NCBI GenBank assembly: GCA_965242635.1 | Contig: OZ251471.1 | Location: forward strand, 1,426,769 to 1,490,768 | Source of the DNA: Bdellovibrionales bacterium | GTDB taxonomy: Bacteria; Bdellovibrionota; Bdellovibrionia; Bdellovibrionales; UBA1609 | Direction of reading: 5' to 3' | Length of the DNA: 64,000 nt | Part shown: in pieces, positions 1 to 64,000 of the stretch | Layout: each line of letters starts with the position of its first letter | Position numbering within the stretch: position 1 is the first letter of the stretch | Translations under genes and position numbers: made by a program | Notes under the pieces: generated by a model | What the model saw: the letters and a program-made list of their open reading frames with translations, nothing else | What the model was told of the DNA's origin: nothing | Databases searched by the model: none

Positions 1-20
1 TCAACTGGCCCTCTCTTTAT

Positions 21-1397
21 TTGGGCCCTGTTCAGTATGTGTGCCATGCCAAAGGGGTTTTCAGACGATTCTTAACAGGTGATGACAATAAAAAGACCGC
101 TTTGGAACAGGCCAGCTCAAAGGCCATACCCCGGTGGCCCGACAAGGATCAGAACAAAGAAAAAGAGCCTGTTCCAACCATCACAGATAAAGAGGGCAGG
201 GAATACCTGGCCCGTTCTTTGGGCCGGCCCGTGCGAAACATGCTGTGTTTGTCCATTCCTCTTCAGGAGGCCACAGGGCCGGTTTTGTTATTTGCCGAAT
301 TTTATACCCAAAAACCCGACCTGGCCCTTTCTTTTTATCGGTCGTTTTCTCGTCCCATAAGTCATTCCATAGAGCGTCTTTTGCGGGAGGAGCACTTAAA
401 AAGCAGTATAGATCTGTGGGTGGCCACTTTCAACAGCCTTCAGTCCCCTTTGGCCATTTTTGATGCAAAAAACCAACTCAGCTCCGCCAACCGGGCTTTC
501 CACACCCTGCTGAGCAAGGCTGGCCAGGAAACAATACATCAACCCCATTTCCAGTGGAAAAATTATTTTTTTGAAAAACAGGCTTACCCGGTCAATGTTC
601 AGGGGGAGCAATACACTATTTGTCATTATGTGGATATCAGTGAATCTTCGCGTCTTCGAAACAAAATGATTCAAAGTGTGAGGCTTTCCGCCTTGGGTCA
701 GTTGGGATCGGCTGTGGCCCACCAGCTGAATAACCCCCTGACCGGGGTGCGGTCCATGGCCCAGTTGATTTTAAAATCCCACGACTTAAGTGCCGAAATG
801 CGACAGGATATGCAGGATATAGTGGAAAGTGTGTCCCGCTCACAGGACATTATTGCCAATTTGCTGAGTTTTTCCCGCATGGACCGTCCATTGGTTTTAT
901 GCGATCTGAATGAGGTGGTTCAAAAAACCATGCCTTTTTTAAAGTCCCTTGTGGGTTCCTCTGATATTCAGCTCCAGTTGAACAAGACTCCGTTGAGGGT
1001 GAAAGTGCAGTCCAGCCTTTTGCAACAGGTGGTGTTTAACTTGGTGCAAAACGCCTGTCAGGCGGTGTTGGATCTTAAGCCCCCCCTCCGCCAGATCCGG
1101 ATCCACACTCAACTTCAAAACAACCGGGCGGTTTTATATGTGGAGGATAGCGGAAAAGGCATCCAACCTCAGGATCAGGAAAACATTTTCAAGCCTTTTT
1201 GGACCACAAAAAAAGAGCAGGGGGGCACAGGCCTGGGGTTAAACATCAGCCGGGATATTGTCCAAAGCTTTAAGGGTCATTTGCAGGTCGGGCCCTCCCA
1301 TTTGGGTGGGGCCTGTTTCAGCTTGTCTTTGCCTCTGGCCCATGACACTGATAATATCCCCCGGAAAAACCCGGAAAACCAAAGAGCACCTGTATGA
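21..1397 (+). CDS. Sensor histidine kinase (HisKA + HATPase_c), possibly 5'-partial
   Basis: H-box 'SAVAHQLNNPLTGV'. ATPase boxes 'LVQNACQA', 'EDSGKGI', 'GTGLGLNISRDIV'. The called start is TTG and the frame is open back to nt 3, so the gene may continue upstream of the window. Confidence 0.85.
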   Translation: MGPVQYVCHAKGVFRRFLTGDDNKKTALEQASSKAIPRWPDKDQNKEKEPVPTITDKEGREYLARSLGRPVRNMLCLSIPLQEATGPVLLFAEFYTQKPDLALSFYRSFSRPISHSIERLLREEHLKSSIDLWVATFNSLQSPLAIFDAKNQLSSANRAFHTLLSKAGQETIHQPHFQWKNYFFEKQAYPVNVQGEQYTICHYVDISESSRLRNKMIQSVRLSALGQLGSAVAHQLNNPLTGVRSMAQLILKSHDLSAEMRQDMQDIVESVSRSQDIIANLLSFSRMDRPLVLCDLNEVVQKTMPFLKSLVGSSDIQLQLNKTPLRVKVQSSLLQQVVFNLVQNACQAVLDLKPPLRQIRIHTQLQNNRAVLYVEDSGKGIQPQDQENIFKPFWTTKKEQGGTGLGLNISRDIVQSFKGHLQVGPSHLGGACFSLSLPLAHDTDNIPRKNPENQRAPV

Positions 1398-1900
1398 AAC
1401 AAAAAATCCAAAGAGGGGAGGCTTTGAGCTGGCCTCCGTCTGTGCTGATATATACGGATGGGGCTTCACGGGGTAACCCAGGGCCGGCCTCTGCCGGCTG
1501 GGTGGCTTACCAGCATGGGAATCACACAAAAACAGCCTCTTTGCCCAAAAAAAAGGGCCAGGTGGCTGAAGGCCACCCGCTTTTTTTGTATGAGACCGCT
1601 TTTTTGCTGGGCCGGCGGACCAACAATTTTGCAGAATATTCTGCTGTCCTGAATGCCCTGAAAGTCAGTGCGGAAAACAGGGTCCAAAATCTCCTCCTGA
1701 AAAGCGACAGTGAGCTGTTGGTCAAACAGCTCTCCGGGCTGTATAAAGTCAAATCCTCTGAGATAAAAAAGCTCTATCAGGAGTGCACAAAATGGGCAAA
1801 AGCCATACCTTTGGTGCGGTTTCAGCACATACCCCGCCATCAGAACAAAAGAGCGGACGCTCTGGCCAATATGGTTTTGGATGGCCATGACCTGAACTGA
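1394..1900 (+). CDS. rnhA: RNase H family protein (RNase HI-like)
   Basis: 'IYTDGASRGNPGPASAGW', 'NNFAEYSAVLNAL', 'SDSELLVKQL', 'HIPRHQNKRADALA'. ATGA start/stop overlap with the kinase gene. Confidence 0.75.
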   Translation: MKQKIQRGEALSWPPSVLIYTDGASRGNPGPASAGWVAYQHGNHTKTASLPKKKGQVAEGHPLFLYETAFLLGRRTNNFAEYSAVLNALKVSAENRVQNLLLKSDSELLVKQLSGLYKVKSSEIKKLYQECTKWAKAIPLVRFQHIPRHQNKRADALANMVLDGHDLN

Positions 1901-2138
1901 TTATAATGAGGAGGATCATTTAAACCAACGGGTTTTGAAAATAAGGCTGTTTTTGGGCTGTTTTCCTCTTATATAAGGAAGATGTGAAACATGAAATTCA
2001 AGCCCTTGAGTCTTGACCAAAGGTCAAACAGGATCAGTATACATTATTGGTTTTTTGTGCTTATACTTTTCTTTAAAGGGAGATTTCATTCTTCCGTAAG
2101 AAAGTGTGGTTTTTTTAAACCTCAAAGGCAGTGGTTTC

Positions 2139-3482
2139 ATGCAGGCAGTATACAAAAAAAGACGGGCACGCCTCATTCAAAATATGCCGGAAGGCTCGGC
2201 CCTCATCCTCCCCTCCCGCCCGGAGCAAAGACGGTCAGGGGATGTGGACTGGCCCTACCGGCCCTCCTCCGATATTTTGTATTTGAGCGGGTTTGAAGAA
2301 CCCAATGCCTGTCTTGTGCTTTTATCGCCTGCCCGGCACATACTGTTTACACAAAAAAAGAACCCTGAACAAGCCCGCTGGACCGGCCCTATACATGGCC
2401 CGGAGCTGGCCTGCGACATTTTCCGGATGGACAGCACTTTTCCCTCCTCTGAGTTTGCCCGAATCGCTCCAGAGCTTTTGAAAAACAGCCACTCTTTTTA
2501 CTATCCCTTTGGCTTCAACCCTGCCTGGGACACTCTTATGGATAAAATCATTCAGGCCCTGACACACAAAAACAAGATCAGCCCCTCCGTGCATGATCCC
2601 TTAAAACTGACAGCCCCTTTTCGCATGTTCAAAACAAAAGAGGAAATAAAAAAGATCAAGAAAGCTGTCGACATCACAGCCCATGCCTTTAAGAAGGTGA
2701 TGAGGTACACACAGGCCGGCCAAAACGAGGGGGAGTTAAACGGGCTTTTTGTGTATGAGATCCGAAAGAGAGGGGCTTTGGCAGAGGCTTATCCGGGGAT
2801 TTTTGCTTCCGGGCCCAATGCCTGTATTTTGCATTACACCCGCAATAACCGGACCATGCAGGAGGGGGAATGCCTTTTGATGGATGCCGGAGCGGAATAC
2901 CAATATTATGCCTCTGATATCACCCGGACTTTCCCTGTCAGTGGGCGTTTTTCCAAAACACAGAAACGGCTTTACACAAAGCTCTTGAAAATACAAAAAA
3001 AAATCATCTCTCAATTAAAGCCCGGCATGTTTTTCAGTGAAATTCAAAACAATTTGGTGCAGGCCCTCATTCATTTGATGAAGGAGGAAAAGCTTTTGGC
3101 TGGCTCAGTCAAAAACATTGTCAAAAAAGAGGAATATAAAAGGTATTTTCCGCATTTTTTTGGCCATTCACTTGGTTTGGATGTGCATGATGTGGCCCTG
3201 TCTCTCAAGCCTCCCTCTTCCCTGTCGGCAAAGCGTGGCAAAAAACCCGGCAAGGCACTTTTTCCTCCGGTCCAGAGGGATATTCAGCTTAAGGAGGGTT
3301 TTGTGTTGACCATAGAACCGGGGCTTTATCTGCCACCAGAAGATTCTTCTTTGCCAGGGGAGTTGAGGGGCCTGGGCTTTCGCATAGAGGATGATATTTT
3401 GATTGGCCACAAGGGCCCTGAGGTTTTGAGCCGGGCCATTCCAAAAGAACCGGAGGAGCTGGAGGACCTTTTAAACTCCTGA
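2139..3482 (+). CDS. pepP: Xaa-Pro aminopeptidase (M24B, AMP_N + peptidase_M24)
   Basis: 'DWPYRPSSDILYLSGFEEPNACLVL', 'DAGAEYQYYASDITRTFP', 'HSLGLDVHD', 'EPGLY', 'GFRIEDDILI'. Start moved to ATG 2139 (MQAVYKKRR..). Confidence 0.85.
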   Translation: MQAVYKKRRARLIQNMPEGSALILPSRPEQRRSGDVDWPYRPSSDILYLSGFEEPNACLVLLSPARHILFTQKKNPEQARWTGPIHGPELACDIFRMDSTFPSSEFARIAPELLKNSHSFYYPFGFNPAWDTLMDKIIQALTHKNKISPSVHDPLKLTAPFRMFKTKEEIKKIKKAVDITAHAFKKVMRYTQAGQNEGELNGLFVYEIRKRGALAEAYPGIFASGPNACILHYTRNNRTMQEGECLLMDAGAEYQYYASDITRTFPVSGRFSKTQKRLYTKLLKIQKKIISQLKPGMFFSEIQNNLVQALIHLMKEEKLLAGSVKNIVKKEEYKRYFPHFFGHSLGLDVHDVALSLKPPSSLSAKRGKKPGKALFPPVQRDIQLKEGFVLTIEPGLYLPPEDSSLPGELRGLGFRIEDDILIGHKGPEVLSRAIPKEPEELEDLLNS

Positions 3483-3647
3483 AAAATCCTCATTTTCAAA
3501 GTGGCTCGGAAAATATTTCCGAACCGCTTTTTTCCTTGTGTTTCGGTGCTGTGATTGTGCTATAAAAATCCTCATTTTCAAAGTGGCTCGGAAAATATCT
3601 CCGAACCCACATTTTGGTCCAAAAAACCAATTGATAATTTTCCTGAG
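3482..3647. repeat. Left array: 2 copies of the 82/83-bp hairpin unit, ending in a 46-nt copy of the merR-proximal junction
   Basis: GTGGCTCGGAAA starts at 3501 and 3583 (82-bp period). 3601-3646 is nearly identical (one C/T mismatch) to 5236-5281. Confidence 0.9.
3503..3533 (+). terminator. Rho-independent terminator-like hairpin downstream of pepP
   Basis: GGCTCGGAAA-ATA-TTTCCGAACC (9/10 bp stem) followed by GC + T6. Confidence 0.5.
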
Positions 3648-3659
3648 AAACAAGAAGGT

Positions 3660-4949
3660 TTAAATTTCCACTCCAGAATAATGAGCCAAGTGTATCACCC
3701 CTGTAGCCTTGTATTGAGCCGTGTTGCCTTTAACCTCCTTTTTTAAAAAATTTTTTGAGAGTAAGTTGCGGGCTTTATTGGTAAAATCCACAGCTGACTT
3801 TAGTTTTAATACACCATAATCTTTGGGGCGAAAAGAACCTTTTTTGAAAATTTCTCTGATTATCTCCCGATCTTTCAACTTCATATTCTCCAAAGAGAGT
3901 TGTTGCTTTAAAATGGCTTTTAACAAGCTTTTTCCTTGAGTGGCTGAAATGATTTTGAAATTGGGATTCTGCCTGAACACAGCACGTGTGATATCGTCAC
4001 AAGCTTTAAAAACTGTGCGAATCTCCCCATCAGAATGCCTGTATATCTCACGGATAAAGCTTTCTTCCAAAGGTAAAGAAGAAAGTTTTTTGGGATTTTT
4101 GGAATATATCTTTTGGCGCACTGTTAATATATTGATAGTTTCTTCTTCTGAAAGTGGGTCCAATTTTGTTTCCTGTCCACTGATCCTTTCAGCCACGCGA
4201 GTGGCCTGCTGGTAAAGAGAGGAGTAAAGCCCGGGTTGACCTATTATAATAATCCACAAACCTTTTATGTTAAACAGATAATCTCTCAGCTGGTTAAAAA
4301 AATCGCACACCCTTTTTTCTTCCAAAATATCCACATTATTGATATTCAGCACTATCCCATCCACTTGAAAGGTTTTTTTTGCCAATTGGACCACTTCTTC
4401 AAGTTTATGTTCCAAAACATTTGCAGGCAGGTCAGAAATCTCCTTATACTGTTTTGAACGGCTAAAGCCCCCTCCAAAGCCGGCTACACTTACACTTGCC
4501 CCTTTTGTTGAAGGCAGGGCCATCTCAGAAATCCAATCAGAAAGCTCTCCTATTTTTTCTGGAACTTCTCTGTTTTTGGCAATGGCAAACTGCTTAATGG
4601 AAAAAAGCAGGCTGGAGAGACTTTTGGAAAGTATGCTTTTCATGTCCTCGGTTGGTTCCAGCTGAACTTTATGGTAACAGGGGATAAGCTTTGGGATATC
4701 CACTTTTATATATTTTTTGAAAAAAGAGGGATCAAAGCCAACAGCGTATTCCATTACATTGGCAAAAGAGGTTTTACCCACTCCACGATGCCCGGTAACC
4801 ACAATTACCGCACCGTTCGTGGAGGAGATATCCACAGAAAAACTTTTTATGTCCTGAACTCTTCCAACAAACTTCTTTAAATCCTCCTGATTTAAGCTCA
4901 GAGGATCGGTATTAAAAATATTGTCGGTAAAACCAAAGTTTCCATACAT
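3660..4949 (-). CDS. P-loop NTPase (archaeal-ATPase/Orc1-Cdc6-like) with predicted C-terminal winged-helix region
   Basis: 'FVGRVQDI..' followed by Walker A 'VVTGHRGVGKTSF'. Walker B-like 'DGIVLNINNVD'. The gene is visibly more AT-rich than its neighbours and is flanked by repeat arrays. Confidence 0.7.
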   Translation of the reverse strand: MYGNFGFTDNIFNTDPLSLNQEDLKKFVGRVQDIKSFSVDISSTNGAVIVVTGHRGVGKTSFANVMEYAVGFDPSFFKKYIKVDIPKLIPCYHKVQLEPTEDMKSILSKSLSSLLFSIKQFAIAKNREVPEKIGELSDWISEMALPSTKGASVSVAGFGGGFSRSKQYKEISDLPANVLEHKLEEVVQLAKKTFQVDGIVLNINNVDILEEKRVCDFFNQLRDYLFNIKGLWIIIIGQPGLYSSLYQQATRVAERISGQETKLDPLSEEETINILTVRQKIYSKNPKKLSSLPLEESFIREIYRHSDGEIRTVFKACDDITRAVFRQNPNFKIISATQGKSLLKAILKQQLSLENMKLKDREIIREIFKKGSFRPKDYGVLKLKSAVDFTNKARNLLSKNFLKKEVKGNTAQYKATGVIHLAHYSGVEI

Positions 4950-4954
4950 AATGT

Positions 4955-5281
4955 CCCTCTTTTTCAGAGTGGCTCGGAAAAAGTTTCCGAACCGCTTTTT
5001 TCCTTGTGTTTCATTGCTTTATTGCACCATAAAAAAAGGGCCTTTTTCAAAGTGGCTCGGAAAAAATTTCCGAACCGCTTTTTTCCTTGTGTTCCATTGC
5101 TTTATTGCACCATAAAAAAAGGGCCTTTTTCAAAGTGGCTCGGAAAAAATTTCCGAACCGCTTTTTTCCTTGTGTTTCATTGCTTTATTGCACCATAAAA
5201 AAAGGGCCTTTTTCAAAGTGGCTCGGAAAAAATTTCCGAACCCACATTTTGGTCCAAAAAACTAATTGATAATTTTCCTGA
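4955..5281. repeat. Right array: ~4 copies of the 83-bp hairpin unit
   Basis: GTGGCTCGGAAA starts at 4969, 5052, 5135 and 5218 (exact 83-bp period). The last unit runs into the merR 3' end. Confidence 0.95.
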
Positions 5282-5690
5282 TGGCTCCAATGGTTTTTTG
5301 TATATGCCGGACTTTTTTTAACACCTTGTCATCCAGGACGGACTGCTTTCGATGTTGCCGGTTCTCTCGTTTCAACTGGTTGAGGGCTTTTTTGGCCCCT
5401 CTGACAGAAAAGCCATCCCGGTATAAAAGCTTTTTAATCAGGAAAGCCATCTCCACATCTTTTCTGAAGTAAAGCCTTTGGCCATTGTGGCTTTTTTTGG
5501 GGGTGAAGGATTCAAATTCCCCTTCCCAATATCGCAAAATATGTGTTTTCACATGAAGTAAATCAGCCACTTCCCCAATTTTAAAGGATATCCTGGCGGG
5601 AATATTCTGCATATCAAGAACCAAAGTGGGATCAAACAAAGCCTGCTGGACAGGTTTTAAAGGGATTTGAGTTGTCTTTTCCAGTTCCAC
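5262..5690 (-). CDS. MerR-family transcriptional regulator
   Basis: 'FKIGEVADLLHVKTHILRYWEGEF..GQRLYFRKDVE' HTH_MerR signature. Sits directly downstream of the IHF-like gene. Confidence 0.8.
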   Translation of the reverse strand: MELEKTTQIPLKPVQQALFDPTLVLDMQNIPARISFKIGEVADLLHVKTHILRYWEGEFESFTPKKSHNGQRLYFRKDVEMAFLIKKLLYRDGFSVRGAKKALNQLKRENRQHRKQSVLDDKVLKKVRHIQKTIGAIRKIIN

Positions 5691-5751
5691 TGACCTAATC
5701 CTTGCTTAAATCACTGACCATGATAAAAAAACAGATAGAAAAAGCGGGTAT

Positions 5752-6090
5752 TTATCTGCCATTGACCTTCTTTTTTAAAACAGGGCTGGGGCAAAAAGTC
5801 AGGACCCGGCGCCCCTTGATAGTGATAGCTCTGCCGGTTTGGGGGTTCCGGCCTCTTCTGGGTTTTTTGTCCTTTAATAAAAAGTTTCCAAAACCGGACA
5901 GCCTCACATTATGGTTGGAACACAGTTTTTGTTTGATAATACCAAAAACAGAGTTAATCAGCTCCGCCGCCCCCTGCCGGGAGTAACCCATTTGAGTGTA
6001 TAAACCCAAATACATGTCCCCTTTTGTCAGGGTTTTTATCTTTTTTGTTCTTTGTTTTTTGCTTTGTCTTTTCATAATAACGCACCGCAT
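5752..6090 (-). CDS. ihfA: IHF/HU-family DNA-binding protein (IHF-alpha-like); start uncertain (6090 or 6075)
   Basis: 'LTKGDMYLGLY', 'GFGNFLLKDKKPRRGRNPQTGRAITIKGRRVLTF'. Confidence 0.7.
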   Translation of the reverse strand: MRCVIMKRQSKKQRTKKIKTLTKGDMYLGLYTQMGYSRQGAAELINSVFGIIKQKLCSNHNVRLSGFGNFLLKDKKPRRGRNPQTGRAITIKGRRVLTFCPSPVLKKKVNGR

Positions 6091-6305
6091 CTATTGTTTT
6101 CTCGTACTATTTACTTTTTTGCTTTTGTCCAAGTGAGAAGGCTTTTTTTGGTATCCCTTTTACCCTGTTTCCTCATTATTTTTTGTTGCTCCTTGGTTTT
6201 TATTATGGCACAGGAAAAATCAGTTTACAACCCCTTTTTTGGAGAGTCAAGAAAATTGTTTTACGCAGAATTGAGGTTTTTTTGGCAGAGGGGGCACAAA
6301 AGTCC

Positions 6306-6345
6306 AGTTTTTACCTGCTTTCCCCAGTTTTTGCCTGCTTTCCCC
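6306..6345. repeat. 20-bp direct repeat x2 upstream of the STAS gene
   Basis: AGTTTTTACCTGCTTTCCCC / AGTTTTTGCCTGCTTTCCCC, contiguous. Confidence 0.8.
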
Positions 6346-6391
6346 CTTTTTTCAAGCCATTGGGTGTATAATCCGGCGAGAGGGGTGTCCT

Positions 6392-6721
6392 ATGAAAGCT
6401 TTTATCAGGAAAGACCACAACAATGTGTTTGTTATTGACCTGAAGGGGGAGGTGGATTTTGCCTCTGCAGAGCCTTTTCATGAGGTGTGCATGAGGCATC
6501 TGTCCAGAAAAAAGGTGGTTTTCAACTTAAAAAAAGTGCATTTTGTGGGTTCAGATGGACTCAGCTCCTTCATGAACACCATTAAGGATTTGAGGAAAAA
6601 GTCCCGTCTGCAGTTTTGCTGTGTGGGGTCTGAATTTCAAAAAGTGTTCGCACAAAGTGAGATAAAAGACATTGACATTTACGAAGACGAGCCTTCCGCC
6701 AAAAAGGCCTTTCAGGCTTAA
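6392..6721 (+). CDS. STAS-domain protein (anti-sigma-factor antagonist-like)
   Basis: 'VFVIDLKGEVDFASAEPF..VVFNLKKVHFVGSDGLSSF' matches the SpoIIAA-like pattern. Confidence 0.7.
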   Translation: MKAFIRKDHNNVFVIDLKGEVDFASAEPFHEVCMRHLSRKKVVFNLKKVHFVGSDGLSSFMNTIKDLRKKSRLQFCCVGSEFQKVFAQSEIKDIDIYEDEPSAKKAFQA

Positions 6722-6809
6722 AAAAACACATCATAAATTCACTTAAAGGCAGGGTTTTTCAGGTCCGATTGAGTGGACGGGTAAATTCCTCTGTTGTATA
6801 CACTGGTGT

Positions 6810-7574
6810 ATGAACGGGTATAAGCGTGTGGACTGGATTAGGCTTAAGCCACAACCTGTTATGGGTGTGGATGAGGCTGGCCGGGGGTGCCTGGCCGGGC
6901 CGGTTTTTGCCGGTGCCGTCCTGTTTGTCCCCCAAGCACAAAGCCCTCTTATCCGGTCCTCTGCAAACACAAAGGTCCCCCTTGCAGTAGGGGCTGAGAG
7001 TCCACATCGAGACAAAACAGGCCCTTTCACTCATCCAGAAAAAGAGGGACATTATCCCGATTCCAAGCAAATTTCACCGAAAAACCGGGAAAAACTGGCT
7101 CAAATCATTCGGGGCCGGCATATATACGGTGTGGGTAAGGCCGGTGTGGAGGAGATTGAACGACTGAACATTTTGCAGGCCAGCCTCCTTTCCATGAAAA
7201 GGGCGGTCATGGCTTGTTGGACAAAGTGGCAGACCAATATAACCCCGGCGGAAAAGCAAAAAACACATATTCTGCCAAAAGTGCATATTCTGGTGGATGG
7301 AAATGTTTTAATCCCCGGACTTCCCCCTGATTTTCACCAAACGGCTTTTATAAAGGGGGATCGGCGTCTTTCCCCCATTGCCTCTGCCAGCATTATAGCC
7401 AAAGTCACAAGGGACGGGTGGATAAGACGGCAGGCCAAAAAATACCCTCAATATGATTTTGCCCGGCACAAAGGCTATGCCACCCCTCAACATAAAAAAG
7501 CCATTGCTGAGTATGGCCCCTGCCCTCTTCACCGAAAATATTTTGCCGGTGTCCGGGAACATACTGATATTTAA
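6810..7574 (+). CDS. rnhB: Ribonuclease HII
   Basis: 'GVDEAGRGCLAGPVFAGAV', 'DSKQISPKNREKL', 'VDGN', 'KGDRRLSPIASASIIAKVTRD', 'HKGYATPQH'. Contains a ~33-aa insertion between the first two motifs. Confidence 0.85.
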   Translation: MNGYKRVDWIRLKPQPVMGVDEAGRGCLAGPVFAGAVLFVPQAQSPLIRSSANTKVPLAVGAESPHRDKTGPFTHPEKEGHYPDSKQISPKNREKLAQIIRGRHIYGVGKAGVEEIERLNILQASLLSMKRAVMACWTKWQTNITPAEKQKTHILPKVHILVDGNVLIPGLPPDFHQTAFIKGDRRLSPIASASIIAKVTRDGWIRRQAKKYPQYDFARHKGYATPQHKKAIAEYGPCPLHRKYFAGVREHTDI

Positions 7575-7689
7575 ACAAGTGTGTAAAAAATACACGGCTT
7601 GGCCGGCCAGCCCCCACTTTTTACGATTTTTCTGGCTTTTTCCCGGTTTTTTGCTATATTGCTCATAACTCAATGGAAAGGAGAAGAAC

Positions 7690-8067
7690 ATGCAAACAAA
7701 ACTTTTGACCTTTATTTTTTTGACAGGGGCCTTGATTTTGCCCTTCGGCCTTATGGCCAGTGTGGAGGAACAGCCTCAGGTTCCCACCAGTTATCCTGCG
7801 GACTTTGATTACATGGAACCAAACGAATCAGAAATACAGCGGATGCATGAAGGAGGCAAAAGCTGTGGGCCAACAGAGCATGACGGGGAGGATTGTGGTC
7901 AGGATGCGATCCTGGCACATTCCTATCCTGTTCCTGTATATGGCAATGTATGCCGCAACGGCCTTTTTTATTGCTACACCTATGCCCCTGCTCCTGTGGG
8001 AGCCCTTTGCCACTGTCACGATTTTTTTGGCAATATATGGCTTGAGGGCACCGTTCACACATGGTAG
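7690..8067 (+). CDS. Small secreted Cys/His-rich hypothetical protein
   Basis: Signal peptide 'MQTKLLTFIFLTGALILPFGLMASVEE'. RBS-like GGAAAGGAGAAG upstream. Confidence 0.5.
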   Translation: MQTKLLTFIFLTGALILPFGLMASVEEQPQVPTSYPADFDYMEPNESEIQRMHEGGKSCGPTEHDGEDCGQDAILAHSYPVPVYGNVCRNGLFYCYTYAPAPVGALCHCHDFFGNIWLEGTVHTW

Positions 8068-8101
8068 TGGGCCAGAAGAACAAAACACAAGGAGTAAGAA
8101 A

Positions 8102-8575
8102 ATGAGATTTTTGGGACTGCCGGCACTTTCGGTTTATTTGTTGTTTTCGGGAGTTTTTACACCAATAGCTGGAGGTCTGGATCAGTCAGTTGGTGATTAT
8201 GACATAACTCTGGATGCACATTATATGAGAGAACATGGGAATTTTATAGTAAGAACTTTATTGGATCATACAAGATATGGTGTAGCAGAACCATTTGTAA
8301 CTCATGTTATTTATGGGGATGATCCAACAAGTACTTCGTTTATAGCACGGTCTGATATGAATGGCCAGGAAGTTATAGCCTACCTGGATGAATCTGGTCG
8401 GTGCCTTAAGTATGACAAGGAATGGGACCCTGGAGTATGGGGACACGCAGGGTTTGAGGCTGTCGTAACACAATGCAGTGAGGAAGACGAAATCGCACTC
8501 ATACAAGCTATAAAAACCACCTCCCTGTCACTGCTGAGGGAGGCACTGTTAAAGAAAAAAATGAGACGGAGGTAA
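8102..8575 (+). CDS. Secreted hypothetical protein
   Basis: AAGGAG RBS 7 nt before ATG 8102. Signal-like 'MRFLGLPALSVYLLFSGVFTPIAGG'. AT-rich. Upstream part of ORF 7760..8575 discounted. Confidence 0.5.
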   Translation: MRFLGLPALSVYLLFSGVFTPIAGGLDQSVGDYDITLDAHYMREHGNFIVRTLLDHTRYGVAEPFVTHVIYGDDPTSTSFIARSDMNGQEVIAYLDESGRCLKYDKEWDPGVWGHAGFEAVVTQCSEEDEIALIQAIKTTSLSLLREALLKKKMRRR

Positions 8576-8636
8576 AGGCCAGAAAGTCCTGGGCTACACG
8601 ATAAAGTCCTTTTTCCGTCATAACCAAAAACTTGGT

Positions 8637-9326
8637 TTAAATTTCAAAAATACCAAATTTATTGTCCACACATTCCCACCGGGATTTTGTTTTGCGGACA
8701 CAATTCAAGCTCTTTTTGGACAAGACTTTTTTTTGAACTAAATAGCGAGAAGGTTTTTTTGTATCTTGTTTGGACGGACTGCTCTCTTTCTGGTTTTCCC
8801 TGCCCGTCCGTGTTCGGACAACACGCAAAATCCCTTTTTTGTGTTTCTGGTATTCTGCACATTCCACACATTCCCACTTTGTATCCCTTGCTTGCTGAAT
8901 AATATCTTCCAGCTCCTTGAAAAAAGCTCCACCCTCTTTAATCTCTCTTGTGTTAAGACGAAAGTAAGGGGCATGAGGAGCATGCGAAGGCTGAATCCGT
9001 TTGTCTTTTATCAAGGAGGAGAGAGGCACTGTTTTTTTTAACCGGCCCTGATACCGCTCAAGTCTTTTTTTTAACAATTTAAGTGAAGGGGTCATGGAAG
9101 ATTCAAACCAGCCCAACCGGGGTTTTTTGCCCTCCTGCAAGTGGGATGTGTTGGTAACCATTTCCACTTTGTTTGCTTTAAAAATCAGGGATATCTGATC
9201 GGTGTTTCGGGAGTGGGAGACCACCCTTTGTAAGACCAAAGGCCTGGTTTTTGTCTCTTCTTCAGGGTTGGCTTTCGCCAGCCCAATAACAGACGAGAAA
9301 ACAAAAAAAAATAATATCCGTTTCAT
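8637..9326 (-). CDS. Secreted hypothetical protein
   Basis: Signal peptide 'MKRILFFFVFSSVIGLAKANPEE'. Lys-rich mature part. Confidence 0.55.
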   Translation of the reverse strand: MKRILFFFVFSSVIGLAKANPEEETKTRPLVLQRVVSHSRNTDQISLIFKANKVEMVTNTSHLQEGKKPRLGWFESSMTPSLKLLKKRLERYQGRLKKTVPLSSLIKDKRIQPSHAPHAPYFRLNTREIKEGGAFFKELEDIIQQARDTKWECVECAEYQKHKKGILRVVRTRTGRENQKESSPSKQDTKKPSRYLVQKKVLSKKSLNCVRKTKSRWECVDNKFGIFEI

Positions 9327-9394
9327 AATATATATTACGGATTTTTCCTCTGCTTTATTTAATTTTTATGGGCCTGATAAAAGAGAACCTGTTT

Positions 9395-10597
9395 TTACGA
9401 AGAAAAGAGCTTTTGAGCGGACTGCATAAGTTTGGAGAGGCTTAATATTTTGGCCCCCTGCCGGGAATAAAATTCCTCCTCCCCACTATAAACAATGTAC
9501 GCTTCTGTGGCTTGTATGTCTTCAACAGCCTGATAAAAACCTCGTGGAATCTTGGGGGCCAGGCCTTTTTTTATTTCCACAGCCCATATATGCCGGCCAA
9601 AGGCAATAATGAGATCAATTTCCGCCCCCGCCAAAGTGCGGTAAAAAAACAACTCAGCTCCCCTTGGCAGGACAGATATTATATTCTCTATCACAAAAGC
9701 CTCCCAGCTGGCTCCCACAACAGGATGAGACAAAAGCTGATGACCATCATGGATACCCAACAGGTTATGAACCAGTCCACTGTCTCTGATATACACACGG
9801 GGAGCTTTTATCAGTCTTTTTCGTATATTGGTGCGATAGGGTTTTAAGCAACGTAAAAGCAAAAGCTCTGTTAAAATATCCACATAATATTTAATGGTCT
9901 TGGCACTCATATCCATATTGCCGGCCAAAGAGGAAAAATTTAAAGTCTGGCCCTGCAAATAAGCCAGCATGGTCCATAAGCGTCGTATCCTTTCCGAAGG
10001 CACACGAACCCACTGGGGAATATCCCTCTCTATATAAGTCCGGATAAAATCTCCCCGCCAGTCATAGCTGACACGATCATTTTTGGCGAGATAACTTTCT
10101 GGAAAGCCCCCCCGGACCCAGAGCTTTTGTTTGTTCTGGACAGGTAATTCCATTAAATTAAACCCTGTCATTTCAAAATAACTTATACGACCGGCCAGGC
10201 TTTCGGAGGACTGTTTTAACAGATCCACTCCCGCGGATCCCAGAATCAAAAACTGGGCCCCTTTTTTCCCTGCTCTTCGTCCCTCATCCACCAAGCCCCG
10301 CAAAATCATAAACAAATCGGGCTTTCTGTGAATTTCATCTAAAATGATCAATTTATCCTTGTTTTGAGAGAGGAACATCAGAGGATTTTCCAGCCTGGCC
10401 AGATCGGCTGGAGATTCCAAGTCCAAATAAAGAGAAGGGCAGGTTTTGGCTATGCTGAGGGCCAAAGTGGTCTTGCCCACCTGCCTTGGCCCCAAAAGGG
10501 CTATGACAGACTGATTTTGCATGGCCTCTTTCAGGCTAAAAAGGAGGTGTCGTTTAACCATACCTTGTATTTTAGGATATAAATTCCCAATTTGCAA
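9395..10597 (-). CDS. AAA ATPase of the AAA_14 + DUF4143 type
   Basis: Walker A 'LLGPRQVGKTTLA', Walker B 'LIILDEIH', typical ~400-aa architecture. Confidence 0.8.
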   Translation of the reverse strand: MQIGNLYPKIQGMVKRHLLFSLKEAMQNQSVIALLGPRQVGKTTLALSIAKTCPSLYLDLESPADLARLENPLMFLSQNKDKLIILDEIHRKPDLFMILRGLVDEGRRAGKKGAQFLILGSAGVDLLKQSSESLAGRISYFEMTGFNLMELPVQNKQKLWVRGGFPESYLAKNDRVSYDWRGDFIRTYIERDIPQWVRVPSERIRRLWTMLAYLQGQTLNFSSLAGNMDMSAKTIKYYVDILTELLLLRCLKPYRTNIRKRLIKAPRVYIRDSGLVHNLLGIHDGHQLLSHPVVGASWEAFVIENIISVLPRGAELFFYRTLAGAEIDLIIAFGRHIWAVEIKKGLAPKIPRGFYQAVEDIQATEAYIVYSGEEEFYSRQGAKILSLSKLMQSAQKLFSS

Positions 10598-10616
10598 GGA
10601 TAAAAAGTGGTTTCAC

Positions 10617-11903
10617 CTAATATTGGGCTTTCAGAAAGGCATTCAGGTTGTTTAAAGCCATACGATCCTGTTTCATGGTGTTTCGGTGGCGAATGGTGGC
10701 TTGATGGTCTTTAAGGGAATCGAAGTCGATGGTGACACAAAAAGGGGTGCCGGTTTCGTCCTGTCGCCGGTATCTTTTTCCAATACTGCCAGTTTCATCC
10801 TGCTCCACACGCCAGTCCTTTCTTAACTCCTGGCCCACTTTATCGGCCAGGGACATAAGCTCCTCCTTTTTGCTCAAAGGCAAAACCGCCACCTGATGAG
10901 GGGCAAGCCCAGGCTTTAAGTCCAAAAACACCCTCTGCTCCCCTTTCACCTCCTCCTCCCTGTAGGCAGAACAGAGCAAAGCCAGGATCAGACGATCCAA
11001 ACCAATGGAGCTTTCCACCACATGGGGAATACAGGCTTTCCCTGTATCCGGATCAAACCAGCTCAGGTTTTTCCCGCTGTGTTTTTGATGTTGTTTCAGG
11101 TCAAAATCCCCACGATTATGGATGCCTTCCAGCTCTTTCCAGCCTATGGGAAACAGAAACTCCAAGTCCAGGGCTTTTTTGGCGTAATGTGCCAGCTCCT
11201 CTGGCCCATGCTCCCTGATTCTGAGGCTCTGTTCCTTTAAGCCCATCTTCAACAAAAAGCTTTTTCTTTCTTTCAGCCAGTATTCAAAATGTGTGTCAGC
11301 CTTCTCCTCTTTGGTGAAATACTGCATTTCCATTTGTTCAAACTCCCGGCAACGAAAAATAAAATTTCCAAGGGTGATTTCATTCCTGAAGGCCTTGCCC
11401 ACCTGGGCCACACCGAAGGGGAGTTTTTTTCGCATGGAGGCCTGAACATTTAAAAAGTTAACATAAATGCCCTGAGCTGTCTCCGGGCGAAGATACACCA
11501 AAGAGGAGGAGTCCTCCAAAGGCCCGGCATGGGTCTTGAACATCAGGTTGAAATCCCTTGGTTCTGTGAGATTTTGGGAGCCACAGCGGGGGCATTGGGC
11601 TTTTTCCTCCCGGCGAAAGCGAAAACGGCAGTTTTTGCAATCCACCAAAGGGTCAGAAAAGCTTTCCACATGGCCTGAAGCCTGCCACACTTCCGGACGC
11701 AGGAGTATGGAGGAGTCCAGTCCCACCACATCCGGGCGATGCACCATATCCTTCCACCATTCCTCCCTGACATTGAGTTTCAGTTGTGCACCCAAAGGCC
11801 CATAATCGTAGCAGGCACTCAAGCCCCCATAGATCTCGCTGGAGGGAAAAATAAAACCCCGCCTCTTGCAAAGGGAAACAAGGGTGTTCATATCCTTTAA
11901 CAT
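10617..11903 (-). CDS. glyQS: Glycine--tRNA ligase (dimeric class II type)
   Basis: '[32 protein letters not shown]', '[14 protein letters not shown]', '[28 protein letters not shown]'. Confidence 0.9.
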
Positions 11904-11920
11904 AAACCAGATAATAGGCC

Positions 11921-12127
11921 AAAACCCTTGGGGCTGTCAAAGCCAGCTGGGCCACAGCCTCCCTCAAGCTCAAAGCTGGCCAAAAAAAACCTTCAGCCTG
12001 TCAAAGAGCGGGCACAGGCAGGCCCACAAAAAACCCTTGGGGCTGTCAAAGCCAGCTGGGTCACAGCCTCCCTCAAGCTCAAAGCTGGCCAAAAAAACCT
12101 TCAGCCTGTCAAAGAGCGGGCACAGAG
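11921..12127. repeat. 109-bp tandem repeat x ~1.9 between the sodC 3' end and the glyQS start
   Basis: CCCTTGGGGCTGTCAAAGCCAGCTGGG... starts at 11925 and 12034. Confidence 0.9.
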
Positions 12128-12129
12128 GC

Positions 12130-12726
12130 TTACTTCCCTTTCTTGGGATTATCCTCTTTTTTGGGCTGGTCCGGCTTTTTGGGCTGGACATAGCCAATAA
12201 TCCCACAGGCCCTGTAGGGACCGGCCTTCCCTGAGGGCTGGCTTTTTAAATCATCCGCATGGGCATGGACAATAACGGACTTTCCGCCGGCTTTACGAAA
12301 GCACATTTTCACTTCTTTTTCATACACGGCCTTGCCTTTTGAGTCGGCTGTTAGATTGCCCAAGTCCCCCCAGTGTCTTTTTTTGTTGTCTGCAGAGCCG
12401 TGGGGATGGCCTTTGGGGTTCCAGTGTGCCCCTGCGTTTTGACCGTCTTTTCGGCAATCCCCGTATTGATGAATATGAAAGCCATGTTTTTTGTTGGGGG
12501 TGAGTCCTGTGATTTCTGCCCGGACCAGTACTGCTTTTTTCCTGATTTTTTTAAAGTGCACCCATCCCCGGACCTGACTTTTGTTGACAGGGTTCATAAG
12601 GGCCATGCCCTCTTTTTTGTGGCACTTGTGACGCTTGTGGTGTGCACAGGACACACTCAAAAAGCTCAATCCGAGCAAAAACAGTCCAACCCTGTAAAAA
12701 GGGCTTGTTTTGTATTGTGTTTTCAT
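12130..12726 (-). CDS. sodC: Cu/Zn superoxide dismutase, exported
   Basis: 'GFHIHQYGDC', 'GAHWNPKGHPHG', 'HWGDLGNL', 'VIVHAHADD', 'ACGII'. N-terminal signal peptide. Lys/Pro-rich C-terminal tail. Confidence 0.9.
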   Translation of the reverse strand: MKTQYKTSPFYRVGLFLLGLSFLSVSCAHHKRHKCHKKEGMALMNPVNKSQVRGWVHFKKIRKKAVLVRAEITGLTPNKKHGFHIHQYGDCRKDGQNAGAHWNPKGHPHGSADNKKRHWGDLGNLTADSKGKAVYEKEVKMCFRKAGGKSVIVHAHADDLKSQPSGKAGPYRACGIIGYVQPKKPDQPKKEDNPKKGK

Positions 12727-12773
12727 ATTATAACTCCTTGGTTATTTGGTTTTGGGGCCGATGGCCATGTGTC

Positions 12774-12793
12774 ATTCCCGCGAAAGCGGGAAT
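12774..12793. repeat. REP-like palindrome ATTCCCGC-GAAA-GCGGGAAT
   Basis: Perfect 8-bp stem with a GAAA loop. Same element at 23676, 23744, 23812 and 53832. Confidence 0.9.
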
Positions 12794-12973
12794 CTGGTCG
12801 TCCATTGTTATTGTGGCCAGCGGGACCCTGATTGGACATATTATTGTGGCCCTTCTTTTTTGGGGTTGCAACATATTTTTTGGGTTTGCAGACAAAAAAA
12901 CCGGCCTAACTTTAAAATGACACCTGAAAAAGGTTAAATTTTTCCCTTTTAGTCTGTCCAGCAAGCAAAGGCT

Positions 12974-13014
12974 GTGCTTGTTCGGGACGCCCACCCCGTG
13001 TGGGAGGGATTTTT
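12974..13014. repeat. ~41-nt element end, inverted partner of 15719-15760
   Basis: GTGCTTGTTCGGGACGCCCACCCCGTGTGGGAGGGATTTTTC. Its reverse complement recurs at 15.72 kb with 1 mismatch and 1 indel. Confidence 0.85.
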
Positions 13015-13020
13015 CAGGGG

Positions 13021-13638
13021 CTACAAAAGGGGGTAATGGGCACAGTTTTCAGACACAATGGAGAACTCCTTCAGTTGGGCGGACCTGAGCTTTTTGGCAC
13101 CGGGGAGCTTTTTAAAGGTTTTTTTCTGCCATTGCTCAAGAGCCACTGGACCATAGAAAAAAAGAGCCTGTTTCTTTATCAGGCAAAAAAGAGACATATC
13201 CGCTTCAGAAAACCAGTTTAATTTGTCCTGGTAGGCGGTGGGGGGCTTATCCCCCCAGGCCAGCCGAATCATGAGGCTGTAGAGGGAAAACATCTTCTTT
13301 TTGACCTCGCTTAAAGAGGCAAACTCTTTTCGGCAGGAATGGGAAACCAGCCTGAAGTCGCGGATGAACTTTCTGGTTCTGGAAAAAAGGCCATAGCATC
13401 TTCCGGGAGAGTTGTTGTGTTTTTTGCAGGTTTCTATCATGACATCCATAAGAGGCTCTTTTCTGGTTTTCACATTGGGGTCTTTGTAGAGCCAGCCTTT
13501 TTGGCTTTGTTTAAAATTTTCTATCTGTGTCCGGCAGACAGTGTGTGGAGGGTCTTCAGCCACTATAAAAATAATGGCTGTGGCCAAAACCAAAATCACC
13601 AGTATTGTTTTGGGAAGGGACAAAAGTATGTTAAGCAT
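13021..13638 (-). CDS. Membrane-anchored hypothetical protein
   Basis: N-terminal TM 'TILVILVLATAIIFIVA'. No recognised domain. Confidence 0.5.
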   Translation of the reverse strand: MLNILLSLPKTILVILVLATAIIFIVAEDPPHTVCRTQIENFKQSQKGWLYKDPNVKTRKEPLMDVMIETCKKHNNSPGRCYGLFSRTRKFIRDFRLVSHSCRKEFASLSEVKKKMFSLYSLMIRLAWGDKPPTAYQDKLNWFSEADMSLFCLIKKQALFFYGPVALEQWQKKTFKKLPGAKKLRSAQLKEFSIVSENCAHYPLL

Positions 13639-13840
13639 TGCCTGACCCTTTTCATTGACCGTGGGGGCTTGCCTTCCCCTCGTGGTCTGCCTTCTGCCAG
13701 TGGCCCGCCTTCCCCTGAACAGACCTTGTGGTTTTCCAATGGCTTTTTGAAGTTTTAAGGGGGGCTTTGCCTCAAGTCAACAAAAATCGCCCCAAAAAGC
13801 CATAAAAAAATTTGACAAAAGCTGTTTTCAAAGCTACAGA

Positions 13841-14299
13841 GTGAAAAAAACCATTGGAAGGAGGTGCTGTATGTGCTTAAAAAAAATCAAGCAGTGTTTG
13901 TGGGAGAGGGCAAGCTCTCTCTATCAGGAGTGGGCAGAGTTGGTGTTGAGGGTGGTGGCCGGGGTCTTTATGTTGACGCATGGCTACGGAAAACTCTCCT
14001 CTTTTTCAGAAAAAGCGGACTTTTTCCCTGATCCTTTGGGCATAGGCTCTGCTTTAAGTCTGGGATTGGCCACTTTTGCGGAGTTTTTTTGTGCTGTTTT
14101 GCTGATAGTGGGGCTTTTTACCCGTTTTGTCGCCCTTAACATCCTGATAACCATGCTGGTGGCGGGGTTGATCTTTCATTCTGCCGATCCTTTTGGCAAA
14201 AAAGAGCTGGCTTTGCTTTACGCCGTGATTTTTCTTTATTTCACTGTCGCCGGGGGTAACCGCCTGAGTTTGGACCACTACTTAAAAAAACTGTTTTAA
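13841..14299 (+). CDS. DoxX-family membrane protein (start uncertain)
   Basis: 'LVLRVVAGVFMLTHGYGKL' plus three further TM segments. Confidence 0.75.
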   Translation: MKKTIGRRCCMCLKKIKQCLWERASSLYQEWAELVLRVVAGVFMLTHGYGKLSSFSEKADFFPDPLGIGSALSLGLATFAEFFCAVLLIVGLFTRFVALNILITMLVAGLIFHSADPFGKKELALLYAVIFLYFTVAGGNRLSLDHYLKKLF

Positions 14300-14313
14300 G
14301 CTCTTGACCCACC

Positions 14314-15255
14314 TTATCGTGTAGCCCCGGACTTTTCGGATGGTGACTTCTGTGACCGGGCTTCCTGTCCCTTTTGGTTTTGAAGTTCCTGTAGATATTG
14401 TTTGTTTTTATAGTCCGCAATAGTGCCCACAAAAAAAGCTTTTTCTGGTTTTTTTGCCTTATGACAATTATCAGCTGTAGGACAGTCATCCCCTGCCGAC
14501 TGGCAAGCGACAGACACTAAAACCTCCACCTCATCCTGTTTACATTGCACTTGACCGGAACAAAAACCACCACATCCTTTTGTTTTTATGTATGTGGGAC
14601 TCACAACCCAGGAACATTTTTTTGGAGGTGTAAATTCCACTCCTCCCCTACTGAGCCACGGAGTTGGGATAAAACCACTAAAGCCTTGAGACTTTAAATA
14701 TTCTGCCAAATCAGGCGACACTTGAGTCCCTTGCAAATTCGCTCTTTCAAAATTGGCTCCTTCCCACCTCACTCCTCTCAAATCTGCCCCGCTTAAATCC
14801 GCCGATTGCAGGTCCGCCCGGCGCAAATCCACATATCGTGCATCTACATTTTTCAACTTTGCACCGTTTAACTTTGCATCGTTCAAATATGTAGAAAATA
14901 AAAATGAACCTTCAAAGTCCACCCCTCGTGCATCTGCCCCTTCCAAATTTGCACTGGATAAATGTGTATCTCGCAACTTGGCCTTGTTCAACTTTGCACC
15001 TTGGAAGTTTGCATAAACCAGAGTGGCCCCATAAAAATCCGTCTCTTCCAAAATCGCATGATTAAAATTTGCGTTCATAAGATTTGACTTTTGAAAATTA
15101 GCCCCGGTCTGATTACTTTGTGAGAAATCCACCCTTGGCAAATCACAGCCATTCAAATTTTTGCCTCTCCCTCTAAAATTCTTAACATTACATCCTTGAG
15201 AGACGGCTGACGGAACAAAAGAAAAAGTGGCAATGACCAAAATTATTGCTTTCAT
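14314..15255 (-). CDS. Secreted pentapeptide-repeat protein with Cys-rich C-terminal domain
   Basis: Signal peptide, then a long run of A(D/N)LXX pentapeptides ('ANFQKSNLMNANFNHAILEETDF..'). Confidence 0.85.
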   Translation of the reverse strand: MKAIILVIATFSFVPSAVSQGCNVKNFRGRGKNLNGCDLPRVDFSQSNQTGANFQKSNLMNANFNHAILEETDFYGATLVYANFQGAKLNKAKLRDTHLSSANLEGADARGVDFEGSFLFSTYLNDAKLNGAKLKNVDARYVDLRRADLQSADLSGADLRGVRWEGANFERANLQGTQVSPDLAEYLKSQGFSGFIPTPWLSRGGVEFTPPKKCSWVVSPTYIKTKGCGGFCSGQVQCKQDEVEVLVSVACQSAGDDCPTADNCHKAKKPEKAFFVGTIADYKNKQYLQELQNQKGQEARSQKSPSEKSGATR

Positions 15256-15334
15256 AATTGTTTTGTCGGCTCGATCTGCCCGGACCTTTAGAGCCAGCTT
15301 GATTCTTTTGGATAATCCAGACTTAGGGCTGGCT

Positions 15335-15553
15335 TTATTCCATGTCTTCGGCTATGGTGTTAAGGACCCTATACCAAGCTGTGATAACCCAGCCGGAGTC
15401 AGCTGGCTCTCCTTTCTCTATGTTCACTACTGTGGCTATAGCCATGGCCACCCCCAGGCAGGCCACGATGAGCAGAACATACTCCACTATCACCACCCCT
15501 TTTTTCTTTGAGAGGGGGCCTTTGACACCAGCTGATCTTTTTTGACATTTCAT
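15335..15553 (-). CDS. Possible Flp/Fap-type (class III signal) pilin-like small protein
   Basis: 'KKKGVVIVEYVLLIVACLGVAMAIA' resembles the G/xxxxEY Flp processing motif plus hydrophobic helix. No tad genes nearby. Confidence 0.45.
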   Translation of the reverse strand: MKCQKRSAGVKGPLSKKKGVVIVEYVLLIVACLGVAMAIATVVNIEKGEPADSGWVITAWYRVLNTIAEDME

Positions 15554-15718
15554 GTTTTACATCTCCCTTCGTAAGGGGAAAACACCCCAAAAGTGCGGAA
15601 CCTGCTGTCATGATCATGGCATAGCTTTAAAACAGACACAAGCAAATTGTCTTGATTATTCATAAAACCTTGAACCCATCTTATATTGGGGATATATACA
15701 ATTAGAACTTGAGACGGG

Positions 15719-15868
15719 GCGAAAAATCCCTCCCACGGGGTGGGCGTCCCGAATAAGCACCCCATTTTGCTTGTGGAGCTTAATAACAAGTTTTTCACAG
15801 GCCACCATTTATAACGGCACAAACTTTGGACATAAGTGAATTAAAGGTTTTTCACAGGCCACCATTTA
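15719..15868. repeat. Dispersed structured-element copy (inverted relative to the 53.6-kb copies), upstream of murC
   Basis: Contains GTTTTTCACAGGCCACCATTTAT twice (15790, 15847). Its reverse complement aligns with 53603-53700. Confidence 0.7.
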
Positions 15869-15891
15869 TGGCACAGGGAGAACAAATAACC

Positions 15892-17415
15892 ATGAAAACA
15901 GCCCGGCCAAAAGTGCAAAAGCCGTCCTCACCGGCCCTTTCCCCTCCTCTTGGAGTGAGGGTGCATTTTGTGGGCATTGGGGGCATAGGCATGTGCGGGC
16001 TGGCAGAGCTCCTGCACAACTCAGGCAGTGTGGTGACAGGCAGTGACTTGGTGGAAAACCAGCAGGTCCAAAGGCTTAAAAGCCTTGGCATTCCTGTTTT
16101 CAAAGGGCACAAAAAAGCCCACTTGAGCCGGGCGGAAATAGTGGTCAAATCCAGTGCAGTTTCAGAAAGCAATGTGGAGATTCAAAGGGCCCGGTCCCAA
16201 AAAATCCCTGTGCTCCAAAGATCAGAGGCTTTGGCAGAGGTTATGCGATTGAAGCGGGGGTTGGTGGTGGCCGGAACGCATGGCAAAACCACCACCACAC
16301 ATTTACTGTCCCTTATGTTTGTCCGCAACAAAAAAGATCCCACAGTGGTTATAGGGGGTCGCTCTCACCTGTTTAAGTCCACGGCTTTTTTGGGAAAGGG
16401 GGAGTGGTTTATTGCCGAATCGGACGAAAGTGATGGAGGTTTTAAACACCTTTCCCCTGAAATAGCCCTTATCACCAATATCGATCAGGATCATGTGGAT
16501 TACTATGGTTCTTTTGAAAAACTGAAACAGGCTTTTTTGAACTTTGCTCTCAAAACCCCTTTTTATGGCACAGTGGTGGCCTGTGGGGACGATCCGGTTT
16601 TGCGAAAAATGCTGAGCACTTTAAACAGAAAAGTCATTTTTTATGGATTTAACCCCGACAATCATTTTGTGTTAAAAAAAACAGGCCCTCTCAAGTATCA
16701 GGTGTTGGGGCTTCCTGTGACGGGAAAGAGGATCTCTCATCAGTATAAAAAGCTGGGGGCTATGAATATGCCTCTTTACGGTTCCATGAACGGCTTGAAT
16801 GCGTTGGGAGCCATAGCCTCTGCCATGAGTGCCGGGCTTTCTTTTGAGGCTTGCGTGAAAAGCCTTAAAAAATTTAAAGGCATAGACCGTCGATTCCAAA
16901 AAAAAGGGGAGGCCTGTGGCATGGAATTTTACGATGATTACGCCCATCACCCCACAGAAATAAAGGCGGTGCTCTCTGCTTTCAGGGAAAAATGGGGCAA
17001 AAAAAAAAGACTGATTGTGCTGTTTCAACCTCATCGTTTTTCCCGCACCAAGGCCTGCTGGCAGGATTTTCTCACCTGTTTTGAAGAGGCCGACTGCGTG
17101 TTTTTAATGGACATTTACCCGGCAGGGGAGAGGCCTTTGAAAGGCATATCCTCGGCCACTTTGGTCAGGGAGCTGAAACACCCACTGGCTTTTTATCTGC
17201 CGGACAAGCCGGGGGAACAGGCCCTGAAAGCACAAGGTGGATTAAAGCCCGCCGGCAAAGTGGGGGGGAGCTTGACACCCAAGCCACAGATTAAGCGGGG
17301 TGAGGCACTTTCTTTGCCGGCTTTTTTGAAAAAGGGGGATGTGTTGATCACGATGGGGGCGGGATCGGTCTATAAAGAGGGGGAGAAATGGCTCTCTTTT
17401 TTTAAGGGCGATTAA
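15892..17415 (+). CDS. murC: UDP-N-acetylmuramate--L-alanine ligase
   Basis: 'VHFVGIGGIGMCGLAELL', 'VAGTHGKTTTT', 'ESDESDG', 'DDYAHHPTEI'. ATG 15892 preferred (GGAG upstream); the ORF is open from 15826. Confidence 0.9.
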   Translation: MKTARPKVQKPSSPALSPPLGVRVHFVGIGGIGMCGLAELLHNSGSVVTGSDLVENQQVQRLKSLGIPVFKGHKKAHLSRAEIVVKSSAVSESNVEIQRARSQKIPVLQRSEALAEVMRLKRGLVVAGTHGKTTTTHLLSLMFVRNKKDPTVVIGGRSHLFKSTAFLGKGEWFIAESDESDGGFKHLSPEIALITNIDQDHVDYYGSFEKLKQAFLNFALKTPFYGTVVACGDDPVLRKMLSTLNRKVIFYGFNPDNHFVLKKTGPLKYQVLGLPVTGKRISHQYKKLGAMNMPLYGSMNGLNALGAIASAMSAGLSFEACVKSLKKFKGIDRRFQKKGEACGMEFYDDYAHHPTEIKAVLSAFREKWGKKKRLIVLFQPHRFSRTKACWQDFLTCFEEADCVFLMDIYPAGERPLKGISSATLVRELKHPLAFYLPDKPGEQALKAQGGLKPAGKVGGSLTPKPQIKRGEALSLPAFLKKGDVLITMGAGSVYKEGEKWLSFFKGD

Positions 17416-17434
17416 ATATGGGGCTTGGATCAGC

Positions 17435-17463
17435 TTGACTTTTTGTTCTGAATCGAGTATATT
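17435..17463 (+). promoter_or_regulatory. Candidate sigma70-type promoter
   Basis: TTGACT - 17 nt - TATATT, 20 nt after the murC stop and ~165 nt before ATG 17631. Confidence 0.4.
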
Positions 17464-17644
17464 AATCGTATTTGAAAATGCAAGGTTCCAATCTGGACAG
17501 GAGGGCAAAACCTCATCAGCGACACCCTTTTCAAAAGGCAGGACCTGCCTCGCGGGTTCTGCCTGCCCCAAGCCAGTTTGGTTTAACTTATTCTAAAGAG
17601 CAATGAAACATTTTTTTATAAAATATGGCTATGAAAAATTCCCA

Positions 17645-17658
17645 CCCCCCCCCCCCCC
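17645..17658. repeat. Homopolymeric C14 tract inside the 5' coding region of the lipoprotein gene
   Basis: Counted directly: 6 C (17645-17650) + 8 C (17651-17658). Confidence 0.95.
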
Positions 17659-17700
17659 GCACCGCGTCATAAGTGGTGGGGTTGTCTGATTGTATCTCTT

Positions 17701-19032
17701 TTGACAGCTTATGCTCTCATCAGCTGTTCAGGAGAGCCGTCCCCATCCCCTGCTCCAGTGGGAAGAAAGACCACCAAGACCATCGACCAGGAAAAACAGG
17801 AGGAAAAGTGTCAGGCCAATCAGGGCAGGCTCTGCTCAGAAGACAAAGAATGCAAAAAAATATGTGATGAGCTTTTTTCCACAAACAGCCATGAAACAGC
17901 TTGTCTGAAATTGCCTGAAGAGACAGTTTCTAATTTTGAAGAACTGCTTGAGGAAATGACAGAAAAAGGCCGGGCCGTGGATATGGATCTCCACACTTTG
18001 GAGTGCTTGTTGGACATAGACGATACAGAGTTTGCCCGTGCCATCAGGAAACTTCCTCGTGAGGAGGCTGAAAAGTTTCTGATTGAAATAGCGGAGGACA
18101 AAAATCTGGCCCGGATTTTGGAGGAGGAAGACGATGAATTTAATATTTTAAAGCAGGTTTTTTCACGGGCGGGTTTGGGGAACAGGTTGCGGGATGTTTT
18201 GACGGAGGAGCTGGAGGACGACAAGAGCTTTTTTCATATTGTGGCCGATGACGAAAATAAGCCGGCATACAAGTGGGTGGAGGAGTATGTGGAGGAGATA
18301 TGTGAGGAGAGGGGGGACACCCTGCAATGCCCCGGCAAGAAAAAGCTTGGAGCTTATTGCAAGGCTTTTTTGCAACACTACAGGTCTTATCTGTCCCGTT
18401 TTTTGTCTCAGGGGGATTTGTTTGAGGAGGACTACCGGAGTAAACTCAAGTCCGGGGGCCACAAGTGGACTGTTTCGGGTTTTAAGGATTTTTGCCGGGA
18501 TGAATACAGTGTGACTTCCTCCAGCAGTGGCAGTGGCAACGGCAATGGTGGTGGCACTCTCGTCTGCACAGCCACAAGAGGTTCCACCACTTCAGCCTGC
18601 CCCTCTTCTTCCCCTCCTTCGGAGTGCAAACTGGCGGATGTAACCCTTGCGACCGTCGGTAATCGGCATATATATACTAAATCTGGTGGGTTTACCATTC
18701 TATCCGGCGTACCCGAAGCACAGGCAGGCTCTATTGACCCACCATCTATAGATAAAATTGGACAGATTTTTCGTCTCGAAACGGGGCTAAAATCAAGAAT
18801 TATGTTAAGCAGTACTGAGATTAGTGAGCTTGCCGCCTTACCCGCCCATACTTGGTATTTGTATATGGACGGAAGACGCTATGCCATGACTCCTATGACT
18901 CGTATTGCAAATCTATTAGCGACGGTTTATCGTTTTACTTTTGCGGACCGACAAAATATCGTCGCAGGACAATACAGCATTCATCTGGCTTATGAGGATT
19001 CCAGTAACCATTGCCACTGGATCCGCCCATAA
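17701..19032 (+). CDS. Lipoprotein, acidic Cys-patterned N-domain. Its true start (ATG 17631) is out of frame across the C14 tract
   Basis: The called ORF begins inside a signal peptide ('TAYALISCSG', lipobox LISC). Deleting 1 C joins it to 'MKNSHPPPPAPRHKWWGCLIVSLL'. Pattern C-x5-C-x3-C-x12-C is shared with 54482..55636. Confidence 0.7.
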   Translation: MTAYALISCSGEPSPSPAPVGRKTTKTIDQEKQEEKCQANQGRLCSEDKECKKICDELFSTNSHETACLKLPEETVSNFEELLEEMTEKGRAVDMDLHTLECLLDIDDTEFARAIRKLPREEAEKFLIEIAEDKNLARILEEEDDEFNILKQVFSRAGLGNRLRDVLTEELEDDKSFFHIVADDENKPAYKWVEEYVEEICEERGDTLQCPGKKKLGAYCKAFLQHYRSYLSRFLSQGDLFEEDYRSKLKSGGHKWTVSGFKDFCRDEYSVTSSSSGSGNGNGGGTLVCTATRGSTTSACPSSSPPSECKLADVTLATVGNRHIYTKSGGFTILSGVPEAQAGSIDPPSIDKIGQIFRLETGLKSRIMLSSTEISELAALPAHTWYLYMDGRRYAMTPMTRIANLLATVYRFTFADRQNIVAGQYSIHLAYEDSSNHCHWIRP

Positions 19033-19258
19033 ATTTTCAAGTTTTTGGCCATTCATCTTGCTTATCAGGATTCCGATGGCCACTGTCACTATATCCGCCC
19101 CTAACTCCCTTGAGCTTTTGACTTGCGAGTTATTTCTGGTCTGCCTCAGCCACTGGATCCGCCCATAAATTTTCAAGTTTTTGGCCATTCATCTTGCTTA
19201 TCAGGATTCCAATGGCCACTGTCACTACATTCGCCCCTAACTCCCTTGAGCCTTTGAC
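19013..19258. repeat. 110-bp unit x2 (136-bp period) that begins with the gene's last 18 nt and carries silent copies of its C-terminal tail
   Basis: GCCACTGGATCCGCCCATAAATTTTCAAG... at 19013 and 19149. Tail copies at 19048-19104 and 19184-19240. Confidence 0.9.
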
Positions 19259-19540
19259 AGGCCCTCAATAACAGGGCTTTGGCCGGGGCAAAGCATGAAA
19301 AAAGCTTGCTTTCCTTCAAAAAACCTGGCTAATATAAAGTGTGACTTTATATTGGCCGGCCCCATAGCTGGCTGTGTCTTATATACTGGTCCTTCTTTTT
19401 TGCCTGTTCAAAAAGGGGTGGACGCTGTGCCCTTGAGTTACATATAAACCCAACTGGCCTTAAAAAATTATCAGCAATAGTTAAAGGGCAGAACCAAAAA
19501 GCGGGAAAAATACAGATAAAATTTTCATGGGCAACAATTT

Positions 19541-20689
19541 TCAGGTGGCAAGCCTTAAGATTTGGGGCTTGACTTCCATCACCAAAACACTTTGGTCGCT
19601 CTCCGAAGCTTGACCCTTCGAAAAAACCTTTAACTCATAAAAAATCCGGTTTCTGATCTCATGCACAGAGGAGGCCTGTTCCTCCTTGAGGATCTTTTTC
19701 ACTTTGGAAAGTGTGTATTGTTTCCCTTCCAAATCGCGGACCTGAAAAACCCCGGGGCTTAAAACAACCAGCCTGTCCCGGCCATTTAAACAAACAGATG
19801 GGCTTTTACCACTTTGTTTCAAAGTGGACGGCGTGAGTTGTTTTATTTCCCCTCTTTCCACATGATAAACCAAAGCCACAATATTTCCTGTGAGAGCATA
19901 AAACATCTGCCATGTTTTTTGATTTATCAGTGTGTGAAAAAAGCTTATTTTGTCCAAAGGCGGGGGCAGGGTTGTAAAATCCCTTTGCCTGTCTTTTTTT
20001 AAGTCTCGCCTGCCTGAAGGTTCCGGCTGGACAACCCGATTATGGGCAAGCAAAGAGGAAAGGTGTGCCAGCTTTACTCCCTTTTCCGGGGAAGTTGTTT
20101 GGTGCAGTTCCTCTCGCAACTGGTTTAAGAATTCTTCCGGTAAAAGGGGTTTACTGCTTTCTCTTCGGCCCATCATTTTGAGACGGGCGGAAAAAAGTAA
20201 AGCGGAAAGAGAATAAGAGGCAGAGCTGGAAAGAGTGATACTGAAGGATTTAAAGGCCGTGTGGGGGCTTATTTCATAAAAATCCTTGCCTGCTCCGTCT
20301 TTTTCTGCCGGCTGAAATTTAAAACTGAACTTGCAACCGGGGATAACCGGCAGTTCTGAAGGAAGCAAAATGTGATGAATATTCTGGGCCATCTTGAATT
20401 GCCAGGCCACAGCCTCTGCCACCTCTTTCATCACCTGCTGGCTTTTTTCCAGAACTTTTTTATGTTCTCTTAAGGCCTTGTCTTTGGCCTTTAAAACTTT
20501 TAACAGTTCTTTTAGCTTTTGATCTCTGGTTTTTAAAATCAGCGACAGGGAAGGAGAGGGGAGCTTTTTTCTTTTGGTTTTTTTGCTCAGCTGTGGGTCA
20601 GCTGTCTTTGGCCCTGCTGATTTGGTTGTTGACTTTGTTATTGAGAGAGTCGGCCTCTTTTTATTTTTTTGGGGCATTATTTTCTCCAA
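19541..20689 (-). CDS. SpoIIE/PP2C-like domain protein, apparently degenerate
   Basis: 'AQNIHHILLPSELPVIPGCKFSFKFQPAEKDGAGKDFYEIS' follows the RsbU/SpoIIE pattern. The metal-binding Asp motifs look replaced (GKDFYE, 'LSSSASYS'). Confidence 0.5.
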   Translation of the reverse strand: MEKIMPQKNKKRPTLSITKSTTKSAGPKTADPQLSKKTKRKKLPSPSLSLILKTRDQKLKELLKVLKAKDKALREHKKVLEKSQQVMKEVAEAVAWQFKMAQNIHHILLPSELPVIPGCKFSFKFQPAEKDGAGKDFYEISPHTAFKSFSITLSSSASYSLSALLFSARLKMMGRRESSKPLLPEEFLNQLREELHQTTSPEKGVKLAHLSSLLAHNRVVQPEPSGRRDLKKDRQRDFTTLPPPLDKISFFHTLINQKTWQMFYALTGNIVALVYHVERGEIKQLTPSTLKQSGKSPSVCLNGRDRLVVLSPGVFQVRDLEGKQYTLSKVKKILKEEQASSVHEIRNRIFYELKVFSKGQASESDQSVLVMEVKPQILRLAT

Positions 20690-21720
20690 TAGAGGTTTTC
20701 CGGCCAGTTTTTCAGTATGTTTATCAGTGCCTGCATTCTTTCCGGGGGGGTTATGATCCGGACACCTGGGCTTTTTTTATCAGGTGTGCCATTGGAAAAG
20801 CCGGCGGAGGAAGGGGCGGGGCCTGACAGGGATTTTTTTAAGCCTTCAATTTCGTTGTTACAGGTCATGATTTGCTGTTGACTGACTTTGTCAAAGCTCT
20901 CAAGTGCATGTGCAAAAGCTTTTTCCCCTGTAAGCTGTTGGACCTCTTTTAAGGAATGGCAGGCTTTTAAAGCCATGCGACCTTCTCCTTTTCCGTTCAT
21001 CCGGTGGGGTTCTCGCCCCTTTCTCCCGGTCTCCTCAAAAAAATTAGTTACATGCAGAAGATGAACAGCAAAGGAATTAAACACCCCTTCTTTCATATCC
21101 TTGAAAGTGGTTTTGTTTTCTTTGTTTCTGATGTCAAAATCCAACAGATCATCCGCTCTTTGAAAAATCAGGCCCATAATCCGGCCGATGGTATTTAACT
21201 GTTTCTGAAGGTTTTCTTCATAAAAGCCTTTTAGCAAAAAAGGGGCTCTCAAGCTCCACTGAAAAAGAGAGGCGGTTTTTAATTCATGTGCTTTTTCCAG
21301 ACTTTCCATGCTCTCCTGATCTTTGATCTCTGCCTGAAGCCATTCTCCTTTGACCAGCTTTTTCAGGGTGCGGGCGGTCAGCTCTGTCAAGGGGATATTG
21401 GCCAGCCGGGCGGTCTCCTCTGCCGATTCCGCCAAAAGGTAATCTCCTGCCAGAACAGCTTTTTTTAAGGAATACCGCCTCCAGCCGGAGAGTGTGCCCC
21501 GACGTGTGGGGGAGGCGTCAATAACATCATCGTGAAGAAGAGAGGCCTGATGAATATACTCCACTATCCGGCACAGGATTTTCTGTTGTTTTGGTGGAAT
21601 ATTCAGGCAGTCAGCCACCTCCCCTGTGAGACGGGCCCTTAAGCCCTTGCCTCCTGAAAAAAGATTTTGATATATATTATTTTTGTTGGAAATATCCAGA
21701 TTAAGAGGCGGGATGACCAC
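20677..21720 (-). CDS. Polyprenyl diphosphate synthase (trans-IPPS)
   Basis: First DDxxD 'LLHDDVID', second 'FQRADDLLDF'. 13-nt overlap with the downstream gene. Confidence 0.85.
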   Translation of the reverse strand: MVIPPLNLDISNKNNIYQNLFSGGKGLRARLTGEVADCLNIPPKQQKILCRIVEYIHQASLLHDDVIDASPTRRGTLSGWRRYSLKKAVLAGDYLLAESAEETARLANIPLTELTARTLKKLVKGEWLQAEIKDQESMESLEKAHELKTASLFQWSLRAPFLLKGFYEENLQKQLNTIGRIMGLIFQRADDLLDFDIRNKENKTTFKDMKEGVFNSFAVHLLHVTNFFEETGRKGREPHRMNGKGEGRMALKACHSLKEVQQLTGEKAFAHALESFDKVSQQQIMTCNNEIEGLKKSLSGPAPSSAGFSNGTPDKKSPGVRIITPPERMQALINILKNWPENLYWRK

Positions 21721-21825
21721 AGTTGTTTCTCCTTAAAATGACGGGCCACTGTTTAATGGCCCATAAAAAACCTCGATATTTGAGCAAGTGCCCCTTTTTT
21801 GAACAGCCTGTTTCCAAGAACTGTC

Positions 21826-21867
21826 ATTCCCACGAAAACATGCCCCAGCGTTTGCGGGGGCGGGAAT
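21826..21867. repeat. Expanded or degenerate REP copy
   Basis: GTTTCCAAGAACTGTCATTCCCACGAAAACATGCCCCAGCGTTTGCGGGGGCGGGAAT. The left arm is identical to the copy at 27035-27057. Confidence 0.7.
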
Positions 21868-21888
21868 GTGGCCCGAAAAAAACCTTTT

Positions 21889-22644
21889 TCAGAGGCGATC
21901 GTAGTCCACCTCAAAAAGCCGGTAATCAATATTGTATCTTGTGTCCCAAAGGTGTTCTCTTTTCTCTTCCACTTCGTTTTTGATCTTGTTCAGCTGAACA
22001 TGATCACAGTTTTCCTGCTCCGCTTTTCCTATAATAAGCAACACCCCCAAGCGACTGTCAGGGAACTCTGTCATGGTGTCTATGTATTCAGTCAGAGAAG
22101 GGCAGGTGGCAAAAAAATCCGCTTTTTTGAGTGCGTTTACAAAAGTAAGCTGGTCTGTTTGTTGCTTGAGCTGGCATGTCAGGGAAAAAGCTTGATACGA
22201 CCTTTTATGCTCTTCATACATCCGCCATTCATCAGAAGATTCAGAGCTTTTGGGAAAGAGGGGCGGAGGTGGAACTTCATACATCAGCCATGCAAGAGAA
22301 GATTCAGAGCAACAGTTATTAAAGTCTATGGCCATTTGCATAAGCCGGTTCTTTACACTGTCTGTATAGTTTTTATGGATGGCCAAATGCCCGGCCAAAT
22401 CACTGATGGGAGGACCACATGGATAGGCCCCGGACTGTATGTCATAAAAAAACAGGTTGCCTTGGATCGGAATCCCAATTTCTGGCTGGCCATAGCTATT
22501 CTCTTTAAGGCAGATTTCACCCTTGGGACAGGTTCCATTTTTGAGTGTCCCTGTTGTGCGTGCTTCCCCCTCCTCCGCCATGGCCGGGAGGGCAAAGAAA
22601 CAGGCCATAAGGCCCAAGAGCAGAAGGTTCATTATTTTTCTCAT
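21889..22644 (-). CDS. Secreted hypothetical protein
   Basis: Signal peptide 'MRKIMNLLLLGLMACFFALPAMAEEGE'. Preferred over the antisense ORF 21799..22911. Confidence 0.55.
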   Translation of the reverse strand: MRKIMNLLLLGLMACFFALPAMAEEGEARTTGTLKNGTCPKGEICLKENSYGQPEIGIPIQGNLFFYDIQSGAYPCGPPISDLAGHLAIHKNYTDSVKNRLMQMAIDFNNCCSESSLAWLMYEVPPPPLFPKSSESSDEWRMYEEHKRSYQAFSLTCQLKQQTDQLTFVNALKKADFFATCPSLTEYIDTMTEFPDSRLGVLLIIGKAEQENCDHVQLNKIKNEVEEKREHLWDTRYNIDYRLFEVDYDRL

Positions 22645-22835
22645 TGTCTTTACTCCTTTTGTGGGTTACTTTTCTTGGGAGAGCTAAAAAACCAAGCTCT
22701 TCAACCTAAACTAAGCCCTGATAATCCCTCCATGTCAAGCCTTATCTGGAGGATAAAGATATTCAGTGCAGGAAGTCAAGCGGAAAGTCCCTGCTTTTTG
22801 TCTGTATCCCCGGCAAAACAACCCAAAAAGGGGTG

Positions 22836-23657
22836 TCACTTTACGGCTCTGGTGGAGATCACCTGTGGCATTATGGAGTCCAGAGGTTCTTTCTCATCCT
22901 TTCCCCAATAAGTTTCATAAAGCCCTGTTATTTTAAATCCGGCCTCTGTCTGTCCGCCTATCAGGTCTGTCAGGCTGTGGCTGAACTCAAAACCATGCTC
23001 CCCTTTTTTTATTTTGGATTTTATGTCCTGAGCACTTAAGGATTCCAGGTCAGAGTAAGGAATTTTATGGATCATTTTCATCTCCCCTTTGGTTTCGTAA
23101 AGCCTCCAGTCCAAAGAGTAACAAACCGGATTGGTGAATTCTGTTACAAAAACCCCCTTGGGTTTCAAAACCCTGAAAACCTCCCTGTAAACTTTTTTTA
23201 TATTCCGGGTCCAACAGGAAGACACCCCGTTCAGAACAAAATCAAAGCTTTCATCTTTAAAAACTTGTAGATTCTCCATTTCCCCCTTTTCAATTTTGAG
23301 CTTTTCGCCTTCCTGCTGGCAGACCTCCCGGTCTTTTTTCAACTGCTCTTCGGAAAAATCAAAGGAGGTGACCTGTGCCCCTGTGGCACATAAAAGGGGT
23401 ATTTGCTGGCCACCGGCCAAGGCCAGGCCCAACACACTCAAGCCCTTCCAGCTCTCAGGTTGCCAGGCACGGGGCATAATATCCAGCTGACCCTGTCGGG
23501 CTTTTTCCACTAACTCTTTGGACACTTTTCGGCTCCAGGGGCCTTCGGCCCTGGACCATTCGTTCCAAAACTTCCGGTTGGACTCTATATAATCGATCAT
23601 GGCCTTTTCCTGCATGTTCAGCCTGTCCTGAATAAATCCCTTTTCTTCCACCGTCAT
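22836..23657 (-). CDS. Class I SAM-dependent methyltransferase
   Basis: Motif I-like 'VLGLALAGGQQIPLLCATGAQVTSFDFSEEQL'. Motif post-I/II 'FDFVLNGVS', 'LKPKGVFV'. Confidence 0.7.
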   Translation of the reverse strand: MTVEEKGFIQDRLNMQEKAMIDYIESNRKFWNEWSRAEGPWSRKVSKELVEKARQGQLDIMPRAWQPESWKGLSVLGLALAGGQQIPLLCATGAQVTSFDFSEEQLKKDREVCQQEGEKLKIEKGEMENLQVFKDESFDFVLNGVSSCWTRNIKKVYREVFRVLKPKGVFVTEFTNPVCYSLDWRLYETKGEMKMIHKIPYSDLESLSAQDIKSKIKKGEHGFEFSHSLTDLIGGQTEAGFKITGLYETYWGKDEKEPLDSIMPQVISTRAVK

Positions 23658-23843
23658 CCCTTTTCTTCCCCTGTCATTCCCGCGAAAGCGGGAATCTGGT
23701 CGTTTCCCTTTTCATTGACCGTCATTCCTTTTCTTTCACTGTCATTCCCGCGAAAGCGGGAATCTGGTCGTTTCCCTTTTCATTGACCGTCATTCCTTTT
23801 CTTTCACTGTCATTCCCGCGAAAGCGGGAATCTGGTCATTCCC
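23658..23843. repeat. 68-bp tandem repeat x ~2.7, each unit containing one REP hairpin
   Basis: CTGTCATTCCCGCGAAAGCGGGAATCTGGTC starts at 23671, 23739 and 23807. Confidence 0.95.
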
Positions 23844-24053
23844 TTGAGAATAAATGACTATTTTAGCTTGAATTGGTTTTTTCAGGATAGACTGTTGAAT
23901 TTTGCTTTTTAGCACTGATTTGTCAAGACCAAAGTGTTGTATTACCATGCCCAAGTATGTTAGAGTGTTTACAACACTTTGAATTAAGAAGAAACCTTCA
24001 AAGGGTGTCAAAAAAAGGGGGTTTGTCAAACCCTTGTGTTCAAAGTCCGTGCC

Positions 24054-24545
24054 ATGAGAGGGTTTACCTGTGGAAAAAGTAATGACAAGGGGACAAATTT
24101 GAGCCGTCACAGAATTTTTTTGTTTCTTTTGTTTTACTGCCTTGTTTGGCCTGTTTCAGCCCGATCGGCCTCTGCCTCTGTTGAAAGCTTTTGTCGGGAA
24201 AAATCCAAACTGTTTTCTTTTAAAATCCCTTTTTCCAGGGCTGTCTCTGTTTTTAAAAGAGATGGAAGCCGGCAATGTGAAGAGGGCACAGGAACACCTG
24301 CAAAAGAGATGGCCAAAGAGCTTAAATCGGCTGGCATCCGGGTTTTGAAATCAGCAAAAGGGCATTTGCCAAAGGGGCGGGGCATGGCTCTTTGTGGTGC
24401 CCCCACACACAATATCAATATTTTTTATATTTCCCCAAAGCATGAAAAAAAGGCCCTTGAAAAAGGCTTTCAGGCCTGCAAATCAGGCGAATCGGGCAAA
24501 AAAGCCCAAAAAACCGGGCCAAAACAGGCTTTTTTGGCCCCCTGA
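24054..24545 (+). CDS. Hypothetical exported protein (start uncertain)
   Basis: Hydrophobic 'IFLFLLFYCLVWPVSARSASA' after a basic n-region. No recognised domain. Confidence 0.35.
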   Translation: MRGFTCGKSNDKGTNLSRHRIFLFLLFYCLVWPVSARSASASVESFCREKSKLFSFKIPFSRAVSVFKRDGSRQCEEGTGTPAKEMAKELKSAGIRVLKSAKGHLPKGRGMALCGAPTHNINIFYISPKHEKKALEKGFQACKSGESGKKAQKTGPKQAFLAP

Positions 24546-24688
24546 ACCTCAATCTTAACATAATCTTAACATTATAAATTTGACTTCAGCTGAGTCTTCA
24601 GCTATAAACCCTGTAGGTGACCTTGGTTTTTATTCAGGAACCAGGTTAAAAATGCCGTTTGTTAAACTGTCCAAAAAGGGGGTGTATC

Positions 24689-25306
24689 ATGTTGTCAAAA
24701 TGGTTTATATTTTCTGTTCTTTGTTTCACTTTTTCTGCCTTTGCCTTACCTGTCGCTGAAGAAGGACCAGGCATTCCCCCTATAATTATAGAGCGGGCGG
24801 AGGGACCAGGCATTCCCCCTATAATTATAGAGCGGGCGGAAGACTGGCCTGTCCATGTGGCCTATGGCGAAGGTCCTGTCAGAGAGTGTCCAGATGAAGT
24901 GGAAGGGCTTGGCAAGCGTAAAGACATTTGGCTACCTGATCCAACAATATACATATACGAAGCAGACAAAAGATGCCGTGACACTGTGGGTCCGGGCACT
25001 TTGCCTGTCCATGTGGCCGTGGGCACAGGAGTTGTTATTGAGCAGGCCGGTGAAGAAGAAGGTCCGGGCATCCCCCCTATGATCATTAAAACAGCAGAAG
25101 GATTTTATTTCGTGTGTCCTGAAGGGGGCGAGGAAAGTGTTTGTATTAACTCCTTATTGAGTGCGGTGGGGGATAATGAAAAAGGCCCCACTGTCCTGAT
25201 TAACCAAGAGGGTGTGCCATTGGTGGATTGGGACTGGGCTGTCCATTATATGCCAGTTGTTCCAAAAACAGGGGTTGAACGGGCAGACATGCTGGCAGGA
25301 TTGTGA
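24689..25306 (+). CDS. Secreted repeat protein
   Basis: GGGGG RBS. Signal 'MLSKWFIFSVLCFTFSAFALPVA'. Repeats 'EGPGIPPIIIERAE' x2 plus a third degenerate copy. Confidence 0.55.
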   Translation: MLSKWFIFSVLCFTFSAFALPVAEEGPGIPPIIIERAEGPGIPPIIIERAEDWPVHVAYGEGPVRECPDEVEGLGKRKDIWLPDPTIYIYEADKRCRDTVGPGTLPVHVAVGTGVVIEQAGEEEGPGIPPMIIKTAEGFYFVCPEGGEESVCINSLLSAVGDNEKGPTVLINQEGVPLVDWDWAVHYMPVVPKTGVERADMLAGL

Positions 25307-25469
25307 GATATATTTGACCAAAATCTCCCCCAGGCGAACCTCCATCTCATCCATAATATTATAATTGTCATACTACGCCATTTGTATTGATATGGCAACA
25401 GCCGGCTTTTTTGGAGCAAAATCCAAAAAAAGCTTGACTTTTTTGGATTATTGTCCAATATTATCCAAT

Positions 25470-26621
25470 ATGCACTCAAATTCCTTCTCCCGCTCAAGTC
25501 AGGCTTTTTTGTTAAAAGACCTGAAAAAGAAGATGGTTTTTTTGACCGGCCCCCGGCAAACAGGTAAAACCTGGCTTGCCAGACAGCTGATGAAACATTA
25601 CAAAAATCCTCTTTATCTCAACTATGATTCCCTTAAGGACCAGAAACTGATTTATGAACAATCCTGGCCAGAATCCTGTGATTTGATTATCTTTGATGAA
25701 ATCCACAAAATGGATCAATGGAAAAACCACCTCAAAGGGGTTTTTGACACGCGTCCTCACCAACAACATATTTTGGTGACAGGCAGTGCAAGGCTTGAGC
25801 ATATCAGCCGATCGGGCGATTCTTTGGCTGGTCGTTATTTATCTCATACTCTTTTGCCTTTTTCGCTTTTTGAACTCAGAAAGAGCGTGCCCGACTTCCC
25901 CTTTCAAAAACTTTTGGAAAGAGGGGGATTTCCAGAACCTCTTTTACTTTCTGAAGATGACAATTCAGCATGGAGATGGCGGGAGCAGTATCTTTTCTCT
26001 CTGATAAGGGAGGATATTCCTGATTTTAAAAGCTTTCAAAACTATAAAAAACTGGAAACTCTTTTGTTTCTGCTTAAAGAGCAGGTGGGCTCCCCTGTAT
26101 CTGTTCAGTCTCTGGCACTCACTTTAAAGGTGGATCATAAAACGATTATGAGGTATTTGTCTGTTTTGGAGGATCTGTTTATTGTGTTTTCCGTTCCTGC
26201 TTTCTCCAAAACCATCACTCGCTCTCTCTCCAAACAAAAGAAAATATATTTTTACGATTTTGCCTTTATGGATTCAGCGGATAAAGGAAAAAAGCTTGAG
26301 AACCTGGTGGCTTTGCATTTGTTAAAAAAGTCCCTCTTTTTAAAAGAAACTTGCCCCAGGGAGGCTTCCACTTTATATTATTTGAGAACAAAAGATCAAA
26401 AGGAAGTGGATTTTTTGTTGGTGAAAGGCCGGGCCCCTCAGCTTATGGTGGAGGTTAAGACAGCAGAGGTGGCTTTCAGCAAAAGCCTGATCTATTTTTA
26501 TGACCGATATAATATCAAGGGGGTTCAGTTGTCTTTGAACCTTAAGAGGCCCCAACAAATAAAGGGCCGGAAAATTTTTTCTGAGGACTTGGAAACTTTT
26601 TTATTAAACCTTAAGGTGTGA
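25470..26621 (+). CDS. AAA ATPase of the AAA_14 + DUF4143 type (second copy, divergent)
   Basis: Walker A 'LTGPRQTGKTWLA', Walker B 'LIIFDEIH'. ORF open from 25365. Confidence 0.8.
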   Translation: MHSNSFSRSSQAFLLKDLKKKMVFLTGPRQTGKTWLARQLMKHYKNPLYLNYDSLKDQKLIYEQSWPESCDLIIFDEIHKMDQWKNHLKGVFDTRPHQQHILVTGSARLEHISRSGDSLAGRYLSHTLLPFSLFELRKSVPDFPFQKLLERGGFPEPLLLSEDDNSAWRWREQYLFSLIREDIPDFKSFQNYKKLETLLFLLKEQVGSPVSVQSLALTLKVDHKTIMRYLSVLEDLFIVFSVPAFSKTITRSLSKQKKIYFYDFAFMDSADKGKKLENLVALHLLKKSLFLKETCPREASTLYYLRTKDQKEVDFLLVKGRAPQLMVEVKTAEVAFSKSLIYFYDRYNIKGVQLSLNLKRPQQIKGRKIFSEDLETFLLNLKV

Positions 26622-27055
26622 CTGTCAGGCAGTTCGGCCTTTTCGAAATCCCACCTTCACCTCCACATTCTCATTTTTGAACGTACTCTTTTGCCCTTCC
26701 AAAGTCTAACTTTCACAAAAAAAAGGGCAAAAGTCAAAATACCTTACTACCGGCATGTTTATATTTTGACACTTTTTGGATATATTTGGACAAAATGCCA
26801 GCCTATTGTCTGAGGTGCATCAAATTATTTGCCACATCTGAAATCTCAAAAAACATTTTTTAGAGCAAAAAGAGCAAAACCACTTTTTTTTCAGGACCTG
26901 TGCCCTGTTTTTTATTTTTCATAATAATACTTGGCTCCAAAGGTCTGGGATGTCCTCCATTTTTGCATGCCTTATTAAGTGGTCGGTCCTGAAAAACCTG
27001 ACATTTTGAGCAAATGGTCCTTTTTCAGACAGTTTGTTTCCAAGAACTGTCATTC

Positions 27056-27145
27056 CCGCGAAAGCTGGCCGGTTATGATGAGTGCGTCGAAGCTTGCAAA
27101 GCAGACGGTTATGATTGTGACGGTTGCAGGAATGCCTGTAAATAA
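27056..27145 (+). pseudogene. 3' fragment of a third Cys-rich lipoprotein paralogue, truncated by a REP element
   Basis: Translates to 'RKLAGYDECVEACKADGYDCDGCRNACK*', compared with 'RKLAGFGTCVEACLDERLPNFGCRADCK' in 27232..27540. A REP half-site abuts at 27035-27066. Confidence 0.5.
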
Positions 27146-27231
27146 CCTTTTGGAATTTAAGGTTTCCTGGTTGACAAGCCGATAAACTGTGATATAGTGA
27201 GAAAAAACCATTTACCTTTTGGAGGTGCATT

Positions 27232-27540
27232 ATGAAAGTTCTTATAATTTTTCTTAGTCTGGTGTTTGTGGCGGGCTGTGTGACAGCCAAAAAAAGAGAC
27301 TTGTCCTCTCCCAAAACAGAATCACTAAAAAGTGAACCTGTTTCAAACACTTCCCGGAAACTGGCAGGGTTTGGAACTTGTGTGGAGGCATGTTTAGATG
27401 AACGGTTACCAAATTTTGGATGCCGGGCGGATTGTAAAGCAAAGTTTAGTACAGCAATAAATAGAAAGATTTGTATTAACCGGTGCAAAACAGAGGATTT
27501 TAAACAAATAGAAAAGTCTTGTCTAAGAGATTGTTCATAA
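27232..27540 (+). CDS. Small Cys-rich lipoprotein (paralogue 1)
   Basis: 'MKVLIIFLSLVFVAGC' lipobox, GGAGG RBS, 9 Cys in the mature part. Confidence 0.65.
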   Translation: MKVLIIFLSLVFVAGCVTAKKRDLSSPKTESLKSEPVSNTSRKLAGFGTCVEACLDERLPNFGCRADCKAKFSTAINRKICINRCKTEDFKQIEKSCLRDCS

Positions 27541-27592
27541 ACCTTTAGACATGATATAGTGAGAAAAAACTTTAACCTTTTGGAGGGGCATT

Positions 27593-27874
27593 ATGAAAGC
27601 TCTTATAATTTTTCTTAGTCTGGCGTTTGTGGCGGGCTGTGTGACCGGAGGATCAGCAAAACGGGCTGTGGCTTGGGATTTGAGACAACAGTTCAGATAC
27701 AACTGTGATAAGTATGAAGACAAAAGAACATGTCTTGATTTATATCAGTATTTAAAAAGAAGGACGAAAAAAGGAAAAGGAGACAGAAGATTTGCTCTTT
27801 GGTGTGGTTCAAACTGCTCAGATAATAACTTTAGCACCTGTGTTTTTGATTGTGTTGATAAAGCTATGTATTAG
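27593..27874 (+). CDS. Small Cys-rich lipoprotein (paralogue 2)
   Basis: 'MKALIIFLSLAFVAGC'. The 5' UTR and signal region are almost identical to paralogue 1; the mature part is unrelated. Confidence 0.65.
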   Translation: MKALIIFLSLAFVAGCVTGGSAKRAVAWDLRQQFRYNCDKYEDKRTCLDLYQYLKRRTKKGKGDRRFALWCGSNCSDNNFSTCVFDCVDKAMY

Positions 27875-27964
27875 GTAAAATCTTGCTTTGCGGGATGTTT
27901 TGAGAGGCTGAATTTTGCGACCGCATGCTGGTCCTCTCATTTTTTCTGCCGGAAAAAATCCATA

Positions 27965-28600
27965 CTAAAGCCCAGATTCTGTTTCATGGTCCATTATCTC
28001 TTTTTCAATCTCTTGGGCCAGTTTTTCATTCCCCTGGCGGTTTTTGTCTCTCTTTATGAAGTCATATATAATTTCTGAAAGGGCTATTTCTGAAATGGTT
28101 GTTTTAATAACAGTGTTGCGGACTATACTCCTGGCCAGTATCCGGGCCTTTATTTTCCAGCTGGCTTTATAAAAGATTTCTGATTGATACGCTTGCCGGA
28201 CAATATCTATTATTTCAAAGGATGTTTCCGTGCCGTGGTAAATTTGTGTGGCTCTGTGAAGTCCCTTTGATAGAGTGCCTTTTGTGAGGATAGCTCCAGT
28301 AAAAAGTCCAGCTCCTACAGGGCTTATTTTATAATTTTTTACTTTTTTCAAGCCTTTTGATAAGGTTCTTTTAAGTAAAATTCCTTTAATAAATTCCTCC
28401 GTTGTTCCTGACTCCAAGATACTCAGATAAGGTATCCTTATAAAAGTTTTTATAAACAAAGTCAAAAAAAAATAAAAAAACTTGAATTTTTTAGTAAAGT
28501 GTGAAAAATTTACACTAAGTGTGAAATTTTTATGGAGCGTGTCAGTCCTCAACAAGAGATGGCATGTCTCTAATGACCCCCGCGTGTCTGGAGGGCACAA
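27965..28600 (-). CDS. AT-rich hypothetical ORF (start very uncertain, probably shorter)
   Basis: Only an ORF call. Internal repeat 'KRTLSKGLKK / TKGTLSKGLHR'. No internal ATG. Confidence 0.3.
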   Translation of the reverse strand: MCPPDTRGSLETCHLLLRTDTLHKNFTLSVNFSHFTKKFKFFYFFLTLFIKTFIRIPYLSILESGTTEEFIKGILLKRTLSKGLKKVKNYKISPVGAGLFTGAILTKGTLSKGLHRATQIYHGTETSFEIIDIVRQAYQSEIFYKASWKIKARILARSIVRNTVIKTTISEIALSEIIYDFIKRDKNRQGNEKLAQEIEKEIMDHETESGL

Positions 28601-28605
28601 AGAGG

Positions 28606-30780
<2,175 letters not shown>

Positions 30781-30815
30781 TTATTGGCCAATGACAAATG
30801 GCTGTGATAAAAACT

Positions 30816-31796
30816 TCAGTCCTTAAAACTTAAAGCCTTGAGCAGAGGATGAAAGGCCACAGGCCATGGAATCTCAAAACGAAGAGGCTTTTTGTGGATG
30901 GGATGGGAAAACTCAAGCTCCGCTGAATAAAGAGCCAGCCCTTTGAAGGAAAAAAGCTCTTTTTTTAAGTTCAAAGCCTCCAAGTGTTTTTTCTGCTGGC
31001 GAGCAGGAAAGTAAAGGCTATCCCCCAGGATGGGCAGGCCCCGGCTTTTTAAGTGCACTCTCACCTGATGGGTCCGACCCGTCTCCAGCCGGCACTCCAT
31101 AAGGTGGATTTTGCCCTTAAAGGACTTTATCAGACGACAATGGGTGATGGCTTTTTTGGCACCCTTTTTTTCCTGCTCAAAAGAATAAAACTTTTTTCTG
31201 TCTTTTGTATGCCGTCCTATAAAACTGCTAATGGGGGAGGGGATTTCTTTGAATGTGCCACAAGTGAGGGTGTGATAAAGCCTGTGGATTTTTTTTTGTT
31301 TGAACTGCTCTATCAAAAGCTCCTCCGCTTTTTTGGTTTTACTTAAAATCATCAGCCCGCTCACATCCTTATCCAGCCGGTGCACAATACCCGGTCTTAA
31401 AGGAGCCACACCAGAGGATAAAGTGGTTTTATGAAAGAGAGCATTCACCAAAGTGTCATGCTTATGCCCTGGCCCCGGATGCACAGTCAGGCCAGTGGGC
31501 TTGTTTATCACCAATAAATGCTCATCCTCAAATAAAATGTGGACTGGAAAAATATAAGGCTTTAACACCAAAGGCTCTTTGGCTGAAAAATCCTCAGAGC
31601 AGGTGATAAAGTAAATCTCCCCCGCCCTGACTTTGTGCGAAGCTTTTTTGATGACAGAAAAGCCCTGTCCCTTCACCAGTCCTTTTTTGATGGCATGTTC
31701 GGCCTGAGATCGGCTTTGGAAAAAAGAGGACAAAAAAGTGTCCACCCTCAGGCCCTCCTGTTCCAAAGTCACCACTATTTTCTTTTGTCTGCTCAT
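30816..31796 (-). CDS. rluD: RluA-family 23S rRNA pseudouridine synthase (RluD-like)
   Basis: N-terminal S4 domain. Catalytic 'HRLDKDVSGLMIL'. 'GRTHQVRVHL'. Confidence 0.85.
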   Translation of the reverse strand: MSRQKKIVVTLEQEGLRVDTFLSSFFQSRSQAEHAIKKGLVKGQGFSVIKKASHKVRAGEIYFITCSEDFSAKEPLVLKPYIFPVHILFEDEHLLVINKPTGLTVHPGPGHKHDTLVNALFHKTTLSSGVAPLRPGIVHRLDKDVSGLMILSKTKKAEELLIEQFKQKKIHRLYHTLTCGTFKEIPSPISSFIGRHTKDRKKFYSFEQEKKGAKKAITHCRLIKSFKGKIHLMECRLETGRTHQVRVHLKSRGLPILGDSLYFPARQQKKHLEALNLKKELFSFKGLALYSAELEFSHPIHKKPLRFEIPWPVAFHPLLKALSFKD

Positions 31797-31810
31797 CTCT
31801 TTGGTCTGGT

Positions 31811-32596
31811 TTACATTTTCCGGAGGACAGGGACGGGGGACCTCAAATACACAGGGGCCAATTTTCGCCAGTCCATTAAGCCTGATGGATCAAACTCCCT
31901 TTGCAGTAACCGGGCCAAAAACCGGATCTCCGGCACCACATACTCCTCCCGGACAGTCACTTTTCTTTTTAAGCTGAGGGGCATAAGCTTTTCAGACACC
32001 GGCCAGCCATCCCCCACGCACACACATTCTGTTTCGATCCGGCCTGCCAAGTCCTCCGGCAACACCACACAAGGGGATATTATCTCCTTCAGCCGGCTCT
32101 CTTTTTTTTGATACAAGGCCATGTAAAGGCTTTTCTTAAAGGCGTTCATCAGAACCAAAATGGGCCTCCTGCTCGATTCAAACTGGGACTCAGCCAGTAT
32201 TTTAAGGGAGGACACAGGGTAAAGAGGGACTTGAGATATAAAGTTTAAGCTCCTGGCAAAGCTCACCCCCACCCTTGTGCCAGTCCACCGCCCCGGCCCC
32301 ACCCCCAGAGATAAAAATGTGTGCTCTGTCAGGTCTTTTTGAGTTAAAAAAGAGGGAGTTCCCAATGCTTTTTTTTTAACTGTGGCCGGCTTTTTCAAAT
32401 GCGGATCGCCAGAAGAATGAGGAGCTGGAAACAAAGATTCAAAAGCAGGGTTAAGACAGGCACTGTGATCCCCTTCCCATGTGTGAATCTTTATGGGCCG
32501 AATATCTGAAGTGTCCCTTTTAAAAGAATAAAGCCCCAGTGCACCTTTGGCACTGCTGGTCTCCATAATCAAACAAAATTTTTTTTTAAACTTCAT
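31811..32596 (-). CDS. tsaB: tRNA t6A biosynthesis protein TsaB (YeaZ-like)
   Basis: 'LIMETSSAKGALGLY', 'GVGPGRWTGTRVGVSFARSL'. Carries a lineage-specific insertion. Confidence 0.7.
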   Translation of the reverse strand: MKFKKKFCLIMETSSAKGALGLYSFKRDTSDIRPIKIHTWEGDHSACLNPAFESLFPAPHSSGDPHLKKPATVKKKALGTPSFLTQKDLTEHTFLSLGVGPGRWTGTRVGVSFARSLNFISQVPLYPVSSLKILAESQFESSRRPILVLMNAFKKSLYMALYQKKESRLKEIISPCVVLPEDLAGRIETECVCVGDGWPVSEKLMPLSLKRKVTVREEYVVPEIRFLARLLQREFDPSGLMDWRKLAPVYLRSPVPVLRKM

Positions 32597-34065
32597 TAGT
32601 AAAACAACAGTTCCCTCTGAATTTGAGAGAACACCTGATTCCAGTCCTCCACCACAATAGAGATCTGTCGTGCTCTTTCTTCTTTGTTATCAGAGAATTT
32701 TTTTAAACCATTAAAAGTAAAGCGGTTGTATCCTGTTTCTGTATTTAAGATACTCTCCAGTCTTTTCTGCATGCTCTCAGGGCTTTCATGAGCAAAAGCT
32801 ATACCGGAACCACTTTCATGCGTCAACATAAAATAAGCCAATTCCACATGCTTTCTTTTTTCTGCTGATAGATCTTCCTTTAACTCCATCAAACGGTTAT
32901 GAAACTGCTCATGTGCTGTGTAAGAGGCTGTGACTGTTAATCTCATTGATAAAAGAGCATGCAAAACATCATGTAAAGTAAACTCAAAAGGCGGATAGTT
33001 GGGAATGCCCTCCATTGTGTTCACTCTATAGCTTAAGCCAATAGGGTGCACCCCCACCGGACCGGATTCATTAAGAGCTATTATGCCCACTGTGTCCCGG
33101 ACAGGGACAACTATTACCAATGGAAAATACTCCATAAAAGCCTCCTGATCCTGTTCTGCCTTGCTTGTGCGGACCAATTTTGGTTCAGAGTGTTCATAAT
33201 GGATAGTCCTTGATAAATCCATGTTAAATTTCAGCCACCATTGATAGGTGAGGGCCTGGTTTCGGATCGCTTTATTGGCTCTTTTTTCCAGCTTGTTCAG
33301 TTTGTTTTGGGCTTTGGTTTTCAGTTCAGCAGAGGGCAAAAGAGCTATCCCTTCTCTCATATAGGCCATATAAGATGAGATGTATTCTTCCAGGTAATCA
33401 ATATGGGTTTTATAGGGGTTGACCAAGGTTTCCTGAAACTGTTTCCTTAAACTGTTCCATTTGTTCAGCTCATCAATCTGCCTTGTGTAGGCAGAACCAA
33501 AGCCCTCGGTTTTTAATGTTTGTTCTTTGGCTGTGTGGGGAATATCAAGGTCTTCATCAAATATTCTTTCTCTTTCTGATTTAAGAGAGGAGAAGGTGGC
33601 GGCTATGTCCGGCCGGCCCTGCATGGCTATTCCAGTGAATAAGGAATTATGGGGGGAGGTGAGGTAAAAGGAGCCGTTTTTTTGCTCTTGCAGGTGGACT
33701 TGAATGCGCTGAATTTGACCGGAGGCAGGTTCTGTAATTTCCGCAACAGCACTGTTTGAACCAACTTTTTCAATAATCCGGCCCAAAGGTATTCGGGGAG
33801 GGAAAAACATGTGCCTGACCACAAAATAAGCCCTGCCCTCTGAGAAATCCCCTGCTCTGAAATTGTCGCCAAAGCTGAGCTTTGGGTCTCTCAACAGAGC
33901 CTTTGGCTTTGCCACTTTTTTGGCCCTTTCTTTATGGAAAGGGGGCTTTGCCGGGGCCTCAAAGGCTTTGGCACATGAGGGGGCTACTGTGTTTAACTCC
34001 TGTGCCTGAGTCAAAGGCACATGGAGCACACAGCTCAACAAAACCATTGCAATAAATGTTTTCAT
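32596..34065 (-). CDS. Secreted hypothetical protein (489 aa)
   Basis: Signal peptide 'MKTFIAMVLLSCVLHVPLTQAQE'. 1-nt stop/start overlap with tsaB. Confidence 0.6.
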   Translation of the reverse strand: MKTFIAMVLLSCVLHVPLTQAQELNTVAPSCAKAFEAPAKPPFHKERAKKVAKPKALLRDPKLSFGDNFRAGDFSEGRAYFVVRHMFFPPRIPLGRIIEKVGSNSAVAEITEPASGQIQRIQVHLQEQKNGSFYLTSPHNSLFTGIAMQGRPDIAATFSSLKSERERIFDEDLDIPHTAKEQTLKTEGFGSAYTRQIDELNKWNSLRKQFQETLVNPYKTHIDYLEEYISSYMAYMREGIALLPSAELKTKAQNKLNKLEKRANKAIRNQALTYQWWLKFNMDLSRTIHYEHSEPKLVRTSKAEQDQEAFMEYFPLVIVVPVRDTVGIIALNESGPVGVHPIGLSYRVNTMEGIPNYPPFEFTLHDVLHALLSMRLTVTASYTAHEQFHNRLMELKEDLSAEKRKHVELAYFMLTHESGSGIAFAHESPESMQKRLESILNTETGYNRFTFNGLKKFSDNKEERARQISIVVEDWNQVFSQIQRELLFY

Positions 34066-34116
34066 GGTGACTTTTTGTTATGTAAAAAGATCTGTTTGAT
34101 CCATCCTCAAGAAGGC

Positions 34117-34449
34117 TCAATCACAGGACATGGTCATTTCTTCCATTCCCCATCCCTCTTGTCGTTTGAAAACAAGCACGGGTGACTTGTCGGTGCGTCT
34201 AATAATCGATCGTATTCTATGGAAGGCTGTCCATTTTTTGTATTGAAAGTCTCCTCCTGGGACCTTACAGCCCACAGCCACTATCAAAAAGGCAGGGGAT
34301 CCATGGTCGACACGATGGAGGGAAAAGTCTGTATCTGTAATCTCCTCACACAATGCCGGGACATGCACGACACATTCTTCAACTGCCATGGCCTGAAAAG
34401 CACTCAGGCTCAATATAACAGCCAACAGTCCGATAATTTGGTTTTTCAT
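34117..34449 (-). CDS. Small secreted hypothetical protein
   Basis: Signal peptide 'MKNQIIGLLAVILSLSAFQAMAVEE'. Confidence 0.55.
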   Translation of the reverse strand: MKNQIIGLLAVILSLSAFQAMAVEECVVHVPALCEEITDTDFSLHRVDHGSPAFLIVAVGCKVPGGDFQYKKWTAFHRIRSIIRRTDKSPVLVFKRQEGWGMEEMTMSCD

Positions 34450-34764
34450 TGATAGCCTCCTGTTTTAGTCGATTGTTTATGTGATTCGTTTCTGGCTGAA
34501 AATGACTACCAAAAACAGGGTGGGCTGACAACTTTTTTTTAAGAACAGGCCACTTTTTTTGAAGAGAGGGGTGTAAAATTTTCACTCTTTTCAGAAAAAC
34601 CGCCTCTTTTTGGATTCCTGGCCCCTGCAAACACCACACCTGCTTAAACCAAGCTGGCTTGGGGACAGGCAGAGCCCTTGGGGTTTGATTTGTGATGGCC
34701 CTCGTGTCGGGAGAGACAGAGTTGACGCAACTTTTGATCGTGACATTTTGACAGGCGTTGTGGG

Positions 34765-36423
34765 TTACCAGAGGAAGAACCAGTTGTGGATATCGTTGAA
34801 AGTGGTGAAGATCAAAAGAAAAAGCACAAACACCACCCCCACCTGTTGAACAATCAGCATCTTTTTCATACTGAGAGGTGCACCGTTAAAAAACTCAATC
34901 ACATAAAACATCAGGTGGCCTCCGTCAAAGAGAGGGATGGGGAGAATATTGAGCAAAAACAGCTGAACCGACAAAATGGCCATAAGCTTGACAAAAGTGG
35001 ACAGCCCATGAGAATAACTGCTATAGGCGGCCCGTCCTATGGAAACCGCCCCGCCCAGAGTTTTCCGGGACACTTCTCCGGTGGCAAACCTTTTAATGTA
35101 AATGCCAATAAGTGCCAGGTAGTAAAAAGTTTTATCCGTTCCTGTAACCAAAGCCTTGAGAGGGTTTTTTTGTATTTCTGTGTGATAGCCTCCAACAGGG
35201 GAGTAAGGCTCACGGGCCACAATCCCCACCATGTATTCCCGGTGCTCCACACCATTGACAATTTGTGTTCTCTTCTCCGGTGCCATGGAAAAGAGTATAA
35301 GTTTTCCCTCTCTTTTGACTTCCATCTGAAGAGGCCCTTTATCCTCATCAAAATCATGAATCTGGCTGACCAGAAAGTTCCAGTCCGGGACTCTCTGCCC
35401 ATTGACTTTAAAGACAAAGTCCCCTTCCTTTAAGCCCGCTTTGTCCCCAGCCCCCCCCTTCTTCACACCTGCAATAAACACATCAGAGCGGGTAAGCCCC
35501 AATTGCTCCATGTGTTTGTAATTTGAAGGTTTTTTTAAGGTGAAAGTATGTGTTTCCTCCCCTCTTTTGACAGTGAGTTTGTAGTGAGAGCTTTTGTGGG
35601 ATTCCTCAGGGCTTAGCATGTGAAAGAGCGATTTTCTGTCCCGGACGGGCTTTTCATTGACCGATAAAATTTCATCAAAGGTTTTAAGGCCGGCCTGGCC
35701 CGCCGGGCTTTCCGGGCCCGTAACACCCACCATAGCCTGTGGGGCAAAAAAATCCAGCCCGGCCAGAACACCACCTGACTCCACAAAGCCCCATCGGCCC
35801 GTGGTGGTCCCTGTTTGTGTGAGTGCTTTCAACGTTTTAATCTCTCCGGAAACACTTTGCACTTTCAGGCTGATTTCGCTGTTGGGTTTGTAAAATATAA
35901 GCTCTCTCACCTTTGTCGCACTGCTGACAGGGGTCCCATTAACGGATAACAGACGATCCCCATGTCTTAAACCGGCCTCAAAGGCCGAAGAGGAAGGGGC
36001 CAGATCACCTATGACAGGCTGGACATGTGTTTCCCCCACACTCATGCTTAAAGCGGCAAAGAGCACTATAGCCAAAAAGAAATTCATTAAAGGCCCGGCC
36101 AGCACAATGGCCGTCCTCTGCCAGAGTTTTTTATGCAAAAAAGCCACTGATTTTTCATGCTCCGCCACTTCCTTTGTGTAGTCATGCCCGAACATTTTGA
36201 CATACCCACCCAAGGGGAAAAGACTGATGCAGTAAACCGTGTCCCCTCTTTTCCATTTCAGGAGTTTTTTGCCAAAGCCAAGGCTGAACACTTCCACCCG
36301 GACCCCGCAAAGCCGGGCCACTATAAAATGGCCCCATTCGTGAATGAACACCAATATACCCAGTAAAACCACGAAGGGGAAAAGGGCACTCACCAGGCCC
36401 CAAAGGGAAAGAATTATACTCAT
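34765..36423 (-). CDS. rseP: RIP zinc metalloprotease RseP (site-2 protease, multiple PDZ)
   Basis: 'HEWGHFIVARLCG' (HExxH), PDZ segments, 'LNILPIPLFDGGH'. Confidence 0.9.
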   Translation of the reverse strand: MSIILSLWGLVSALFPFVVLLGILVFIHEWGHFIVARLCGVRVEVFSLGFGKKLLKWKRGDTVYCISLFPLGGYVKMFGHDYTKEVAEHEKSVAFLHKKLWQRTAIVLAGPLMNFFLAIVLFAALSMSVGETHVQPVIGDLAPSSSAFEAGLRHGDRLLSVNGTPVSSATKVRELIFYKPNSEISLKVQSVSGEIKTLKALTQTGTTTGRWGFVESGGVLAGLDFFAPQAMVGVTGPESPAGQAGLKTFDEILSVNEKPVRDRKSLFHMLSPEESHKSSHYKLTVKRGEETHTFTLKKPSNYKHMEQLGLTRSDVFIAGVKKGGAGDKAGLKEGDFVFKVNGQRVPDWNFLVSQIHDFDEDKGPLQMEVKREGKLILFSMAPEKRTQIVNGVEHREYMVGIVAREPYSPVGGYHTEIQKNPLKALVTGTDKTFYYLALIGIYIKRFATGEVSRKTLGGAVSIGRAAYSSYSHGLSTFVKLMAILSVQLFLLNILPIPLFDGGHLMFYVIEFFNGAPLSMKKMLIVQQVGVVFVLFLLIFTTFNDIHNWFFLW

Positions 36424-36459
36424 AAAAACACCTCTTCCATCACAATTTATGTTCTTTGC

Positions 36460-36765
36460 TCAGGCCAGTTTCACTTTATAGTCCAAGTCATGTTGACGGA
36501 GATAGTCCTGAACAACCACTTCCACCCAATAGGATTTCAACTCATTAAGAGCTGTGGCCATTTCTGCCACTTGAGCAGGGGAAGGGAGGCGACGACCGTT
36601 TTCATAATCACCAATAGCCCTCCGGCTGAGGCCACCCAGTTTTTTGCCCATTTCAGCTTGCGTAAGTTCCGCTGTGGCACGATAAGTATATAAGAGTTTG
36701 GCAAAAGTGACTGGCCCGTAATCACTTTCCATTTCTTTTGTTCCATAACGGCATTTAATAGTCAT
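36460..36765 (-). CDS. XRE-family HTH antitoxin (HigA-like)
   Basis: 'LTQAEMGKKLGGLSRRAIGDYENGRRLPS'. 11-nt overlap with the upstream toxin gene. Confidence 0.75.
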   Translation of the reverse strand: MTIKCRYGTKEMESDYGPVTFAKLLYTYRATAELTQAEMGKKLGGLSRRAIGDYENGRRLPSPAQVAEMATALNELKSYWVEVVVQDYLRQHDLDYKVKLA

Positions 36766-37036
36766 GGGGTATAACCTCTTTCACTGTTATAATCATCAAT
36801 TTGTGCTCTTTACTCATCGTGTAGATGAGTCGCCACTTTTTATTTAAATACACAGATCGCTGGCCTTTGTGCCGGCCCTTTAAAGAATGATCCCTGAAAC
36901 CTCTTGTTGCTTGGACAGCTGGCAAGCCTTCTTTTTCGATCATATCTGCCCATATTTGCACTTTGTGGCAAATAACGCGGGGGGTTTTCTTTAGGGACTT
37001 CCTGACCGGATCCAGAAAAACTCTGTATTTCACCAT
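36755..37036 (-). CDS. RelE/HigB-family type II toxin
   Basis: 93 aa, 'FRDHSLKGRHKGQRSVYLNKKWRLIY..ITVKEVIPHDY'. Toxin-first gene order. Confidence 0.75.
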   Translation of the reverse strand: MVKYRVFLDPVRKSLKKTPRVICHKVQIWADMIEKEGLPAVQATRGFRDHSLKGRHKGQRSVYLNKKWRLIYTMSKEHKLMIITVKEVIPHDY

Positions 37037-37089
37037 TTCCTCTTTAAAACATGGATTTTAATAAAAGGCAAGGGATTTTAATAAAAAAA

Positions 37090-38775
37090 TCATCGGCAGG
37101 AGGGGTAAGGGTTGTCTTTCCGGTATCTGGCCCACTGGCAAATGGAGGATTTGGCCAAGCCACCTTTTATCTCCCGGCCGGTCATTCTTTCCACATAGGC
37201 CAGATTACCAATCAGCCACTCCTTTTTTGTATCGCTCCTCAAATAATTCTTTATAAAAAACATCCTCTTAAGTTCCCAATCGTCCAGGTTAGCATTTAAT
37301 CCAAGCTCTTGCTTCATAGCCTTTTTCGCCTTCTGGTGGTAATGGTTGCTATTATAGGCAATAACGGCGTTTCGCCATTGGTTTCTTTGCTCTGGACTTA
37401 AGTCCGCCCAGCTTCCTCCAGGGGGCTCTTTTTTGCCATTGACCATTTTCCATTTGTCTTCCATTAACAGATGCAAAGCCTCCTCAAAATTACAATAAGG
37501 ATTTTCCAGACAGACCAGATCCCCCAACTCCGCTCTTTTTTCTGGTTTAGTGGTATATTGAGTGGATCCGTATTCTGAGGATTTTCTGTAGCCCCCACCT
37601 TCGCAGGCTTTTTTCTGGTCCCCTGTGCTTTGGCCTTTCAGCTCATTTTCTTTGCAAGATCTGAGCTTGGTGCTGTTTTCTGTATTGAGCTGAAAAAGCC
37701 CCCGGCTTTTTCCACCCTCATCTCCCGTAGCACCACAGGTCCCTGTGGATTCTCTCATCAGAATGGCAAACAGGATTTCCTTGGGCACACTGGCCTCTTT
37801 TGCTCTTTTCTCCATGTAAGAAACAAAATCCGCGACATCGACACCTTTGCACTCCTTGCAGAATTGGTTGACAACATCTTGAAACATGTTTCTGTTGTCC
37901 GTGGCTTCGTAGGATTTAACTTTAGCAGACACCGTTTCTAAAAATTTTTCAAAGGTGTGTTTCTCCACTCCTTTAACACATTTGATACAGGAGGTTCCGG
38001 CCTCTGTTTGACTGTCGAGCTCATCACAAGTGGGCTGTGTTGTGGATTTTTGGGATAAATCTCGGTTTTCTGGCACAGAAGGCTGGTCTTCTCTTGTGTC
38101 TATCGGCACTCTAAGTACAATTTCATGGCTACCGGTCGCAGGGAGGGCAGTGGTGTCTCCCTGACCCTTTGTGTCAGCAGTGCCAAGGGCGGATTTTTTG
38201 TCGGGAGGTGGAGGCGGAGGGGTCTGTTTTTTCGCCGGGCCGGATTGTTCTGGTTGTGTGGTTGCTGTTCCCTGTTGTGTGGTTGCTGTTCCCTGTTGTG
38301 ACTGACCTTGGCCTGTTGTGAGGCTTGGCTTGATCTTCACTTTTGTGACATCTATCATATATGTGTTGTCTCTTGAGCTGGAGCGACTTCTGCTCCTCCT
38401 TCTGCTTCTTTCGGTTCTGTCTCTTCTTCTTTCTCTGGAGCTTTCATAGCGGTCTTTGACTGAGAGGGGCACATAATAGGTGTCTTTGTCTGGCTCTTCA
38501 GGGACAGGCCCGGCCACACCATAGTTAAACAGCAGAAAATTCAGTGGATCTCCATACATATTGCCATGTCCGCCAGCCATATATTGCTCCATGATCCAGG
38601 GAGGAATGACCATTTGGGTGCCGGCGGGCAGGATGGGGCTGTTAAACGGCATAAGTCCTATGTCATCGGGACTGCGGTGGGTGGAGGTGGACTTGGATTT
38701 GGGCGAAGGGGTGCAGGAAAACAGCCCCACAGCCAAAAAAACCAGCAAAAAGAGGGTTTTAAAAACATGGTTCAT
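37090..38775 (-). CDS. Lipoprotein with lytic-transglycosylase (SLT)-like domain and low-complexity linkers
   Basis: Lipobox 'LAVGLFSC'. 'ILFAILMRESTG..SRGLFQL' matches the SLT E-S..GL(M/F)Q pattern. RS-rich stretch 'RRRDRTERSRRRSRSRSSSRD'. Confidence 0.65.
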   Translation of the reverse strand: MNHVFKTLFLLVFLAVGLFSCTPSPKSKSTSTHRSPDDIGLMPFNSPILPAGTQMVIPPWIMEQYMAGGHGNMYGDPLNFLLFNYGVAGPVPEEPDKDTYYVPLSVKDRYESSRERRRDRTERSRRRSRSRSSSRDNTYMIDVTKVKIKPSLTTGQGQSQQGTATTQQGTATTQPEQSGPAKKQTPPPPPPDKKSALGTADTKGQGDTTALPATGSHEIVLRVPIDTREDQPSVPENRDLSQKSTTQPTCDELDSQTEAGTSCIKCVKGVEKHTFEKFLETVSAKVKSYEATDNRNMFQDVVNQFCKECKGVDVADFVSYMEKRAKEASVPKEILFAILMRESTGTCGATGDEGGKSRGLFQLNTENSTKLRSCKENELKGQSTGDQKKACEGGGYRKSSEYGSTQYTTKPEKRAELGDLVCLENPYCNFEEALHLLMEDKWKMVNGKKEPPGGSWADLSPEQRNQWRNAVIAYNSNHYHQKAKKAMKQELGLNANLDDWELKRMFFIKNYLRSDTKKEWLIGNLAYVERMTGREIKGGLAKSSICQWARYRKDNPYPSCR

Positions 38776-38870
38776 ATAATATTGATCGAAAATTTAAGCC
38801 TCTGGCTTGAATAAAAAAAGAAAAACCCCTATTTTAGACCACACATTCTCCTGAAGAGGCTAAATTTTTT

Positions 38871-40487
38871 ATGTCTTCACTGATCAGCAAAAAGCCACAA
38901 AAAGCAGAGAAGTCCGCTCTGCTGATGTCCACCGGCACCTTCATATCCCGTGTTCTGGGGCTTTTCAGGGACATGGCGATAGGGGCTTTTTTTTCCCGAA
39001 CAGAGACAGACGCCTTCTTTGTGGCTTTTCGAATCCCCAATTTTTTTCGCCGTTTTATAGGGGAAGGGGCCCTTTCCATAAGTTTTATCCCTGTTTTTGT
39101 CCAGTGCCTTGCCCCCTCTTCAGAAGGGGCTGTTTCTGAACAGGATCCCACACAAAGGGCGAAAAACCTGATGAACAGTGTCTACACCCTTTTACTGCTT
39201 CTGGTGGCGAGCCTGACTGTGGGGGGCATTTTGTGCATGGATCCTCTGTTTCACTGGCTGTTTGCCGACACCCCTTTTGCTCAGGTGGAGCAAAAAATGC
39301 AGATGACGATTCTCATGGCCCGTTTGTTGTTTGTGTATTTGTTTTTGGTGACTTTATACGCGTATTTTATGGGTATCGCGAATGCCCTGGGGAGCTTTTT
39401 TATCCCTGCTTTGGCCCCCGCTTTTCTCAATATTTTTATCATTGTGTTTGCTTTTTTGCCAAAGGACACAGTGCCCTTTCCTCCTTTGCTTTTGTGTTAT
39501 GGCGTGCTGGCGGGCGGTTTTTTTCAGGTGGTTTTGACCGCTTTTTTGCTTTATCGGTTGGGTTTTTTACCCCTGCCTGTTCTTTCTTTTTCCCATAAAG
39601 ATCTTGGGCTTATGCTCAGTCGTTTTGGCCCTGGGCTTTTGGGGGTGGGGGGCTTTGCCATTATTGGCCTTATGAACCTTTATTTTGCCGGCTGGCTGGA
39701 GGAGGGGGCACACACTTATATTTATTATGGGGATCGCCTGCTGGAGCTTCCCCGCTCTCTTATAGCCATCAGCATGGGGACGGCTCTTTTGCCTCAGCTC
39801 TCATGGTTTTCTGCCAGAGGCCAAAGGGCGGAAATGCTGAAAACCGCCTCTCAACAAAGGGAACTGCTTTTGTTTTTGGTTTTGCCCTGTGCGGTGGCTT
39901 TTTATTTTATGGGCACACCCATTATAGAGGTTTTGTTTCAAAGGGGGCGGTTTGATGCTGTTACAGCGGAGAACACCGCTTTGGTTTTAAAAATCTATTC
40001 TGTTTTACTCATCAGCTCCTCTCTTTCGCGGGTATTGGCCACTTGTTTTTACGCGGTCAAAAACACCTGGTATCCAGCCCTTTGTTCTGCCCTTTATATG
40101 TTGTTTCATGCTTTGCTGGTGGGTTATATGACAAAGGCTTTGGCTTTGCCGGGGTTGGTGGGGGCGACCGTTATATCCAATGTGTTTTTTATGTGTTTGC
40201 TAATGGGGGCTTATCCTTTTTTTGTGGGCCGGTTTTATGTGGCCAGTACTCTCAAACAGCTGGTTTGTTTTTTGCCGGGGCTTTTGATTTTGGCTTTTTA
40301 CTTGAGTTTTGCCTTTGATTTTTCCAAAGCTCTGTTTCAAACATGGGCCGGTGATCTTTTGGCGGGGGTTTTGGCTTTGATTTTTGTGGTTTTGTCTTCG
40401 TGTGTGCTTTATTTTTTGGTAGGGGCTTTCTTTCGTCTCTCTTCCGTCAAACAGTGCTTAAATCTCATCAGAAAAAAAAGAGGCTGA
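38871..40487 (+). CDS. murJ: Lipid II flippase MurJ (MviN)
   Basis: 'STGTFISRVLGLFRDMAIGAFFSRTETDAFFVAFRIPNFFRRFIGEGALS', plus 12 or more TM segments. Confidence 0.9.
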   Translation: MSSLISKKPQKAEKSALLMSTGTFISRVLGLFRDMAIGAFFSRTETDAFFVAFRIPNFFRRFIGEGALSISFIPVFVQCLAPSSEGAVSEQDPTQRAKNLMNSVYTLLLLLVASLTVGGILCMDPLFHWLFADTPFAQVEQKMQMTILMARLLFVYLFLVTLYAYFMGIANALGSFFIPALAPAFLNIFIIVFAFLPKDTVPFPPLLLCYGVLAGGFFQVVLTAFLLYRLGFLPLPVLSFSHKDLGLMLSRFGPGLLGVGGFAIIGLMNLYFAGWLEEGAHTYIYYGDRLLELPRSLIAISMGTALLPQLSWFSARGQRAEMLKTASQQRELLLFLVLPCAVAFYFMGTPIIEVLFQRGRFDAVTAENTALVLKIYSVLLISSSLSRVLATCFYAVKNTWYPALCSALYMLFHALLVGYMTKALALPGLVGATVISNVFFMCLLMGAYPFFVGRFYVASTLKQLVCFLPGLLILAFYLSFAFDFSKALFQTWAGDLLAGVLALIFVVLSSCVLYFLVGAFFRLSSVKQCLNLIRKKRG

Positions 40488-40650
40488 CCGCCGTGTCGGC
40501 GGGGACAAAAGGTAAACTCTGTCTTTCCAAAGACACTCTGATGAAATAAAATCACCAAAAAAAAGAGGCTGACCGCCGTGTCGGCGGGGACAAAAGGTAA
40601 ACTCTGTCTTTCCAAAGACACTCTGATGAAACAAAATCACCAAAAAAAAA
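40472..40650. repeat. 85-bp tandem repeat x2 plus a partial third copy
   Basis: AAAAAAAAGAGGCTGACC starts at 40472, 40557 and 40642. The first copy contains the murJ stop. Confidence 0.9.
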
Positions 40651-40677
40651 GAGGCTGACCTTTTTGGATCAGCCTCT
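40642..40677 (-). terminator. Rho-independent terminator of the porin gene
   Basis: AGAGGCTGA-N10-TCAGCCTCT, followed on the minus strand by T9. Confidence 0.6.
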
Positions 40678-40702
40678 TTATCATAAAACTTAATTCAGCT
40701 CA

Positions 40703-41845
40703 TTAAAAATCAAACTGGGTGTTTAATTGCACCTGCCAATAGCGGTTGTCATTCACCAAATCATACAAACCACCATGCAGGGCCACAGAAAAACCGCCCG
40801 CCCAGTTCTTTTTCACATAGAGGTCGGCTTCCACCACACCTTCTGTATTAAGATCTGAGTCATCGCCGACAGCTTTTCCACCATTGCCCCACTTGCCGAA
40901 GGCACCTGCTTTGTGGAAGTAAATCCCTGCCACACCCACTTCAAAATCCTCTGTGGGCATATAGGAGATACCCCCTTTTCCATAAATACCACCATTACCC
41001 CATTGAACCACATCCAAAAGACCGGAACGGCCATGACGGCTGTAGTAAAAAGGGTCATACTCATCAGACTCATAGTGCCCACCCACATAAATACGGGCAT
41101 CCACATCCAAAGTGTAACCCACTTCTGCATCCACAAAATACTGCTCAATCAGAGTGGCAAAATCCTCTCCATGAACAGCCCCTGTCACTTTATAATCCAG
41201 GCCGGACACATCTCCGCCAATGCCCAATCCAAGACGAATTTGGTCTGACTGGCTGGCACTGTCCGGGGCTCCTTCACCCCCCTTTGCCCACAAACCAAAC
41301 AGATTGGCCATTTTAAACTCTTCAGGGAGTGCACGCACATTCAAAGAGAAACCCAATACACCCTCATAGCTTTTGTGCTCCTCTTCCTGGTTGCCTTCCC
41401 ATATTTTGGGAAGATAAGCCCCCCATATATCCACAGCCAGACTCTCTGTGTTGTAAGTCAGAACAGCCCCGTCCATGACATAAGGGTATTTCTCGTAGTC
41501 ATTGAGACCTATGGAAGAACCATCGGCCACCTCGAAAGGGGTCCGGCCCAATCTCAGCAAGACCTCGTCTGATATCTTCCAGTCACCATAGCCGTAAATG
41601 CGAATATCGTTGTCACTGTAATTGCTGTCCCCCCACTGATAGTTGGTCATCAACCAAAAGTGGCTTTCGAACATCTCGTTGGGGCGAAAAGCACCAGAGA
41701 GCCTGAACCTTTGTATAAATACATCCTTCAAGTCCTGATCATAATAGATCCCTCTGGCCCGGTGTTGACCGCCCAACTCCACATCCATAGCCCCCACCAC
41801 GGGAGAAAGGAGGAGAAAAGCGGATAAGTAAAAAAGTTTTTTCAT
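40703..41845 (-). CDS. Outer-membrane beta-barrel protein (porin-like)
   Basis: Signal peptide 'MKKLFYLSAFLLLSPVVGA'. Alternating aromatic/Gly-rich strands. C-terminal '..QLNTQFDF'. Confidence 0.7.
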   Translation of the reverse strand: MKKLFYLSAFLLLSPVVGAMDVELGGQHRARGIYYDQDLKDVFIQRFRLSGAFRPNEMFESHFWLMTNYQWGDSNYSDNDIRIYGYGDWKISDEVLLRLGRTPFEVADGSSIGLNDYEKYPYVMDGAVLTYNTESLAVDIWGAYLPKIWEGNQEEEHKSYEGVLGFSLNVRALPEEFKMANLFGLWAKGGEGAPDSASQSDQIRLGLGIGGDVSGLDYKVTGAVHGEDFATLIEQYFVDAEVGYTLDVDARIYVGGHYESDEYDPFYYSRHGRSGLLDVVQWGNGGIYGKGGISYMPTEDFEVGVAGIYFHKAGAFGKWGNGGKAVGDDSDLNTEGVVEADLYVKKNWAGGFSVALHGGLYDLVNDNRYWQVQLNTQFDF

Positions 41846-42253
41846 AATTTAACTCCTTGTTTTTTGTTGTTTATTTATTAACTGACTGTGTGATCGGCTG
41901 ACTTTATTAAAAAGCCCCCTTTCTCTGAAAGAGAGCAAAGCAAAGCAGACACACAAGCCTCCTGTCATTCTGAATATATATCCTCTATATACACACCTTT
42001 TTAAAACAGAGTCAATATAAAGTATCGGATCAAAAAAGCACTTTTCATAATTTTTTGGCTTTTTTTGGCAAAAAATCAAAAAAAAGGGCTTAAAAAGGCC
42101 TAAAAAGGGCTTAAAACCACTTAAAAGGGGCTTAAAACCGCTTTTTAACCCCTCCTCACCCGCCCATAATCCCCTTTTTTTTAACGCAGTGAGTTATTTT
42201 GTTCTGCCCCAAAGCCCTGTTTTTCTCCATTTTGACCGCCATTTTACGGGTTT

Positions 42254-44041
42254 TTACATCTGTTCCGGGGCGGGAATGGAGAGGGCCCCCAGCCCTTCCG
42301 CCAGCACTTTTTTACTAATCTGGACCAAAAGCAGGCGAAATTTTTTCTGATTCAGGCTGTCTGCCCCCGATATGGGGCAATTTTGATAAAACCGGGAAAA
42401 CTTTTGTGCCAGCTCAAACAGGTAGTGGCAGACGGGGGTGGTTTTCATCTGAAAGGCACTTTTTTCCATAACCATGAAAAACCATGACAAATGCAACAAT
42501 AAACGCCATTCCTCCATAGAGCTGACAATGGGTTTTATGTCGTTCAGTGAAACAGTTTCAAATTTCTTTAAAAGGGTGGAGGCTCTGGCATGGGCGTATT
42601 GGATATAAGGGCCTGAGCGGCCGTCTGTTCTGAGCCATGCCTCCTGATCGAAAACAATTTTTTTGTTCAGATCCTGATCGTTCATGCCATATTTGATGGC
42701 CCCCTGAGCAATGACATAAGCCGTGTGTTTGATTTTTTTTTCAGACCACTCCCCTTTGTATTTTTCCAAAAAAGTGCTCTCTATATGGTGGGTCATATTG
42801 TCTATCAGGCTCATGACCGGCACAATATTGCCGGCACGGGAGCTCATGGCACCACTTTTCAACTCCACAAAATTATATTTTAAGTGAAAGGACTTTTCGG
42901 CCCATTCCTCATGGCCCGTCCGGGCCATAACTTTAAAGATCTGTTTGAAATGGGTTTCCTGCCTTTGATCCACAATATAAATGTTTTTGGCGGGCTGATG
43001 ATCTTTAAATTTACGGGCCATTAAATACAGGTCCTTGGTGGCATAAAGCCCTTGGCCATCCGACTTCAAAAGCATGCAAAACCCCAGATCCGGCCCCAGA
43101 TCCATGCCCAAAGCCCCTTCTGAGAGGCTGAGCCGGCCTTCTTTATGAAGGTTTTTAACCCATTGGACAGAAGGCCTGTCCATTTCCGACTCCCAATACC
43201 AGTGATCAAAGTGGGCCCCAACCCATTGATAGAGCTTGTCCATCAGCTCCTGGCTCCACAGCCGGGTCTCCTTCCATAAATCGAACACCCGACCTTTTTT
43301 GTCCTGCCACTGGCGTAAAATATCGGCCATCTGAGCTTTTTGCTTTGCCTGCTCAGCCTCCTCTGCCTGTTCATGTTTTTGGCAGGCTTTGGTGTAAAGT
43401 GCACCCAACCACTCCCCTTTGTTGTGGGCCGGCACAGGATCTTTGTTGTGGTGGCTCAGATACCAAAGGCACTTGGCTATGTGTGCACCCATATCTCCCG
43501 GATAGGTGCAGGTGATAACAGGCCAGCCTCTCTTTTTTAAAAGGGTGACAAGGCTTAAACCAAAGCAGAGGTTTCTCAAATGACCCACATGCAGGTCCTT
43601 GTGGGTGTTGGGCTGGGAGTATTCCATAAGAAGAGGTCCGGTTTTTTTTGGCCTCGCCTGAAAAGCCCCCTCCCCGTTCAAAAAACCCAAGAGATGTTTG
43701 GTGATAAACTCCGGCCGGACAAAGCCGTTCACATAAGGGCCTTTGTGAGAGACTTTTTCAAAAACAGGGGAGTCATTAAACCCGCTGGCAATAAGCCGGG
43801 CCACATCGGCTGGTTTTTTTTTCAGCTTTTGGCTTAAAAAAAAGCATGGGAGGCTGTAATGGCCCCATTCCTCCTGGGGAGGAGAACTGACCTGCCGGGC
43901 TATATCATGAACAGAAAGCTCTGTTTGAAAATGTTTTTGTATCTGCTCACCCCATTCCCGGCTGAGCCTTTCCATAAAAGGGTCTATCAAAAAAAGCTCT
44001 TCCTGATGAGACTCATGAAATGGATTATCTGTATGGGTCAT
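42254..44041 (-). CDS. argS: Arginine--tRNA ligase
   Basis: 'NTHKDLHVGHLRN' (HIGH), 'AMSSRAGN' (KMSK-like), C-terminal DALR-type anticodon-binding helices. Confidence 0.95.
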   Translation of the reverse strand: MTHTDNPFHESHQEELFLIDPFMERLSREWGEQIQKHFQTELSVHDIARQVSSPPQEEWGHYSLPCFFLSQKLKKKPADVARLIASGFNDSPVFEKVSHKGPYVNGFVRPEFITKHLLGFLNGEGAFQARPKKTGPLLMEYSQPNTHKDLHVGHLRNLCFGLSLVTLLKKRGWPVITCTYPGDMGAHIAKCLWYLSHHNKDPVPAHNKGEWLGALYTKACQKHEQAEEAEQAKQKAQMADILRQWQDKKGRVFDLWKETRLWSQELMDKLYQWVGAHFDHWYWESEMDRPSVQWVKNLHKEGRLSLSEGALGMDLGPDLGFCMLLKSDGQGLYATKDLYLMARKFKDHQPAKNIYIVDQRQETHFKQIFKVMARTGHEEWAEKSFHLKYNFVELKSGAMSSRAGNIVPVMSLIDNMTHHIESTFLEKYKGEWSEKKIKHTAYVIAQGAIKYGMNDQDLNKKIVFDQEAWLRTDGRSGPYIQYAHARASTLLKKFETVSLNDIKPIVSSMEEWRLLLHLSWFFMVMEKSAFQMKTTPVCHYLFELAQKFSRFYQNCPISGADSLNQKKFRLLLVQISKKVLAEGLGALSIPAPEQM

Positions 44042-44052
44042 AACACTCCCTT

Positions 44053-44094
44053 ATGGCCTGAAACCGATGGCCTGAAACCGATGGCTTGAAACCC
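44053..44094. repeat. 14-bp tandem repeat x3 directly upstream of the argS start
   Basis: ATGGCCTGAAACCG x2 + ATGGCTTGAAACCC. Confidence 0.85.
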
Positions 44095-44277
44095 CCATGA
44101 GGTGCTTTTCCAGCCCCCTCCAAAGGTCCAAAAAACCCTGTCTTGTATCAAAAACCAGACCTTTTTCAAAGGCTTTCATGCCTGACAATGGTCCAAAAAA
44201 GCCCTTTTTCTCATTTAAAACAGGGTTTTTAAGCAATAAAAGTTAAGAAAATCCTTTTTTCTGCCGATATTTTTAGT

Positions 44278-45147
44278 ATGAAGTTCTTATTGCCCGGTTT
44301 TTTGATTATATTCTCTTTTTTGTCTCCAGCAAAGAAGTTTCAGACCAGCTATGTCAGTTTTGACCTGCTGAACAACTGGCATTGCTACCCGGAGGGCACA
44401 GAGTGGATCTGCACCAGCAAGCTGAACAGGAAGAAAGCCTCTGAGGCCATGATTATCCTGACGGCCAAACAAAAAGGCCCCATGGACAGCCTGGCTCAAT
44501 ATATCAAATATTTAAAGACCCCCCGCCCCAACAAAACCTCCAGAGGAAAAAGTTTTCAATCCAAGGTGTTTCACGCCAAACAGAGGCAAATTAACAAGCA
44601 CATGTGGGTGGATGGGTTTCATCAGGGATCAGAAATGCCTCTTTACTATACACGCTATCTTGTGACGGTAAAAGACAGGATGGCAGTTTTGGTGAGCTAC
44701 AGTGCACATAAAAATCATTACAAAAAATACGCCTCTGATTTTGCCACCTCCATCAACAGCCTGAGATTGAAGAATATGTCTTCCGGCCTGTCCCTTGGAC
44801 GAGGATCCATGGGCATGGGGGGCATGCAGGATCATTTGCAGGACATGATCGACGCGGATGATGAGTTGGGTGGCCTGGGAAAAGATGGAGGAGAAGAAGA
44901 GGGAGGGGGCCTCAAAGGTCTGCTCAGCCGGCCGGAAGGCTTGGTGGGACTGGGTGGCTTGGGGGCTGGCTTGGCTTATCTGTTTCACAAGAGACGAAAA
45001 AGAAAACGGGCCCCTGTGGAAGAGGAAAGCAGAAGTTCCCGTCACCGGCACCGGCACAGAAGGCACAGACGATCTTCTTCAGAAGGTCGGCGATCCTCCT
45101 CCCGATCCTCCTCCCGTCGCCGGCACCGGCACAGAGAGCCGGTATGA
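44278..45147 (+). CDS. Exported, C-terminally anchored hypothetical protein with Arg/Ser/His-rich tail
   Basis: Signal peptide, Gly-rich TM 'GLVGLGGLGAGLAYLF', tail 'RSSRHRHRHRRHRRSSSEGRRSSSRSSSRRRHRHRE'. Confidence 0.55.
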   Translation: MKFLLPGFLIIFSFLSPAKKFQTSYVSFDLLNNWHCYPEGTEWICTSKLNRKKASEAMIILTAKQKGPMDSLAQYIKYLKTPRPNKTSRGKSFQSKVFHAKQRQINKHMWVDGFHQGSEMPLYYTRYLVTVKDRMAVLVSYSAHKNHYKKYASDFATSINSLRLKNMSSGLSLGRGSMGMGGMQDHLQDMIDADDELGGLGKDGGEEEGGGLKGLLSRPEGLVGLGGLGAGLAYLFHKRRKRKRAPVEEESRSSRHRHRHRRHRRSSSEGRRSSSRSSSRRRHRHREPV

Positions 45148-45175
45148 TTTGGGCCATCTGAGAATTGGCATAAAA

Positions 45176-45466
45176 ATGAAAATCACCTCAGTTAAAATCA
45201 ACCTGATCCCCAACGAAGGATGTTTGAAAGCTTATGCCAGCATCATTATTGATGATGAGTTTGTCCTGCATGATTTGAAAGTGATACAGACAGAGGAAAA
45301 ACGGTTTGTGGCCATGCCCAGCAAAAAGCACAAGGGCACATTCAGGGACATTGCCCATCCTCTGAACAGGGAAACCCGAAATCTTATTCAAAAAGCGGTG
45401 TTTGAGGAATACGATTATGTTTTAAGCCTGGTCAACTCCTCTGAAAGCTCCGGATCCAGTGACTAA
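45176..45466 (+). CDS. spoVG: SpoVG-family protein
   Basis: 'MKITSVKINLIPNEGCLKAYASIIIDDEFVLHDLKVIQTEEKRFVAMPSKK..FRDIAHPLNRETR'. Confidence 0.9.
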   Translation: MKITSVKINLIPNEGCLKAYASIIIDDEFVLHDLKVIQTEEKRFVAMPSKKHKGTFRDIAHPLNRETRNLIQKAVFEEYDYVLSLVNSSESSGSSD

Positions 45467-45566
45467 ACCAAACTGGTTTTGAAAAGGGTGTCGCTTGTGA
45501 GGTTTTTCCTTCCTGTCCGGGAAATTTGAACCATGAATTTTCAAACATGATCGGTATAAGTGGGGG
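45461..45566. repeat. Left copy of a ~105-bp direct repeat (spoVG stop / intergenic / fdx 3' end)
   Basis: GACTAAACCAAACTGGTTTTGAAAAGGGTGTCGCTT...TTTTCAAACATGATCGGTATAAG. Partner at 51322-51436. Confidence 0.8.
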
Positions 45567-45789
45567 TGTTGTGGATGGCCTCCACAGGGCAGGCTTCCAT
45601 AGCCTCCTGACAAAGGGCCTTTTCGGCCTCATTTTGTGGTTGCCGTGACACATAAGCAAAAGCCGGGGATTCCGCTTCATTGATTTTAAAGTGCTTTTCT
45701 GCCACCAAAACACAGGCGTCGCAGGCAATGCAGTCCTGAGTCACATAATAAGGGCCGGGCTGATTGCCTTTGGTTTTTTCCACACTCAT
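45541..45789 (-). CDS. Small single-cluster ferredoxin
   Basis: 'CIACDAC' + 'CP' cluster ligands. ATGA overlap with the upstream 1044-aa ORF. Confidence 0.8.
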   Translation of the reverse strand: MSVEKTKGNQPGPYYVTQDCIACDACVLVAEKHFKINEAESPAFAYVSRQPQNEAEKALCQEAMEACPVEAIHNTPTYTDHV

Positions 45790-48700
45790 GGCCTGTCTCC
45801 CCCTTTACCTGGGCGACCACTGCCGCTTTGCCCTTCGCACTTGGCTTTTTTGGCAAGACAGTCCGGCTCCTTCACCGAACTCTGGTAAGCCAGTTGAGAG
45901 CACTCATTAAACATTTTGTTTTTCTCTTCACATGTGCCATAAAGCAACCTGTTAAACTGCCCGGATTGAAGAAGGGAGGCGTTCTCCCCTTTTTCAAAAA
46001 CATTGTCCCATCTTTCATACTGGTTGGACATGATGCTGTTGGGCCGTGTCACCCGGCAATCGTAAGCCGGTTTGAAATCATAAGCAGGGGACAGATCCAT
46101 GGCCTTGGAATCAGGCTTGTCCTTGTCCTGCGTGGCCCCTTTCACTTCGCCCGTGAACGGATGGACATAATACCCCATCTGAGTCTCTTCATACTCATCA
46201 CAAAGCCCTGTCAGGTGCAACACCTCATGCGTGATGGTGGGGCAATCTATATCGGAACTGTATTTGCCGGCATGGGAACGATGGGCACTGGATCCAATTT
46301 TGATTTCTTTGGTGTTCTTTCCCCGGCAGGGGTCTTTTTCTTTTGGAGGTGGACTTTTAAGAACAATTTTCAGTTTTTTGCCCCCAGGCCCCAGCATTTT
46401 AGTGCTGGCTTTTTGCATGCACTCCTGTGCTTTTTTCATGTAATAGTCCTCAGCATGTTGTCTGGGGACCGGCCCGTCATAATCCTTATCTGCAGAAAAA
46501 CTTATGTTAAAAGGGATGGAATAAGAACCATCCGGCTCTTTTTTTAACACATAAGACTGATTTAATGGTTTACCTGTTTGCACAATTTTTTCCTCCCCCG
46601 CCTTGGGGAGCTGGCATTGGCTTTGCTCTTTCAGGTCATTGACAAGGTTTTTCATCTCTGTTATCTCGTCTGTTGAGGCAGAGGATTCACATTCCAGACA
46701 AAGGGCTTTGGCCGATGTGCTCTCTTCAGTTATCCCCGCCATATCCAACAGCTCGGAGATCTTTCCATTTAAAGTGTCCAAATGTTTTGACAAAAAAGCA
46801 CAAATACGGTTTTCACCATTCACACACTCTTCGGGGAACCGCAGGTTTTGTATTTGTTCCTGCAAAGTGTCCAGAATATTTTGAGCACACTCAGGGCCCT
46901 GCATTTTTATTTGATCTTTTATCTCTGTGTAACCCTCTGCAGAACCAAAGCGAACCGCTCTGGGCCAAAAGCCATTGGAGCAGTTGGAAGGGCATTTGAC
47001 CGAGGACTGCTTCATTTCAGCAAGGGCCTGGCCGGTTTGACTGTCTACAGCTGATTGCCTTTTTTGCCATTCCTGTTTTGCACAGGAAAAGGGTTTTTCA
47101 GAATTTATACATGCTCTGTAAATTTCAGCATAAAAGGATTCGGACGGAAAGGGAAAAAGCAGGAGCCCCCAAACCGCCAATACACAAAATCTCTTCATGG
47201 CGTTTTTAATAAAAAGATCAGGTCGCTTTTTATCCATTTTCACAAGATGTTTTTTTAAAATGCTCTCTTCCTTTTTTTTATGAAAAGTTTGCATCAGCTC
47301 CCACAGTTCCACCCCCATCAGATAGTTGTCTGAAAATTTTTTATTGTATTCCTCCATAAGAGAGGCCAAGGTGGACGAAAGCCCCTCCTCCCTGACTTTT
47401 CTGATTTTCCGGTAAAACGAGAAGGCCTGTTTTTGCTTCACTGTCCACACCGGGGCTGGCACACGAGCCACTTCAAAGCTCTCCCGCTCTCCATAAGAGA
47501 GACGATCGGCCGGCCCGCCAAAAACAGATTTTACTTGCTTTCCCAGGGCCAGATCAAACATGCCCCATTCCGGCCGGTAATACACTTTGCTCCCCTTATA
47601 AACCCGGCAGTCTTTAAAACGAACAAGCAGGGGGTGTTTGTTTTTGAGAACAGAGGACACATACTGACCCTCCAACACCCACCCGGAGTGAAAGTTGAGT
47701 TTTATCCTGCCCCCATTTTTCTGTGTGTGTTTTCTTTTGAATTCAGAGAGAGGGGTTTGATGAAGGGGCTTGTCCTCACCCTTAAGAGGCCCCAGAGGAC
47801 TGCTGTAGCCCTCTGCATGCGTTTTTGTGCCATGCCCTTTCAGCTGGTTTCCGCCATAACTCAGTTGTGAGGGGCCTTTCAGTTTTATGAAAGCCGGTTG
47901 CCCCTTTTGCTGAACATAATGCTCCAAAACACCTGAGATCTGAAGGCCTGTTTCCAGCTCTAATGTGCAGACGGTCCCCGCCTTTTGGGCCTGCTTAAGC
48001 CCGTAGGCCCCGCCACGGTAAAAAGCCAGTTGTTTGGCAAGATCCTCCAACACCATGTGCAGGGTCTCAAAATCCGGGGTCACAAAAAGCTGAGGCTGGT
48101 ATTTTGTGATGTCGTAGCTGTATTCCACACAGGAGGCAGACAGGGGGATTTTCCGGACAGCCGGGCTGAGGCAGGCTTTTGCCTCCCCAAGGGAGGAGAG
48201 CAGGCCCGCCCCGTAAATTTTGGGGCTTTTGAGGGGGCCTGTCAAACCGTATTCAGAAGTCCACCATATAAAGCGGGAGAGCCGGGACGATTCACTCAAA
48301 GCCCCCATTTGGTGGGTGATGTTTTTCAAGTGCTCCTCCGCCTGCTGAATTTGCCTCTTGGTGGAACGGGGGTTTTCCTTGATGTCGCTTAAGTGCCGGA
48401 TGGCGGAATATTGCTCAAAATCCTGCCTGTTGGTGATGGCCTTGATCACCACTTTTGCGTATGCCTGTAAAAAAGAGTTAAAAACCGGATGGACCAGGAA
48501 AGGGGTGTGCCCTGAGGCCTCATGAATAATATCCGGGGCCGGCGTATAACTGATATGATCCCTTGTTCTAAGGGCGGAGGCCACAGGTAAAATGTTTTTC
48601 AGCTGAAACTCCATAAAAGCCGAGGGGGGAATAAAGCCACTGACCGGCACAGCCCGCCAGCCCAGCTTTTTCAACTGCCTGTCTATGTCACTGATACGGG

Positions 48701-48920
48701 GGATACGGTCAATGGTGATGCCCGTCTCCTTCAAGCCCCTGAGGTAGTGGGGGGCATACGCGTGCTCAGACAAAAAGTCTTTCAGTTGTCGCATGATATA
48801 GCGATAGACACTTTGGTCCTCTGCTGTGTATTTGCGGTAATTTTGAGCCACGATATATTTTTTCAAGTGGGCTGGAACAGCCACCGGGCTTGGGTTTTTT
48901 TTTAGTTTTTTTTGTTTCAT
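45786..48920 (-). CDS. Fusion ORF: aromatic amino-acid hydroxylase-like domain (aa 1-574) + internal signal/TM segment + Cys-rich HExxH metallopeptidase-like domain
   Basis: 'PDIIHEASGHTPFL' and 'WWTSEYGL' (2-His-1-Glu iron pattern). In-frame 'MKRFCVLAVWGLLLFPFPS' at ATG 47198. 'HEVLHLTGLCDEY' at 46215-46229. Confidence 0.7.
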   Translation of the reverse strand: MKQKKLKKNPSPVAVPAHLKKYIVAQNYRKYTAEDQSVYRYIMRQLKDFLSEHAYAPHYLRGLKETGITIDRIPRISDIDRQLKKLGWRAVPVSGFIPPSAFMEFQLKNILPVASALRTRDHISYTPAPDIIHEASGHTPFLVHPVFNSFLQAYAKVVIKAITNRQDFEQYSAIRHLSDIKENPRSTKRQIQQAEEHLKNITHQMGALSESSRLSRFIWWTSEYGLTGPLKSPKIYGAGLLSSLGEAKACLSPAVRKIPLSASCVEYSYDITKYQPQLFVTPDFETLHMVLEDLAKQLAFYRGGAYGLKQAQKAGTVCTLELETGLQISGVLEHYVQQKGQPAFIKLKGPSQLSYGGNQLKGHGTKTHAEGYSSPLGPLKGEDKPLHQTPLSEFKRKHTQKNGGRIKLNFHSGWVLEGQYVSSVLKNKHPLLVRFKDCRVYKGSKVYYRPEWGMFDLALGKQVKSVFGGPADRLSYGERESFEVARVPAPVWTVKQKQAFSFYRKIRKVREEGLSSTLASLMEEYNKKFSDNYLMGVELWELMQTFHKKKEESILKKHLVKMDKKRPDLFIKNAMKRFCVLAVWGLLLFPFPSESFYAEIYRACINSEKPFSCAKQEWQKRQSAVDSQTGQALAEMKQSSVKCPSNCSNGFWPRAVRFGSAEGYTEIKDQIKMQGPECAQNILDTLQEQIQNLRFPEECVNGENRICAFLSKHLDTLNGKISELLDMAGITEESTSAKALCLECESSASTDEITEMKNLVNDLKEQSQCQLPKAGEEKIVQTGKPLNQSYVLKKEPDGSYSIPFNISFSADKDYDGPVPRQHAEDYYMKKAQECMQKASTKMLGPGGKKLKIVLKSPPPKEKDPCRGKNTKEIKIGSSAHRSHAGKYSSDIDCPTITHEVLHLTGLCDEYEETQMGYYVHPFTGEVKGATQDKDKPDSKAMDLSPAYDFKPAYDCRVTRPNSIMSNQYERWDNVFEKGENASLLQSGQFNRLLYGTCEEKNKMFNECSQLAYQSSVKEPDCLAKKAKCEGQSGSGRPGKGGDRP

Positions 48921-49061
48921 TGTGTGACTCTTCTCTGAATCTTGAAATTCCTTCTTATACTATTTCTTATCGGCTGTTTTCAATCAAAATCAAGTGGTTT
49001 TGTTGGATTCCCGCCTGCCGGCGGCATGATTTTTATGTTTCAAACCCCAAGCCAGTTTGGC

Positions 49062-50564
49062 TTAAAACTGCCGGAAAATTCTTTGGCAGGAAAACAGCCA
49101 GCCCAGTTTGCTTTTTTGTTCCGGCTTAAGCTGGCGGGCACGAAGTAAAATATTCCAGGCCGTTTTTTTGGCCGGGGGGGAGATATAGTCAGCAAACACT
49201 ATTCGTATCAGTGTTTCCACTGTCTCCGAGCTGGGGTTATGCCTGTCAAAAAGCTTTTCGACGGTTTTTAGGGTTTCAGGAAAGGGTGAGGCGGATATAC
49301 TGGCCCGGATCAGGACCTGTTCCGTGACTGGGCGAAGAAAATATTGTGTTTCAAGCAGGTTCCTGGCCCTCTCCCTGATAAACTCTGAAACATCGGGGTT
49401 GGGTGAAACAATTTGTTCCGCAAGGGCTTTTTCTGTCTCATGGCGTAAGCCTTTTCTGCTCTGTAAAAGAGAAAAAGCCAAATAAGAGGGGCTGAGCTGG
49501 CCTTTGTCAGCCAAAGGGTCTTTGCTCAAAGGGCTTTGTGCTTTGGCGGGGGGCTGGCGGGGCTCCTCTGTCAGGGGCCAGCGGGGTTCTTCTGTCATGG
49601 CCAGTTGCAACAGTTCCCATTCCACCGCCAGATTCAGCTCTTTTGTTTGTGACATAATCACAAAAGCCTGATCCCCCAATATATGGTTGTTGTGGTGGGA
49701 GGGAGGGGCTGTGGCCATTTGCATCAGTTCCCACTGAACAGGGGGGGAAAGAGGGATGGAAGATAAAATTTGCCTGCTGATTTCTGTTAGATCAGGGTAA
49801 CCGAGTGTGCTCACCAGCACTTTTTGCATAAGCAGATGGGATGAGATGACAATATTTGTGGCTTTGGACAGGGCACTTTTCATCTTTTTAATGCGATCTT
49901 CCTCTGAAGAATGGGGCTGAACAAGAAGGCCGGGAGAAAAAACCAGCTCTTTTAATAAAGTGTATTGCAGATAGGGATTGAGCGAAATGGAGTGGGATTC
50001 CATAAAAGCCAAAACTCTTTTTCTTTCATATAAAAAGGGGCTTGAGAGCTGGAATTGCCATTTCTGCTCTTCTGCATTTAATGGCTGAGCACGGCTCAAA
50101 GCTTTTTCCGCCTCCATTCGGACGGCCACACTGGCATCCATTAAAGCCATCTCCATAAGTTTTTGCTGAACAGGGGCTGACTCCAGGTCCTGGGAATCCA
50201 GGCTTTTGAGAGTGCCTAAACGCACCTTGGCATTTACTGCAAACAGGCCTTTGGGCAAATGAGGCCAGCCGGCCAAGTGGGCCTCAGAGACCAACACCGT
50301 TTCACTTGGAGCAGGACCGGAGAACCTCGCAGGGCCTGCCGGGGCCAGGGGGCTACCGGAGAACTCCACAGGGCCTGCCGGGGCCAGGGGGCCACCGGAG
50401 AACTCCACAGGGCCTGCCGGGGCCAGGGGGCCACCGGAGAACCTCAAAGGGGGGCCTGTAGGGGCTTGGGCAGGACCGGAGAACCTCGCAGGGGGGCCTG
50501 TGTGGGCCAGGGCACCACTTGTGAGGCCTGTGATGAGAAAAAAGCAAAGCATGCCTGTTTTCAT
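49062..50564 (-). CDS. Secreted repeat protein (N-terminal 13-aa tandem repeats, helical HEAT-like body)
   Basis: Signal peptide. 39-bp DNA repeats at 50341-50457 encode 'GPLAPAGPVEFSG'. 'ASVAVRMEAEKAL'-type helices. Confidence 0.55.
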   Translation of the reverse strand: MKTGMLCFFLITGLTSGALAHTGPPARFSGPAQAPTGPPLRFSGGPLAPAGPVEFSGGPLAPAGPVEFSGSPLAPAGPARFSGPAPSETVLVSEAHLAGWPHLPKGLFAVNAKVRLGTLKSLDSQDLESAPVQQKLMEMALMDASVAVRMEAEKALSRAQPLNAEEQKWQFQLSSPFLYERKRVLAFMESHSISLNPYLQYTLLKELVFSPGLLVQPHSSEEDRIKKMKSALSKATNIVISSHLLMQKVLVSTLGYPDLTEISRQILSSIPLSPPVQWELMQMATAPPSHHNNHILGDQAFVIMSQTKELNLAVEWELLQLAMTEEPRWPLTEEPRQPPAKAQSPLSKDPLADKGQLSPSYLAFSLLQSRKGLRHETEKALAEQIVSPNPDVSEFIRERARNLLETQYFLRPVTEQVLIRASISASPFPETLKTVEKLFDRHNPSSETVETLIRIVFADYISPPAKKTAWNILLRARQLKPEQKSKLGWLFSCQRIFRQF

Positions 50565-50608
50565 AACAGGGCTTTTTTACAGCACTTTTTTTCTGATGGC
50601 AAGGGGGA

Positions 50609-50971
50609 TTATTTTCTTACTTTTGTTTTCCTGACAGAGGCAGGCATCACCCTTTTATTATCCTTTTTATCTTGACTTCCTATTAGCTTTTGATTCATGG
50701 ACGCCAGAAGAGCATCCTCCAATCGTGCCATACGATCATTATTAACACGCTCTATAGCACTATGGGTATACTCAAAATAAGTAAAGAAAGCTATAACAAA
50801 AATAGTGATAAGACCAACCTCCAACCTTGTTCTTTCTCTAAACTTGTTGTCAATAACTTCTATTATACTGTCTTTTATATCCCTTTGAAATAACTGAAAC
50901 TCATGTTTCATTTCCTGTTTAAACAGTGCAAAATCTTGTGGTGTGACGGCATTTGTTTTTGGTTCAGCCAT
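50609..50971 (-). CDS. Small coiled-coil + single-TM hypothetical protein
   Basis: 'FALFKQEMKHEFQLFQRDIKD' heptads, then TM 'GLITIFVIAFFTYF'. AT-rich. Confidence 0.45.
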   Translation of the reverse strand: MAEPKTNAVTPQDFALFKQEMKHEFQLFQRDIKDSIIEVIDNKFRERTRLEVGLITIFVIAFFTYFEYTHSAIERVNNDRMARLEDALLASMNQKLIGSQDKKDNKRVMPASVRKTKVRK

Positions 50972-51169
50972 AACTTCCTTTCTTGGTTTTATTATAACAC
51001 AAATTATACAAAAGACAATGGACTTTGGCCCGATTTTTTTAAAAAAATAGCATAAAAGTCAATTCATAATACACCGTGTCATTTTCTCCTGAAAGCCAAG
51101 TTTTCAAGCTCCCTGTGCATGAGCTTGGCATAAGACGAACGCCCGGCCTGGATTTTGAACATTCCCATT

Positions 51170-51235
51170 TTGTCCCGGATTTGTCCCGGATTTGTCCCGG
51201 ACTTGTCCCGGACTTGTCCCGGTTCTGTCCCTGGA
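51170..51235. repeat. 11-bp tandem repeat x6
   Basis: TTGTCCCGGAT x2, TTGTCCCGGAC x2, TTGTCCCGGTT, CTGTCCCTGGA. The core GTCC-C-GGAC is palindromic. Confidence 0.95.
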
Positions 51236-51321
51236 CCACTTTTATCTTATCGGTCATTTCCGGAACACTTAAAGCTTTTTTTGAAATCTCTCAAAATGAG
51301 GCACCAATCAGGACCATGACG

Positions 51322-51436
51322 GACTTAAACCACACTGGTTTTGAAAAGGGTGTTGCTTTTGGACTGTTTTCCTCCCACAGGGCAAATGTAAAACATGCAT
51401 TTTCAAACAAGATCAGTATAAGACCATTTTTGGGGG
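51322..51436. repeat. Right copy of the ~105-bp direct repeat (degenerate)
   Basis: GACTTAAACCACACTGGTTTTGAAAAGGGTGTTGCTT...TTTTCAAACAAGATCAGTATAAG. Confidence 0.8.
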
Positions 51437-51521
51437 CTTGACAGCCACAAACCAGGTGGTGTATAAGAGGCCTGTAGTAAACCGGCCTTTTTTCAGGACC
51501 GATCCAAGAGGTTTTATAGCC

Positions 51522-52496
51522 ATGATCCATCAGATCACAAATACCCCAAACCAAAAAGCCTGCCGGCAGGGCCAAGGCCCCATCTCGCTTGTTTGTCCGG
51601 GGCTGGCCCTTGTTATTTTTGCCACCCTGTTTTTCGGACTGGGGGCCTGCAACCAAAATCAGGCCGGAAAGCGTGGCTCCGACAGCCAACTGGTGGACAT
51701 AAGAATATCCAGTGGAGGGGAAGCTTTGGGTGGGAGGCCCTTGGTGTATCTCCATGAAGGCGGGACAAAGATATGCCGGAGGGGCTTGCCCGATCCAAAG
51801 GTCTATGGTCTGACCCATAAAAACTGTGGAATAGAGGAGGAGGAAGAAGAGGAGACGGCTTCCGACACCGGCACCACAACCACCACCACAGACACGGAGA
51901 CCACAACCACCACAGAAGAAGAAGAGGAGGATAACGAAATACCCCATACGGTGGGGAAAAACTGGTTTGAAACTGGCCTGTTTATTGTCAATAAATCCAC
52001 AACAGAGTGGCTTATTATAGAAAGCATCTCTTTTACAATATATGGCACCTGGGGCAATACAGCTTTGCAGGGGCAAAAGGAGCTTAGCTCCGGTTATTGT
52101 GGCACGACTCCACTTTATAAAATTCCCCCTTCCCCCAAAGGTTCCTCCGCCAATTCCACACAGGTCCGACGCGACTTATTGTATCAGCCCAACCAGAGCG
52201 ATGTCCTGAACAACCTGAAATTGTATATCGATGGAGTGCCCATCCCCACTGCCCCGCCGGAGACGAGGGATGCGGAAGGGGGAGGGGGGGGGGAGCAGGC
52301 CCGATCCCCAGGAGATCAGGGGACAGCAGGGGGCAATCAGGTTGAACCTGAGCCTGAGCTTTTTGTCTTGGATCGTCTGCCCCATTACCGGGTGCAGGCT
52401 TTGGCACGTGGGTATTGGATAAACGAAAAATGTGAAACCATGCACAACTTCGAAAAAAAGTTCCGCTTTTCCCTCTCCTCCTCCTTCCAAAACTAA
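51522..52496 (+). CDS. Lipoprotein with acidic/Thr-rich linker
   Basis: 'LVIFATLFFGLGAC' lipobox. 'EEEEEEETASDTGTTTTTTDTETTTTTEEEEED'. Contains an in-frame G10 tract. Preferred over antisense ORF 51291..52076. Confidence 0.6.
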   Translation: MIHQITNTPNQKACRQGQGPISLVCPGLALVIFATLFFGLGACNQNQAGKRGSDSQLVDIRISSGGEALGGRPLVYLHEGGTKICRRGLPDPKVYGLTHKNCGIEEEEEEETASDTGTTTTTTDTETTTTTEEEEEDNEIPHTVGKNWFETGLFIVNKSTTEWLIIESISFTIYGTWGNTALQGQKELSSGYCGTTPLYKIPPSPKGSSANSTQVRRDLLYQPNQSDVLNNLKLYIDGVPIPTAPPETRDAEGGGGGEQARSPGDQGTAGGNQVEPEPELFVLDRLPHYRVQALARGYWINEKCETMHNFEKKFRFSLSSSFQN

Positions 52497-52547
52497 CCCC
52501 AGGGGTTGACATTGGTGTTGTATATGATACCATGAGGGAAATCAAAA

Positions 52548-52761
52548 GTGGGAGCGGAACTGCCGGACCTGATGGCTCATGGAAATACACAGGAGCAGGC
52601 TTTGAAACAGGTAAAAACGGCGGTTTGACAAGTTAAGCGAGCGATTTGACAGGCAAAACGAACGGCTTGACAAACAAAATGAGCGGTTTGACAGGCAATA
52701 TGAATTGCTTTTGAAAGAGAGAGCCTTCGAATCAGTCCTGAGTCCTGTAGGCCGGCTTTAG
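52548..52761 (+). pseudogene. Decayed remnants: HicB-like antitoxin fragment followed, in another frame, by a heptad coiled-coil fragment
   Basis: 'VGAELPDLMAHGNTQEQALKQVKTAV*' (52548-52628), then 'RFDKLSERFDRQNERLDKQNERFDRQYELLLKE..' with no start codon. Confidence 0.3.
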
Positions 52762-52938
52762 CCTTGCTCAGAATGAACTATTGTGAAAAAAACCTGTTGT
52801 TTGCGTTCAATGTTTGCAGTTAATAAGTCTGGGTTTCCATTCTGCTGGCGGACCCAAAATGACCCAAAAGGGCTGAAAATGTTCAAATCCCTCTTTTTTG
52901 TATTGACTTAATGACTTATATATGAGACATTGTCATTT

Positions 52939-53265
52939 ATGAAGCCCATTGATTTTCATCCTAAAGCTTTAAGAACCATCAGGAGTTTTTCTCCTTCTGT
53001 TCGAAAAGTGATAGGCCATGCCCTTATGGAACTGCAAAAAGGCCACAAACTCTCCATGCCTTTGTCCCGGCCTGTGAAGTTAGTGGGACCTGGTGTGGAG
53101 GAAATCAGAGGCAAGGATTCAAAAAGTATATACAGAGTCTTGTATTTGGCTCGACTGAAATACAGAATAATAGTTTTTTATGCTTTTATAAAAAAAACAC
53201 AAAAAATCCCCAAACAGGATATTAAAACAGCAAAACAAAGACTAAAGGAGGTGCTAAATGGCTAA
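52939..53265 (+). CDS. RelE/HigB-like toxin (phage Gp49-like family)
   Basis: 'MKPIDFHPKALRTIRSF..VEEIRGKDSKSIYRVLYLARLKYRIIVFYAFIKKTQKIPKQDIKTAKQRLKE'. Confidence 0.8.
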   Translation: MKPIDFHPKALRTIRSFSPSVRKVIGHALMELQKGHKLSMPLSRPVKLVGPGVEEIRGKDSKSIYRVLYLARLKYRIIVFYAFIKKTQKIPKQDIKTAKQRLKEVLNG

Positions 53266-53557
53266 AGTTAAAACAGTAAGAGCCAACACGGCCAAAGAAC
53301 TTATTAAAATGCTGGATTTATCTCCAGCGGAAGGGGCGGAACTGATTTTTCGAGGGGAGCTTAACTCGCAAATTATAAAAATTGTTCAAAGAAAGAAGCT
53401 CACTCATGCTCAGTTAGCGATATTGACAGGCAGTTCCAGAACGCGGATGACAGCACTTTTAAACAGAAATATCTCAGACATCTCTACAGATTTAATGCTG
53501 AGAGTACTGTCCACCCTTGGATATAAGCCAAGTTTGAAAATCACAAAATCAGCTTAA
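53258..53557 (+). CDS. XRE-family HTH antitoxin
   Basis: 'LTHAQLAILTGSSRTRMTALLNRNISDISTDLMLRVLSTLG'. 8-nt overlap with the toxin gene. Confidence 0.8.
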   Translation: MAKVKTVRANTAKELIKMLDLSPAEGAELIFRGELNSQIIKIVQRKKLTHAQLAILTGSSRTRMTALLNRNISDISTDLMLRVLSTLGYKPSLKITKSA

Positions 53558-53602
53558 GCGGGAAGAGGCAAGTAATAACAGCAAAACAAAGACTAAAGGA
53601 GC

Positions 53603-53786
53603 TTGTTTGAATCGCTTGTGTCCAAAGTTCGCACCGTTGAATGGCCTGTGAACAACTCTGTTGTTTTCGTTCAATAAGTCCTATGGGCAAGCTTTAGCCT
53701 TGTTCGGGACGGCCATCCGTGGCCTCAGGCCGGTCTGATCCGTCCGTGGGACGGAGCCCTCACCGGCTAAAGCCTGCCCATAGGAA
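53603..53786. repeat. ~180-bp structured element, copy 1
   Basis: Ends in a long hairpin TCCTATGGGCAAGCTTTAGCC ... GGCTAAAGCCTGCCCATAGGA, which encloses GC-rich mini-hairpins. Confidence 0.85.
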
Positions 53787-53831
53787 AATACAAATGAGCT
53801 TTCAAAGACCGCCGTTCCTGTATGCTCTGTC

Positions 53832-53851
53832 ATTCCCGCGAAAGCGGGAAT
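53832..53851. repeat. REP-like palindrome ATTCCCGCGAAAGCGGGAAT
   Basis: Perfect copy between the two structured-element copies. Confidence 0.9.
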
Positions 53852-53939
53852 CCAGTCAAAAAAACCTTTAAGTGAATTTATGTGCTTTTGGGCTTAACAA
53901 AACACACTTGGGCGATTACCAGATGGCCTGTGAAAACCC

Positions 53940-54115
53940 TGTTGTTTGAATCGCTTGTGTCCAAAGTTCGCACCGTTGAATGGCCCGTGAACAAAACCCT
54001 GTTGTTTTCGTTCAATAAGTCCTATGGGCAGGCTTTAGCCTTGTTCGGGACGGCCATCCGTGGCCTCAGGCCGGTCTGATCCGTCCGTGGGACGGAGCCC
54101 TCACCGGCTAAAGCC
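53940..54115. repeat. ~180-bp structured element, copy 2 (3' arm of the outer hairpin truncated)
   Basis: Near-identical to 53603-53775 (337-bp period). Confidence 0.85.
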
Positions 54116-54137
54116 ATAAAGGAGGATGTTATGAAAT

Positions 54138-54449
54138 ATGGAATACTTTTTATATCATGTCTTTATTATTCTTTTGGCATGCCGGGCTCCTGTTCGTTCC
54201 AAACCCGCAAGCTGTATAACAAACAGCAATTTGGAATCGAGAATAGCTGATCCCCGATGTGATGTTTTTTGGGAGGGAATCGATAAGCATTGTCAGGGCT
54301 CTCAACCTTATAGTGATTTATGTCATGAAAAATGGGATGAAGCATTAAAAAAATGCAATAAGTTAATGGGGATAGAATCCTCTCCTCCCACTTTTATTTT
54401 TTTGTCAAAGGACAAAGGTTGTAAAATTAGCAATAGTCCAGACCCTTGA
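54138..54449 (+). CDS. Small Cys-rich hypothetical (possible lipoprotein); start or frame uncertain
   Basis: 'HVFIILLAC' lipobox-like. The strong AAGGAGG RBS is better spaced for ATG 54131, which is in another frame and gives only 39 aa. Confidence 0.4.
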   Translation: MEYFLYHVFIILLACRAPVRSKPASCITNSNLESRIADPRCDVFWEGIDKHCQGSQPYSDLCHEKWDEALKKCNKLMGIESSPPTFIFLSKDKGCKISNSPDP

Positions 54450-54481
54450 AAGAAAGTCAAAAAGTTTAAGAAGTCCCTTTT

Positions 54482-55636
54482 TTACAGGGTACATGCATAC
54501 CTTGGATCCAGGACACCTACACCACTACTATTATCTTTGGATATTATATTTTGACAAAACTGATTAAAGCAAGCATCAGCACCATCGCATAGTTCTTTCA
54601 ATACTTCTTGGCCCAATTTGATGGAATCCTCATTCTCTCCCTTTCTGGCTATCCTAAAATAGTTTTCGCCTTGGGTTTTGTCACTATTCATATCAAGACA
54701 ATCCGCACCAAAAGCTTGATACTGATTTCGTCTGTCTGATGGTGCCGAACTTGCCTGAACTGTTAACCTGCCATGACCTGTGAAAGAAGAAAAGTCAGAG
54801 TCACCTTGGGGAGGAGAAGTACCAGATCTTTCCCCCCACACACATACCGAAGATCTGTTGGGGGTGTCATCGCCATTCACATCTTTGTTTAGATTATCAT
54901 CACCGTCCTCTACAGGGTGTTCGCCACCCTCGGCCAAAATCTCCAACAAGGCCAGCATAATGACATAATCCTTGTCATGCTTTAACAAAAGCTCGGCCAG
55001 CCAGTCGTTGCGGGCAATCCACTCCAAAGCCTCCATCGCACCCTCACTGGAATAACCATATTGCATGTAATAATCTTTTAATTTGCAGTCCTCCCTGTCC
55101 CTGGGGTCCCGACCTGCCAGGATTTCCTTATTGGTAACAACTTTGCAATTTTCCTTTCTGCCCCTTTCAAAGCCCTTAATGGCTGTCCCGTAAAGCTCAG
55201 GGGCAAACTCCAAAAGCTCTTCCATCTCGGTTGGCTCCACACGGGCCAGCTTTCTGGGATTCCCCAAAGCCAAAAGATTGTAAGTGTCCCTGAGAGCTTG
55301 CACCTCATCCTCCTTTTTCTCGTAACAGTCCTTTTGAAGGGAAAGTCGCTCCAGCATGGAGTCGCAAAGATCCACACAGTTGTCGTTGTCAGAACAGGTG
55401 CCCTGGGATGTAAGACGCCCGCCAGCACTCTCAAAAGTGCCCTGAGAGCTGGAATTTTGAAAAGAGGCTTTGCTCCCACTCCCACTACTGGAGTTGTTAA
55501 AGCTGTAGTTGGCCAGACCACAGGAAAAACCCACAAGGGACAGGAGAAAAATCCCCCACCACAAGCGACAAACCCGCAATGCCCGTCGATAGGGCTGACC
55601 AACCGGCCCGTAACCATGTTGTTTAAAGGCTTTCAT
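54482..55636 (-). CDS. Lipoprotein, paralogue of the 17.7-kb phase-variable candidate
   Basis: 'RLWWGIFLLSLVGFSC' leader. 'CSDNDNCVDLCDSMLERLSLQKDC' gives the same C-x5-C-x3-C-x12-C spacing as 'CSEDKECKKICDELFSTNSHETAC'. Confidence 0.65.
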   Translation of the reverse strand: MKAFKQHGYGPVGQPYRRALRVCRLWWGIFLLSLVGFSCGLANYSFNNSSSGSGSKASFQNSSSQGTFESAGGRLTSQGTCSDNDNCVDLCDSMLERLSLQKDCYEKKEDEVQALRDTYNLLALGNPRKLARVEPTEMEELLEFAPELYGTAIKGFERGRKENCKVVTNKEILAGRDPRDREDCKLKDYYMQYGYSSEGAMEALEWIARNDWLAELLLKHDKDYVIMLALLEILAEGGEHPVEDGDDNLNKDVNGDDTPNRSSVCVWGERSGTSPPQGDSDFSSFTGHGRLTVQASSAPSDRRNQYQAFGADCLDMNSDKTQGENYFRIARKGENEDSIKLGQEVLKELCDGADACFNQFCQNIISKDNSSGVGVLDPRYACTL

Positions 55637-55810
55637 ACTCTCTTTATCGGCAAGCCGAAAAGCAAAATAAAGCAAAAAACATGGTTTTTCAGTGGCGATT
55701 GCCTGATGAGATAATGGCTTTTAAGCGGGTGCACTTTTGCCGGCCTTTTTCTGGCCAAAAGTCTGGCTGTCTTTGACCAACACAAAAATAAGCTGATCCA
55801 ATTTGCCATT

Positions 55811-55948
55811 GACAGCCTCAAACTGTCTGCCGACACCCTCAAACTGCTGATTTGTGTCTTTTTTAATGGTTTCAAATTGCTTGTTGACAGCCTCAAACTG
55901 CCTGCCGACAGCTTCAAACTGTCTGCCGACAGCTTCAAACTGCCTGGA
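55811..55948. repeat. 21-bp repeats (5 copies, one interruption) upstream of nfeD. On the minus strand they would encode 'RQFEAVG' heptads
   Basis: GACAGCCTCAAACTGTCTGCC-type units at 55811, 55832, 55886, 55907 and 55928. Confidence 0.85.
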
Positions 55949-55996
55949 AAAAAGGCTTTGCAAGCTTTTTTTTTCTGGTGTTATAATGTCCAAACA

Positions 55997-57823
55997 ATGA
56001 GGTTTTTTGTCTGTTTTATCTCTTTTTGTCTGTTTTCCCTGCCCATGGCCGGCCACAGCTGGCCACAGCCCCTTCAGGTCAAGCTCCCGCAGGCCAATCA
56101 GCCCCCACAGGTCAAGCCCCTTCAGGCCAACCAGCCCCCACAGGCCAACCAACCTCTCCGGAAAGCCATAGACAAATTATGGGAAAAACTGCAAAGCCCA
56201 CCACCCACACAAACAGATCGGGAAACCCCCTCAGACAAAGACACAACAGAGGAGCAGGCCCAAAAAACCCCCTCAGACAAAGACACAACACAACAGCAGG
56301 CCCAGGAAAAAAACCAGGAAAAAGCCTCTCCGGCCAAAGAGGGTCCCGCTGAGCACTCAACCCCCCCGCCCCGCCACCTCCCAGAAAAAGAAGTGGCCCA
56401 AAAAGAAAAAACCACCCAAAATACCACAAAACCCGCTGACAAGCCTTCACTCGCTCATGATCCTGAAAATTCCAATGGGCCAGAAAGCACACCCTCTGCC
56501 GATTCAGAAAGCACACCCTCTGCCAATTCAGCCAAAACCTCCAAAGAGCCACAGCCACAACAAGAACCCCGTCCCACAAATCAAAATACATGCACTGTGG
56601 AGCTGAAAGTGGAAGGCACTATCGGGCCGGCCACTTTGGATATTCTGAACAAGGCCATTCAGGAAGTGAAACAACAAAAGTGTGCCTCCCTGCTCCTCCT
56701 CATCAACACCCCCGGAGGGCAACTCCTCAGCACCCGCAAAATAGTGGACCGGATTTTAAACACCCCCTTCCCGGTGCTCTGTCTCATCCACCCGGCCGGG
56801 GCCCATGCAGGAAGTGCCGGGGCCATTATCATGCAAGCCTGCCATGTCAACGGGGGCCTTTCAGCCACCAATATAGGGGCCGCCACCCCCATCACCGGCG
56901 GAGGCGGAAAAATGTCCCCGGACCTGAGGAAAAAAATGATCAACGACACCAGCTCCTGGCTGGATTCGCTTACCGCTTTAAGAAAAAGAAGCCAGAAATT
57001 CGGACGGGAGATTGTGACAGAAGCCAAAGCCCTCAGTGCCAAAGAGGCCCAAAAAGAAAAAGCCATAGACTTTGTGGGTCAGACAAAACAGGATTTTCTG
57101 CTTTTTGCAAAAGGAAGAGAAGTGACGGTCAAAGACGGACAAAGCCTTTTGGTGGAGGTGGGGGACCTGATCCCCATGAAACTGGGTTTCAGGCACTCTC
57201 TGGTTTCCCTTATCACAGAACCGGAGATTATTTATATTCTTTTTACCGGAAGCCTTATGTTGCTCTATTTTGAGATCACCCACCCAGGGCTTGGTGCACC
57301 GGGGATTTTGGGGCTTATGGGCCTGGTGCTTTCTTTTATGGGCATGCACAAACTGGATTTTTCCTACGCGGGCCTCATCCTGATTCTATTGGCAATGGCT
57401 TTGTTTTTGGCCGAGGTCTTTATTGCCGGCTTTGGCATTTTTGGGGCTGGCGGAGTGGTCTCTTTTGTGTTGGGCAGTGTGCTTTTGTTTGATCCGGCCA
57501 AAACGGGCGGTGTGGATATTCCCCTTTCCCTGATTGCCGGTGTTTCCACCGTGTTTGCCCTGATTATGGGCCTGATTGCCTACATGGCCTACGCCACCAT
57601 CAGGATGAAAAAGAAAAGCAGTATCAGTGACGACTTTATGGATCAGGAGGCTTTGCCGGCAGAAGTGATCCAGGTCAATGAGGACGGCTGTTCCGGCTTG
57701 GTGTTTATCAATGGGGAAAACTGGCGTTTTAAATCCCAGAAAAAAGTCCAAAAAGGACAACAGGTCCGCACCCTTCGCCACCACCACCTGATACTGGAAG
57801 TGGAACCTCTGCCCACTCCTTAA
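55997..57823 (+). CDS. nfeD: NfeD-family membrane-bound ClpP-class serine protease with long N-terminal low-complexity extension
   Basis: 'GTIGPATLDILNKAI..LLLLINTPGGQLLSTRKIV..HPAGAHAGSAGAII', TM block, C-terminal OB. ATG 55997 followed by a signal peptide. Confidence 0.8.
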   Translation: MRFFVCFISFCLFSLPMAGHSWPQPLQVKLPQANQPPQVKPLQANQPPQANQPLRKAIDKLWEKLQSPPPTQTDRETPSDKDTTEEQAQKTPSDKDTTQQQAQEKNQEKASPAKEGPAEHSTPPPRHLPEKEVAQKEKTTQNTTKPADKPSLAHDPENSNGPESTPSADSESTPSANSAKTSKEPQPQQEPRPTNQNTCTVELKVEGTIGPATLDILNKAIQEVKQQKCASLLLLINTPGGQLLSTRKIVDRILNTPFPVLCLIHPAGAHAGSAGAIIMQACHVNGGLSATNIGAATPITGGGGKMSPDLRKKMINDTSSWLDSLTALRKRSQKFGREIVTEAKALSAKEAQKEKAIDFVGQTKQDFLLFAKGREVTVKDGQSLLVEVGDLIPMKLGFRHSLVSLITEPEIIYILFTGSLMLLYFEITHPGLGAPGILGLMGLVLSFMGMHKLDFSYAGLILILLAMALFLAEVFIAGFGIFGAGGVVSFVLGSVLLFDPAKTGGVDIPLSLIAGVSTVFALIMGLIAYMAYATIRMKKKSSISDDFMDQEALPAEVIQVNEDGCSGLVFINGENWRFKSQKKVQKGQQVRTLRHHHLILEVEPLPTP

Positions 57824-59217
57824 CCATGTTTTTTCACGATAAAATGTTTCCACTCACTTAGTTGATCGGGGCTGAGCCGTGCATGGCATAAAGTGCCAAA
57901 AGAACCTGATTCTTTTTTGAACACAGCCCCTTTTCGTGTCAAGGCATATATCTTATCCTCCACCAAGGCAGGAAAATAAAGCTGAACTTCCTCTTTATCC
58001 AATTCAGTCAGCTCTTTGGAGATGGCTTTTTTCAAATTGTTCAGCCCCTCCCCCCGGACAGCACTCACAAACACCCTGGGAGGGCATGCTCCAGAGCGGC
58101 CATTTGCCACAGGGTGAGGGGCTGGAGGGGCCGGCAAAATATCCACTTTATTATACACTTCAATACAGGGTTTTTGATCCCACTTGAGTTCCTGCAAAAG
58201 CTTATGCACTGTGTTTATCTGAACAGGCATTAAGGGCGTGGCTATGTCAATGACATGCAAAAGGAGATCCGCCTCAGCGGATTCCTCCAAAGTGGCCTTA
58301 AAAGCCTCTATCAGATGAGGGGACAGGTTTTGAATAAAGCCCACAGTGTCTGTGAACAGGGCCGTCTGACCTGCCCCTGTATGGACCTTTCTGATGGTGG
58401 GATCCAGGGTCATAAAAGGAAGATCAGCCACAGGAGCGGAGAGGCTGTTGGTGAGAGCATTCAAAAGAGAGCTTTTTCCTGAGTTGGTATAACCTATAAG
58501 GGCAATATTTCGGACTTTGTTTTTTTTCCTTAAATTTCTGTGGCCCTTTCTCACCTGACGGACTTTTTCCAGTTTTTGCCGGATTTTTTTGACCCGTCTT
58601 TTAATGGCCCTTCGGTCCTTTTCAATGGCCTTCTCCCCAGGGCCTTTGGTTCCAATACCTCCGCCCTGCCGGGACAGGGAAGACATCCACGCACCCACCA
58701 TCCGGGGCAGTTCATCCAAAGCACGGGCCAACTCCACCTGCAATTTGCCTTCGTAAGTGCGGGCCCTTTGTGCAAAAATATCCAGGATCAACTGGTGGCG
58801 GTCCATCACAGGCACCCCCAACTCTTTTTCCAAATTTCGAATCTGAACACCGGAAAGAGAAGTGTCAAAAATCACCCCACCGGAACAGGTGCTTTCCAGC
58901 TTTTCCTTTATTTCCTGAATTTTGCCCTTCCCGACAAAGGTGGCTGGCTCTGTTTTTTTATAACGATGGCCCTTGGATTCTTCTGATTTTACCTGAGGCC
59001 CGATAACCTGATACAAAAGCCCCTGGCCATTGAGGCCACTCGCCCTCACCAACTCTTTAAACTCTGCCACCCGTGCCACAGACAGAGGATGGGAGGAGGG
59101 ATGATAAGGCACAAAAAGCAGAACCTTTTTGTTTGGTTGTAAGGTGTTTATAGCCACCCCCTGCTTATACCACGTTACTCTCCCCCTGACAAGTGGTTTT
59201 TTTTGTGTTTCAGGCAA
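57820..59217 (-). CDS. hflX: GTPase HflX
   Basis: 'LIGYTNSGKSSLLNALT', 'DTVGFI', 'NKVD'. N-terminal HflX domain 'LILDIFAQRARTYEGKLQVELA'. Confidence 0.9.
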   Translation of the reverse strand: MPETQKKPLVRGRVTWYKQGVAINTLQPNKKVLLFVPYHPSSHPLSVARVAEFKELVRASGLNGQGLLYQVIGPQVKSEESKGHRYKKTEPATFVGKGKIQEIKEKLESTCSGGVIFDTSLSGVQIRNLEKELGVPVMDRHQLILDIFAQRARTYEGKLQVELARALDELPRMVGAWMSSLSRQGGGIGTKGPGEKAIEKDRRAIKRRVKKIRQKLEKVRQVRKGHRNLRKKNKVRNIALIGYTNSGKSSLLNALTNSLSAPVADLPFMTLDPTIRKVHTGAGQTALFTDTVGFIQNLSPHLIEAFKATLEESAEADLLLHVIDIATPLMPVQINTVHKLLQELKWDQKPCIEVYNKVDILPAPPAPHPVANGRSGACPPRVFVSAVRGEGLNNLKKAISKELTELDKEEVQLYFPALVEDKIYALTRKGAVFKKESGSFGTLCHARLSPDQLSEWKHFIVKKHG

Positions 59218-59314
59218 ATAAAATGGACTTTTTCAAGAAAAAGCTTGACAAAATCCATAAAAAATGTTCTGATATGAAGGTTGTGGCTAAAGGGCCAAAA
59301 CAAAAGAGAGGGTT

Positions 59315-59962
59315 ATGCAACAAAAAAGCAAAATTTTTTCAAACAAACAGGGCCTTTGTGTATTGAAAAGGCTGATGGTGTGCTCTGTGGCCCTGATCTT
59401 GGGGTGGAATCTGGCTTATGGTGCGGATTCTGACAGCTCAGCGGGGCAAAACCGCCTCCAACAGCAAAAGAACGAAAAACCAAAGCCGGCCTGGGATTTT
59501 GATACAAAAGAGGACAGGGAACCCAATCCCAACGAATACCAAGTCCCAACAGCTCCTCCGACTGACTTGTCGCCTGAGATATCAGTGCTGAAATTGTCTT
59601 TTCATCGTTGGCCCAATAAAAAGGAAACTGCTCTCATTATAAAATACGCCACGGAACATGGTTTAAAAAAAACAGATGCTTTTTTTAAAAAGTGGTTTTT
59701 TGAATTGGATGAACCAAAAAGCTATGGTGTGGCCTCGAGGATTTGTGACGGTTTTCCCAAACTTCCTTCCATTAAAATTTGTTCACCGAGCGATCCTTCA
59801 GATCGAGGGTATGCCCAAAAACATTCTGTTGGATTGTCTGCACCACAAATGCCACATTATAATACTTGCAACCTGGCTAAAGACCATCGCAAGTATTGGG
59901 TACAGAACCTGATTGGCACTGATCTTTTAAGAGAGGAACTTAAAAAAAAAAGCCGGAAATAA
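59315..59962 (+). CDS. N-terminal part (signal peptide + pro-region) of a subtilisin-family protease, terminated after an A10 run
   Basis: Signal 'LMVCSVALILGWNLAYGA'. Ends '..YWVQNLIGTDLLREELKKKSRK*'. See 60064..61686. Confidence 0.7.
   Translation: MQQKSKIFSNKQGLCVLKRLMVCSVALILGWNLAYGADSDSSAGQNRLQQQKNEKPKPAWDFDTKEDREPNPNEYQVPTAPPTDLSPEISVLKLSFHRWPNKKETALIIKYATEHGLKKTDAFFKKWFFELDEPKSYGVASRICDGFPKLPSIKICSPSDPSDRGYAQKHSVGLSAPQMPHYNTCNLAKDHRKYWVQNLIGTDLLREELKKKSRK
59942..59951. repeat. A10 homopolymer at the frame break of the S8 protease gene
   Basis: Counted directly. The downstream reading frame is open from 59944. Confidence 0.95.
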
Positions 59963-60063
59963 AAATTAATATCGCTTTATTTGAAGTCCCCACAACCCTT
60001 AAAAATATTCACCATGATACAGCCGTTCAACATCTCATTGCCGGTCCAGGCCCTCATGCCGTT

Positions 60064-61686
60064 TTGCCCATGGTGTCCAAAAATAATCCTCAACTGCGGG
60101 TTTTTCCCATACACTCAAATAATTCCATTGGCAAGTATATTAAAAATTTTGAAGAAACTGTTAAAAAAACCTGCCAAGCTCATCCCCATTATCAAACACT
60201 GGAATATGAAAAGTGTGTTCAGGGTATTTACCCTCATTATATTAACTTTTCTGTAGGGTATCACAAAGAGCCTGAAGATTTTACTTATGTAAAATATCAA
60301 AACTGGCCAAAAAAGGAAAAACAGAGGATAGAAAAAGAAGCCAGAGAGCATTTCAATAAAAAATCTTCGGGCTCTTTGACAGAGCAGGAAATAAAAAAAT
60401 TTCTTCAGCACAGAAAAGACAGACTTGAAGATGATTATCAAGACATTTCATCTGCTTTTGCAAGGGCCAGTTTTTACAGCACTTTGGTTCAATCGGCTGG
60501 TAATGACGGTAAGAACAATAAGCCTGTTTCCTCGGTCGCTGTCCAAAACTCTCAGTCAGCCAATGCCATTATTGTGGGGAGCCTGACTCCCAATGGCTCC
60601 AAAAGCTCCTTTTCTCAGGAACACCCCGAAGTGCATATTATGGCACCGGCAGATAAAAGCATTGGCACAACCAATGCTTTTGGCCAAACAGTGAACTTTA
60701 GTGGCACCAGTGCCTCTGCCCCTTTGGTCACCGGGGCTTTAGCCTCTTTTAACTGGATGTCCGGCTATCACCCCACACCCGAAGAGTCCAAAATCCTATT
60801 GCGAATGACAGCTGTCCCGCATAAATACTCCAACAACAAACCCCGGACAAATGGTTTTGGCATGCTCAATGCCTATAAAATAGGCATGCTGGGCAAAAAG
60901 TTAAAAGAAAAATGTGGTGGGCTTAAACACTGTTTTAAAATGAGTCTCAGGGATGACAAAACTTATAACGACTTGTTGGAATATGATAAGAATTTGTTTA
61001 AGGATGTGGAAAAGGCTTTTCCTGAGTGCAGTCAGTTGGCTTGTGCCGGGCCGGCACAAGCCACAAGTTCCTGTTCAGAGAAAAAAGAGGTGTTAAAAAG
61101 GCTGAGAAAGCAGGCTTTTTTAAGGCCCTGGAGTCATGAGATGTGGAGACATTTGTCCTGTATTTATGCGGGTTCTGGTTTTAAAGACACTTCAGAGTCA
61201 ATGATAAACAGTTACATGGCTCTTTTTCAACATGATAAAACACATGATAACAGGCATTACTGTAAAACAGATGAGGATTGTGTGTTGGTGCCGGAGTGTC
61301 CACAAACTGTTTATGCCAATAAGCAGGGGATTTCGCAAATGAAGGCCTTAAACAGGATGATGGCAGAGGCTTATTATAATTTGGAATATTATGGCAAGTG
61401 CCGGCAAAAGCCCAGGTGTAATGACAAATGCCGTTGTGGGAACAGGGAAAGGGTGTTACAGAAGGAGGAAACAGATCCCAAGACAGGCGGGAAGGTGTTG
61501 TCGTATACTGAATATAAGGCCAGTTGTGTGAATGCACGATGTGTTTTAAGTAAGGATAAGGTGCTTGAGCAGGCCGGGCTGTCCAAAAAAGCCATAAAGG
61601 GGCCGGCAAAGGCCACAAAGCCTGCTCCTTTACCGGATCCGCCTTTGAAAAGTGCCAAAGGGACATCTGCTGGCTCTGTGAAGTAA
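60064..61686 (+). CDS. Subtilisin-family (S8) serine protease catalytic and Cys-rich C-terminal part. The frame extends upstream to 59944 and includes the His motif
   Basis: 'INFSVGY', 'SAGNDG', 'GTSASAPLVTGA'. Upstream in-frame 'IALFEVPTTLKNIHHDTAVQHLIAG' has no start codon of its own. Confidence 0.8.
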   Translation: MPMVSKNNPQLRVFPIHSNNSIGKYIKNFEETVKKTCQAHPHYQTLEYEKCVQGIYPHYINFSVGYHKEPEDFTYVKYQNWPKKEKQRIEKEAREHFNKKSSGSLTEQEIKKFLQHRKDRLEDDYQDISSAFARASFYSTLVQSAGNDGKNNKPVSSVAVQNSQSANAIIVGSLTPNGSKSSFSQEHPEVHIMAPADKSIGTTNAFGQTVNFSGTSASAPLVTGALASFNWMSGYHPTPEESKILLRMTAVPHKYSNNKPRTNGFGMLNAYKIGMLGKKLKEKCGGLKHCFKMSLRDDKTYNDLLEYDKNLFKDVEKAFPECSQLACAGPAQATSSCSEKKEVLKRLRKQAFLRPWSHEMWRHLSCIYAGSGFKDTSESMINSYMALFQHDKTHDNRHYCKTDEDCVLVPECPQTVYANKQGISQMKALNRMMAEAYYNLEYYGKCRQKPRCNDKCRCGNRERVLQKEETDPKTGGKVLSYTEYKASCVNARCVLSKDKVLEQAGLSKKAIKGPAKATKPAPLPDPPLKSAKGTSAGSVK

Positions 61687-61835
61687 GGTTCTTTTGTTTG
61701 AAACACGGAGTTCTGCCTTGGACACAAAGTGTCCCGCAGGAATGACAGATTCTCTGCTTTTCAGGCAAATAAGGGTGCAGGCAGGCTTGCCCCTCAAAGT
61801 GGGCTTGTGCTATGCTTGAGCCTGCCTCAACCAAA

Positions 61836-61975
61836 ATGGTCGCAAACCGTGAGGCAATGGTCGCAAACCGACTGGCAATGGTCGCAAACCGTGAGGCAAT
61901 GGTCGCAAACCGACTGGCAATGGTCGCAAACCGACTGGCAATGGTCGCAAACCGACTGGCAATGGTCGCAAAAAT
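61836..61975. repeat. 21-bp tandem repeat x ~6.5 upstream of the cupin gene
   Basis: ATGGTCGCAAACCGTGAGGCA (A) / ATGGTCGCAAACCGACTGGCA (B), order A-B-A-B-B-B-partial. Confidence 0.95.
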
Positions 61976-62011
61976 GCAAAAAAAAACTGTTCAGAACAAA
62001 GGAAAAAGAAC

Positions 62012-62317
62012 ATGATTGTGCATCGCTGGCAAGCCCCTGCCCTGCCCACAGCAGAGCAAATTTTAAAGATTTTTGAGCGGGAGGGCCTGAAACCCACAGA
62101 GGAAATCTATCAACCGGGAGAGGAAGTCAAAACCCACCACCATCCCTTTGATGAGGTCCGGATGCTGGTCAAAGGCTCTCTCATGATCGATATCGCCGGA
62201 AACCGCCTCCTGCTGAGAGAAGGGGATAAAATTATCATCCCCTCCAATACCCGGCACTCCAAAAAAGCCCAGGGGCAAAACCCCTGTATCTGTATATGCT
62301 CCTACAAAGCCTTCTAA
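62012..62317 (+). CDS. Cupin-domain protein
   Basis: 'EEVKTHHHPFDEVRMLVKGSLMIDIAGNRLLLREGDKIIIPSNTRHS' (cupin_2 pattern). Confidence 0.7.
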   Translation: MIVHRWQAPALPTAEQILKIFEREGLKPTEEIYQPGEEVKTHHHPFDEVRMLVKGSLMIDIAGNRLLLREGDKIIIPSNTRHSKKAQGQNPCICICSYKAF

Positions 62318-62373
62318 AGGGGTGGTTTTGCTTGGCAAATCAACAGATATAATGCTAATTTTGAGGTCATAAA

Positions 62374-62448
<75 letters not shown>

Positions 62449-62542
62449 GAATCAGGTGGCTCTGGGGGCTTGCTTTTGTTTTCTGCCCCCATTATACTGA
62501 TCAGGCTTGAAAGGGCTTGGTTTTAAACCGGTTATTTCCTGC

Positions 62543-62610
62543 TGGTTCGGCCCAAAGCATCAGTTGGCCAAAAACACTGGTTCAATCAAAGCATTGGTTC
62601 GGCCAAAAGA
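62543..62610. repeat. Degenerate ~17-bp repeat x4 just upstream of atpG
   Basis: TGGTTCGGCCCAAAGCA / TCAGTTGGCCAAAAACAC / TGGTTCAATCAAAGCA / TTGGTTCGGCCAAAAGA. Confidence 0.6.
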
Positions 62611-62626
62611 GACAAGGACTTAAGAC

Positions 62627-63499
62627 ATGAGCGGTTTAAAAGGTATTCGCACCCGTATTGAGAGTGTCAAAAACACCGGGCAAATCACACAGGCCATGAA
62701 GATGGTGGCCACCGCCCGTCTGCGTAAAGCCGAGTCCCGTATTGTCCGCTTGCGTCCTTATGCCAGGCATATCCTTTCTGTTATGGCGGATGTGGCTCTG
62801 TCCTGCCAGATAAATCACCCTTTGCTGAAACAAAACAAGAAAATTCAAAGAGCTTTGGTGGTGGTGCTCACCTCTGACAGAGGGCTTTGCGGAGGCTTTA
62901 ACAACAATATTTGTCGCTTTGCAGAAAGTTTTTATCATTCCCACAAGGAAAAGGGGGAGATGGATTTTTTCTTTATTGGGAAAAAAGCCAAGGCTTATTT
63001 TCAGTTTCGTGGCCTTAAGGGTGTGGATGAAATATTCAATCTGGATAAGGAGGTCTCCTATCCTTTGGCAGGGAAAGTGGCTCATCAGCTTATGCAAAGC
63101 TTTGGTCAGGGGGATTATGATGGCATTTACTTTATTTATAACAGCTACCAGTCTGTTATGTCCCAAAAAGTGGTCCAGGAGGTGTTTTTGCCGGTGGATC
63201 TCTCCCAAGCCCCTTTGAGCCGGCAAAAGCAATTTTCCAAAGATCTGATTTTTGAAACAGCACCGGAAGAGTTGCTGGAGAATTTGATAGAAAAGCATTT
63301 TACTGTTCAGGTGTATCGCTGTATGTGCGAGAGTGTGGCAGGGGAGTATGGGGCCCGGATGTCTGCCATGGAAAACGCCACCAAAAACGCCCGTGATATT
63401 ATTGACCGCCTCACTTTGACTTTTAACAAAATGAGACAAAGTGCCATTACAACAGAGCTGATAGAGGTCAGCAGTGGAGCCTCAGCCCTCAAATCTTAG
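62627..63499 (+). CDS. atpG: F0F1 ATP synthase gamma subunit
   Basis: 'IRTRIESVKNTGQITQAMKMVATARLRKA', '..ARMSAMENATKNARDIIDRLTLTFNKMRQSAITTELIEV'. Confidence 0.9.
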   Translation: MSGLKGIRTRIESVKNTGQITQAMKMVATARLRKAESRIVRLRPYARHILSVMADVALSCQINHPLLKQNKKIQRALVVVLTSDRGLCGGFNNNICRFAESFYHSHKEKGEMDFFFIGKKAKAYFQFRGLKGVDEIFNLDKEVSYPLAGKVAHQLMQSFGQGDYDGIYFIYNSYQSVMSQKVVQEVFLPVDLSQAPLSRQKQFSKDLIFETAPEELLENLIEKHFTVQVYRCMCESVAGEYGARMSAMENATKNARDIIDRLTLTFNKMRQSAITTELIEVSSGASALKS

Positions 63500-63591
63500 A
63501 CCCTTCATCCCTGATTTTTAGAACCGGTCCAATCAAAGTTTTCAGAGTTTCCAAACTTAATACGCAATGTGTCAATCTATTTTAGAAAAAT

Positions 63592-63924
63592 TTACAAAGA
63601 ATTAAAAAGTGCCCTCCAATCAGAAGACCTCCATTTTAGATGCCCTGTGCTAAAAATATAAGCGTCATCATGTGAAAACTTATTAATTCCTTCAAACTTA
63701 ATGTCGCCTTCAATACATTCCTTTTGTTTTATATCATTTAAAAATCTTTTTTTATATCTTCCTTTCCAGGATTTGATTGTATAATGCTTACGACCTCTTT
63801 TTCCATCATATTCATAGTTATCAGAATTGACATTTTCTGAATGAACAAAACCAACAATATAGGCAGGAATCCTGTTCAAATCAGGAATGGTGGCGAAAAA
63901 ATGATCCGCTTCTTTTTTTTTCAA
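63592..63924 (-). CDS. AT-rich hypothetical ORF. It may continue upstream (beyond the window end) across an A9 run in another frame
   Basis: ORF call only. The adjacent frame is open from nt 64000 down to the A9/T9 run at 63913-63921. Confidence 0.35.
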   Translation of the reverse strand: MKKKEADHFFATIPDLNRIPAYIVGFVHSENVNSDNYEYDGKRGRKHYTIKSWKGRYKKRFLNDIKQKECIEGDIKFEGINKFSHDDAYIFSTGHLKWRSSDWRALFNSL

Positions 63925-64000
63925 AATACCCTTTCTCTACAGCTCTTCTTAAAAGCTTATCTTTAAAGACACTGATTGTCTTAAAAAAAGAAAAAATATG

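What the first reader, a model, noticed from the sequence alone, without database searches (positions are those of the whole stretch)
18967..19258. Triplicated C-terminal 'tail + stop' module behind the same lipoprotein gene
The gene ends S-IHLAYEDSSNHCHWIRP-stop (stop at 19030-19032). A 110-bp unit follows twice (19013-19122 and 19149-19258, 136-bp period). Each unit starts with the gene's own last 18 nt (CACTGGATCCGCCCATAA = HWIRP-stop). After a 15-nt linker, each unit carries a variant tail: A-IHLAYQDSDGHCHYIRP-stop (19048-19104) and A-IHLAYQDSNGHCHYIRP-stop (19184-19240). Tail 1 is in the same frame as the gene, 5 codons after its stop. The differences between the expressed and silent tails are codon-level substitutions that preserve the IHLAY..HCH.IRP skeleton. 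This looks like a stock of alternative C-termini for recombinational tail switching or stop read-through, or a fossil of serial 3' duplications. I do not recognise this arrangement from described systems.
Basis: seen in the sequence. Interest (0 to 1): 0.6.

Follow-up and report, generated by a model that had tools for sequence, protein, structure and literature searches.

The report
Leftover duplicated gene tails after recombination
Three copies of the last 18 codons plus stop codon really do sit at the end of this lipoprotein gene, but they look like untranslated leftovers of duplication and of recombination between gene copies in a fast-evolving surface-protein family, not a dedicated tail-switching device.

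Summary
It is local, not a dispersed repeat, and far beyond chance.

The gene belongs to a small, unannotated, multi-copy lipoprotein family from ~2 Mb Bdellovibrionales MAGs. The family has a conserved helical N-domain, a Ser-rich linker and interchangeable C-terminal domains (CTDs). The tail (IHLAY..C.[YW]I..) is the family's conserved C-terminal end.

Key new fact: paralog B, read from a near-identical copy in another assembly (L005), has the mirror arrangement. It has an expressed Y-type tail, the same 17-nt linker, then a silent W-type tail. The window gene has an expressed W-type tail and two silent Y-type tails. Five informative sites group the tails by type across loci; none groups them by position.

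Synonymous divergence between the paralogs is 4-fold higher in the CTD than in the N-domain (p = 2e-4). Tails and CTDs have therefore been exchanged by recombination, and displaced tails were left downstream. This is a miniature of the "C-terminal displacement" known from rhs and polymorphic-toxin loci. The newest step is a 110-nt re-duplication with 26 nt of unrelated filler.

Read-through is not supported: only 1 of 3 silent tails is in frame. No recombinase lies within about 15 kb. A housekeeping gene (murJ) in the same window also has a duplicated 3' end. Programmed switching remains possible but is unshown.

The parts
17625..17700 (+). True 5' end of the gene: ATG at 17625 and a 14-C homopolymer at 17645-17658. 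The signal peptide is out of frame with the body in this assembly.
   Evidence: The L005 homologue has 16 C and an intact MAMKKSHPPPPPAPRHKWWGCLIVSLLATCAFISC signal peptide and lipobox.
17701..19032 (+). Lipoprotein-family gene A, given as the mechanical ORF. Helical N-domain and Ser-rich linker run to about 18650; the beta-rich CTD covers about 18651-19029.
   Evidence: No Pfam match. Secondary structure comes from a low-confidence AF2 model.
18978..19032 (+). Tail 0, expressed, W-type: IHLAYEDSSNHCHWIRP plus TAA.
19033..19049 (+). Linker L, copy 1 (ATTTTCAAGTTTTTGGC). It is the ancestral first 17 nt of the 3' flank.
   Evidence: It is conserved at paralog B (TGTTCAAGTTTTTGGC) and resembles the native 3' flank in L007.
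19050..19104 (+). Tail 1, silent, Y-type (IHLAYQDSDGHCHYIRP plus TAA), in frame 0 with the gene.
19105..19122 (+). Segment d: 18 nt after tail 1 (CTCCCTTGAGCTTTTGAC). It marks the end of the first 110-nt copy.
19123..19148 (+). 26-nt filler between the two 110-nt copies. It is not tail-like, and no template was found.
19149..19168 (+). Truncated W-type tail end (GCCACTGGATCCGCCCATAA), identical to 19013-19032.
19169..19185 (+). Linker L, copy 2, identical to copy 1.
19186..19240 (+). Tail 2, silent, Y-type (IHLAYQDSNGHCHYIRP plus TAA), in the +1 frame relative to the gene.
19241..19258 (+). Segment d': 18 nt after tail 2. It marks the end of the second 110-nt copy; locus-specific flank follows.

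Best explanation
The extra tails are untranslated by-products of duplication and recombination at the 3' end of a modular, multi-copy lipoprotein gene.

The family combines a conserved N-domain with interchangeable CTDs. Its last 18 codons are the best-conserved piece of the CTD.

Proposed history:
1. An older event produced tail-linker-tail. The unit is the last 18 codons, the stop codon and the first 17 nt of 3' flank, 72 nt in all. This structure is shared with paralog B.
2. Recombination between copies (paralogs and/or alleles) then moved CTDs and tails about. The conserved N-domain served as the upstream homology and the conserved tail as the downstream crossover zone. Out-of-register or one-sided (illegitimate) exchanges put a new CTD and tail in front and pushed the former tail downstream. 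This is C-terminal displacement in miniature.
3. The most recent step in this genome re-duplicated 110 nt, from inside tail 0 to 18 nt past tail 1, with 26 nt of filler.

Shown: the anatomy; the mirror arrangement at the paralog; the grouping of tails by type across loci; the mosaic synonymous divergence; the absence of dispersed copies.

Inferred: the order of events; the role of the tail as crossover zone; that the silent tails are not translated.

The array keeps a latent capacity. An ordinary RecA-type deletion between tail 0 and tail 1 or 2 would give an intact gene with a Y-type end. Nothing indicates this is a selected, high-frequency switch.
For: - Paralog B (P0002, 86% identical, same 1,998,056-bp genome) was read from its near-identical copy P0019 in L005. 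It ends in a Y-type tail, then the linker TGTTCAAGTTTTTGGC, then a silent W-type tail. This mirrors the window's W-L-Y order.
- The tail difference matrix gives W-type {A0, B1} 5 differences and Y-type {B0, A1, A2} 3-5 differences, against 8-13 between types. Five informative sites support the cross-locus grouping and none supports grouping by position.
- Collinear A/B homology runs from about 30 nt upstream of the ATG to the stop of the second tail, then ends.
- Identity is about 98% over the N-domain but about 70% over the CTD. dS is 0.084 against 0.32 (Fisher p = 2e-4), and CTD dN/dS is about 1.
- Family members with a related CTD in other genomes have a single tail.
- The family is rearrangement-prone. 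L011 holds an internally deleted copy. Truncated copies exist (P0007, P0008, P0014). The CTD is also fused to a different N-domain (P0061, P0064, P0067). W-type and Y-type ends both occur in distant members.
- The genome makes 3'-end tandem duplications generally: an 85-nt unit repeated 2.2 times includes murJ's last 16 nt.
- No recombinase, integrase or transposase lies within about 15 kb.
- The 26-nt spacer is not a decayed tail, which fits an illegitimate junction.
- The displacement model is established for rhs and T6SS loci (PMC2935791; PMC5361080).
Against: - Only two loci from two assemblies carry the arrangement, so the order of events cannot be resolved. No donor sequence for the 26-nt filler or for the incoming CTD was found.
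- The silent Y-type tail 1 differs from the expressed Y-type tail of B by 4 synonymous changes, 1 conservative replacement and one extra Thr codon in B0. Long-silent DNA should not look like this: Poisson p about 0.003 under a crude half-neutral model. Either displacement was recent, or the tails are kept 'coding-like' by conversion or selection. The second option would favour a cassette function.
- All three differences between tails 1 and 2 are states shared with other tails, which hints at ongoing conversion.
- The source genome's own B locus could not be read.
Confidence: 0.6

Rival explanations
1. Programmed tail switching. The silent tails are donor cassettes. RecA-mediated gene conversion or deletion between direct repeats swaps the C-terminal hairpin (W or Y, S/D/N, E or Q) at appreciable frequency. 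Together with the 5' poly-C tract, this would make the gene a contingency locus.
For: - Both paralogs keep an intact, stop-terminated silent tail of the other type.
- Substitutions among Y-type tails are biased towards synonymous changes, 4 against 2.
- Differences between tails 1 and 2 are a patchwork of states seen in other tails.
- The 5' coding region carries homopolymer or tetranucleotide tracts, typical of phase-variable surface genes.
- CTD dN/dS is about 1.
Against: - The repertoire is tiny: two silent tails, one amino acid apart.
- No variant of A or B with an alternative tail sits in the 90% clusters. The cluster of P0001 has 1 member. The two members of the cluster of P0002 share the same tail.
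- Related family members in other genomes have no silent tails.
- No recombinase is nearby.
- murJ shows the same kind of 3' duplication, so no special function is needed.
- An intact 18-codon frame is expected by chance at 80-96% identity.
Confidence: 0.12
2. Pure local slippage or tandem duplication with no exchange between copies. The 72-nt and 136-nt repeats arose in place by replication slippage and simply decayed.
For: - The window is rich in intergenic tandem arrays: 83 nt x3.4, 68 nt x3.1, 85 nt x2.2 and 39 nt x2.
- TRF sees a 72-nt periodicity of 3.8 copies.
- The linker resembles the native 3' flank of a distant family member.
Against: - It does not explain why W- and Y-type tails group across loci in opposite positional order.
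- It does not explain the 4-fold dS contrast along the gene.
- The array has 1.8 rather than 2 or more copies of the 136-nt unit, with 26 nt of unrelated filler, so it is not a clean tandem duplication.
Confidence: 0.2
3. Translational recoding. This would be stop read-through or frameshifting into the next tail, or a coupled small ORF (in B the stop overlaps an ATG, TAATG, giving MFKFLALHLAYQDSSGHCHWIRP).
For: - Tail 1 is in frame 5 codons after the TAA.
- In both loci the linker reads xFKFLA in the frame of the following tail.
- B has a TAATG stop-start overlap.
Against: - Frames are inconsistent: 0, +1 and -1 for the three silent tails.
- There is no ATG in A (only ATT or TTG) and no Shine-Dalgarno sequence in the linker.
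- No slippery sequence was looked for; the only homopolymer near the stop is the T5 in the linker, downstream of it (read).
- The product would carry the terminal beta-hairpin twice.
Confidence: 0.03
4. Non-coding functional element or dispersed repeat. This would be a terminator, a small RNA, a protein-binding site or a REP-like element that merely resembles the gene end.
For: - The junction of linker and silent tail can fold into a roughly 14-bp hairpin.
- The whole 3' region folds better than shuffles, z = -3.7.
Against: - There are no further copies in 64 kb or in 11 related loci.
- Rfam gives no hit.
- No terminator-like site lies in the array.
- The z-score is dominated by the separate 16-bp hairpin at 19327-19357.
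- The hairpin is weaker at paralog B.
Confidence: 0.03
5. Assembly artefact of a long-read MAG.
For: The assembly shows a probable homopolymer problem at the poly-C tract.
Against: - The tail-linker-tail structure recurs in an independent assembly from another sample (L005).
- The 110-nt copies differ at 4 positions, which is not what a collapsed or expanded read artefact looks like.
Confidence: 0.02

Closest known systems
C-terminal displacement at rhs loci (Jackson et al. 2009, PMC2935791), and the orphan CdiA-CT, Rhs-CT and MafB-CT modules
   Same: The genes have a constant 5' part and a variable 3' part. The 5' and 3' parts have decoupled evolutionary histories. Former 3' ends are left as promoterless fragments directly downstream of the expressed gene. 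Each fragment begins with a short stretch homologous to the expressed gene, which could support recombination.
   Different: Here the displaced pieces are only 18 codons, or 20 nt for the truncated one. They encode no toxin domain, and no immunity genes follow. The family has no Rhs/YD, VENN or similar demarcation motif. Two paralogous loci carry mirror-image pairs.
Sequential displacement of T6SS effector modules by homology-facilitated illegitimate recombination in Vibrio cholerae (PMC5361080)
   Same: The proposed mechanism is the same: an upstream homologous anchor, an illegitimate downstream junction, and the old 3' end shifted downstream. The truncated W end and the 26-nt filler look like such a junction.
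   Different: That case involves whole effector-immunity modules and natural competence. Competence and HFIR are unknown for these Bdellovibrionales.
Silent-cassette antigenic variation (Neisseria pilE/pilS, Mycoplasma synoviae vlhA, Borrelia vlsE)
   Same: One expressed gene is accompanied by 5'-truncated silent copies of its variable 3' part. The copies are bounded by conserved sequence.
   Different: Those systems hold many diverse cassettes and switch within clonal populations. Here there are two nearly identical mini-cassettes and no population evidence.
Ordinary intergenic tandem duplications (slipped-strand or unequal crossing-over)
   Same: The repeats are head-to-tail, 72-136 nt long, 80-96% identical, and sit at a gene end. 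The same window has an analogous array at the murJ stop codon.
   Different: Slippage alone does not give the cross-locus tail types or the filler-interrupted 1.8-copy structure.

Membership tests
Rhs / CDI / Maf polymorphic toxin loci with orphan C-terminal tips | Conserved N-terminal or core region and variable C-terminal region with decoupled histories | tested here: met
   The N-domain is about 98% identical between paralogs and the CTD about 70%. dS is 0.084 against 0.32, p = 2e-4. Different CTD types occur on the same N-domain, and the same CTD occurs on another N-domain.
Rhs / CDI / Maf polymorphic toxin loci with orphan C-terminal tips | Family signature domains or demarcation motifs (YD repeats or PxxxxDPxGL, VENN, DUF1020) | tested here: not met
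   The gene, its CTD, P0060 and P0061 have no Pfam domain.
Rhs / CDI / Maf polymorphic toxin loci with orphan C-terminal tips | Toxin C-terminus followed by a cognate immunity gene; orphan tips paired with immunity genes | tested here: not met
   Only 72-136-nt non-coding units follow the gene. The next gene is a convergent SpoIIE-type phosphatase.
Rhs / CDI / Maf polymorphic toxin loci with orphan C-terminal tips | Displaced 3' fragments directly downstream that start with homology to the expressed gene | tested here: met
   Tails 1 and 2 and the truncated W end. The mirror arrangement occurs at paralog B.
Silent-cassette antigenic variation (pilE/pilS type) | Multiple diverse silent cassettes that serve one expression site | tested here: not met
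   There are two silent tails, differing by 3 nt or 1 amino acid. No others occur in 64 kb or in related loci.
Silent-cassette antigenic variation (pilE/pilS type) | Recombinant expression-site variants within a population or between close strains | not testable with these tools
   No reads are available. The source genome is not retrievable beyond the window. No close strain of locus A was found: the best neighbouring-gene homologue is 67% identical. The clusters of P0001 and P0002 hold no tail variants.
Shufflon / invertase-driven C-terminal switching (R64 pilV-Rci type) | Inverted recombination sites and an adjacent site-specific recombinase | tested here: not met
   The repeats are direct, not inverted. 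No recombinase domain occurs in ORFs within about 15 kb.
Programmed translational recoding (read-through or frameshift extension) | The extension lies in a defined frame relative to the stop and is conserved between homologous loci | tested here: not met
   The frames of the three silent tails are 0, +1 and -1.
Dispersed intergenic repeat (REP/MITE-like) | Many copies at unrelated loci | tested here: not met
   Copies occur only at the two paralogous gene ends. Two metagenome scans gave no hits.
Phase-variable contingency gene (simple-sequence repeat in the 5' coding region) | A long homopolymer or short repeat within the ORF whose length sets the reading frame and varies between isolates | tested here: inconclusive
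   The tract is 14 C (out of frame) in the window and 16 C (in frame) in L005. L011 has a tetranucleotide repeat read here as (CTGC)n (LPAC repeat) at the same place. A long-read homopolymer error cannot be excluded.

The most novel reading that the evidence does not exclude
The two paralogs and their reciprocal silent tails form a minimal cassette system. Frequent gene conversion or deletion between direct tail repeats swaps the terminal beta-hairpin (W or Y, and neighbouring residues) of a surface lipoprotein. This would work together with on/off switching at a 14-16-C tract. It would be a contingency locus in uncultivated Bdellovibrionales in which only the last 18 residues are the variable cassette.
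Probability: 0.1. Interest if true: 0.6.

Novelty: new variant of a known kind. Interest (0 to 1): 0.3.

Why it matters
The finding gives a compact, readable record of how a modular surface-lipoprotein family swaps C-terminal domains in an uncultivated bacterial order. The conserved last 18 codons appear to act as the downstream crossover zone, and each imperfect exchange leaves a dated scar. This extends the 'C-terminal displacement' picture beyond toxin systems and down to a much smaller scale.

Practically, it warns annotators that in-frame 'alternative tails' behind a stop codon need not mean recoding. It also flags this lipoprotein family as a candidate contingency family worth checking in read-level data, because it has 5' simple-sequence tracts, often sits next to restriction-modification (RM) systems and has many truncated copies.

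If the tails were shown to switch within populations, it would be the smallest cassette system described.

Tried and rejected
1. Retrieving the source genome beyond the window failed. Exact look-ups of P0001, P0002 and P0020 found nothing. The one genome-contig scan returned only two distant relatives.

2. No close strains of locus A were found through the neighbouring SpoIIE-like gene. The best homologue is 67% identical and sits in a different context.

3. Two JGI metagenome scans found nothing. One used the CTD profile and one used the linker-tail junction as a DNA pattern.

4. The dispersed-repeat idea was rejected.

5. The RNA-element or terminator idea was rejected. Rfam gave no hit and no terminator lies in the array. 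The hairpin at the linker-tail junction is not conserved convincingly at paralog B.

6. The idea that 19123-19148 is a decayed tail, which would give a regular four-unit 72-nt array, was rejected by alignment against shuffles.

7. No template for the 26-nt filler was found.

8. The structure model of the full protein has low confidence (pLDDT 54.7). It was used only for secondary structure: the tail forms two terminal beta-strands. No fold search was attempted.

9. An H-C-H metal site was not pursued. The histidines are not conserved across the family (..SCTY....NCKY....SCMY..), whereas the Cys is.

10. The polymorphic-toxin idea (SitA-like lipoprotein toxins) was considered. There are no toxin or immunity signatures and some CTDs are of LRR type.

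11. phmmer hits of the CTD to long repeat proteins (P0062, P0065) rest on a short WYLDADGDNYA-like stretch and were not used.
Full report
OBSERVATION

The ORF 17701..19032 (+) ends ..GQYS-IHLAYEDSSNHCHWIRP-TAA. Repeat finding gives three 55-nt copies of the tail plus stop at 18978-19032, 19050-19104 and 19186-19240. The downstream two are 80% identical to the expressed one. It also gives two 110-nt copies at 19013-19122 and 19149-19258, 96% identical and spaced 136 nt (TRF rows).

Each 110-nt copy begins with the last 20 nt of the expressed tail and the 17-nt linker ATTTTCAAGTTTTTGGC. That string occurs exactly twice in the 64-kb window, and the tail's 5' half exactly three times. Dinucleotide shuffles gave zero matches for either. 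Tail 1 is in frame with the gene, five codons after the stop, and tail 2 is in the +1 frame.

Two refinements apply. First, the 26 nt between the 110-nt copies (19123-19148) is not a decayed tail (alignment against shuffles), so the second W-type piece is a truncated 20-nt end. Second, the gene's true start is an ATG at 17625, followed by a 14-C homopolymer at 17645-17658. This tract puts the signal peptide out of frame with the body in this assembly.

WHAT THE GENE IS

The gene has no Pfam match. A search of 5.8 billion proteins found only 18 relatives, all from chromosomes or contigs of about 2-Mb genomes. Two loci from the genome collection are titled 'MAG: Bdellovibrionales bacterium'.

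The family shares an N-domain of about 270 residues rich in conserved Cys and acidic motifs, a Ser/Gly-rich linker, and then different C-terminal domains. These include a beta-rich CTD ending in the tail, LRR-type CTDs and others. A low-confidence AF2 model (pLDDT 54.7) predicts an all-helical N-domain and a beta CTD in which the tail forms the last two strands. I use this for secondary structure only.

The tail is the family's conserved C-terminus. Examples are IHLAYQPSGGSCTYITQP, VALAYQDGSGHCHYILPPSS, ISIAYQDSSNHCNYILPPAS and IFLAYEDNGNCKYILPPSTN. The Cys is conserved and the histidines are not, so an H-C-H metal site is unlikely to be the point.

An exhaustive phmmer search with the CTD found a few more members. 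One has a W-type end (P0060, VHLAYEDSSGNCHWIRP). Several carry the same CTD on an unrelated lipoprotein N-domain (P0061, P0064, P0067). The CTD is thus a shuffled module.

THE KEY COMPARISON

The same genome encodes a paralog, P0002. It is 86% identical, lies elsewhere on the 1,998,056-bp chromosome, and ends in SVHLAYQDSDGHCHYIRPT, a Y-type tail. I could not retrieve that genome. P0019 is the other member of the 90% cluster of P0002, and the two read identically over their shared length by eye. Its locus was retrievable from another sample (L005, ERZ26050812).

In L005 the gene's Y-type tail and stop are followed by TGTTCAAGTTTTTGGC, the same linker, and then by a silent tail LHLAYQDSSGHCHWIRP-TAA, which is W-type. 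Locus A (window) therefore reads W-L-Y(-w-L-Y) and locus B reads Y-L-W.

The pairwise matrix over 54 nt gives the following:
- A0 against B1: 5 differences.
- B0, A1 and A2 against each other: 3-5 differences.
- Between types: 8-13 differences.

Five informative sites (26, 36, 41, 42, 51) support the cross-locus W and Y grouping, and none supports grouping by position.

Collinear homology between the loci starts about 30 nt upstream of the ATG and ends right after the stop of the second tail. Identity is about 98% through the N-domain and linker, and about 70% in the CTD. By Nei-Gojobori counts, dS is 0.084 (dN/dS 0.13) in the N-domain and linker, against dS 0.32 (dN/dS 0.96) in the CTD. The difference in synonymous changes has Fisher p = 2e-4.

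The two paralogs are thus mosaics with different histories along their length, and the tails have been exchanged between positions or loci.

SCOPE

A six-frame motif scan of the window and all fetched loci found extra tails only at these two loci. Family members with a related CTD in other genomes (L003, L004, L007, L008, L009) have a single tail. The 110-nt unit, the linker and the filler have no other copies in about 180 kb of accessible sequence. Two scans of JGI metagenome contigs, one by CTD profile and one by the linker-tail junction, found nothing. It is therefore not a dispersed repeat, but the comparative sample is thin.

CONTEXT

The neighbours are housekeeping genes. They include murC upstream and, downstream, a convergent SpoIIE-type phosphatase, a polyprenyl synthase, a methyltransferase and ligA. 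No recombinase, integrase or transposase domain occurs within about 15 kb. In the nearest genome with the same phosphatase block (67% identity) no family gene sits there, so locus A is a lineage-specific insertion or duplication at a synteny break.

Rfam finds only a tRNA in the window, and no terminator-like site lies within the array. The linker plus a silent tail can form a hairpin, but it is weaker at locus B. The fold z-score of the region is dominated by a separate 16-bp hairpin at 19327-19357.

The window holds several other near-perfect intergenic tandem arrays. One of them is an 85-nt unit repeated 2.2 times that starts 16 nt before the stop of murJ and repeats the left arm of its terminator. 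Duplication of a 'tail plus stop' is therefore not special to this gene.

INTERPRETATION

The most economical account has three steps.

(i) An older 72-nt duplication of the gene end produced tail-linker-tail. The unit was the last 18 codons, the stop and the first 17 nt of flank. The linker resembles the native 3' flank of a distant member, L007. This structure is shared by both paralogs.

(ii) Recombination between family copies moved CTDs and tails. The near-identical N-domain served as upstream homology and the conserved tail as the downstream crossover zone. Out-of-register or one-sided exchanges left the previous tail behind the new one. This accounts for the mirror-image W/Y order and the mosaic dS.

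(iii) A recent event (4 differences in 110 nt) re-duplicated the segment from inside tail 0 to 18 nt past tail 1, with 26 nt of unrelated filler. That is the signature of an illegitimate junction, not of clean unequal crossing-over.

This is the process described as C-terminal displacement at rhs loci (PMC2935791). For T6SS effector modules it is described as homology-facilitated illegitimate recombination with the old 3' end shifted downstream (PMC5361080). Here it appears in miniature, in a non-toxin lipoprotein family. Steps (i)-(iii) are inferences from two loci, and the order of events is not resolved.

WHAT SPEAKS FOR MORE THAN SCARS

The silent Y-type tail 1 differs from B's expressed Y-type tail by four synonymous changes, one conservative replacement and one extra Thr codon in B0. 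Under a crude model in which half of that divergence was neutral, about 8 replacements would be expected (Poisson p about 0.003).

The three differences between tails 1 and 2 are all states seen in other tails. Either the displacement was recent relative to the divergence, or the tails are refreshed by conversion.

The family also carries simple-sequence tracts at the 5' end of the ORF. There are 14 C here against 16 C in L005, and a tetranucleotide (LPAC-coding) repeat in L011. Many copies are truncated or internally deleted. Members often sit beside restriction-modification genes. These are traits of contingency loci.

A plain deletion between tail 0 and tail 1 or 2 would yield an intact gene with a Y-type end. 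I give a programmed-switch reading about 10-12%.

Against it:
- The repertoire is two silent tails that differ by one residue.
- No tail variants exist in the protein clusters.
- Relatives lack silent tails.
- murJ provides a functionless parallel.

RECODING

Read-through or frameshifting is not supported. The three silent tails lie in frames 0, +1 and -1. The linker has no Shine-Dalgarno sequence. The TAATG stop-start overlap seen at B is absent at A.

VERDICT

It is best read as recombination and duplication scars, that is, C-terminal displacement in miniature, at a modular and probably phase-variable lipoprotein family of uncultivated Bdellovibrionales. It is a new variant of a known kind, of modest interest (0.3). 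The decisive data are read-level heterogeneity and the rest of the source genome.

Noticed in passing
window 17625-17700 (poly-C 17645-17658); L005 about 8001-8100; L011 127-260: The 5' coding region of the family carries simple-sequence tracts. The window has 14 C, which puts the signal peptide out of frame. L005 has 16 C and is in frame. L011 has about 9 units of a tetranucleotide (LPAC-coding) repeat at the same place. This is either phase variation of a surface lipoprotein family or a long-read homopolymer error.
   Followed up: partly
window 40472-40660: An 85-nt tandem repeat (2.2 copies, 98% identical) starts 16 nt before the murJ stop codon (ORF 38871-40487). It repeats the left arm of the terminator hairpin. 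This is a second 'tail plus stop' duplication in the same window, at a housekeeping gene.
   Followed up: partly
window 4959-5242, 23637-23845, 24764-24840: Further near-perfect tandem arrays: 83 nt x3.4, 68 nt x3.1 and 39 nt x2. The first two lie between mechanically listed ORFs; the third falls inside listed ORF 24659-25306 (no Pfam match). The density of such arrays in 64 kb looks unusually high (my impression; not compared with other genomes).
   Followed up: no
L004 61-6410 and L010 2394-5951 (same chromosome, ERZ25070167 ctg394301): Two family paralogs (P0008, truncated, and P0003) flank a BsobI-type restriction-modification pair in inverted orientation. Other members also sit next to RM or defence genes (L003, L009, L011).
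   Followed up: no
L011 127-916: An internally deleted family copy. The N-domain is fused out of frame to the last 76 codons of a P0004-like CTD, including its tail.
   Followed up: partly
L005 9482-9503 and 9830-9851: The 22 nt just after the silent tail at paralog B (CCATAACCCATAAATTGGACAC) matches a stretch inside the downstream gene at 21 of 22 positions. It may be templated filler from a template-switch event.
   Followed up: no
window 19327-19357: A 14-16-bp near-perfect hairpin lies between the convergent lipoprotein and SpoIIE-like genes. It is followed by a T-run only on the minus strand, so it is probably the terminator of the phosphatase gene.
   Followed up: no
proteins P0061, P0064, P0067 (no loci fetched): The same tail-bearing CTD is fused to a different lipoprotein N-domain (..FFADLERDLADIA..CYWEKGHDHIEF..). 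This shows domain shuffling beyond the family studied here.
   Followed up: no

What the first reader, a model, noticed from the sequence alone, without database searches (positions are those of the whole stretch)
53579..54115. Duplicated ~180-bp element ending in a long perfect hairpin; related copies lie upstream of murC and next to sodC
Copies lie at 53603-53786 and 53940-54115 (337-bp period, with a REP hairpin between them). Each contains ATGGCC(T/C)GTGAA..CTGTTGTTT sub-repeats. Each then has a ~105-nt module: TCCTATGGGCA(A/G)GCTTTAGCC, an interior with GGCCATCCGTGGCC, GGCCTCAGGCC and CCGTCCGTGGGACGG mini-hairpins, and then GGCTAAAGCCTGCCCATAGGA. A reverse-oriented relative lies at 15719-15868, with the motif GTTTTTCACAGGCCACCATTTAT twice. 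A 41-nt end fragment lies at 12974-13014. The combination of conserved outer stem, GC-rich multi-hairpin interior and dispersal fits a MITE or a structured small RNA family. I cannot match it to a known RNA class by eye.
Basis: seen in the sequence. Interest (0 to 1): 0.55.

Follow-up and report, generated by a model that had tools for sequence, protein, structure and literature searches.

The report
Palindromic intergenic repeat family in Bdellovibrionota
The duplicated element is real: two neighbouring copies of a non-coding, hairpin-forming repeat that recurs in rearranged forms elsewhere in this small Bdellovibrio-like genome and in two related uncultured genomes, and it is most likely a REP/MITE-type mosaic repeat rather than a gene, although its stem co-varies and its core is unusually conserved.

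Summary
Copy A (53603-53785) and copy B (53923-54115) are 97% identical over 174 nt. A carries a 21-bp stem around a 65-nt, 69% G+C core; B's right arm is cut to 10 nt. Diverged or partial relatives lie at 15637-15868(-), 12957-13015(+) and 52743-52812(+).

No Rfam family, tRNA, plasmid, phage, viral, GTDB or JGI match was found. No transposase, integrase or reverse transcriptase is encoded in the 64 kb.

Two copies turned up in related uncultured Bdellovibrionota genomes:
- L016 has the same core (64/65 nt). Its arms differ at 12 of 42 positions, with 5 clean compensatory pair changes.
- L020 has other arms, still paired, and a core of only 32 nt.

A short motif (M1, GGCCTGTGAAAAAC) brackets these hairpins, and also brackets REP hairpins, in direct or inverted order. 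Copies are absent from orthologous sites in relatives. Their orientation relative to genes is inconsistent, and no promoter or terminator accompanies them.

Best reading: a lineage-specific composite palindromic repeat of the REPIN/MITE/BIME kind, maintained as a hairpin and reshuffled module by module. A new structured RNA is not excluded (about 0.15-0.2). Whole-genome copy census and RNA-seq are missing.

The parts
53603..53678 (+). Copy A, 5' part: tail of a lost first sub-repeat (TTGTTT, 53603-08), spacer M2 (53609-40), sub-repeat M1 (53641-66), linker M3 (53667-78).
   Evidence: The same modules are found in copy B.
53679..53785 (+). Copy A, complete hairpin module: left arm 53679-99, 65-nt core 53700-64 (69% G+C, three mini-hairpins), right arm 53765-85.
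   Evidence: 20/21 Watson-Crick pairs, -62.8 kcal/mol, z = -6.1.
53830..53855 (+). REP-type hairpin TCATTCCCGCGAAAGCGGGAATCCAG between A and B. It belongs to a separate repeat family of the window.
   Evidence: A related REP lies in the syntenic spacer of L016 (7030-7065).
53923..54019 (+). Copy B, 5' part: M1 (53923-47), M2 (53948-79), M1 (53980-54007), M3 (54008-19).
54020..54115 (+). Copy B hairpin module, truncated: left arm 54020-40, core 54041-54105 identical to A's, and only the first 10 nt of the right arm (54106-15).
   Evidence: It is followed directly by ATAAAGGAGG and the ORF at 54138-54449.
52743..52812 (+). Decayed unit: arm-like TCCTGTAGGCCGGCTTTAGCC + TTGCTC (52743-69), then an M1-M3-like TGTGAAAAAAACCTGTTGTTTGCGTTCAATG (52782-812).
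15637..15868 (-). Diverged full-length relative upstream of murC: two M1 copies (15790-805, 15847-62) with an M2-like spacer, then a hairpin with 25-nt arms (15751-75 / 15637-61) around a different 89-nt interior.
   Evidence: The fold z is only -1.6.
12957..13015 (+). Fragment: left arm plus the start of the core (TTGTTCGGGACGCCCACCCCGTG..). It begins right after the stop codon of the 205-aa gene.
   Evidence: It is absent from the orthologous spacer of L001.
53577..53601 (+). Exact 25-nt copy of the 3' end of the toxin gene (53226-53250). It abuts the truncated left end of copy A and marks a recombination scar.

Best explanation
A and B are two adjacent paralogous copies of a lineage-specific, non-coding, composite palindromic repeat. 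Each unit has one or two short M1 motifs (consensus A[A/G]TGG.CCTGTGAAAAAC) followed by a stem-loop module of about 107 nt. It is one of several intergenic repeat families in this roughly 2-Mb Bdellovibrionota genome.

I read it as a DNA-level selfish or mosaic repeat of the REPIN / MITE / BIME-NIME kind.
- **Spread (inferred):** the unit is copied to new intergenic sites by an enzyme acting in trans, which is not encoded in this window.
- **Maintenance (shown):** it is kept as a hairpin. Arm pairs change on both sides together.
- **Reshuffling (shown by the different module orders and cores):** recombination between shared modules (M1, arms, the junction TTRTTCGGGACG...CCCTCACC) rearranges it.
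- **Effect on neighbours (inferred, not tested):** where it is co-transcribed, as with the toxin-antitoxin operon just upstream, it would fold into a hairpin of about -60 kcal/mol. That could act as a 3' barrier or an RNase III target.
For: **Multiple copies and truncations.** The window holds several divergent and truncated copies.

**Copies in two related genomes at non-orthologous sites.**
- L016:16356-16462, 97.7% identical over 86 nt.
- L020:19301-19373.

**Hairpin maintained through change.**
- Every copy keeps 20/21 Watson-Crick pairs.
- Window versus L016 shows 5 unambiguous double substitutions.
- Counting L020, 7 to 12 of 21 pairs have compensatory changes, depending on how L020 is aligned.

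**Presence/absence.**
- The sodC-side fragment and a REP are extra relative to L001.
- The syntenic spacer in L016 is 439 nt with only a REP, against 1985 nt in the window.
- The murC copy sits where murC is inverted between the two genomes.

**M1 behaves like a terminal module.**
- It brackets the hairpin in inverted pairs in L016 and L020.
- It also brackets REP-type hairpins in L020 at about 15940-16090 and in the window at about 21750-21900, about 26980 and about 23880.
- M1-like matches: 9 against 2.3 expected.

**Suggestion of module exchange.** The distal arms of the window copy match L020 best (21 matches against 14 for L016). The core matches L016 (64/65).

**Precedent.** The REPIN literature reports hairpin-forming doublets with frequent compensatory changes and tandem clusters (PMC3116915).

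**Nothing else fits.** No coding signal and no RNA-family match.
Against: - No target-site duplication could be established. The CTACATA flanks in L020 can equally be read as part of the inverted repeat.
- No transposase, RAYT, integrase or reverse transcriptase is encoded in the 64-kb window.
- Only about 7 copies or fragments were seen in about 250 kb sampled. The genome-wide copy number is unknown.
- The best-conserved part is the core, not the ends. This is the reverse of REPINs and typical MITEs.
- The window copies have direct M1 repeats and lack the distal inverted M1.
- 97.7% identity over 86 nt, against 70-91% for orthologous coding DNA (P between 3e-6 and 1e-2), needs either recent transfer or selection on the core sequence.
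Confidence: 0.55

Rival explanations
1. It is a structured non-coding RNA: a small RNA gene or cis-acting RNA. A long co-varying closing stem would present a sequence-constrained, GC-rich four-way-junction core that binds a protein or ligand, or is catalytic.
For: - Compensatory arm changes with a nearly invariant 65-nt core (64/65) between genomes whose orthologous coding DNA is only 70-91% identical.
- Fold z-scores of -6 to -8.
- The core is 69% G+C in genomes of 42-46% G+C.
- No known Rfam family matches, so it would be new.
Against: - No promoter-like or terminator-like site sits consistently next to the copies.
- Orientation relative to flanking genes varies: same sense (A, B), antisense (L020, 12957), mixed (L016, murC copy).
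- The three core hairpins are absent from L020, whose core is 32 nt. They are replaced in the murC-side copy.
- The only core substitution (G to T in L016) breaks a pair of the third hairpin.
- G.U versus A.C asymmetry gives no strand preference.
- Truncated copies are tolerated.
- Compensatory changes are also usual in mobile REPIN hairpins.
Confidence: 0.2
2. It is a recombination site that bounds gene cassettes, like attC. The 52.6-54.5 kb spacer would then be a cassette-like array (ORF, unit, ORF, unit) assembled by a site-specific recombinase acting on the folded hairpin.
For: - Between two conserved genes the window has coiled-coil ORF fragment, decayed unit, toxin-antitoxin, unit A, REP, unit B, small lipoprotein-like ORF. 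All are on the + strand.
- ORFs abut the units. Stop codons lie inside the unit at 52760 and 53607, and a ribosome-binding site lies 3 nt after B.
- The relative has only 439 nt in this spacer.
- The structure is kept while the arm sequence varies.
Against: - There are no RYYYAAC / GTTRRRY core sites at the arm ends (read directly).
- No integrase or other recombinase is encoded in the 64 kb.
- The copies in L016, L020, at murC and at sodC are single and not in arrays.
- B's right arm is cut 11 nt short rather than at a shared crossover point.
- The core is sequence-conserved, unlike attC sites.
Confidence: 0.08
3. It is only a local tandem duplication of a 339-nt stretch, with chance resemblances elsewhere. 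There is no family and no function.
For: A and B are adjacent, in the same orientation and 97% identical.
Against: - The same module occurs in two other genomes and at three other places in the window, with E-values of 1e-12 to 1e-38.
- The junctions do not fit a simple duplication. A is cut on the left and B on the right.
Confidence: 0.05

Closest known systems
REPINs / REP elements mobilised by RAYT transposases (Bertels & Rainey 2011, PMC3116915)
   Same: - Non-coding, intergenic and about 100 nt long.
- Fold as long hairpins in ssDNA or RNA.
- Compensatory changes on both sides of the hairpin are common.
- Occur singly and as tandem clusters, and decay to singlets or fragments.
   Different: - In REPINs the two ends (REP 16-mers) are the invariant part and the spacer varies. 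Here the core is invariant and the arms vary.
- There is no consistent GTAG/CGTC tag.
- No RAYT gene was seen in the window.
- A separate REP family (ATTCCCGCGAAAGCGGGAAT) already exists in this genome.
MITEs with structured interiors, e.g. neisserial Correia elements and enterobacterial ERIC sequences (my own knowledge, not tested here)
   Same: - Imperfect palindromes of 100-150 bp in intergenic DNA.
- Different sites in different species.
- High between-species sequence conservation.
- Long and short forms that differ by internal insertions.
- Transcribed copies form RNase-sensitive hairpins.
   Different: - No sequence similarity.
- Terminal inverted repeats (M1) are present only in the L016 and L020 copies.
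- No target-site duplication or parent IS was identified.
Mosaic intergenic repeats: BIMEs of E. coli and NIMEs of Neisseria (my own knowledge)
   Same: Short modules (M1, M2, M3, arms, REP) are combined in different orders and orientations in intergenic spacers.
   Different: The module sequences are unrelated. The binding proteins known for BIMEs (IHF, gyrase, Pol I) were not tested.
Integron attC sites / CALIN arrays
   Same: - Hairpin-forming sites of 60-140 nt at the 3' side of small, often toxin-antitoxin, ORFs in one orientation.
- Structure is kept while sequence varies.
   Different: - No R''/R' core sites.
- No IntI.
- The core sequence is conserved.
- Most copies are solitary.

Membership tests
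Any Rfam RNA family | Covariance-model score at or above the family's gathering threshold. | tested here: not met
   - Whole window at gathering thresholds: only one tRNA, at 62374.
- 52600-54300 up to E=10: only sub-threshold noise.
- L016 and L020: only tRNAs.
- ARAGORN: none.
MITE | Terminal inverted repeats at the element ends. | tested here: inconclusive
   M1 occurs as an inverted pair around the hairpin in L016 (16323+, 16568-) and L020 (19276+, 19407-). The window copies A, B and the murC copy have direct M1 repeats and no distal inverted M1.
MITE | Target-site duplications flanking the insertion. | tested here: inconclusive
   L020 has CTACATA on both sides, but this can be read as part of the inverted repeat. 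None is evident for L016 or the window copies.
MITE | Small, non-coding, several copies per genome. | tested here: met
   - 145-275 nt long.
- ORF translations have no homologues.
- Five copies or fragments in 64 kb.
MITE | A parent IS or transposase with matching ends in the genome. | not testable with these tools
   None is encoded in the window. The rest of the genome could not be retrieved.
REP / REPIN | A 20-40 nt palindromic REP with a conserved GTAG or CGTC tag, paired in inverted orientation, with the ends more conserved than the spacer. | tested here: not met
   GTAG is present only in the L016 arm and the 52743 remnant, not in A, B or L020. Here the centre is conserved (64/65) and the arms vary (30/42).
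REP / REPIN | A RAYT (Y1 transposase) gene in the genome, flanked by the repeats. | not testable with these tools
   There is no Y1_Tnp hit among window ORFs of 150 aa or more. The remainder of the genome is unavailable.
Integron attC | R'' (RYYYAAC) and R' (GTTRRRY) core sites at the base of the hairpin. | tested here: not met
   The arm ends are TCCTATGGG...CCCATAGGA (A), TTCTGTTTG...CAAACAGAA (L016) and CTCCACGGG...CCCGTGGAG (L020). None has an AAC/GTT core.
Integron attC | A linked integron integrase, or an array of several such sites. | tested here: not met
   No integrase domain is found in the window. Only the 52.7-54.1 kb locus looks array-like, and the other copies are solitary.
Independent small-RNA gene | Its own promoter and terminator in a fixed position relative to the conserved structure. 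| tested here: not met
   Consensus scans find nothing consistent at A, B, the murC copy, L016 or L020. These scans cover sigma-70-type signals only.

The most novel reading that the evidence does not exclude
The 65-nt GC-rich core is a perfectly stacked four-way junction of three short hairpins, closed by a 21-bp stem that co-varies between genomes. It could be a previously undescribed structured RNA (or ssDNA) motif of uncultivated Bdellovibrionota that rides on a mobile repeat. Candidate roles are a protein-binding decoy or a small ribozyme. On this reading the 98% conservation reflects function rather than recent transfer.
Probability: 0.15. Interest if true: 0.7.

Novelty: new member of a known kind. 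Interest (0 to 1): 0.38.

Why it matters
- **An undescribed repeat system.** Full-text searches found no paper describing REP- or MITE-type repeats in Bdellovibrio or Bdellovibrionota. Sequence searches of GTDB, JGI, viral, plasmid and phage collections gave no family match, with the limits noted under what was tried. This window shows that a small, roughly 2-Mb member of the phylum is dense with several repeat families.
- **A marker of genome plasticity.** Copies sit at an accessory-gene hot spot holding a toxin-antitoxin pair, and at a spacer where murC is inverted relative to a relative genome.
- **A practical warning.** Such hairpins confuse gene callers, because start and stop codons fall inside the repeat. 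They may also confuse assemblers.
- **If the core proves to be selected as RNA,** it would be a new structured RNA class from an uncultured predatory-bacteria lineage.

Tried and rejected
**Known-family scans, all negative**
- Rfam at gathering thresholds and at E up to 10 found nothing relevant. ARAGORN found nothing.
- tRNA-like, SRP-like, Y-RNA-like, retron and DGR readings were considered. They were dropped for lack of any model hit or of a nearby reverse transcriptase.

**Retrieving the source genome failed**
- Exact-protein look-ups for the antitoxin, SodC, MurC and NfeD found nothing on record.

**Collection scans**
- GTDB genomes, arm 21-mer: 0 hits.
- GTDB genomes, M2 20-mer: one chance hit in Lactiplantibacillus.
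- JGI metagenomes, core-start pattern: 13 hits, all about 20-nt chance matches in high-GC contexts with no flanking arms.
- Viral contigs: 0 hits in three scans.
- Plasmids and phages: no match.
The core was therefore never searched against GTDB genomes.

**Fishing for copies through spurious ORFs**
- The 65-aa + frame ORF gave no candidates.
- The 49-aa - frame ORF gave only unrelated satellite-like ORFs.

**Relatives without the hairpin**
- L017, L018, L019, L021 and L022 have no hairpin copy.

**Alignment limits**
- MAFFT could not align the right arms of L020 and the murC copy. Pair counts were therefore done by script.
- The count of compensatory pairs involving L020 depends on the alignment, giving 7 to 12 of 21.

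**Functional readings rejected**
- Intrinsic terminator for A and B: rejected, because no T-run follows the hairpin on either strand. The short forms at 12990 and 15744 look terminator-like, but no gene lies upstream on their strand.
- Sigma-70 and sigma-54 promoter readings of M1: spacings do not fit.

Full report
**1. The observation**

The duplication is real. Positions 53603-53774 and 53942-54115 are 97.1% identical over 174 nt, and the repeat finder gives start-to-start spacings of 339-341 nt.

In copy A, a 21-nt left arm (53679-99) and right arm (53765-85) enclose 65 nt. They pair at 20 of 21 positions, with one A.C. The arm pattern occurs 4 times in the window against 0.01 expected.

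The whole 188-nt element gives z = -4.7 on the + strand and -6.6 on the - strand.

Some corrections are needed:
- B's right arm is cut after 10 nt. It runs into the AAGGAGG of the next ORF.
- A has lost its first sub-repeat.
- B starts at 53923.

**2. Anatomy**

A full unit reads as follows:
- M1: ATGGCCYGTGAA.A..CCTGTTGTTT
- M2: 32 nt
- M1 again
- M3: 12 nt
- left arm
- core
- right arm

The murC-side relative has the same plan on the - strand, over 15637-15868. It has two M1 copies, an M2-like spacer, and then its own 25-nt arms (80% complementary) around a different 89-nt interior. Its fold is not significant (z = -1.6).

Positions 12957-13015 are a left arm plus the start of a core, 86.7% identical to the murC copy. 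Positions 52743-52812 hold a left arm followed by M1-M3, in a different order.

All versions share the junction GC-TTRTTCGGGACG.

**3. Surroundings and organism**

The flanks are ordinary chromosome. Upstream lies a Gp49/HigB-like toxin (52930-53265) and an HTH antitoxin (53258-53557). Downstream lie a 103-aa lipoprotein-like ORF, an unknown 397-aa gene on the - strand, NfeD and HflX.

None of the window ORFs of 150 aa or more has a transposase, integrase or retron/DGR-type reverse-transcriptase domain.

MurC and NfeD place the genome among uncultured Bdellovibrionota:
- The identical proteins sit on a 1,998,056-bp contig.
- Named relatives at 60% identity or less are 'Bdellovibrionales bacterium' MAGs.

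The window carries many other intergenic repeat families.

**4. Known families**

| Search | Result |
|---|---|
| Rfam | nothing relevant |
| ARAGORN | none |
| Plasmids, phages | no match |
| Viral contigs | 0 hits |
| GTDB genomes, arm and M2 patterns | 0 hits and one chance hit |
| JGI metagenomes, core-start pattern | 13 chance hits |
| Spurious-ORF searches | empty |

**5. Copies in related genomes**

The closest retrievable relative is ENA ERZ25070167 ctg394301 (MurC 85% aa, G+C 41-42%). It has one copy at L016:16356-16462. An M1 lies just upstream (16323) and an inverted M1 downstream (16568).

A second contig from the same sample (L020, MurC 71%) has a copy at 19301-19373. Its arms are CTCCACGGGCAAAGATTAAGC / GCTTAACTTTGCCCGTGGAG. 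Its core is only 32 nt (TTATTCGGGACGGAATACCTTGGACCCTCACC). Inverted M1 copies on both sides give a 145-nt hairpin with z = -8.4.

Five further loci from relatives have none.

**6. Covariation**

Window A and L016 have the same lengths, so the comparison needs no alignment choices.
- The core is identical at 64 of 65 positions.
- The arms are identical at only 30 of 42 positions.
- Both hairpins keep 20/21 Watson-Crick pairs.
- There are five double substitutions: C-G to T-A, A-T to G-C, G-C to T-A twice, and G-C to A-T. There is also one G.U.

With L020 included, 7 to 12 of the 21 pairs show changes on both sides, depending on how L020 is aligned. The murC copy also replaces GGG/CCC with AAG/CTT.

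So the hairpin itself is what is preserved. This does not decide between an RNA and a DNA palindrome. REPINs, which are mobile DNA, show the same behaviour (PMC3116915). G.U versus A.C asymmetry points to no strand.

**7. Conservation of the core**

Orthologous coding DNA between the window and this relative is 70-91% identical, with a mean of about 81%. The 86-nt match at 97.7% is the best HSP of all. Its probability is between 3e-6 and 1e-2 under those background rates.

Either the core is selected, or it was exchanged recently. Three points bear on this:
- The one core change breaks a pair of the third hairpin.
- L020 and the murC copy lack these hairpins altogether. Both facts argue against an indispensable RNA fold.
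- The window's distal arms resemble L020 more than L016 (21 matches against 14), while the core resembles L016. This suggests module exchange, although the numbers are small.

**8. Presence and absence**

- The spacer between the 205-aa gene and sodC aligns with L001 at both ends. The window has the 12957 fragment and a REP as extra DNA.
- Between the orthologues of the 352-aa and 397-aa genes, L016 has 439 nt with a REP. The window has 1985 nt holding a coiled-coil ORF fragment, the decayed unit, the toxin-antitoxin pair, A, a REP, B and the small ORF.
- murC is inverted relative to the DoxX-sodC block between the two genomes. The murC copy lies in the spacer next to murC where the gene order differs.
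- The L016 copy sits in a roughly 4-kb block between a cupin gene and tRNAs. The window lacks this block.

**9. M1**

M1-like sites number 9 in the window against 2.3 expected. They also bracket REP-type hairpins:
- L020 at about 15940-16090.
- The window at about 21750-21900 and about 26980.
- After the REP array near 23880.

One M1-like site also lies upstream of murC in L019. M1 therefore behaves as a shared terminal module of several composite repeats.

**10. Tests of the rivals**

*Small-RNA gene.* No consistent promoter or terminator is found. Orientation relative to neighbours is same-sense for A and B, antisense for L020 and 12957, and mixed for L016 and the murC copy.

*attC-like site.* The gene-unit-gene-unit layout at 52.6-54.5 kb is suggestive. 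However, there are no RYYYAAC/GTTRRRY cores and no integrase, and the other copies are solitary.

*Plain duplication.* This is contradicted by the copies elsewhere.

**11. Conclusion**

The element is a new, lineage-restricted member of the known class of bacterial palindromic or mosaic intergenic repeats.
- **Shown:** dispersal, truncation, insertion polymorphism, a maintained hairpin, and modular rearrangement.
- **Inferred:** mobilisation in trans, and any effect on neighbouring transcripts.
- **Open:** why the core is so well conserved. A structured RNA remains possible at about 0.15-0.2.

The main gaps are the genome-wide census, a search of the core against all genomes, and transcript data.

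Noticed in passing
window 1920-2001, 15532-15593, 17465-17536, 45464-45560, 51326-51422; also L017:15904-15999, L018:14132-14227, L020:7185-7263: A separate dispersed family of about 95 nt with 5 copies in the window, 76-85% identical. It is conserved at 76-79% in more distant relatives. Its consensus is TAAACCAAACTGGTTTTGAAAAGGGTG.CGCTTTTGAGGTTTTTTCCTCC...GAAACATGAAATTTCAAACAAGATCAGTATA. It often starts right after a stop codon and contains an RBS-like GGAGAT plus a 5-8 codon mini-ORF (MKFQTRSV-like). At 17446-17474 a near-consensus TTGACT-17-TATATT promoter sits on the opposite strand. No Rfam match. It could be a leader, an sRNA or a promoter cassette.
   Followed up: partly
window 53226-53250 and 53577-53601: An exact 25-nt duplicate of the toxin gene's 3' end flanks the antitoxin gene. 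In the second copy the reading frame ends (..TAKQRLKELV*) with a stop codon inside the first bases of element A. This looks like a recombination scar from a second toxin gene.
   Followed up: partly
window 52612-52762 (+): A coiled-coil ORF fragment without a start codon (RFDRQNERLDKQNERFDRQYELLLKERAFESVLSPVGRL*). Its stop codon lies inside the arm-like sequence at 52743-63. Related coiled-coil repeat genes neighbour the element in L016 (239-aa, 400-aa, 167-aa and 176-aa genes) and lie at window 55724-55948(-).
   Followed up: partly
window 12770-12801, 23637-23845, 27047-27068, 53830-53855, about 21820; L016:6990-7065; L020:15970-16010: A REP-type hairpin family, ATTCCC-N8-GGGAAT (ATTCCCGCGAAAGCGGGAAT). 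It includes a 68-nt tandem array of three at 23637-23845. It resembles the neisserial dRS3 repeat in form, although the host is a Bdellovibrionota lineage.
   Followed up: partly
window 3482-3646 and 4956-5281; 11921-12125; 19013-19258; 27190-27284/27552-27645; 40472-40660: Further intergenic tandem or dispersed repeats of 83-110 nt at 84-98% identity. The genome is unusually rich in repeats for its size of about 2 Mb.
   Followed up: no
window 15256-15868 versus L001 9968-12250: murC is inverted relative to the DoxX-205aa-sodC block between this genome and its closest retrievable relative. The window also has a pentapeptide-repeat gene (14314-15255) that L001 lacks at that place.
   Followed up: partly
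window 17644-17660: A homopolymeric C run of about 16 nt lies in the spacer upstream of the 443-aa gene at 17701. It is a possible phase-variation tract.
   Followed up: no
window 54126-54140: Three ATGs follow the AAGGAGG after copy B. The one at 54131 opens a short ORF of about 35 codons. The one at 54138 opens the 103-aa ORF, which has a lipobox-like LLAC. Which of them is used is unclear.
   Followed up: no
L016 13874-17844: The block GST, 244 aa, 239 aa, element, 400 aa lies between the cupin gene and three tRNA genes. It is absent from the window, where cupin (62012-62314) is followed directly by a tRNA (62374). It looks like a tRNA-adjacent variable island.
   Followed up: partly
window 9395-10597, 25365-26621; L001 20653-; L019 1-1008; L020 17381-18490; L022 1470-2240: Multiple AAA_14 + DUF4143 ATPase genes recur near repeat-rich spacers in all these genomes. 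Any link to the repeats is unknown.
   Followed up: no

Follow-up and report, generated by a model that had tools for sequence, protein, structure and literature searches.

Introduction

Slippage of RNA polymerase on a run of at least nine A or T residues gives both a short and a long product from one gene in the case of Thermus thermophilus dnaX and of spa13, mxiE, mxiA and spa33 in Shigella, and efficient slippage on runs of this length is established (PMC5009743); the direction favoured by the polymerase on A/T runs is the gain of one nucleotide (PMC5574713). Frameshifts in the poly(A) tracts of Buchnera and Blochmannia are described as being rescued by infidelity of the polymerase (Tamas et al. 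2008, as cited in PMC5574713 and PMC5009743; see also PMC3017870); in Buchnera, Traverse and Ochman found zero cases in which transcription errors restored the frame (PMC5574713). At the level of DNA, poly(A) tracts are known reversible switches, as in the inlA gene of Listeria (PMC2831843).

Here we consider a gene of the subtilase family in a 64 000-nucleotide stretch of DNA from a Bdellovibrionales bacterium (the whole of this stretch is referred to as the window). An upstream open reading frame, ORF1, and a downstream frame that is -1 with respect to it meet at a run of ten A residues. We read the two, with moderate confidence, as a single pre-pro-subtilase gene with a conserved slippery A10, decoded mainly by transcriptional slippage (+1 A) and possibly by a -1 slip of the ribosome, so that the full enzyme is probably made only when RNA polymerase or the ribosome slips at the run. 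Both slippage and the part played by the short product are inferences from the sequence.

Organization of the locus

The coordinates of the gene and of its functional residues are collected in Table 1.

Table 1. Features of the split subtilase gene (positions are those of the window)
Feature	Position	Strand	Basis or remarks
ORF1, zero frame, 215 aa	59315..59962	+	ends ...GTDLLREELKKKSRK, then stop
Contents of ORF1			predicted signal peptide ~aa 1-36 (...LAYG/A), low-complexity linker, predicted prodomain aa ~88-158, linker, first helices of mature subtilase (YWVQNLIGTDLLREELKKK)
A10 run, candidate slippery site	59942..59951	+	starts at codon position 1 of zero frame: CTT AAA AAA AAA AGC
-1 frame, 580 codons and stop	59944..61686	+	PF00082, structure model, alignment
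Zero-frame stop TAA, terminates unshifted product	59960..59962	+	three codons past A10
Glu224 (GAA) at catalytic Asp position	59983..59985	+	alignment, model
His234 (CAT), putative catalytic His, N-terminus of helix HDTAVQHLIA	60013..60015	+	alignment, model
Asn397 (AAT) of SAGN, oxyanion-hole Asn	60502..60504	+	alignment, PDB profile
Ser466 (AGT) of GTSASAP, catalytic Ser	60709..60711	+	alignment, PDB profile

The -1 frame is closed upstream by a TAA (59941-59943) and then remains open, reading KKKPEIKINIALFEVPTTLKNIHHDTAVQHLIAG..., up to its stop at 61684-61686. It takes in the subtilase catalytic domain from strand beta-1 onwards, a large insertion between the His and the Asn, and a Cys-rich C-terminal domain (17 Cys in the product of this frame, 15 of them in its last ~280 aa), while the prodomain of ORF1 is modelled as a beta-alpha-beta-beta-alpha-beta fold. 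Within the catalytic domain, helix 1 precedes the break and strand 1, which carries the Asp position, follows it. The A10 is reached at 27% of the length of the gene, which encodes a signal peptide; this location in the 5' part fits what is expected of the tracts of phase-variable loci. Insertion of one A gives a continuous pre-pro-subtilase of 790 aa, and deletion of two gives one of 789 aa. Every sequence statement of the original prediction was reproduced, from the run, the extent of ORF1 and the frame open beyond it to the lack of start codons in the stretch that follows and the continuous protease of ~790 aa that one extra A would create.

Might the downstream frame be translated in its own right? 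A scan of the -1 frame between 59944 and 60064 found no ATG, GTG or TTG (the first are TTG 60064 and then ATG 60070), so any independently started ORF2 product would lose both the Asp position and the His. An independent start for ORF2 was rejected, as there is no start codon before 60064, no Shine-Dalgarno sequence before ATG 60070 and no predicted signal peptide. Gene fission, in which two proteins would be made and translation of ORF2 would begin by re-initiation or coupling where ORF1 stops, seems to us very improbable, although it has precedents: L002, L010, L006 and L016 are truly divided into two ORFs that have separate starts and signal peptides, and the ORF1 stop of L100 is overlapped by an ATG (ATGA). 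In the window copy and 10 others, however, no ATG, GTG or TTG is present near the stop (only ATA or ATT), ORF2 has a Cys-rich domain yet no signal peptide, and the halves would be parted inside the catalytic domain. The original prediction had named genuine two-gene orthologues, with a separate start for the catalytic part, as the contrary case; none was found in the clade, but they are present in more distant relatives, where the split lies elsewhere and is accompanied by a second start and a second signal peptide.

Subtilase identity and catalytic residues

The downstream half matches Pfam PF00082 over residues 355-509 (E 5.8e-17; 62.4 bits against a cut-off of 21.8), and a search of PDB profiles gave matches to intracellular subtilisins and to subtilisin BPN'; these Pfam and PDB sequence profiles cover the C-terminal half of the catalytic domain only. 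An AlphaFold model of the repaired protein has a pLDDT of 80-95 in the catalytic core and of 69 overall. When it was compared by Foldseek, mature subtilisins were matched with TM scores of 0.63-0.67, and pro-subtilisin E and EpiP aligned with the model over 485-530 columns, prodomain included. Pfam gave no match to a prodomain family (such as I9) in ORF1, and the predicted prodomain is assigned from the fold match only.

The residue order D-H-(N)-S of S8 enzymes is kept for His, Asn and Ser, and fails at the Asp, the place of which is taken by Glu224. The column of this residue holds the Asp of xAVFD in 9/9 full-length homologues (alignment A1) and the D of LFDD, LLD or VFD in the remaining copies, Glu being found in the window copy alone; in the model, strand 218-223 has E224 at its C-terminal end, and H234 is the first residue of the His helix. 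The tentative call of Glu at the catalytic Asp position is therefore borne out by alignment and by the model. Because of this replacement, the window copy may have a reduced protease activity or none.

Conservation of the out-of-frame run

All 11 clade copies that could be read as DNA, from four assemblies, have the run out of frame: ten have A10, with the -1 geometry, and the other (L001) has A9 and needs -1 nt. An in-frame run (A8 or A11) was not seen among them. The run of L086, a copy 43% identical, is out of frame too, with different flanking codons (CAT..TTC); L003 (35% identity) has A10 at the junction, and in L007, which belongs to a distant lineage, an A12 directly precedes IGFFD. The stop just past the run, as TAA or TGA, is kept in the window and in all nine A10 copies of ERZ25068279, ERZ25068281 and ERZ25070167, and is absent from L086. 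Since the same out-of-frame run occupies the homologous position in every readable clade copy, the split is not a chance feature.

The protein searches extend this picture. Close homologues of ORF1 were all stand-alone ORFs of 194-226 aa with the same end point, and eight protein clusters, at 50% identity or less, terminate right after ELKKK, three of them from the window genome. That genome has at least four copies of the protease family, of which the paralogues P0001, P0002 and P0010 were compared as proteins, with ORF1 partners P0038 and P0041. Neither of the two protein searches found an in-frame full-length protein of more than 36% identity, and 36% was also the identity of the best match in a scan of GTDB genomes, a set that does not include the window species. 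Distant full-length homologues (773-876 aa) run uninterrupted over the junction (...GTDLLKEELEKAPPVKKHLVAVFD...RHD...).

The residues adjacent to the run vary (L, H or N before it; K or N, and P or S, after it), and the distant homologues have no KKKK at the junction (alignment A1), which suggests that the constraint is on the nucleotide run and not on the protein. As AAA accounts for 71% of Lys codons, a pure A run inside a KKK(K) motif is not very improbable alone.

Could the run be a hypermutable tract, mostly OFF (A10 or A9), at which rare slippage in replication, to A11 or A8, switches single paralogues ON? Such phase variation of the DNA would suit the difference in run length between copies (A9 and A10), the nature of the product (a secreted, multi-copy family), the long G/C runs found in the same genomes at the 5' ends of genes for surface proteins (for example, a C14 preceding a lipoprotein signal peptide) and the precedent of poly(A) switches such as that of inlA. 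Nevertheless we think it decidedly doubtful, for an ON allele is absent from the 11 copies read as DNA, from the copies known as proteins only and from the results of either protein search; the OFF copies fall almost entirely into one of the two wrong frames (ten A10, one A9); and exactly A10 has been retained over lineages separated by a dS of more than 1.

Selection on the two halves

Over three segments (ORF1, the start-less stretch and the downstream frame) dN/dS was 0.14-0.87, with dS between lineages above 1; the values were 0.18-0.49 in the 540-codon downstream frame and less than 1 in ORF1, and the two halves taken together span 0.2-0.7. Judged by these ratios, the ORF1 half, the start-less stretch and the downstream half are all under purifying selection. 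None of the repaired CDSs had internal stops (9/9).

Individual copies differ in their state. L001 has a second A10 break besides its A9, the second copy in L088 has additional breaks, and L017 too is broken further; because of the additional breaks in L001 and in the second L088 copy, some copies may be decaying.

It is another matter to regard the family as a set of pseudogenes, in which the run would be the most mutable site of decaying or redundant multi-copy genes. The number of copies in the window genome, the extra breaks just mentioned and the lack of the catalytic Asp in the window copy can all be cited in favour of this, but we judge it quite improbable in view of the dN/dS values at dS above 1, the freedom of the repaired CDSs from any other stop, and the fact that the same break is common to paralogues merely 43-50% identical. 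The conservation of the out-of-frame run across paralogues and species likewise makes a recent pseudogene, or a one-off error, unlikely.

Reliability of the run length

The assemblies with the junction run all appear, from names such as contig_1 and ctg393418_6.99x_l, to be of long-read metagenome type, some of them at 4.6-7x coverage. If a long-read consensus undercalled A runs by one base, the true run would be A11 (A13 in L007) and the gene an ordinary continuous one. We consider this unlikely, though it is the main rival reading. Besides the origin and coverage of the assemblies, it is favoured by the direction of the breaks: all but one of the frame-breaking runs for which a direction could be determined require +1 nt, exactly as expected from a one-base undercall. 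An A11 junction, EELKK-KK-PE, would moreover fit the EELKKxxPPE pattern of the distant homologues, and a short-read assembly of the clade was not found when JGI metagenome contigs were scanned for CTTA(8-12)CCGGAAATAA (11 chance matches, zero of them to a protease). Papers citing the accessions were sought, and none came to light.

Against this stands the behaviour of other runs in the same assemblies. An A10 inside MurC keeps the frame, with the Mur_ligase_C domain spanning it, as do a T10 in an SSF transporter gene and an internal A10 in the L009 protease gene, and nine other runs in the window are in frame (seven A9/T9, one A10 and one C8). Breaks at shorter runs (6-9 nt) are very rare, the 4.6-7x assembly included: about 114 such runs in its long ORFs are in frame against one possible break. 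G/C runs of 14-15 nt were called, as fits high-accuracy reads. Exactly A10 was found in 10/11 clade copies, without scatter, and in L004, a related MAG, an Illumina k99 contig has what is apparently an out-of-frame A12, although the upstream ORF is cut by the contig end. Even a true A11, if conserved, would be a strong slippage site and would lead to the same two products.

Candidate frame breaks at shorter runs in the window were rejected, being points at which ORFs meet; the two largest, checked with Pfam, were borders of separate complete genes (e.g. LigA and a downstream ORF; polyprenyl synthase and a SpoIIE-like phosphatase). The protease gene is the sole broken gene in the 64 kb, the GC content of which is 46%.

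How then do the causes first put forward for the break compare? Slippage-dependent decoding is favoured; a single error is unlikely, and, none of the alleles found being in frame, classical ON/OFF phase variation is disfavoured, while a systematic undercall remains a rival. The underlying claim, that the two ORFs are one pre-pro-subtilase with a change of frame at the A run, is upheld by the continuity of the distant homologues, the match of the model to pro-subtilisin and the purifying selection on the start-less stretch.

Possible mode of decoding

The uninterrupted A/T run of at least nine residues that is characteristic of transcriptional slippage is present at the frame junction in the window, as it is, in the form of A10, in 10/11 clade copies. 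The run also contains A AAA AAA in X XXY YYZ phase and begins at codon position 1 in 9/9 copies tested. When the 70 nt past the run were folded for six copies, no downstream RNA structure was found (z -0.9 to +1.2), a result more in keeping with slippage on the run by itself than with a -1 frameshift that is stimulated. The +1 nt required by all but one of the frame-breaking runs of determined direction also agrees with the gain of a nucleotide to which RNA polymerase is prone on A/T runs (PMC5574713). Nor is a Shine-Dalgarno sequence conserved in the upstream purine stretch (GAGAGGAA / GAGAAGAG), and a scan for promoters and terminators gave nothing usable.

With standard decoding, the gene would yield the short secreted protein (signal peptide plus prodomain) that ends just after the run. 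Were RNA polymerase to slip one extra A into the mRNA, translation would give the full zymogen of 790 aa, comprising signal, prodomain, catalytic domain and Cys-rich C-terminal domain; a -1 slip of the ribosome on A AAA AAA would be a lesser route to the same zymogen, and both would create an identical ...ELKKKKPEI... junction. In that case the gene would produce free prodomain and a low level of full-length protease, mixed in a fixed proportion. Subtilase prodomains usually serve as both chaperone and inhibitor. We suggest, more tentatively, that the A10 is an obligatory and evolutionarily conserved recoding site within a subtilase catalytic domain, at which slippage of RNA polymerase and/or the ribosome would keep the free secreted prodomain (inhibitor and foldase) and the zymogen in a fixed proportion. 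Poly-A runs may have given rise to such sites on several occasions in this protease family of small-genome Bdellovibrionales, a family in which true fission into separately secreted halves also took place.

If the run is truly A10, the locus would be a rare example of a cellular bacterial gene (non-IS, non-phage) whose slippage-dependent decoding is conserved and, as far as we know, the first that encodes a secreted protease; an enzyme and its own inhibitor or chaperone would come from one gene in a set ratio. Gene callers have left the clade annotated as 'S8 peptidases' of 535-578 aa that lack signal peptide, prodomain, Asp and/or His, accompanied by hypothetical proteins of ~200 aa, so function prediction is wrong for a whole paralogue family of these uncultured, probably host-associated Bdellovibrionales. 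Should the run instead be A11, it would be a useful marker of systematic homopolymer error in public complete MAGs.

Comparison with known systems

As a protein, the repaired product resembles pro-subtilisin E (PDB 3whi), EpiP (PDB 3qfh) and MEROPS S8 in its predicted N-terminal prodomain, the order of its Asp/His/Asn/Ser positions, its PF00082 match and its modelled fold. Unlike pro-subtilisin E and EpiP, it has a very short spacing between the Asp position and the His (10 residues), an insertion of ~150 residues separating His from Asn, a Cys-rich C-terminal domain, and Glu in place of the catalytic Asp.

As to the run, the gene is like Listeria inlA in having a poly(A) tract within the 5' third of a secreted or surface-protein gene, with expression that would depend on frame, but differs in its nearly constant run length and in that all the alleles observed were OFF. 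The likeness to Buchnera and Blochmannia lies in a small, host-associated-looking genome (~2 Mb), in A runs of at least 10 that interrupt genes under purifying selection, and in the expectation of rescue by slippage; in contrast to those organisms, there is no genome-wide AT-rich decay, and the break is at one site across a paralogue family. With the programmed -1 ribosomal frameshifting of E. coli dnaX and IS elements (A AAA AAG), the site has in common an A-rich X XXY YYZ heptamer in phase, a zero-frame stop soon after it and a -1 frame containing the rest of the protein. It lacks, however, a downstream stem-loop or pseudoknot and a conserved Shine-Dalgarno-like element, its run far exceeds the length of a heptamer, and in L001, with its A9, a -1 slip cannot be used.

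The proposed likeness to T. thermophilus dnaX and the Shigella genes lies in a chromosomal gene with a homopolymeric A/T run of at least nine residues, at which slippage of RNA polymerase would add bases to the mRNA and so give both a short and a long product. In T. thermophilus dnaX the long product is made in the zero frame, whereas in the window gene, as in mxiE and spa13, the long product would require the slip; and the window gene differs from that whole set in encoding a secreted protease, with the run placed within the catalytic domain.

Anatomy of the split protease gene

The A10 run, the end of ORF1 (the zero-frame ORF) and the -1 frame that is open from 59944 were all reproduced in the window sequence as originally predicted (see table). 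The -1 frame (ORF2) is closed upstream by TAA at 59941-59943, and between 59944 and 60064 it indeed contains no ATG, GTG or TTG, the earliest start candidates being TTG 60064 and then ATG 60070. No Shine-Dalgarno sequence was found before ATG 60070, no signal peptide in ORF2, and no start codon there that would preserve both the residue at the Asp position and the His. Without these, ORF2 cannot be a stand-alone gene, and the expectation that the His motif is translated only if the ORFs are joined was borne out. Insertion of one A gives a continuous pre-pro-protease of 790 aa, matching the predicted length, and deletion of two gives 789 aa. In the spacer that separates the protease gene from a small cupin-like ORF there is a 21-bp tandem repeat, AATGGTCGCAAACCGACTGGC (window 61835-61972; 6.6 copies, 92% matches).

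Features of the split protease gene in the window and of breaks in homologous loci (L) and proteins (P)
Feature	Location	Strand	Remarks
A10 run	59942-59951	+	window sequence
ORF1	59315-59962	+	215 aa; C-terminus ...GTDLLREELKKKSRK*, stop three codons past the A10 run
-1 frame	59944 to stop 61684-61686	+	open; starts KKKPEIKINIALFEVPTTLKNIHHDTAVQHLIAG
Out-of-frame A12	L007 2032-2043 and 5257-5268		linker; needs +1 nt
Out-of-frame A11	L009 2477-2487		N-terminal; needs +1 nt
Out-of-frame A10	L001 3490-3499		second break in L001; needs +1 nt
Out-of-frame A10	L017 3273-3282		two compensating shifts required
A12	L004 103-114		Illumina k99 contig; apparently out of frame, but upstream ORF ends at contig edge and direction uncertain
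Split after prodomain	L002 2950-4560		two tandem copies, sister lineage
Split between His and Asn	L010 3400-4000; L006 3430-4100; L016 3370-4000
Split between His and Asn	P0046, P0048, P0049, P0052, P0061, P0064, P0070, P0074, P0086, P0097, P0100

In the fused protein (both ORFs joined, one A added), Pfam Peptidase_S8 (E 5.8e-17) matches solely residues 355-509, the Asn-Ser half, which is also the only part recognised by PDB sequence profiles. Homologues of 773-876 aa (31-37% identity) are uninterrupted across the junction, with the pattern ...YWAQ..IG.DLL.EEL.K..P....xAVFD....H...V.NLI... An AlphaFold model built on an alignment of full-length homologues (mean pLDDT 69, core 80-95) has a strand at 218-223 (INIALF) followed by E224, a helix beginning at H234, and then N397 and S466; Foldseek matched it to mature subtilisins (TM 0.63-0.67) and, over 485-530 columns that include the prodomain, to pro-subtilisin E (3whi) and EpiP (3qfh). 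Because of this continuity and these structural matches, ORF1 is taken to encode the signal peptide, the prodomain and the mature enzyme's first helices, and the -1 frame, whose product has 17 Cys, everything from strand 1 on, including an insertion of about 150 residues and a C-terminal domain rich in Cys. The break interrupts the catalytic domain. The suspected Glu at the catalytic Asp position was confirmed (GAA, 59983-59985), Asp being present in all other copies and homologues.

Conservation of the out-of-frame run

Every protein with 43% or more identity to the fused query is annotated as a fragment of 535-578 aa that begins at or after the His motif. DNA was read for all that were indexed, giving ten copies: three from assembly ERZ25068279 (L001, L082, L083), one from ERZ25068281 (L085) and six from ERZ25070167 (L084, L086, L087, two in L088, L100). 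With the window copy this makes 11, none of which is in frame: ten have A10 with identical -1 geometry, the run beginning at codon position 1, and the L001 copy has A9. A10 is still retained in L086, at 43% identity and with other flanking codons (CAT A10 TTC); in L085 the base following the run is T. Outside this clade, the junction carries A10 in L003 (35% identity; ...NKKK followed by NQNLVTAFD), and in L007 an A12 stands directly before IGFFD, both with -1 geometry. In a phmmer search of 1.84 billion representatives with ORF1, the seven nearest relatives were all stand-alone ORFs (194-226 aa), eight clusters at no more than 50% identity terminated straight after DLLREELKKK, and no full-length protein was closer than E 1e-11; the window genome holds two further such copies (P0038, and P0041 at 50% identity). 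In L100 (2484-2510), ATG replaces ATA as the codon after the run and overlaps the ORF1 stop as ATGA (AAA TGA / GAA ATG AGA). Such a layout is typical of coupled translation, and gene calling placed a start at this ATG (P0037).

When nine copies were repaired at the run, none of them contained further stops. Values of dN/dS (NG86) were 0.26-0.74 for ORF1, 0.14-0.87 for the part between run and first ATG that has no start codon, and 0.18-0.49 for the remainder of the downstream frame, at a dS between the window copy and other lineages of 1.0 to saturation; therefore both halves stayed coding, and the run remained A10, over a divergence at which each neutral site had changed about once. Pseudogenisation of paralogues, which would fit the damaged look of the L001 copy (with its second A10 break), the second copy in L088 and L017, is contradicted by these data. 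Residues flanking the run are variable and distant homologues show EELKKxxPPE, not KKKK, and thus the conserved object is the nucleotide run. As AAA makes up 71% of Lys codons, the purity of the run is by itself only moderately improbable; conservation of the wrong frame carries more weight.

Sequencing error as the main rival

The run might be A11 in the true DNA, undercalled by one base in long-read assemblies. All copies do derive from long-read-style metagenome assemblies, and all but one of the frame-breaking runs of determined direction need +1 nt, as an undercall likewise predicts. We nevertheless consider this unlikely, given how other runs were called. Nine in the window (seven A9/T9, one A10, one C8) lie within long intact ORFs, the A10 being in frame in murC (16999-17008) and spanned by the Mur_ligase_C domain; a T10 that lies 100 nt past a broken protease on a 7x contig is in frame within an SSF transporter; and one A10 in L009 keeps frame. 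Frame is kept at about 114 of the 6-9-nt runs that lie in long ORFs of the 4.6-7x assembly, against one possible break, and each of its five A10 runs in ORF context is a protease junction. G/C runs of 14-15 nt do get called, and other apparent window breaks at short runs are located at junctions of neighbouring ORFs; the largest were rejected as frameshifts, Pfam placing them at boundaries of separate complete genes. Even a genuine A11, if conserved, would be a strong site for slippage in its own right and would still yield both products, but with the other one as the default. The murC run encodes GKKKR in an essential gene, and its slipperiness would imply that the organism copes with frameshifts in a considerable share of its murC transcripts.

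A possible role for slippage

Bacterial RNA polymerase slips efficiently on A/T runs of at least nine, mostly by base addition (PMC5009743; PMC5574713), which is the direction that the A10 break requires. The run doubles as a phased A AAA AAA heptamer. Transcriptional slippage is favoured because no downstream RNA structure was found in six copies folded (z -0.9 to +1.2), nor any conserved upstream Shine-Dalgarno-like element, and because a -1 slip would not serve the A9 copy (L001); slipping or sliding of ribosomes on poly(A) may contribute. Slippage of the polymerase would add one A and so give the full-length protease frame, both routes would converge on the junction ...ELKKKKPEI..., and the product without a shift would be a secreted prodomain. 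Subtilase prodomains act as foldase and inhibitor of the cognate protease, so it is plausible that slippage serves to set the ratio of free prodomain to zymogen.

The absence of any ON allele among the copies seen, and of scatter in run length, makes classical phase variation at the DNA level less likely, even though the genome carries typical G/C contingency tracts. From the sequence comparisons, the A10 run is best described as a probable conserved slippage-dependent recoding site in a family of pre-pro-subtilase paralogues. The split subtilase of the original prediction is real, and its frameshift or slippage reading is supported.

As to the G/C tracts, C14 at 17645-17658 (window 17625-17760) lies between ATGs 17625 and 17631 and the lipoprotein-type signal peptide (..KWWGCLIVSLLTAYALISC) of a 443-aa ORF (17701-19032), and its length leaves these ATGs one base out of frame; the arrangement resembles that of a lipoprotein gene switched OFF by poly-C phase variation. 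L082 has G14 at 1857-1870 and G15 at 7536-7550 (the same site as L083 1817-1831), one of its G runs being at the 5' end of a 607-aa gene on the minus strand (71-1894), and such 14-15-nt runs in a second genome suggest that contingency tracts are a lineage trait. G10 at window 52284-52293 belongs to a GC-rich part of the uncharacterised ORF 51438-52496, which has no Pfam match and is overlapped by opposite-strand ORFs, its assignment as a gene being putative.

Other breaks and true gene fission in the wider family

The family is limited to MAGs of Bdellovibrionales, Oligoflexia and Bacteriovoracales, many with genomes of 1.4-2.5 Mb, and within it the protease has been repeatedly broken, both by poly-A frameshifts elsewhere and by true fission. 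The extra poly-A breaks lie in the 5' third of the homologous genes; their recurrence points either to slippage sites that evolved more than once or to an artefact they have in common. True fission leaves two ORFs that both have a start and a signal peptide of their own. In L002 the prodomain ORF stops and, two codons on, a second ORF begins (MKKQRPVCFFVFLLYIF...) that has its own signal peptide and comprises linker and catalytic domain: prodomain and enzyme are here encoded by a genuine pair of genes. Where the split falls between His and Asn, as also in about ten further representative proteins, ORF-A carries prodomain, Asp and His, and ORF-B (e.g. MMNKFFALALFFCSMPAPA...) carries FINxS, Asn and Ser. 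Two-gene orthologues had been foreseen as an argument against a frameshift; genuine pairs do exist, but they are split at other positions and do not refute the frameshift reading for the clade of the window copy. An S8 protease naturally split into separately secreted halves would be unusual.
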